In this document: positions 1 to 23,003 of the stretch, piece after piece
Layout: every line of letters starts with the position of its first letter
How positions within the stretch are numbered: the stretch's first letter is position 1
NCBI GenBank assembly: GCA_977017575.1
Contig: CDRNVI010000119.1
Coordinates: 1 to 23,003 of the forward strand
Length of the DNA stretch: 23,003 bases
Direction of reading: 5' to 3'
Source: Paramoeba atlantica
Lineage: Eukaryota; Protista; Discosea
Position numbers and translations under genes: made by a program
The notes under the pieces: model-generated
Database searches by the model: none
Seen by the model: the letters and a program-made list of their open reading frames with translations, nothing else
Told to the model about the DNA's origin: nothing

Positions 1-390
1 GGAATAGAAACCGTGTTAGATACGTTAGATAAACAACACATCCCTTGGGGTATTGTCACCAATAAATTACAACAATTTACTTATCCATTATTAGAAACAT
101 TACAGTTAGATACGCGTAGTCAATGCATTATCTGTGCTGATTCCTTACCCTACAAAAAACCGCATCCTGCGCCACTATTGCATGCAAGTGATCAATTAGA
201 TATCCCTGTTAGCCAATGTGTTTATATTGGTGATAGTTACACTGATATACAAGCCGCTATCGCAGCACACATGCAATCAATTGCTGTGCGTTATGGTTAT
301 CACCGTGATGACGATGACATTGATAGTTGGGGTGCAGATCATGTGATCGATGAAGCAACGGATTTGTTGGGGTTACTAAAAAATAGTTAA
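1..390 (+). CDS. gph: HAD-family phosphatase (phosphoglycolate phosphatase Gph / MupP-like), 5'-truncated by window edge
   Basis: Frame is open from base 1 (GIETVLDTLDKQHIPWGIVTNK). Contains WGIVTNK, KPHPAPLLHA, YIGD..TDIQAA and AV.YGY...W.AD motifs typical of gammaproteobacterial Gph/MupP. The two subfamilies cannot be separated by eye. Confidence 0.8.
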   Translation, partial: GIETVLDTLDKQHIPWGIVTNKLQQFTYPLLETLQLDTRSQCIICADSLPYKKPHPAPLLHASDQLDIPVSQCVYIGDSYTDIQAAIAAHMQSIAVRYGYHRDDDDIDSWGADHVIDEATDLLGLLKNS

Positions 391-513
391 ATAATGCTAA
401 TTGCAATACGTTAAAAAAATACCTAAACTATTGATCAGTATTATCGTGCTTTTCGTGCCTATCTCTCGACTAAATCATCAGCTTTACCTAAATCAGGTGC
501 AAATTTTATGCGT

Positions 514-1296
514 TTATCCAGGGTTTGGTATCAAAGTATGGTTTGTTGATGTATTTACAGGCTGTAATTTTTCATCGGTATTCTGGCTCGATGGCTTAAA
601 GTGACTACTACTGCAAACTACAACAGGCTCCCCTTCGATTTTTTCCTGTTGCTGTTGATTCTCTGATAAAGATTCAGGCTGTGGTGTTTGTAAAGTATTA
701 CTATTTTCGCAATTGATTCCATTTGCATGTTGACTACCTGCCCATGTCACTTTCTTCTTTACACCGCCACTACTGGTTTTTTTATTAGGAAAGGAAGCTG
801 ATTGTATGTTTTCACGCTGCGGCCTAAATTCATATGGTATATTTCTTTCTGTAGCTGGTACGATCTCTTCTACACATTGTTTTACCATTTCTGCAGCGAA
901 ACCTAAAAATGCTTCTTTGCTCTGATTTTCTTTAAAAAAAGTATCAGGATCTATGTCATGTCTTTCTAAAGCAAGAAAAATTTGATTTTCTGCATCCCAG
1001 CCTGTTCCAAAACAGTAAAGTCTTTTGAAAGATTCGGATGGAATTAATTTAAGTTGATTATATTCGTTCCAAGAAAGTTTCAATAATGTATCGAACGCTT
1101 TAAAATTTCTAGCCATGTGCTCTCGCGAGAGTGACCTATATGGTGGAAATAAAACACTATCAATGTTAATTACTACAAGTTGTATCATTACATTTACTTG
1201 ATTTTTAGAAAAAGCAGGGTATTTCTTATGGTATGCAGTAGTTAGAATTTTTATATATTCTTTCTTATTTACATCGTTAGGATAATATAATTTCAT
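514..1296 (-). CDS. Hypothetical protein, 260 aa, with low-complexity Q/E/S/N-rich C-terminus
   Basis: Long ORF with ATG start and an AGGAG Shine-Dalgarno (complement of 1306-1310) 9 nt upstream. No family recognised. Confidence 0.75.
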   Translation of the reverse strand: MKLYYPNDVNKKEYIKILTTAYHKKYPAFSKNQVNVMIQLVVINIDSVLFPPYRSLSREHMARNFKAFDTLLKLSWNEYNQLKLIPSESFKRLYCFGTGWDAENQIFLALERHDIDPDTFFKENQSKEAFLGFAAEMVKQCVEEIVPATERNIPYEFRPQRENIQSASFPNKKTSSGGVKKKVTWAGSQHANGINCENSNTLQTPQPESLSENQQQQEKIEGEPVVVCSSSHFKPSSQNTDEKLQPVNTSTNHTLIPNPG

Positions 1297-1312
1297 ATAA
1301 AATAACTCCTAT

Positions 1313-1921
1313 CTATAACTTCGGATCACTAGATGAACTACCATCAGGCGGCAGATCATGACTGGACGATGAGCTACTACTACTAGACGAACTAGCAGGT
1401 TCAACAGAACTAAAATAACCAAATAAATTCTGATGCATGCTATTAGCACTAAATAAATTACTGCCGGGCAAACTATCAACGCTAACTTCTTGTAAGTGTA
1501 GTATTTTATACACGCTACTACACTTAAAATTTTCTATCCCCTCATAAACTTTTGCTCTAAAAGTTTCTAGATCTAGCATTTTCAGTGGATTGCGCGACAC
1601 TCTTAGGTTATTCCAGCCTTGCTCGTCAAAGACTGATCTTAAGAAAGAATTAATTGCTGCGTCAACAAATTCTTTAGGCATCTTATTAAAATTTCTAAAT
1701 GCGGCAAAAATAAAAGCAATATGCCTAGCAGATATGTAGAACAATTTATCATCACGAAGCTCTTTAGGCTCCCCTAATATTTTGAAATCTTCAAACTCTT
1801 CCGACTCCTCTGACTCTTCGAGTTTTTCTTGTTCTTTTGGCTTTTCTAATCCTTCCAATTCTTCTGCTTCTTCCAACTCTTCTAGACCTTCTGACTCTTC
1901 TGATCCTTCTGAAATTTCCGA
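1313..1921 (-). CDS. Hypothetical protein, 5'-truncated at the left junction; Glu-rich repeats at N-terminal side and poly-Ser C-terminus
   Basis: The track ORF 1313..1876 stays open upstream (SEISEGSEESEGLEELEEAEE) to 1921; the next codon upstream is a TAA (1922-1924) supplied by mitochondrial sequence. The true start is missing. Confidence 0.7.
   Translation of the reverse strand, partial: SEISEGSEESEGLEELEEAEELEGLEKPKEQEKLEESEESEEFEDFKILGEPKELRDDKLFYISARHIAFIFAAFRNFNKMPKEFVDAAINSFLRSVFDEQGWNNLRVSRNPLKMLDLETFRAKVYEGIENFKCSSVYKILHLQEVSVDSLPGSNLFSANSMHQNLFGYFSSVEPASSSSSSSSSSSHDLPPDGSSSSDPKL
1790..1918 (-). repeat. Imperfect in-frame 9-nt tandem repeats encoding x-E-E / x-E-G tripeptides
   Basis: Recurring ttctgactc / ttctgatcc / ttctagacc / ttccaactc-type units on the + strand, translating on the minus strand to SEG SEE SEG LEE LEE AEE LEG. 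Confidence 0.6.
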
Positions 1922-2228
1922 TTAGGATTTGCTTTTTTTTTTATCGGTGAATATGCTAATATTATATTAATGAGTGCATTAAATGTAATTTTATTTTTAG
2001 GAGGTTGATTACCACCTTTTAATTTTAATTTTTTTTTACCGCCTATAGTATGATTTACAATAAAAATTGTTTTAATGATATTTTTATTTATAGTAATAAG
2101 AGCCATGTTACCTAGATATAGATATGATCAATTAATGATATTAGGTTGAAAAGTATTTTTTACCGTTATCATTAGGTTTATTAGTTTTCTATGCAGGTAT
2201 AATGATTGGTTTTGATTTTTTACCTTAA
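1922..2228 (+). CDS. nad1: Mitochondrial NADH dehydrogenase subunit 1, C-terminal fragment (TGA=Trp, one +1 frameshift)
   Basis: [32 protein letters not shown]...[20 protein letters not shown], then after one extra T in the run at 2156-2161, LPLSLGLLVFYAGIMIGFDFLP* (TAA 2226-2228). Missed by the ORF track. Confidence 0.95.
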
Positions 2229-2261
2229 TTTTTTAGAATAATAAAATATAAAAAATTTTGA

Positions 2262-3736
2262 ATGTTATTAAAAATTTTACTTTTTTTACCATTATTTTTT
2301 GCGTTTATTTTAAGTTTAATACCTAAGAAAAAAATTATATTATTAAAACAATTATCTTTATTATTTAGTATAATAATTTTTTTTTATTGTATTAAATTAT
2401 TAGGTAATTTTAATATATATTATTCGTATATTCAATTTCAATCAAGTATTAGTTATTATCCTGGTATGGATTTTAGTATAGGTATAGATGGTATTTCTAT
2501 TTTTTTTATATTATTAATGAGTTTACTTTTACCTATTTCGTTATTAGTAAATTGAGAAAGTGTGAAATATCGTAATAAAGATTTTACTATTACTTTATTT
2601 ATATTAGAATTTTTAGTTTTTTGTATTTTTTGTTGTTTAGATATATTTTTTTTTTATATATTTTTTGAAGGTGTTTTAATACCTATGTTTTTTATTATAG
2701 GTATATGAGGTTCAAGACAACGAAAAATTCATGCTGTTTATCAATTTTTTTTATATACTTTTTTTGGATCAATATTTATGTTAGTATCTTTTTTAATAAT
2801 TTACTTACATGTAGGTTCTACAAATTGAAATATAATTAAATATATTGAATTTTCTGATCAACGACAATTAATATTATGATTAGGTTTTTTTATAGCATTT
2901 GCTATAAAAGTACCAATGATACCTTTTCATATATGATTACCAGAAGCTCATGTCGAAGCACCTACAACAGGTTCTATCTTATTAGCTGGTATTTTATTAA
3001 AATTAGGTACTTATGGTTTTTTAAGATTTTTATTACCTTTATTTCCTTATGGAATGAAATTTTTTTTCACCTTTAGTTATAGTTATTTGTATAATTAGTG
3101 TTATATACGGTTCGTTAGTAACAATTAGACAAATAGATTTGAAAAAAATAATAGCATATTTCATCTGTTGTACATATGAATTTTGCAATAATAGGTTTAT
3201 TTGCTAATAATTTAGAAGGTTTACAAGGTAGTTTATTCTTAATGATTAGTCATGGTATAATATCAAGTTCTTTATTTTTTTGCATAGGTGTTTTATATGA
3301 TCGTTATCATAGTCGTATATTATATTATTATGGAGGTTTAGTACAAGTTATGCCTATATTTGCTGTAATATTTATGATTTTTTCTTTAAGTAATATGGGC
3401 TTCCCTGGAACAAGTGGTTTTATTGGTGAAATTTTAATATTAATAGGAGTTTTTTTATGAAATATAAAAATTTCATTATTATTATTTACTAGTGTTGTTT
3501 TTGCAGCTGTTTATTCAATATGGTTATATAATAGATTAATTTTCGGTGAAATAAAAAATTATAATATAATGATTTATAATAATTTTTATTATAAAAAATG
3601 ATTTATAAAATTTTCAGATATTACTAAAAGAGAATTCTTTTTAATATTACCATTTATTTTTTTAAATTTTTTATTAGGTTTTTATCCTGATTTAATTTTT
3701 AATGTAACTTATCTATCAATTTTATCACTTATTTAA
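2262..3736 (+). CDS. nad4: Mitochondrial NADH dehydrogenase subunit 4 (TGA=Trp, two +1 frameshifts)
   Basis: [77 protein letters not shown]. Needs removal of one T at 3060-3067 and one at 3159-3161. TAA at 3734-3736. Confidence 0.95.
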
Positions 3737-3747
3737 ATTTAATTATT

Positions 3748-5241
3748 ATGAATTTTACAATTATTTTTAAAAATCAGGAATATCATTCTATATATAATGA
3801 TATTAAATATTTATTACCAGAAATATTTTTAATTTCTGGTGTTTTATTAATTTTAGTATTTATTATTTTTTATTCAAATATTAATGTATATAAATATATA
3901 AAATTAGTTTATTGTACTATTAATTTATTGGTATTTATATTAATATTATTTATATTATTAAATATTAATAATATAGATAATAATTTTATTATTTCATCTT
4001 ATTTATTATATAGTGACGGTATAATTTTTTTTTATAAAAATTTATTGTCAATAATTATGATTATATTATTAGTTACTTCTTATAATTATATGAGATTAAA
4101 TAAATTATTAATATTTGAATTTTATATATTAATGTTATTATCTTTTATTGGTATGATAACTTTATTATTATCATATGATTTTATTACAGCATATCTTTCT
4201 ATCGAATTACAAAGTTTATGTTTTTATATTTTAGCGGCAATAAATAGAAATAAGAATAGTTCTATAGAAGCTGGTTTAAAATATTTTATATTAGGATCAT
4301 TTTCATCAAGTTTATTAATAGTAGGTATAGCAATTATATATGGTGTAACTGGATTTACTAATTTTTATGATTTATCAAAATTATTTGAATTAGGTTTATA
4401 TAATATAAATTGGGATTCTTATATATTTATAGGTTTATTATTTATTAATATAGGATTATTTTTCAAATTAGCTATACCTCCGTTTCATATATGATTACCA
4501 GATATTTATGAAGGTTCTTTGAAAATAGTATTAGCTATTTTTGCATTATTGCCTAAATTGGCTATATTAATATTTTTTTGAAAAATATATTCTATAATTT
4601 TAATAAAAGATTTAATCGACTGACAAATATTTTTTTTAATATTTATACTATTATCTTGATTTATAGGTATATTAGGGGCTTTACAATCTAAAAAATTTTC
4701 AAGATTAATAGCTTACAGTTCTATTAATCATATGGGTTTTATATTATTAATTTTAATATTAAATGATGTATTGACTTTAACTTTATATATAATAATTTAT
4801 ATTTTAGCTTTAATAAATATTTTAATAATATGATTAAATATATTTAAATTTAATAATTATAAAGGGATTAATACTATATATCAATTTTTATATATTATAA
4901 AATCTAATAATTTATTATTTATAATTTTATTAATAGCTATATTTTCATTAGCAGGAATACCACCATTAGCTGGATTTTTCAGTAAATTTTTTATTTTCAT
5001 TAGTGCATTAAAACAAAATTATTATTTATTAGTAGTAATTGGACTTTTATTTAGTGTAGTTAGTTGTTTTTATTATTTAAGGTTAATAAAAATTATTATG
5101 TTTAATAATAGTTTTTATTGATTTTTTTTAACTCCTTTAAAAAGAAGTTATGCTTACATAATTGTTATATTATTTGTAGTAAATTCGATTTTTATATTAT
5201 TATTGCCTTTTTTATTAGAATATTTAAATTATATAATATAA
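3748..5241 (+). CDS. nad2: Mitochondrial NADH dehydrogenase subunit 2, 497 aa
   Basis: IELQSLCFYILA, IEAGLKYFILGSFSS, FKLAIPPFHIWLPDIYEG, LIAYSSINHMG, SLAGIPPLAGFFSKF. Continuous frame with TGA=Trp; TAA at 5239-5241. Confidence 0.95.
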
Positions 5242-5253
5242 TAATAATAATTT

Positions 5254-5859
5254 ATGAAGTATTTATATTTAAATCAGTTAATTTCAAGTAATTATAATAT
5301 ATCTTTACATAAAAAAAATAAATGAGGTAGACAACAAATTAATAATATAATTGGTTGATGTAAATTACATAATTATGTAATTATAGATATTGTTTCTATA
5401 TTTTTTAATATAAAAAATATAATTAATATAATTAATTATATTTCAACTAAATTAGGTATATCTTTATTATGTTTATTATCAGATAGTAATATAATTAATA
5501 CTTCATTAAAAAGAGTAAAAATAAAAAATTTTTATATGGTATATTTAGATAAAATTTATGGTTTTATATCTAATTTTTATATGTTTATTAAAAAAGGTCG
5601 AAAACATTATAAAAATATAGTTAATTATAGATCAAAAAGGTTACCTGATATAGTATTTATGTCAAAAGATAGTTGAAAAGATTATAATAATTTTTTTAAA
5701 ATATTTTTAGAATATAAAATATTATCTATAAAAAACACATCATTTTTAGAAAAGGATATTCATATTTGTTATAATATTATGGTTAATAATTCTTTAATTA
5801 TATATAATTTATGAAAATATATATATAAGCAAAATAGAATTTTATTTAAAAAATGTTAA
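5254..5859 (+). CDS. rps2: Probable highly divergent mitochondrial ribosomal protein S2, 201 aa
   Basis: Open frame with TGA=Trp, not in the ORF track. N-terminus LISSNYNISLHKKNKW...IIG..KLHNYVIIDI resembles the uS2 start, and RLPDIVF resembles the uS2 LPD motif. Overlaps the next gene by 7 nt (ATGTTAA). Confidence 0.6.
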
Positions 5860-6566
5860 AAGTAAATTATAAAAAATTAAATTTAATAAGAGTTTATAAA
5901 AGAGATCTTTGAGGTAGAATAATATTAAATAGAAAATTATTATTAATTAGAAATTATATTATTAAATTATTAAAAATAAAAAAATTTAAATATAATAAAA
6001 GAATAAATTTTTATAGGATTAATAATTTTGAGAAACCTGTATATTTTAGAAGAAGAACTAGATATGGTAAATATTTTATTTTACGAAGACAATTTAGAAT
6101 TTTTTATGGTTTTTTAAGTATTAAAAATATAAAAAAAATCATAAAAAAAAGTTTTAAAAAAAAATATGCTTTAAGTTATTTTATTTATATGATGGAATCT
6201 AGATTAGATGTATTAGTTTATAGATTACATTTAGTTAAAAGTGTTAGATCAGCTAGACAATGAATATTTAATGGTAATATTATTGTTAATAATAATATTA
6301 TAATTAATCCACAATATAATTTAAAAAAAGGTGATATATTAACTTTAAATAAAAAAAAAATATTATATTTTAAAAAAAAATTATATTATAATATAAAAAC
6401 AAAAAATTGATCTCGAAGTATTATACCTAATTATATTGAATATGATTATAATAATTTTGTTTTTAAATTTATAAGTCTTAATATATATGATGTACCTTTT
6501 TTTGCTCCGGTTACTTCTTATACTTTTTTAAATATAATGAATTTTTATACAAGATATTATTTTTAA
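5853..6566 (+). CDS. rps4: Mitochondrial ribosomal protein S4, 237 aa
   Basis: YGKYFILRRQFRIFYG, MESRLDVLVYRLHLVKSVRSARQWIFNGNIIVN, PQYNLKKGDIL (S4 RNA-binding motif). TGA=Trp; TAA at 6564-6566. Confidence 0.92.
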
Positions 6567-6681
6567 TTTATTAAAATAATAATATCTTTAAACTTGATCT
6601 TTTTTTGTTTTGTGTGTTTATTTATCGTTATTACACATAAATTTATTATAATAATAATTATGTATTTTAAGATAAATAATT

Positions 6682-8182
6682 ATGGACGCTAATAATCAGC
6701 AAAATAATATTTATTTTGGAATTGTAATTAAAGTTAAGGATGGTATTGCAACAATTAAAGGATTAGAAAACGCTAAAGCAGGAGAAGTTTTAGAATTTTC
6801 TAGTGGTGCTAAAGGATTAGCATTAAACTTAGCTGAAAATGAAATTAGTTCTGTTATTTTTGGTAATGAACAATTAATTAAACAAGGGGTTCGAGTCAAA
6901 AATACAGGTAAATTAATGACTATTAATATTTTCTTCTAAATTATTAGGTAGAGTTATTAATGCTATAGGTGAGCCTATAGATAATGATACAGCTATTGCT
7001 GCAACAGAAGTTAAAAATGTTGAGCAAAAAGCAGTAGGTATTATCGCTAGACAATCTGTTCATGAACCTATGTTAACAGGTATGAAATCTATAGATTCTT
7101 TAATTCCTATAGGTCGTGGTCAACGTGAATTAATTATTGGTGATAGACAAACAGGTAAAACTTCTATAGCTGTCGATACTATTATTAATCAATTAAATTA
7201 TAATAATAATGTTGATTTTAAAAATGTTAATTTATATTGTGTTTATGTAGCTATTGGTCAAAAAAAATCAACAGCTGCTAGAATATTTAGTACTTTACAA
7301 TCATTTCAATCAGCGCAATATACAGTTATTGTAAGTGCATTTGCTTCTGAATCTGCATCATTACAATATTTAGCACCTTATGTAGGTACTTCTATAAGTG
7401 AGTATTTTAGAGATAATAAAAAACATTGTGTCATTATATATGATGATTTAACTAAACATGCTGCCGCTTATAGACAAATGTCTTTATTATTAAGAAGACC
7501 ACCAGGTAGAGAAGCTTATCCAGGAGATGTTTTTTATTTACATTCTAGATTATTAGAAAGATCTTCTAAATTATCTACTAAATTAGGTTCAGGTTCAATA
7601 ACCGGTTTACCTGTTATTGAAACATTAGAAGGAGATGTTTCGGCTTATATTCCAACTAATGTTATATCTATTACAGATGGTCAAATATTTTTAGATACTG
7701 AACAATTTTATTCAGGTATAAGACCAGCAGTAAGTGTTGGTTTATCGGTTAGTAGAGTTGGTGGAGCTGCACAACCTAAATTAATGAAATCATTAGCAGG
7801 TTCTTTAAAGGTTGGTTTAGCCCAATTTAGAGAAGTTGAAAGTTTTGCTAGTTTAGGTTGTGATATAGATCCTGTTACTCAACAATTATTAGATCGTGGT
7901 TATAGATTAACTGAATTATTTGTACAAAGTAGATTTAATAATTATTCATTAGATTTATCTTTATTATCAGTTTTTGCAGGTTCTAAAGGTTTTTTTGATA
8001 AATTAGCTATAAATAAAATAAATGGTGTATTTGAAGAAATGGTTTTAGAAAGTAAAAAATTATTTTGATTACCTTTTTTTCAATTTTTAAATGATGTAAT
8101 TCATCCTGATAAAGTTGGTCTAAATTATAACTTTTTAGAAAGTTTTTTAGGCTCTTATAATAAATGATGTATTAATATTTAA
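6682..8182 (+). CDS. atp1: Mitochondrial ATP synthase F1 alpha subunit, about 499 aa (one +1 frameshift)
   Basis: Joins track ORFs 6682..6939 and 7070..8068 by removing one T at 6929-6932 ([20 protein letters not shown]). Has [17 protein letters not shown] (Walker A) and [23 protein letters not shown]. Reads through TGA to TAA at 8180-8182. Confidence 0.97.
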
Positions 8183-8187
8183 AAAAA

Positions 8188-9207
8188 ATGATTAATTTTG
8201 TAAATAATATAATTTTTTCAAATTTAGAGGCAGATTATGCTTTACCTGGACAATTAGGTTTTCAATACCCAGCTAATACTATAGCTCGAGGAATTATTGA
8301 TTTGCATAATCATATTATGTTTTTTTTAGTTTTTATTGTTGTATTTACTTTTGCTATGATTTATTTCACTTTAAGTACATTTACAATAAATAATAATAGT
8401 AATTTAGAGATTTTTAATAAAGTAAAAAATTTTTATAATGTAAGAATTTCGCATAATACATTATTAGAAACTCTTTGAATTATAATACCAAGTTTAATAT
8501 TAATATCTATAGCAATACCGTCTTTTGCTTTATTATATGCTATGGAAATATCTGGTGTAAGTCTGTTAACAATGAAAGTTACAGGACATCAGTGATATTG
8601 ATCTTATTCTTTTGTATTTAGTTTAGATAATCCTCAAATTGTATATGATATTGCGAGTAATACAAATATAGAGTTAGGAGGTTCTTTTTCAAATAATATA
8701 GCTGAATTTAGTTTCGATAGTTATATGGTACCTACTAATGAATTATCAGATAAAGGTTTACGTTTATTAGAAACTACAAATCCAGTAGTATTGCCTGTAG
8801 ATACTTTTATAAAAGTATATGTAACAGCTAGTGATGTATTACATTGTTGAGCTGTCCCTTCATTAGGTATAAAAATAGATGCTTGTCCTGGTAGGTTAAA
8901 TCAGGTAAATTTATTTATAGATAGAATTGGTCATTTTTATGGTCAATGTAGTGAATTATGTGGTGTAAATCATGGTTTTATGCCTATTGAAATATATAGT
9001 ATAACTAAATTAGATTATATTACATATTTATGTTTAGCTTGTGAAGATTTTAGAAATAATTCGTTTAATCAACTAATAAATTATTATCATTATTTTTATG
9101 AAGATGGAAGTAATGCTATTGTTTTTACTAGAGGTTTCTATGATTGATGACAAGATCAACTTAATTTATCAATAAAAGAATTTTTAAATAAAGAAAATAG
9201 TATATAA
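8188..9207 (+). CDS. cox2: Cytochrome c oxidase subunit 2, 339 aa, with C-terminal extension
   Basis: QLGFQ, GHQWYWSY (both W are TGA), DVLHCWAVPSLG, and CuA ligands [18 protein letters not shown] at 9205-9207. Confidence 0.97.
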
Positions 9208-9210
9208 AAT

Positions 9211-10080
9211 ATGATTAATAAATTTAAACATTTTCATTTTTGACATATTGTAACAATTAGTCCATGACCTTTATTATTATCTATGTTTGCATTATCAATG
9301 CCAGTAGGTTTAGTAACTTTTTTTCAAGGATTTTATTATGGTGTACCTGTATTTTTTATAGGTTTAATTATGGTAATATTTATTATATGTTTATGATTTA
9401 GAGATATAGTAATTGAAGCAAGTTATGAAGGTCATCATACTAAACAAGTTCAATCAAGCTTAATTATAAGCTTTTTACTTTTTATTTTTTCAGAAGTAAT
9501 GCTTTTTGTAGCTTTTTTCTGAGCTTTTTTTCATTCAAGTATTTTTCCTACAGTAGAATTAAATTGTAGTTGACCTCCCGTAGGAATGAGTGAAATAATT
9601 ATGGATCCTTTTGGTATTCCTTTATTAAATACTTTATTATTATTAACATCAGGTGCTACTTTAACTTTAGCACATTTATATTTAAAACAAGGATATATGG
9701 ATAAATGTTTATTAACTATGGTTGTTACAATTGTATTTGCTGTATTATTTTTATCTTTTCAGTTTTATGAATATAGTGTTTCTGCTTTTGATATTTCAGA
9801 TGGTGTTTATGGTTCAACTTTTTTTTGTTGTACTGGTTTACATGGTTTTCACGTTATTGTTGGTACTATAGCTTTAAGTATGACTACTTATCGTATATAT
9901 TTATCACATTTTTCACGTAATCACCATTTAGGTTTTGAATTTGCAGCTTGATATTGACATTTTGTTGATGTAGTATGATTATTTTTATATATGATTATAT
10001 ATTGTTGAGGTAGTGATATGGTAGCTCCTCTTATATTAGAATTAAAAGATGGAAAAGAGAATATTTTTTATTTAGTATAA
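9211..10080 (+). CDS. cox3: Cytochrome c oxidase subunit 3, 289 aa
   Basis: SPWP, [63 protein letters not shown]. TAA at 10078-10080. Confidence 0.97.
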
Positions 10081-10087
10081 ATTTACA

Positions 10088-11749
<1,662 letters not shown>

Positions 11750-11765
11750 TAATTTTACTAATATA

Positions 11766-11839
11766 ATCCCTCTGGTCTAATTGGTTAAGACATATCACTC
11801 ATAATGGTACTGATATAGGTTCAAGTCCTATGGGGGATA
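11766..11839 (+). tRNA. trnM/I(cau): tRNA with CAT anticodon (elongator Met or lysidine-modified Ile)
   Basis: Cloverleaf: acceptor ATCCCTC/GGGGGAT fully paired, anticodon arm TATCA-CTCATAA-TGGTA, T arm ATAGG-TTCAAGT-CCTAT. Confidence 0.9.
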
Positions 11840-11840
11840 A

Positions 11841-11912
11841 ATAGTTGTAGTGTAGTGGTTAACATATTAGTCTTCAAAACTAATGACATAGGTTCAAATC
11901 CTATCAACTGTG
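11841..11912 (+). tRNA. trnW(uca): tRNA-Trp(TCA), reads TGA
   Basis: Acceptor ATAGTTG/CAACTGT paired, anticodon arm TTAGT-CTTCAAA-ACTAA, short variable loop, normal T arm. Confidence 0.92.
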
Positions 11913-11944
11913 TTAATTATAGATGATATAATTAAATATAATAA

Positions 11945-12016
11945 AATAGGGTGACTGAAAGGTAAAGTATTGTTTTTTGGCAGCAAATCGTGTAGGTTCG
12001 AGTCCTACTCCTAAGT
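11945..12016 (+). tRNA. trnQ(uug): tRNA-Gln(TTG), acceptor mismatches at positions 1 and 2
   Basis: Anticodon arm TTGTT-TTTTGGC-AGCAA, T arm GTAGG-TTCGAGT-CCTAC, acceptor AATAGGG/TCCTAAG. Confidence 0.88.
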
Positions 12017-12029
12017 ATTAAAATTTTTT

Positions 12030-12102
12030 TTAAGGATAGTATAAATGGTTATTATAATTGATTGCAAATCTATAGATATCGGTTCGAGTCCGTTTCCTAA
12101 CT
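12030..12102 (+). tRNA. trnC(gca): tRNA-Cys(GCA), acceptor mismatches at positions 1 and 3
   Basis: Anticodon arm ATTGA-TTGCAAA-TCTAT, T loop TTCGAGT, acceptor TTAAGGA/TCCTAAC. Confidence 0.85.
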
Positions 12103-12129
12103 TTTTTAAATTTAATATAAATATAATAA

Positions 12130-12202
12130 ATACCTATAGTTTAATTGGTTAAAACATGCATTTGATAAGTGCAAATTGATAGTTCGAGTCTATCTGGGGT
12201 TA
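12130..12202 (+). tRNA. trnI(gau): tRNA-Ile(GAT), acceptor mismatches at positions 2 and 3
   Basis: D stem GTTT/AAAC, anticodon arm TGCAT-TTGATAA-GTGCA, acceptor ATACCTA/TGGGGTT. Confidence 0.9.
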
Positions 12203-12211
12203 TAAATAAAA

Positions 12212-12284
12212 AAATAGTTAGCTCAATTGGTAGAGCATCGGCCTTTTAAGCTGAGGGTTATAGGTTCGAGCCCTATACTATCTA
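12212..12284 (+). tRNA. trnK(uuu): tRNA-Lys(TTT), acceptor mismatch at position 2
   Basis: D stem GCTC/GAGC, anticodon arm TCGGC-CTTTTAA-GCTGA, acceptor AAATAGT/ACTATCT. Confidence 0.93.
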
Positions 12285-12290
12285 TAAAAA

Positions 12291-12363
12291 TATGGAATGG
12301 TGTAATAGGTTAGCACATCGAGTTGTGATTTCGATAGTATGAGTTCAAGTCTCATTTCTTACC
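12291..12363 (+). tRNA. trnH(gug): tRNA-His(GTG), acceptor mismatches at positions 1-3
   Basis: Anticodon arm TCGAG-TTGTGAT-TTCGA, acceptor TATGGAA/TTCTTAC, C discriminator. Confidence 0.9.
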
Positions 12364-12429
12364 TAAATTAAGAATAATAAAATTAATAAAATATATATTT
12401 TATTAAAATTTTTTTATTAATTTGTAAAG

Positions 12430-12503
12430 ATAGATGTGATGGAATTGGTAGACATATTAGTTTTAGGCACTAAATTTTAGGGGTTCGAGTCCCCTCATCT
12501 GTA
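12430..12503 (+). tRNA. trnL(uag): tRNA-Leu(TAG), short variable loop
   Basis: Acceptor ATAGATG/CATCTGT paired, anticodon arm TTAGT-TTTAGGC-ACTAA, T arm AGGGG-TTCGAGT-CCCCT. Confidence 0.92.
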
Positions 12504-12537
12504 TTGTATGTATAAAAAAAGAAAAAATATTTTTTAT

Positions 12538-12608
12538 AAGGATGTAGTTTAAAGGTAAAATATCTATTTTGGGTGTAGACGTTATAGGTTCAAATCCTAT
12601 CGTCCTGA
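12538..12608 (+). tRNA. trnP(ugg): tRNA-Pro(TGG), acceptor mismatch at position 1
   Basis: Anticodon arm TCTAT-TTTGGGT-GTAGA, acceptor AAGGATG/CGTCCTG (A1:G72; the usual Pro pair is C1:G72). Confidence 0.92.
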
Positions 12609-12621
12609 TAATTATAATAAC

Positions 12622-12695
12622 AAGGAGGTAGCTTAATAGGCTAAAGCTTTAACCTGTCGAGTTAAAAGATGAGGGTTCGAATCCCTTCCTCCGCA
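12622..12695 (+). tRNA. trnD(guc): tRNA-Asp(GTC), acceptor mismatches at positions 1 and 2
   Basis: Anticodon arm TTAAC-CTGTCGA-GTTAA, acceptor AAGGAGG/CCTCCGC. Confidence 0.92.
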
Positions 12696-12711
12696 TAAAA
12701 TATAATAAAAT

Positions 12712-12931
12712 ATGTTTATTTTATTACTATATAATCAAGATGTTTTGTATATAAAATATAAAATATTATCTATTATATCTATTATATCAATTTATGATAA
12801 ATGTACATTTACCATATGAAATAACAGTCATAAAACATACATATTTTACTTAAAATTTTTTTAAAAAGAGAAAAAATTATAAAATAAATAATTATAATAA
12901 TTTAAAAGATTTTATTTTTTTAATAAAATAA
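12712..12931 (+). CDS. Small ORF inside the tRNA cluster; possible degenerate ribosomal protein S19
   Basis: As read, ATG 12712 to TAA 12864 gives 50 aa. Removing one T at 12856-12862 extends it to 72 aa ending at 12931. KILSIISIISIYDKCTFTIWNN...NYKINNY loosely follows the uS19 pattern KIWSR.S.I.P.F.G.TF.VYNG...GHKFGEF. Confidence 0.35.
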
Positions 12932-12995
12932 AAAATTAGTAAATTAATATGATTATTTATTTTAGATATATCTTACTTTAATAATATATGATTTA

Positions 12996-13067
12996 TTTTT
13001 CTTCGTCTAATGGTTAGGACATTGCTCTTTCACAGCAGAAATAAGGGTTCAAATCCCTTAGAAATGA
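12996..13067 (+). tRNA. trnE(uuc): tRNA-Glu(TTC), acceptor mismatch at position 2
   Basis: D stem GTCT/GGAC, anticodon arm TTGCT-CTTTCAC-AGCAG, acceptor TTTTTCT/AGAAATG. Confidence 0.9.
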
Positions 13068-13168
13068 AATTATTTTATCCGTATTAATTTAATTTAATAA
13101 AATTTTTTTGTAAATTTTTGAAATCTATTATACACTGATTTAAGTATATTATTTGTCACATATAATAA

Positions 13169-13220
13169 GGGGGGTTTGGGGGGTTTGTATAAGAGATAAT
13201 ATTTTATTTTCATATACAAA
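13169..13220 (+). other. G6-T3-G6 tract followed by a hairpin in a non-coding spacer
   Basis: GGGGGG-TTT-GGGGGG at 13169-13183, then TTTGTATA (13184-13191) pairing with TATACAAA (13213-13220). The sequence is seen directly; its function is unknown. Confidence 0.6.
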
Positions 13221-13241
13221 AATTTTTATTAATTATTTTTT

Positions 13242-13324
13242 AATGGTGTGATGGAATTGGTAAACATGATAGACTTAAAATCTATTGCCTTTTAGGCTTG
13301 AGGGTTCGAGTCCCTCCTCCAATA
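13242..13324 (+). tRNA. trnL(uaa): tRNA-Leu(TAA), long variable arm, acceptor mismatches at positions 2 and 6
   Basis: Anticodon arm ATAGA-CTTAAAA-TCTAT, variable arm GCCT-TTT-AGGC, acceptor AATGGTG/CTCCAAT. Confidence 0.92.
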
Positions 13325-13342
13325 ACGATGAGTTAATTATTT

Positions 13343-13415
13343 TTTAAGATGGAGTAATAGGTTAACTCAGTGGTCTCATGAGCCACAGATGTAGGTTCGA
13401 GTCCTACTCTTCTTA
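13343..13415 (+). tRNA. trnM(cau): tRNA-Met(CAT), probable initiator, acceptor mismatches at positions 1-3
   Basis: D stem GAGT/ACTC gives the A11:U24 initiator signature. Anticodon arm GTGGT-CTCATGA-GCCAC, acceptor TTTAAGA/TCTTCTT. Confidence 0.88.
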
Positions 13416-13514
13416 TATAATTACGTAAATATTATTATGGATTACATTTGAATATGTAATCAATTTTGAATTTTTATTAATTAGTAAAATATATGTATAA
13501 AAATATTTTCGAAA

Positions 13515-13754
13515 ATGGCAGGACAAGAAATTATGTTAATTTTTGCAAAAAAAGTAGGTGCTGGTTTAGCTACTATAGGTTTAGCAGGTGCTGGAGTAGG
13601 TATAGGAATAGTTTTTGGAGCTTTTTTAATTGCTTATTCACGTAATACTACAATTAAAAACGATTTATTTGGTTATACTTTATTAGGTTTCGCATTAACA
13701 GAAGCAATTGCTCTGTTTGCCCTAATGATGGCTTTCTTAATCTTATATACTTAA
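13515..13754 (+). CDS. atp9: ATP synthase F0 subunit c (subunit 9), 79 aa
   Basis: [21 protein letters not shown] glycine zipper and [21 protein letters not shown] with the proton-carrying Glu. Confidence 0.98.
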
Positions 13755-13781
13755 TCAACCTATTTTTGTTGTTTTGTATTT

Positions 13782-13855
13782 AATTGGTTAGTTTAATTGG
13801 TTAAAATTATGATCTTCTAAATCATTAGATATAGGTTCGAGTCCTATACCAATTA
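13782..13855 (+). tRNA. trnR(ucu): tRNA-Arg(TCT)
   Basis: Acceptor AATTGGT/ACCAATT fully paired, anticodon arm ATGAT-CTTCTAA-ATCAT. Confidence 0.93.
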
Positions 13856-13863
13856 TAATTTTT

Positions 13864-13944
13864 TATAGTGTGGCTGAGCGGTAAAGCGGTAGACTGTAAA
13901 TCTATTGTATTTATACATCGTAGGTTCGAATCCTACCACTTCCA
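13864..13944 (+). tRNA. trnY(gua): tRNA-Tyr(GTA), acceptor mismatches at positions 1-3
   Basis: Anticodon arm GTAGA-CTGTAAA-TCTAT, variable arm TGTAT-TT-ATACA, acceptor TATAGTG/CACTTCC. Confidence 0.93.
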
Positions 13945-14000
13945 TTTGATTAAAATATATAATAATGTTGAATAATTTTTAAACAAATCATTTTAAAATT

Positions 14001-15001
14001 TTTTTATAAATTTAAAATAGTATTAAACGGATATCTTGCCAATAATAAGTTTATAGACGTTTTAAAACGTAATGTGAAAGTAAAATAATAATAATTTTTC
14101 AATATTCACGTATCTAAAGGGAAAACCCAATTAAATTAAATAATTAAAGAATATCTAATGAATTGAATCATCTTAGTAATTAGTTAAAAAAAATAAAAAT
14201 GATATTATTAGTAGTGGCGAGCGAAAATAAAATAGCTAAATTAAACAATAATATAAATAAAAAATATAATAATTTGGAATAATTAACAAAATAAGTAATA
14301 GTCTTGTTATTTTTTATTATTATTATTGGTTTTGAGTAAAATAAAAACTAAATTTGTTTGAAGATTAGAGTACCATCTCTAAAGGCTAAAGAATTATTAT
14401 TGAGCGATAGTGAAAAAGTACTGTGAAGGAAAGATGAAAAGAAATTTTTTAAAAATGTTGAAATAGATTTTGAAATTTAATACTAAATAGCACTTTAAGC
14501 ATAAATAATTATATGTTAAAAGGTACCTTTTGCATAATGGGTCAGTGAGTTAATTATTGTAGCAAAATAAAAAATTATTAAATTTTTTAATTGTAATTAA
14601 TATATTTATAGTTATAATAATTAGACCCGAAACCAAGTGATCTAGTCATGGGCAGATTGAAGTTAATTAAATATTAATGGAGGATCGAACCCGTTTATGT
14701 TGCAATATATTGGGATGACCTATGATTAGGGGTGAAAGGCTAATCAAACTTGGAGATAGCTGGTTTTCTACGAAATCTATTTAAGTAGAGATGAAATTTA
14801 AATTTATATAAGGTAGAGCTACCATATTGGGTTGTTGAATCCATATGAACTTCAAATAAATATAAAGTAAAAATTTTAATTTCGATATATGGCGAAAAGG
14901 TTGTATATCAAGAGGGAAAGAGCCCAGATTATAAATTAAGGTTTCTAAATTAATATTAAGTTAAAAAGTATATTATAATATTAACAATGAATAGGAGGTA
15001 G

Positions 15002-15035
<34 letters not shown>

Positions 15036-16785
15036 CAGCTCACTATTGATAGATATTTATATACAAAAATATAACGAAAATAAATATTATACCGAAATTA
15101 TAAAATATTATTTAAAATAATAATATTGGTAGTAGAACGTTTTATAAAAGAAAAAAAAAATTGTTAAATTATAAAATTAAAATTGAATATACTGGCATAA
15201 GTAGCAAAAATAATGTTATAAACATTATCATCTAAAAATCTAAGGTTTCTAATGTCAAGATAAACTGCATTAGGTTAATCGGTCCCTAAAATGAATATGA
15301 TAGTAATAATTGAAGGGTAGTTAAAGAGTTATAAGGATAACATAATATTTTTAACGTTATTAGTAGATGACAGTTTATTTTTTAAATATTTTAGGATCAA
15401 ATTTTAATAAATATAGTAAAACATTGTGTGATATATTCGAATATATTGATTGAAATATTTAAAAAATAAATTCAAGAAAGAATACTAATATATAAAACCG
15501 TACTAAATCCTACACAGGAGGATTAGTAGAGAATACTAAGATGAATAATTGAATAATATCGAAGGAACTCGGCAAATTAACTCTGTAACTTCGGGAGAAA
15601 GAGTATTTTTATATATACATTATATGTATATAAAAATGTAACAGAATAGAGGATGGCGACTGTTTAACAAAAACACAGGACTTTGCAAAATTAATTAATG
15701 ATGTATAAGGTCTGACACCTGCCCGGTGCTATAAAGGTAATTGTTATTGTTAATATATTATTTAATGTATTAGCTTTATATAGAATGAATAGTAAACGGC
15801 AGCTGTAAATATAACGGTTCGAAGGTAGCGAAATTCCTTGTCGAGTAAGTTTCGACCTTGCATGAATGGTGTAACGACTATCCTACTGTCTCCGGTATTA
15901 TATTAGCGAAATTGAATTCTCTGTGCAGATGCAGCGTATTAATAGCTAGACGGAAAGACCCTATGCACCTTTACTGCAGTTATATTTTGTTATTAAAAAT
16001 TAAATTTATAGGATACAAACTAATCGTTTTAAAATTTTAATATTAGTTAATTGTTTAGATAATCTTGGAATAGTTTGAATTTAATTTTTAAAACTTAATA
16101 ATTTTTTATTGACAGAATATATTTGGTAGTTTCTCTGGGGCGGAGACCTCATAAAATGTAACTGAGGTGTACAAAGGTAATTAAAATTTTATTAGAAAAT
16201 TTTGGCGTGTAATGGCTAAAAATTACTTAACTGTGAGATTTACAAATCAAACAGAGATCTTTTTTATTAAAAAGGTCGGTCATAGTGATCCAATATAATT
16301 GAATGGAAAATATATTGCTCAACGGATAAAAGGTACGCTAGGGATAACAGGCTTATGACTCCGGAGAGAAGATATCGACGGGGTTGTTTGGCACCTCGAT
16401 GTCGATTGGTCACATCCTGGTTAAGAAAAATGTTCCAAGGGTAAGGCTGTTCGCCTTTTAAAGTGGCACCTGAATTGGGTTCAGAACGTCGTGAGACAGT
16501 TCGGTTCCTATCTACTATTAATTAATTAAAATTGAAGGAATCTTATCTTAGTACGAAAGGACTGGAGAAGGAATATCACTGGTAAATCGGTTGTAATTAT
16601 AATTGCATAGTCGAGTAGCTAAATATTAATAATATAATTATTGAATTCAATCAGATATAAGAAGATTATCCTAAAATATTTTAAAAGTATTGATTGTAAA
16701 AGATTATTACGAAATTAAGTTATGTGTGTAAGTCCTGTGAAGGATTGAGCTAAATAATTTTAAGAATCAATCTAATTTATAAAAA
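14001..16785 (+). rRNA. rnl: Mitochondrial large subunit (23S-like) rRNA, no intron seen
   Basis: Conserved blocks GACCCGAAACCAAGTGATCTA, GAAGGTAGCGAAATTCCTTGTC, GACGGAAAGACCC, GGATAACAGGC, GGCACCTCGATGTC, AGTACGAAAGGAC. Ends inferred from a perfect 12-bp terminal helix, 14001-14012 with 16774-16785. Confidence 0.97.
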
Positions 16786-16830
16786 GAAAAAAGAAAAAAG
16801 AAAAAAAATTTCTATATAAGAAAAAATAAA

Positions 16831-16891
16831 ATATATAATATTTTGAAAATATTATATGTAATAAAACAACAAACTTTAAATTAAAGTTTGT
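16831..16891. other. Two AT-rich hairpins in the rnl-trnN spacer
   Basis: 16831-16842 pairs with 16848-16859 (one G:U). ACAAACTTTA (16869-16878) pairs perfectly with TAAAGTTTGT (16882-16891). Confidence 0.45.
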
Positions 16892-16905
16892 AATTTGTAA
16901 AACAA

Positions 16906-16978
16906 TACTTGGTAGTTTCAATGGTAAAATAATTGGCTGTTAACCAATCAGATGTAGGTTCGAATCCTGCCCAGGTCG
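16906..16978 (+). tRNA. trnN(guu): tRNA-Asn(GTT), acceptor mismatch at position 1
   Basis: Anticodon arm ATTGG-CTGTTAA-CCAAT, acceptor TACTTGG/CCAGGTC. Confidence 0.92.
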
Positions 16979-16992
16979 TTGTATAAAAATAA

Positions 16993-17081
16993 GTTTATGT
17001 GGCTGAGTGGTTTAAAGTAATCCTCTTGAAAAGGATCGTATAATTTTAATTATACCGTGGGTTCGAATCCCACCATAATCT
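16993..17081 (+). tRNA. trnS(uga): tRNA-Ser(TGA), long variable arm, acceptor mismatch at position 2
   Basis: Anticodon arm ATCCT-CTTGAAA-AGGAT, variable arm GTATAATT...AATTATAC, acceptor GTTTATG/CATAATC. Confidence 0.92.
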
Positions 17082-17143
17082 TAATATAAAAAAAAAGGAA
17101 AAAATTTATGTAAATTATATAATATATAATATATTATATATAA

Positions 17144-18678
17144 ATACTTGTATGTTTTATTCTGGCTTTGAGTAAATGCTAGTAGTTCGCTTAACACATG
17201 CTAGTCAATTAAAATTTAAAATTTAAAATTAATGGCGTAAGGGTGAGTAATATATAAAAACGGGACTTATAATTATGTTTATATTATAAACTGGTTTATA
17301 AAGATTTAGGTAGTTGGAGGTGTAATAGACTAACAAGCCGATAATTCTTAGTTGATCTTAGAAGGAGGTACAACCACATTGGGAATGAGAAAAGGCCCAA
17401 GTTCCATTAGGAGGCAGCAGTGAGGAATATTGAACAATGAGCGAAAGCTTGATTCAGCGAAACTACCTGAATTATGACAATTTATTGAAAAATTCTTGTT
17501 TAAGTGAGCATAATGAGGTTAAACTTAAGAATAAGCATCGACTAACTTCGTGCCAGCAGTCGCGGTGATACGGAGGATGCGGGTGTTACTCAGCATTACT
17601 GGGCGTAAAGCGTATGATAAGTGGTTTATTTTTTAATAATATAATTTTAAAGGCGTTATTAGTAATAATGAATAAATTATATATTAGTAAACTAAGAGTA
17701 TTATTCAGATATATAGTATTCATAGAGGAAAGGTGAAATTTTATGATACTATGGAGACTATCAGAAGGTGAAAGCTATATATTAGATTTATACTGACACT
17801 AAAGTACGAAGGTATGGGTATCAAAGAGGATTAGAGACCCTTGTAGTCCATACAGACAACGATGGATGCTAACTGTAGGAAATATTTTTGTGGTTTAGCT
17901 AACGCGTAAGCATCCCGCCTGGGGAGTATGATCGCAAGATTTGAACTCAAAGAAAGTGGCTGAGATTTGGTACGAACGGTGGAACATGTGGTTTAATCTG
18001 ATATAACGCATAAAATCTTACCAATTCTAGATTGAAAAAAATTATAATAAATATAGTAAACTTTATATAATTTTTTTAAGCAGGTGTCGCATGGCTGTCG
18101 TCAGCTCGTGTAGTGATATGTATGGTTAGGTCCTGTAACGAGTGTAATCCTTACAATATAATAAAATATATGATATATTATTATATTATTATATGTTATA
18201 TTATTATATGTTATATTATTATATTTTATTATATTGTATTATTAATTATATATTAAATGAAATAGAGGAGGACGTCAAGTAGGTATGGCCCTGATGAATT
18301 GGGCTACACACGTGTTACAAAAATAATTACAAAAAAAAAATAAATTGTGAAATTTATTTAAATTATAAAGATTATTATAGTTCGGATTATTTTTTGAAAA
18401 TAAAAATATGAAGTTGAAATCGTCAGTAATCGAAAATTAGAATGTTTCGGTGAAATGGGATCCAAATCTAGTACACACTGCCCGTCACGCCAAGAAAGTT
18501 GTTAATATTGGAAAAATTATAATTAATAATTTATATTTATTAATTATTTTTAATCTATTGGAGATAATTAATTTTTAATAAAATATTATTAATTATTTAA
18601 TTTGAATGTATTGATAGTAATCAGGGTGAAGTCGTAACATGGTAGTGGTAGGGGAACCTGCCGCTGGATGGAAAATAA
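17144..18678 (+). rRNA. rns: Mitochondrial small subunit (16S-like) rRNA; ends approximate
   Basis: TTAACACATGC, GGAGGCAGCAGTGAGGAATATTG, GTGCCAGCAGTCGCGGTGATAC, GGATTAGAGACCC, GCATGGCTGTCGTCAGCTCGTG, GAAGTCGTAACATGGTA, h45 GTAGGGGAACCTGC. No CCTCC anti-Shine-Dalgarno at the 3' end. Confidence 0.97.
18181..18225 (+). repeat. Three tandem copies of a 15-nt unit inside rns
   Basis: TTATATTATTATATG at 18181 and 18196, TTATATTATTATATT at 18211, with degenerate copies on either side. Confidence 0.75.
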
Positions 18679-18789
18679 ATTTATATTTTTTTAAAGGTAA
18701 GCTTATCGAACCCCTTTAAAATATTATATATTAAATTATATTCTCGTAAAAATTTTTTATAAGAGTGTATAATTTATATTAATACAAAT
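18679..18789 (+). ncRNA. Candidate divergent mitochondrial 5S rRNA
   Basis: About 111 nt between rns and trnS(gcu). Terminal helix 18679-18687 with 18781-18789 (one mismatch), a hairpin TTTAAAGG/CCTTTAAA whose loop contains CGAAC (5S loop C motif), then a long second hairpin at about 18731-18775. Confidence 0.45.
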
Positions 18790-18798
18790 CATATTTTA

Positions 18799-18887
18799 GG
18801 TGAGTTGACCGAGTGGTTGAAGGTGTCGATCTGCTAAATCGATATATTATTCATATAATATCATGGGTTCGAATCCCATACTTACCT
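18799..18887 (+). tRNA. trnS(gcu): tRNA-Ser(GCT), long variable arm
   Basis: Acceptor GGTGAGT/ACTTACC paired, anticodon arm TCGAT-CTGCTAA-ATCGA. Confidence 0.93.
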
Positions 18888-18920
18888 TATAAAAAAATAA
18901 TTTGTAATTAAAAAAAGTTT

Positions 18921-18993
18921 TTGGGGGTAGCTCAGTAGGTAGAGCGAAAGCCTGAAAAGCTTTAGGTCATTGGTTCAAACCCAATTCTCCACA
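18921..18993 (+). tRNA. trnF(gaa): tRNA-Phe(GAA), acceptor mismatch at position 1
   Basis: D stem GCTC/GAGC, anticodon arm AAAGC-CTGAAAA-GCTTT, acceptor TTGGGGG/TCTCCAC. Confidence 0.93.
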
Positions 18994-19110
18994 TAAAACT
19001 TATATTAAATTTAATTATATATGGAATCATTAAAAAGAAAAAGAAAGAAAATTAAAAAAATAGAAAAAGTTTAAAAAAATAGAAAAATTAAGGAAAGAAA
19101 TAATACAAAT

Positions 19111-19692
19111 ATGTTTGAAAAAAAAGAAAGTTTAATAAAAAATAGAAAAATTAAATTAATAAAAATTAATAGATTTAAATTACCTTCAGTTACTTGATTA
19201 TATAAAAAAAGGTTTAATATAAAATTAAAAAGCAAGTATATATATGCAGCAAAATTATCTTTTTTTAAAAAAAGATATTTATTTATTAATATACTAAAAA
19301 ATTTTTTAAAGGGTTCAAAATTAGATTGGTTATCTTTGAAATTTTGTACTATTAATTTAATATTAAAATTTAGAAAAAATACTTATTTAAATTTTTCGCA
19401 TATTAATGGTAATGTAATAAAAAATTTTTCATGTGGTTTTTATTATAAAAAATCATTAAAAAAAACATATTTTGCTTTAAATTCATTAATTGTAGCTTCA
19501 AAAATTGATTTTAAATATTTATATATGAAAAAATGATTCATATTAAATATAATTTATAAATATTATACTCGTAAAATTTTGAGAAATTTAAAAGAATTAT
19601 TTGAGACTACACCTTATAATTTAAAATTTATTAATTTTATAAAATCAAAAGCTCATAATGGTATAAGAAAGAAAAAGAGAAGAAGAAAATAA
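19111..19692 (+). CDS. rps11: Mitochondrial ribosomal protein S11 with a Lys/Arg-rich N-terminal extension, 193 aa (start may be 19021)
   Basis: RKNTYLNFSHINGNVIKNFSCGF and C-terminal KAHNGIRKKKRRRK* match uS11 (NNT..T.TD..GN...W.S.G; PHNGCRP.K.RR). TGA=Trp. Confidence 0.8.
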
Positions 19693-19695
19693 TAA

Positions 19696-20019
19696 ATGAA
19701 AAAGAAAAAAATTATAAATTATTTAGATAATTCTTTTTTAAGTTTATTATCTATAGAATATAAAAAAAAATTAAATAATAATATATCTATTGAATTAAAG
19801 TATTTTTATTGATTATATAAGAATGTATATATACGTAATATTAAAGGATTAATTATAAATTTTAATAAAAAACAATATTTAAATATGGAAAGTTTTTTAT
19901 TATATTATAGGTATAAAAATATACGATTAAATCAATTATATTTTGTTACTTCACCTTTTAATCTATTTTTAAAATATAAAATTAGTAATATTAAAAAATA
20001 TAAATTATATATATTATAA
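19696..20019 (+). CDS. Unassigned 107-aa ORF, weakly reminiscent of ribosomal protein S8
   Basis: Clean ATG to TAA frame with one TGA, filling the gap between rps11 and nad9. ISIELKYFY, YIRNIK..KKQY and LYFVTSPFNLF loosely echo uS8 motifs (I.LKY; I..ISKP..R.Y; I.ILSTSKG). Confidence 0.5.
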
Positions 20020-20031
20020 ATAAAAAAAAAT

Positions 20032-20467
20032 ATGTTATTAAAAAAAAATAGTAATAATTATGCTGTAAATTATATATTAAATTTACTAATTAAATATATT
20101 TCGCATATAAAAATAACAGATGAATTTATTAAAATTAAATTAGTATCAAAAGATTATTTAGGTTTTGTTTTAAATATTTTTAATAAGCATACTTTTTTAA
20201 GATATAAGGTAATAACTGATATTTGCTGTAGTGATTTTATTGATAGAGCTAAACGTTTTGAAATTGATTATAATTTATTAAGTATAGATTATAATTCTAG
20301 ATTAATTATTTCTGTATCTTGTGATAAATTAGATGTTATAAGATCTATTACTGATATTTATTTAGGTGCCGATTGGTTAGAACGTGAAGTTTGAGATATG
20401 TATGGTATTTTTTTCATGGGTCATAAAGATTTAAGACGTATATTAACCGATTATGGTTTTGAAGGTT
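20032..20467 (+). CDS. nad9: Mitochondrial NADH dehydrogenase subunit 9, 3'-truncated at the right junction
   Basis: [50 protein letters not shown]; the expected (H/Y)PLRKDFP does not follow. Confidence 0.95.
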
Positions 20468-20544
20468 ACCATTGGAAAATTACGGTACACCTTTTTTTGT
20501 GTGGATATTGTTTGTTTTTTGCTCAACTTGTTTTCCATCTTCAT
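20468..20544 (-). CDS. First ~26 codons of an iron-containing alcohol dehydrogenase family protein (KdnB-like), 3'-truncated at the junction
   Basis: ATG overlaps the HAD stop (TAATG). Translation [26 protein letters not shown]; YRNFPMV matches my recollection of the N-terminus of this Flavobacteriaceae family (YRNFPMVPRVVFG). Not database-checked. Confidence 0.55.
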
Positions 20545-21248
20545 TAATTATCCAAATACTTCAGAACATCCTTTAGGCTATTCAGTTTTAGGTGATTGTT
20601 CACCTGTTCGTCCTCATCAACAAGTTCGTGCACCCAAGTGGTGTGAAACGGGACATGAATAGCTTTTGCTCCAATGTTTACTATGGGCACCACATCTGAT
20701 TTCAAAGAATTCCCAATCATTAAAAACTCATTCACATTGATTTCCAAATGTTCTAGAAGGTTACTATAGTTACTTTCTTTTTTATCGCTCAAAACTTCTA
20801 CGTGGTGAAAATACTTAGAGATTCCAGATTTTTCAAGTTTGCGTTCCTGATCCAATAAATCGCCCTTAGTAAGCACTATTAGCCTATACTTATCCGTTAA
20901 TTTGTCCAAAACCTCCTCTACCCCATCCAACAACTCAACTGGATGCGATAGCATCCTTTTACCAAGCTCCAAAATTTCTGCTATCGTTTGCTGGGTAACC
21001 CTATTGTTGGATAGATCCAAAGCAGATTCTATCATGGAAAGTACAAAACCTTTTACACCATAGCCGTAAATTTCAAGGTTTTTCATTTCCATTTTAAAAA
21101 GTTCCTGATCCACTTTGTTCTTGGTCTCATAGGATTCCAAAAGTTCAGCAAAGCGTTCCTCGGTTTCCCGAAAATAGGTTTCATTTACCCAGAGGGTGTC
21201 ATCAGCATCAAAACCAATGACCTTTATGTCTTTAAAATCTATATCCAT
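20544..21248 (-). CDS. HAD superfamily hydrolase, 234 aa
   Basis: Motif I FDADDTLW, motif II LTKGD, motif [11 protein letters not shown]. Typical Bacteroidota HAD hydrolase. Confidence 0.9.
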
Positions 21249-21967
21249 GCTTTTTTAGCGCGTTCTAAGTCTTCGGGGGTGTCAATTTCTATGCCAGTCA
21301 CATGCGTTTCCACCATTTTTATTTTTTTCCCATATTCCAAAAAGCGAATGGCCTCAATTTTCTCTTTGGCTTCCAAAGGGAGCATGGGCAATCGCTGAAA
21401 ATCCAACAAAGCTCTTTTCCTAAAGGCATAGATACCTTTATGCTTGTAATAGGTTGCCTCCACTTGCTCATCTCTGGGATAGGGAATTGGGGATCTTGAA
21501 AAGTAAAGGGCAAAATCCTCATTATCCACAATGACTTTTACGGTGTTAGGATTGGAGATTTCATCCCAATCTGTTATGGGCGTCATCAAAGAGGCTAGAT
21601 CAATTTCCTTTTTATCATCTCGTTGGAAGACTTGGATTACTTTGGCCAAACTTTCCCGATCTATGAAGGGTTCATCGCCCTGGACGTTGATAACTATATC
21701 CACGTCCATTTCCTCTACCGCCTCGGCAATTCGGTCGCTACCACTTTCGTGTGTTTTTTTGCTCTTCATCACCTGCCCACCTATGTTGGTTATCGTTTCA
21801 AAAATGACATCGCTGTCTGTAACCACATAAACTTGATCAAACAAACCGGTTTCAACAGCTGCTTCATAGGTTCGTACAATAACTGGCTTTCCTTGAAGAT
21901 CCTGCATCAATTTAGCTGGAAATCTGGAGGCCTGGTACCGGGCCGGTATCATGGAAATAATCTTCAC
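21239..21967 (-). CDS. kdsB: 3-deoxy-manno-octulosonate cytidylyltransferase (CMP-Kdo synthetase)
   Basis: [65 protein letters not shown]. Confidence 0.96.
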
Positions 21968-21991
21968 CTGATAGTTTTATGGTTACTTAAG

Positions 21992-22561
21992 TTACGTTTT
22001 GGGCCGCAGTTTGCGATAAATCCTAAAAATGACGACCAAAATAATGATTACTAAAATAGCGGCAATGGGTGGCACCAAAATAGAAGCCGTGGAAACAGCT
22101 ACAGCCGTTCCTGTCTCTATTGTGGATACCACGGGGTTTGCCATACCGCCCGTAGTTGCTGTTGAGGTTAATCTGCCTGCTGCGTTGGCTCCTTTAATGG
22201 CTGTGGCTGTTCCGCCTCCTGCTATTATGGCCAAGGACCAGGTTACCACAGGGTCTAGATTGGCGACTGTGGACACCACTACGGCCGTTCCGGCAATGGC
22301 GGCTAAAGGTACCGCCAAACTATCCAGGGCATTGTCTACCCATGGAATAAAGTAAGCGAAAATTTCTATCACCGTAGCCACTCCTAGTGTAATCAAGGCC
22401 GCAAAACTTCCTATCCATTGCCAGTTTTCATTGAGCTCCCAAACACCCAAAAAAGCAGCCAGACTGAGTGCAAATAGGGGTAGAAACACCCTAAAACCCA
22501 CAGAAGCGGCCAAGCCAATGCCTAAAAATATACTTATGATTGTGTCCGGTGTCATGCCCAT
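21992..22561 (-). CDS. DUF4126-family membrane protein (start may be 22555)
   Basis: GIGLAASVGFRVFLPL, EIFAYFIPWVDNALD, AIIAGGGTA, NPVVSTIE match the DUF4126 pattern; strongly hydrophobic. Confidence 0.8.
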   Translation of the reverse strand: MGMTPDTIISIFLGIGLAASVGFRVFLPLFALSLAAFLGVWELNENWQWIGSFAALITLGVATVIEIFAYFIPWVDNALDSLAVPLAAIAGTAVVVSTVANLDPVVTWSLAIIAGGGTATAIKGANAAGRLTSTATTGGMANPVVSTIETGTAVAVSTASILVPPIAAILVIIILVVIFRIYRKLRPKT

Positions 22562-22585
22562 GGCTTCGTCTAAAATATAATATTC

Positions 22586-23002
22586 CTACTCAAGAAAAAA
22601 ATCATCCTTAAAACCAATAAGAAATAGTTTTTTCTTGGCCCTAGTGACTGCAGTATACAACCACCTTAGATAATCTTTGCTAACACCATTTGGCAAATAG
22701 GGCTGTTCCACAAAAACATTGTTCCATTGCCCTCCTTGCGATTTATGGCAGGTAATGGCATAGGAAAACTTAACCTGCAGGGCATTAAAATACTTGTTGT
22801 TCTTAACGGCCAAGAATTTTTTGTACTTGGATTTCTCATGGGCATAATCCTTCAGAACCTCCTGATAGAGCCTGTTTCCATCTTCATAGGATAGAGAAGG
22901 AGTTTCTGCCTTTATGGTATCTAATAGCAAGACTGTTTCAAAAGGCCTCTGATTGGGATAATCCACCATTTTTACTTTGACCTCCGCAAAAGAAAATCCG
23001 TA
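22586..23002 (-). CDS. RecD-like superfamily 1 helicase / ATP-dependent exonuclease V alpha-type protein, C-terminal part, 5'-truncated by window edge
   Basis: Frame is open to the window edge (YGFSFAEVKVKMVDYP). FSYAITCHKSQGGQW (motif V) and WLYTAVTRAK (motif VI) of the UvrD_C_2 domain. Confidence 0.9.
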   Translation of the reverse strand, partial: YGFSFAEVKVKMVDYPNQRPFETVLLLDTIKAETPSLSYEDGNRLYQEVLKDYAHEKSKYKKFLAVKNNKYFNALQVKFSYAITCHKSQGGQWNNVFVEQPYLPNGVSKDYLRWLYTAVTRAKKKLFLIGFKDDFFLE

Positions 23003-23003
23003 T

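Follow-up and report, generated by a model that had tools for sequence, protein, structure and literature searches.

Chimeric long reads and contigs that arise by library ligation or amplification in the sequencing of non-axenic protists join unrelated molecules of one preparation seamlessly; abundant templates, i.e. the organelle and the bacteria living alongside, are over-represented in them, every join is a singleton and the parents are intact elsewhere. High chimera rates have been documented for amplified protist DNA sequenced with long reads (bioRxiv 10.64898/2026.06.11.730069), and Paramoeba preparations are known to be rich in bacterial DNA (PMC5601477). The contig described in the present study (C119) resembles these chimeras in its seamless joins, abundant templates and intact parents, its joins being present on no other contig of the assembly, and differs from the usual case in having three pieces, not two. 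The closest named relative of its mitochondrial part is Paramoeba pemaquidensis, with a mitochondrial genome of 48,522 b (PMC5601477), and both derive from marine amoebae cultured with bacteria. In comparison, the mtDNA observed here is smaller (~39.4 kb), shares 83% identity with P. pemaquidensis in atp1 and clearly represents a different species or genus. NUMTs and other organelle-to-genome transfers also place organelle DNA next to non-organelle DNA with the look of end-joining; unlike them, the flanks here are from two bacteria, the mtDNA has not diverged from the resident copies, and the arrangement finds no support in a second contig. A NUMT was rejected, the contig ends being bacterial and not host nuclear DNA.

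The window, i.e. the whole stretch of DNA analysed (23,003 b), is the entire contig C119, one small contig of a 45.7-Mb protist assembly. Three blocks were observed (Table 1), with GC contents of 35.7% (1-1922), 23.1% (1923-20468) and 41.4% (20469-23003). An earlier note on this DNA had placed two joins at 1921/1922 and 20467/20468; the joins exist, but the figures are one base off, the actual positions being 1923 and 20468/20469. Of the four genes that the note had reported as cut at the joins, three could be verified, namely nad1, nad9 and the bacterial gene for a 651-aa protein; the fourth is just a 25-codon open frame beginning at the stop of the HAD gene. The bacterial nature of both flanks was borne out by ordinary bacterial genes in each (Pfam, NCBIfam), and so was the guess at their taxonomy, with a 100% MAG match for a gammaproteobacterium on the left and a KdsB 91% identical to Flagellimonas for Flavobacteriaceae on the right.

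Table 1. Features of the 23,003-b window
Feature	Position	Strand	Evidence and remarks
Left bacterial block	1..1923		Gammaproteobacterial chromosome fragment (MAG OZ220716.1); base 1923 common to mtDNA
Phosphoglycolate-phosphatase-like HAD hydrolase, 3' part	1..390	+	Pfam HAD_2, 1.9e-21; runs off contig start
Orphan 260-aa bacterial ORF	514..1296	-	100% identical in MAG
651-aa acidic, Ser-rich bacterial protein, last ~203 codons	1313..1923	-	Cut by left join
mtDNA block	1923..20468	+	18,546 b; every gene on + strand
nad1, 3' fragment	1923..2233	+	Pfam NADHdh; first ~228 codons absent
nad4	2229..3733	+	Pfam Proton_antipo_M, 3.8e-25; split across three frames
Second Proton_antipo_M gene, probably nad2	3703..5238	+	PF00361 on pieces 3703-4491, 4834-5118
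Two mitochondrial ORFs	5251-5856, 5850-6563	+	Open in code 4 only
atp1	6676..8179	+	Pfam ATP-synt_ab_N; frameshifted
cox2	8176-9204	+	Pfam COX2_TM, COX2
cox3	9208-10077	+	Pfam COX3
cox1	10076-11746	+	Pfam COX1
15-tRNA cluster	11766..13945	+	ARAGORN, Rfam; atp9 within
atp9	13488-13751	+	Pfam ATP-synt_C
rnl	14004-16784	+	Rfam LSU
tRNA-Asn, tRNA-Ser (between rnl and rns)		+	ARAGORN
rns	17144-18679	+	Rfam SSU
tRNA-Ser, tRNA-Phe (after rns)	region ending 18994	+	ARAGORN
Two mitochondrial ORFs	19075-19689, 19696-20016	+	Open in code 4
nad9	20020..20468	+	Pfam Complex1_30kDa; cut after ..DYGFEGY, last ~50 codons absent
Right bacterial block	20469..23003		Flagellimonas-like (Flavobacteriaceae) genome fragment; genes all on - strand
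HAD hydrolase	20544-21248	-	Pfam, NCBIfam
KdsB	21239-21967	-	Pfam, NCBIfam
DUF4126	21992-22561	-	Pfam, NCBIfam
RecD-like helicase, 3' end	22586-23003	-	Pfam, NCBIfam

The middle block had been described as an AT-rich mitochondrial genome with TGA read as tryptophan, and most of this description was confirmed. Genes for nad, cox, atp1, atp9, rnl, rns and tRNAs were identified using Pfam, Rfam and ARAGORN, Pfam being run on the TGA-free pieces of the mitochondrial ORFs; the low GC content given above agrees with the AT richness. The two rRNAs gave bacterial-type, full-length Rfam matches (LSU, 1313.6 bits; SSU, 716.2 bits), and 19 tRNAs were observed, all on the + strand (ARAGORN, Rfam). Across six conserved genes 38 in-frame TGA codons were counted against 2 TGG, the tRNA with anticodon UCA at 11841-11912 is tRNA-Trp(UCA) and matches this reading, and the TGA codons at 8066 and 8165 in atp1 align with W in the independently called public protein P0121, which is intact (499 aa) and, the frameshift aside, 100% identical to the atp1 of the window. 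Two parts of the description did not hold: the block is not a whole mitochondrial genome, comprising only 47% of the ~39.4-kb circle, and the rps genes reported in it were not confirmed, the four unassigned ORFs (the two ORF pairs of Table 1) having no Pfam match. Those between the probable nad2 and atp1 possibly encode ribosomal proteins. The block is a fragment of the mtDNA resident in this assembly, that of its own Paramoeba-like amoebozoan.

The same mtDNA was found on at least 20 sibling contigs at ~99.9% identity; they show collinearity and together complete a ~39.4-kb circle, a size derived from coordinates 12558 to 33437 of C114. The block is 99.86-99.95% identical to the copies on C108, C113, C114, C116, C120, C121, C123, C124, C126, C131, C133 and C134. 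At the position of the left join the mtDNA is unbroken in at least 9 sibling contigs base by base and in 15 by coordinates, and at that of the right join in 13. On these contigs the cut or broken genes are whole: nad1 has an intact frame of 329 codons on sibling contigs, nad4 is a single 501-codon frame in the C114 copy, and nad9 runs on as PFRKDFPL... to a stop in the three siblings examined (C120, C121 and C126). Four extra T's in T-runs are private to the mtDNA of the window and are missing from 9/9 sibling copies: that at 2156 frameshifts the tail of nad1, those at 3060 and 3159 break nad4, and that at 6929 frameshifts atp1. Among themselves, the sibling copies vary almost exclusively in homopolymer indels private to one copy, again at 99.86-99.95% identity, and this pattern, on comparison of the copies, is that of read error and not of divergence.

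The left flank is identical to MAG OZ220716.1, a complete gammaproteobacterial chromosome of 2,447,832 b, at 1923/1923 bases with 0 gaps (L026:4374-6296, equal to G001:C1:1955822-1957744). Past the left join this chromosome is still bacterial, contains no mtDNA and carries the remainder of the 651-aa gene, the full length of which is L026:3029-4984; only L026:4374-4984 is retained in the window. The product of the truncated hydrolase at the contig start is matched by NCBIfam phosphoglycolate phosphatase models through their C-terminal half, and zero Pfam or NCBIfam matches were obtained for the two orphan ORFs of this flank, the 260-aa one having weaker copies at G001:C1:364-366 kb (74-78% DNA identity). 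The right flank has a different source. Many proteins of Flagellimonas, Allomuricauda and Muricauda match its KdsB at 85-91% identity, and a 3,459,028-b contig encodes a protein identical to it. This flank is missing from the MAG genome (G001), in which the left flank was found as a positive control, and from all other contigs of the 45.7-Mb assembly.

At the left join one base is shared and no filler was observed, and the right join, mapped from the mtDNA side only, is seamless. The earlier note had pointed out the absence of a target-site duplication and of a terminal repeat and had stated that the flanks cannot be rejoined; consistently, no repeat of 9 nt or longer is common to the two joins, the flanks belong to different bacterial genomes, and the MAG chromosome is continuous at the site of the left flank. 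No recombinase or transposase was found in the window (ORF list, Pfam, NCBIfam). A restriction-site origin of the right join, where GGTTACC occurs, was also considered and has nothing in its favour. Neither join is present on any other contig of the assembly, and neither flank occurs elsewhere in its 45.7 Mb, so nothing else there backs either join.

At least four contigs of the assembly are chimeras of mtDNA and bacterial DNA (C119, C120, C121 and C126). The last three carry the same mtDNA with other breakpoints and are joined to the MAG at 2.24, 0.89 and 1.19 Mb, respectively; each join was observed a single time, and the four on the MAG differ in position on both partners. C95, C112, C118 and C131 are suspected, by coordinates alone, to be further chimeras. 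The molecule might also be real, fragments of mtDNA and of bacterial DNA having undergone end-joining within the amoeba, e.g. while prey or organelles were being digested, or a bacterium having acquired mtDNA. The gammaproteobacterium, with its small, repeat-rich 2.45-Mb chromosome joined to four mtDNA contigs, is probably intracellular or closely associated with the amoeba, and this and the resemblance of the joins to blunt end-joining would suit such an origin. However, the flanks belong to two different bacteria, so that a single genome did not receive an insertion, the MAG chromosome is uninterrupted at the site, the mtDNA piece departs from the resident genome solely by frame-breaking homopolymer errors, and each join is unique, the four on the MAG all lying at different places; a real molecule is thus extremely improbable. 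In particular, horizontal transfer of mtDNA into the genome of a bacterium was rejected, the right flank being absent from the left-flank chromosome and signs of integration being none.

The same joins might have arisen in silico, if an assembler or a later pipeline step had concatenated or mis-scaffolded three contigs without gap letters. The joins indeed have neither N nor shared sequence, and many small redundant mtDNA contigs are present in the assembly. However, overlap assemblers require overlap and scaffolders put in N, the bacterial ends of 1.9 and 2.5 kb both begin and end mid-gene and are absent as contigs elsewhere in the assembly, and a single-read error pattern spans the full mtDNA block, so that we consider this origin improbable. 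Without shared sequence at the joins an overlap assembler lacked a basis for joining; therefore, the join must lie inside a read.

Herein, we propose that C119 is very probably a chimera produced as an artefact and most likely represents a contig made from one chimeric long read. First, the joined partners come from unrelated genomes, i.e. the gammaproteobacterial MAG, the amoeba mtDNA and a Flagellimonas-like bacterium. Second, the parents are uninterrupted, the mtDNA at both joins and the MAG chromosome at the left join. Third, the joins are seamless and unique among the contigs of the assembly, the errors are of the single-read type, and similar chimeras recur in the assembly. The earlier note had also preferred an artefact to a real mitochondrion-to-bacterium transfer, and this preference is upheld by the two bacterial sources, the intact parents, the unique joins and the errors; its view of mtDNA lying within bacterial DNA is, however, reversed, as the assembly is that of the protist, the mtDNA belongs in it and the bacterial ends are foreign. 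We infer that ligation in vitro made the joins and that the contig represents one read. Three unrelated fragments of one DNA preparation, namely 1.9 kb from a gammaproteobacterial co-inhabitant present in abundance, 18.5 kb from the high-copy mtDNA of the amoeba and 2.5 kb from a Flagellimonas bacterium of the culture, would have been linked end to end, outside any cell, most likely by fragment-to-fragment ligation during construction of the long-read library. Short fragments would survive size selection only if joined to a long one. The contig would have been kept in the host assembly as mostly organellar, while clean bacterial contigs would have been binned out as MAGs. Against this proposal, a double chimera, with three pieces in the same molecule, is less frequent than a single chimera, and modern A-tailed library chemistry suppresses the ligation of one insert to another.

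Amplification, by MDA or a similar method, might have produced the chimera instead, a displaced 3' end having changed template two times, first from bacterium A to the mtDNA and then to bacterium B. This explanation also describes an artefact and differs from the proposed one only in the step that produces the chimera. In MDA combined with HiFi sequencing of protists, chimeras have been reported in up to 70% of reads (bioRxiv 10.64898/2026.06.11.730069), and the partners observed here, mtDNA and a co-inhabitant, are abundant templates. Despite these points, we regard amplification as unlikely: inverted chimeras make up as much as 91% of MDA chimeras in the same report, yet none was seen when they were sought by coordinates among the mtDNA contigs, those placed by two anchors being all collinear; the read N50 of MDA libraries is ~6 kb (bioRxiv 10.64898/2026.06.11.730069), compared with the 23 kb of this contig; and 1 nt is common at the left join, homology of annealing length not being seen. 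Ligation of fragments during library construction is preferred here.

Broken mtDNA might conceivably have been end-joined within the amoeba to intracellular gammaproteobacterial and ingested bacterial DNA, giving rare molecules of mixed origin; we give this very little credence, but if it were true, such molecules would be raw material for the transfer of organelle or bacterial DNA. The value of the present case lies in quality control; as biology, it shows no mitochondrion-to-bacterium transfer. The frameshifts in nad1, nad4 and atp1 on C119 should not be taken for pseudogenes or RNA editing. Moreover, the chimeras of this assembly, together with its at least 20 redundant, error-bearing mtDNA contigs, would mislead the mining of this assembly for HGT, NUMTs and organelle rearrangements.

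The window takes up all 23,003 b of contig CDRNVI010000119.1 (C119), one of 248 contigs in a 45.7-Mb assembly of eukaryotic genome size. Judged from its sequence, the contig is an artefact, the reading favoured in the earlier note. First, the left flank is identical to OZ220716.1 in 1923 of 1923 bases without a gap; its orphan ORF of 260 aa matched this record alone, a chromosome of 2,447,832 b labelled "MAG: Gammaproteobacteria bacterium". Second, the right-flank KdsB shares 85-91% identity with many Flagellimonas, Allomuricauda and Muricauda proteins, an identical protein is encoded on a 3,459,028-b contig, and the right flank had no match in the MAG chromosome, where the left flank, as positive control, was found. 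Thus, the flanks belong to two bacteria, of different phyla as had been proposed. Third, the mtDNA is intact across both joins and the MAG chromosome across the left one. The left join of the window, ..TTTCCGAT-T-AGGATT, corresponds to ..TTTCCGAT-T-GTCCTG in the MAG, which carries on as bacterial DNA and in which the gene cut in the window encodes 651 aa, and to ..TTCATCAG-T-AGGATT in the mtDNA; one base (1923) is common to MAG and mtDNA, and none is gained or lost. The right join has ..GAAGGTTA-CCATTGG where the mtDNA has ..GAAGGTTA-TCCGTTT. The mtDNA crosses the left-join point on at least nine contigs by sequence (15 by coordinates) and the right-join point on 13, C119 alone stopping there; nad1 (329 codons) is intact on sibling contigs carrying this mtDNA, as is nad9 on the three read (C120, C121, C126). 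Neither flank was found on other contigs of the assembly, and the two join regions have no repeat of at least 9 nt in common, in agreement with the reported lack of a target-site duplication or terminal repeat. Beside the right join, a 25-codon open frame, whose ATG overlaps the HAD gene stop, reads into the join and may represent the beginning of a further, fourth truncated gene. To the extent that sequence alone allows, a real insertion of mtDNA into a bacterial genome is excluded, given flanks from two different genomes, a MAG chromosome uninterrupted at its join site, mtDNA uninterrupted at both sites, an inserted copy without divergence from the resident mtDNA, and joins devoid of an integration signature.

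Apart from the "rps" genes, the mitochondrial gene content described earlier was recovered in the middle block, including both rRNAs and 19 tRNAs, each encoded on the + strand and one tRNA with anticodon UCA. Frames on the + strand form a dense row once TGA is read as Trp, and Pfam searches of TGA-free pieces named nad1, nad4, atp1, cox2, cox3, cox1, atp9, nad9 and a second Proton_antipo_M gene, probably nad2. The proposed TGA = Trp code is upheld by 38 in-frame TGA versus 2 TGG in six conserved genes, and by two atp1 TGA codons that line up with W of a public protein called independently. Four ORFs, open solely under this code, have no Pfam match; these are probably fast-evolving ribosomal-protein genes, and the "rps" genes of the earlier note remain unconfirmed. 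The block is mitochondrial but not a whole genome of 18.5 kb: because window positions 20468 and 1923 correspond to 12558 and 33437 of C114, a contig longer than one mtDNA unit length, the circle measures approximately 39,424 b, of which the window holds 47%. The atp1 piece of the window is identical to the public protein (499 aa), which occurs on contigs as long as 39,429 b, and its closest named relative is atp1 of Paramoeba pemaquidensis (83% identity).

The same mtDNA is present on at least 20 small contigs at approximately 99.9% identity; each redundant contig has its own homopolymer indels, and several also contain non-mitochondrial DNA. Sibling copies are 99.86-99.95% identical to one another, and their differences, nearly all private one-base homopolymer indels, have the look of single or few long reads, not of evolutionary divergence. 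Compared with nine sibling copies, four private extra T's in T-runs of the window shift the nad1 tail, split atp1 and leave nad4 distributed among three frames; each gene is one frame on C114, as is atp1 in the public protein. Three sibling contigs join mtDNA, at different breakpoints, to other sites of the same MAG chromosome, and C95, C112, C118 and C131 resemble such contigs by coordinates alone. Because the joins have no overlap, they are beyond the reach of an overlap assembler and must already have been present within a read. The likeliest source would be fragment-to-fragment ligation during library construction, the partners being those small molecules that were most abundant in a non-axenic amoeba preparation. 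Our second choice is that templates switched during amplification: chimeras have been documented at high rates in long-read sequencing of amplified protist DNA (bioRxiv 10.64898/2026.06.11.730069), but inverted mtDNA arrangements, looked for by coordinates among the mtDNA contigs, were not seen.

Features of the window (C119), of related contigs of the same assembly and of the MAG chromosome OZ220716.1
Sequence	Feature	Positions	Strand	Remarks
C119	Left flank	1-1922		GC 35.7%; phosphoglycolate-phosphatase-like HAD gene end, 260-aa orphan ORF, acidic protein end
C119	Left-flank ORFs (two)	514-1923	-	260 aa; 651 aa in MAG
C119	mtDNA	1923-20468	+	GC 23.1%
C119	Private extra T's	2156, 3060, 3159, 6929
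C119	Four ORFs	within 5251-6563 and 19075-20016
C119	LSU rRNA	14004-16784	+	full length
C119	SSU rRNA	17144-18679	+	full length
C119	Right flank	20469-23003		GC 41.4%; HAD hydrolase, KdsB, DUF4126, RecD-like helicase end
C119	25-codon frame	20469-20546	-
C119	Non-mtDNA	1-1923		MAG 1.96 Mb, 100%
C120	Non-mtDNA	13079-17350		MAG 2.24 Mb, 100%
C121	Non-mtDNA	1-1715		MAG 0.89 Mb, 99%
C126	Non-mtDNA	13916-18462		MAG 1.19 Mb, 99%
C108, C112-C116, C118, C120, C121, C123-C129, C131-C135, C221, C227, C229, C95	mtDNA
MAG	Weaker copy of left-flank ORFs (example)	364440-365649		74-78% DNA identity
MAG	~2.1 kb unit (examples)	37249-39377, 674516-676645, 1240781-1242919, 1414028-1416156, 1559525-1561655, 1636343-1638471, 2250371-2252499, 2261492-2263620

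The two left-flank ORFs, which matched no Pfam or NCBIfam family, both have low-complexity tails of acidic and poly-Ser type, and less similar copies are present at other places of the MAG chromosome; the two ORFs could represent a lineage-specific, effector-like family. A unit of approximately 2.1 kb is present there in at least 10 copies (81-92% identity), together with families of approximately 1.27-kb and 0.57-kb units, frequently adjacent. The small (2.45 Mb) and repeat-rich genome suggests that the gammaproteobacterium is a host-restricted symbiont of the amoeba.
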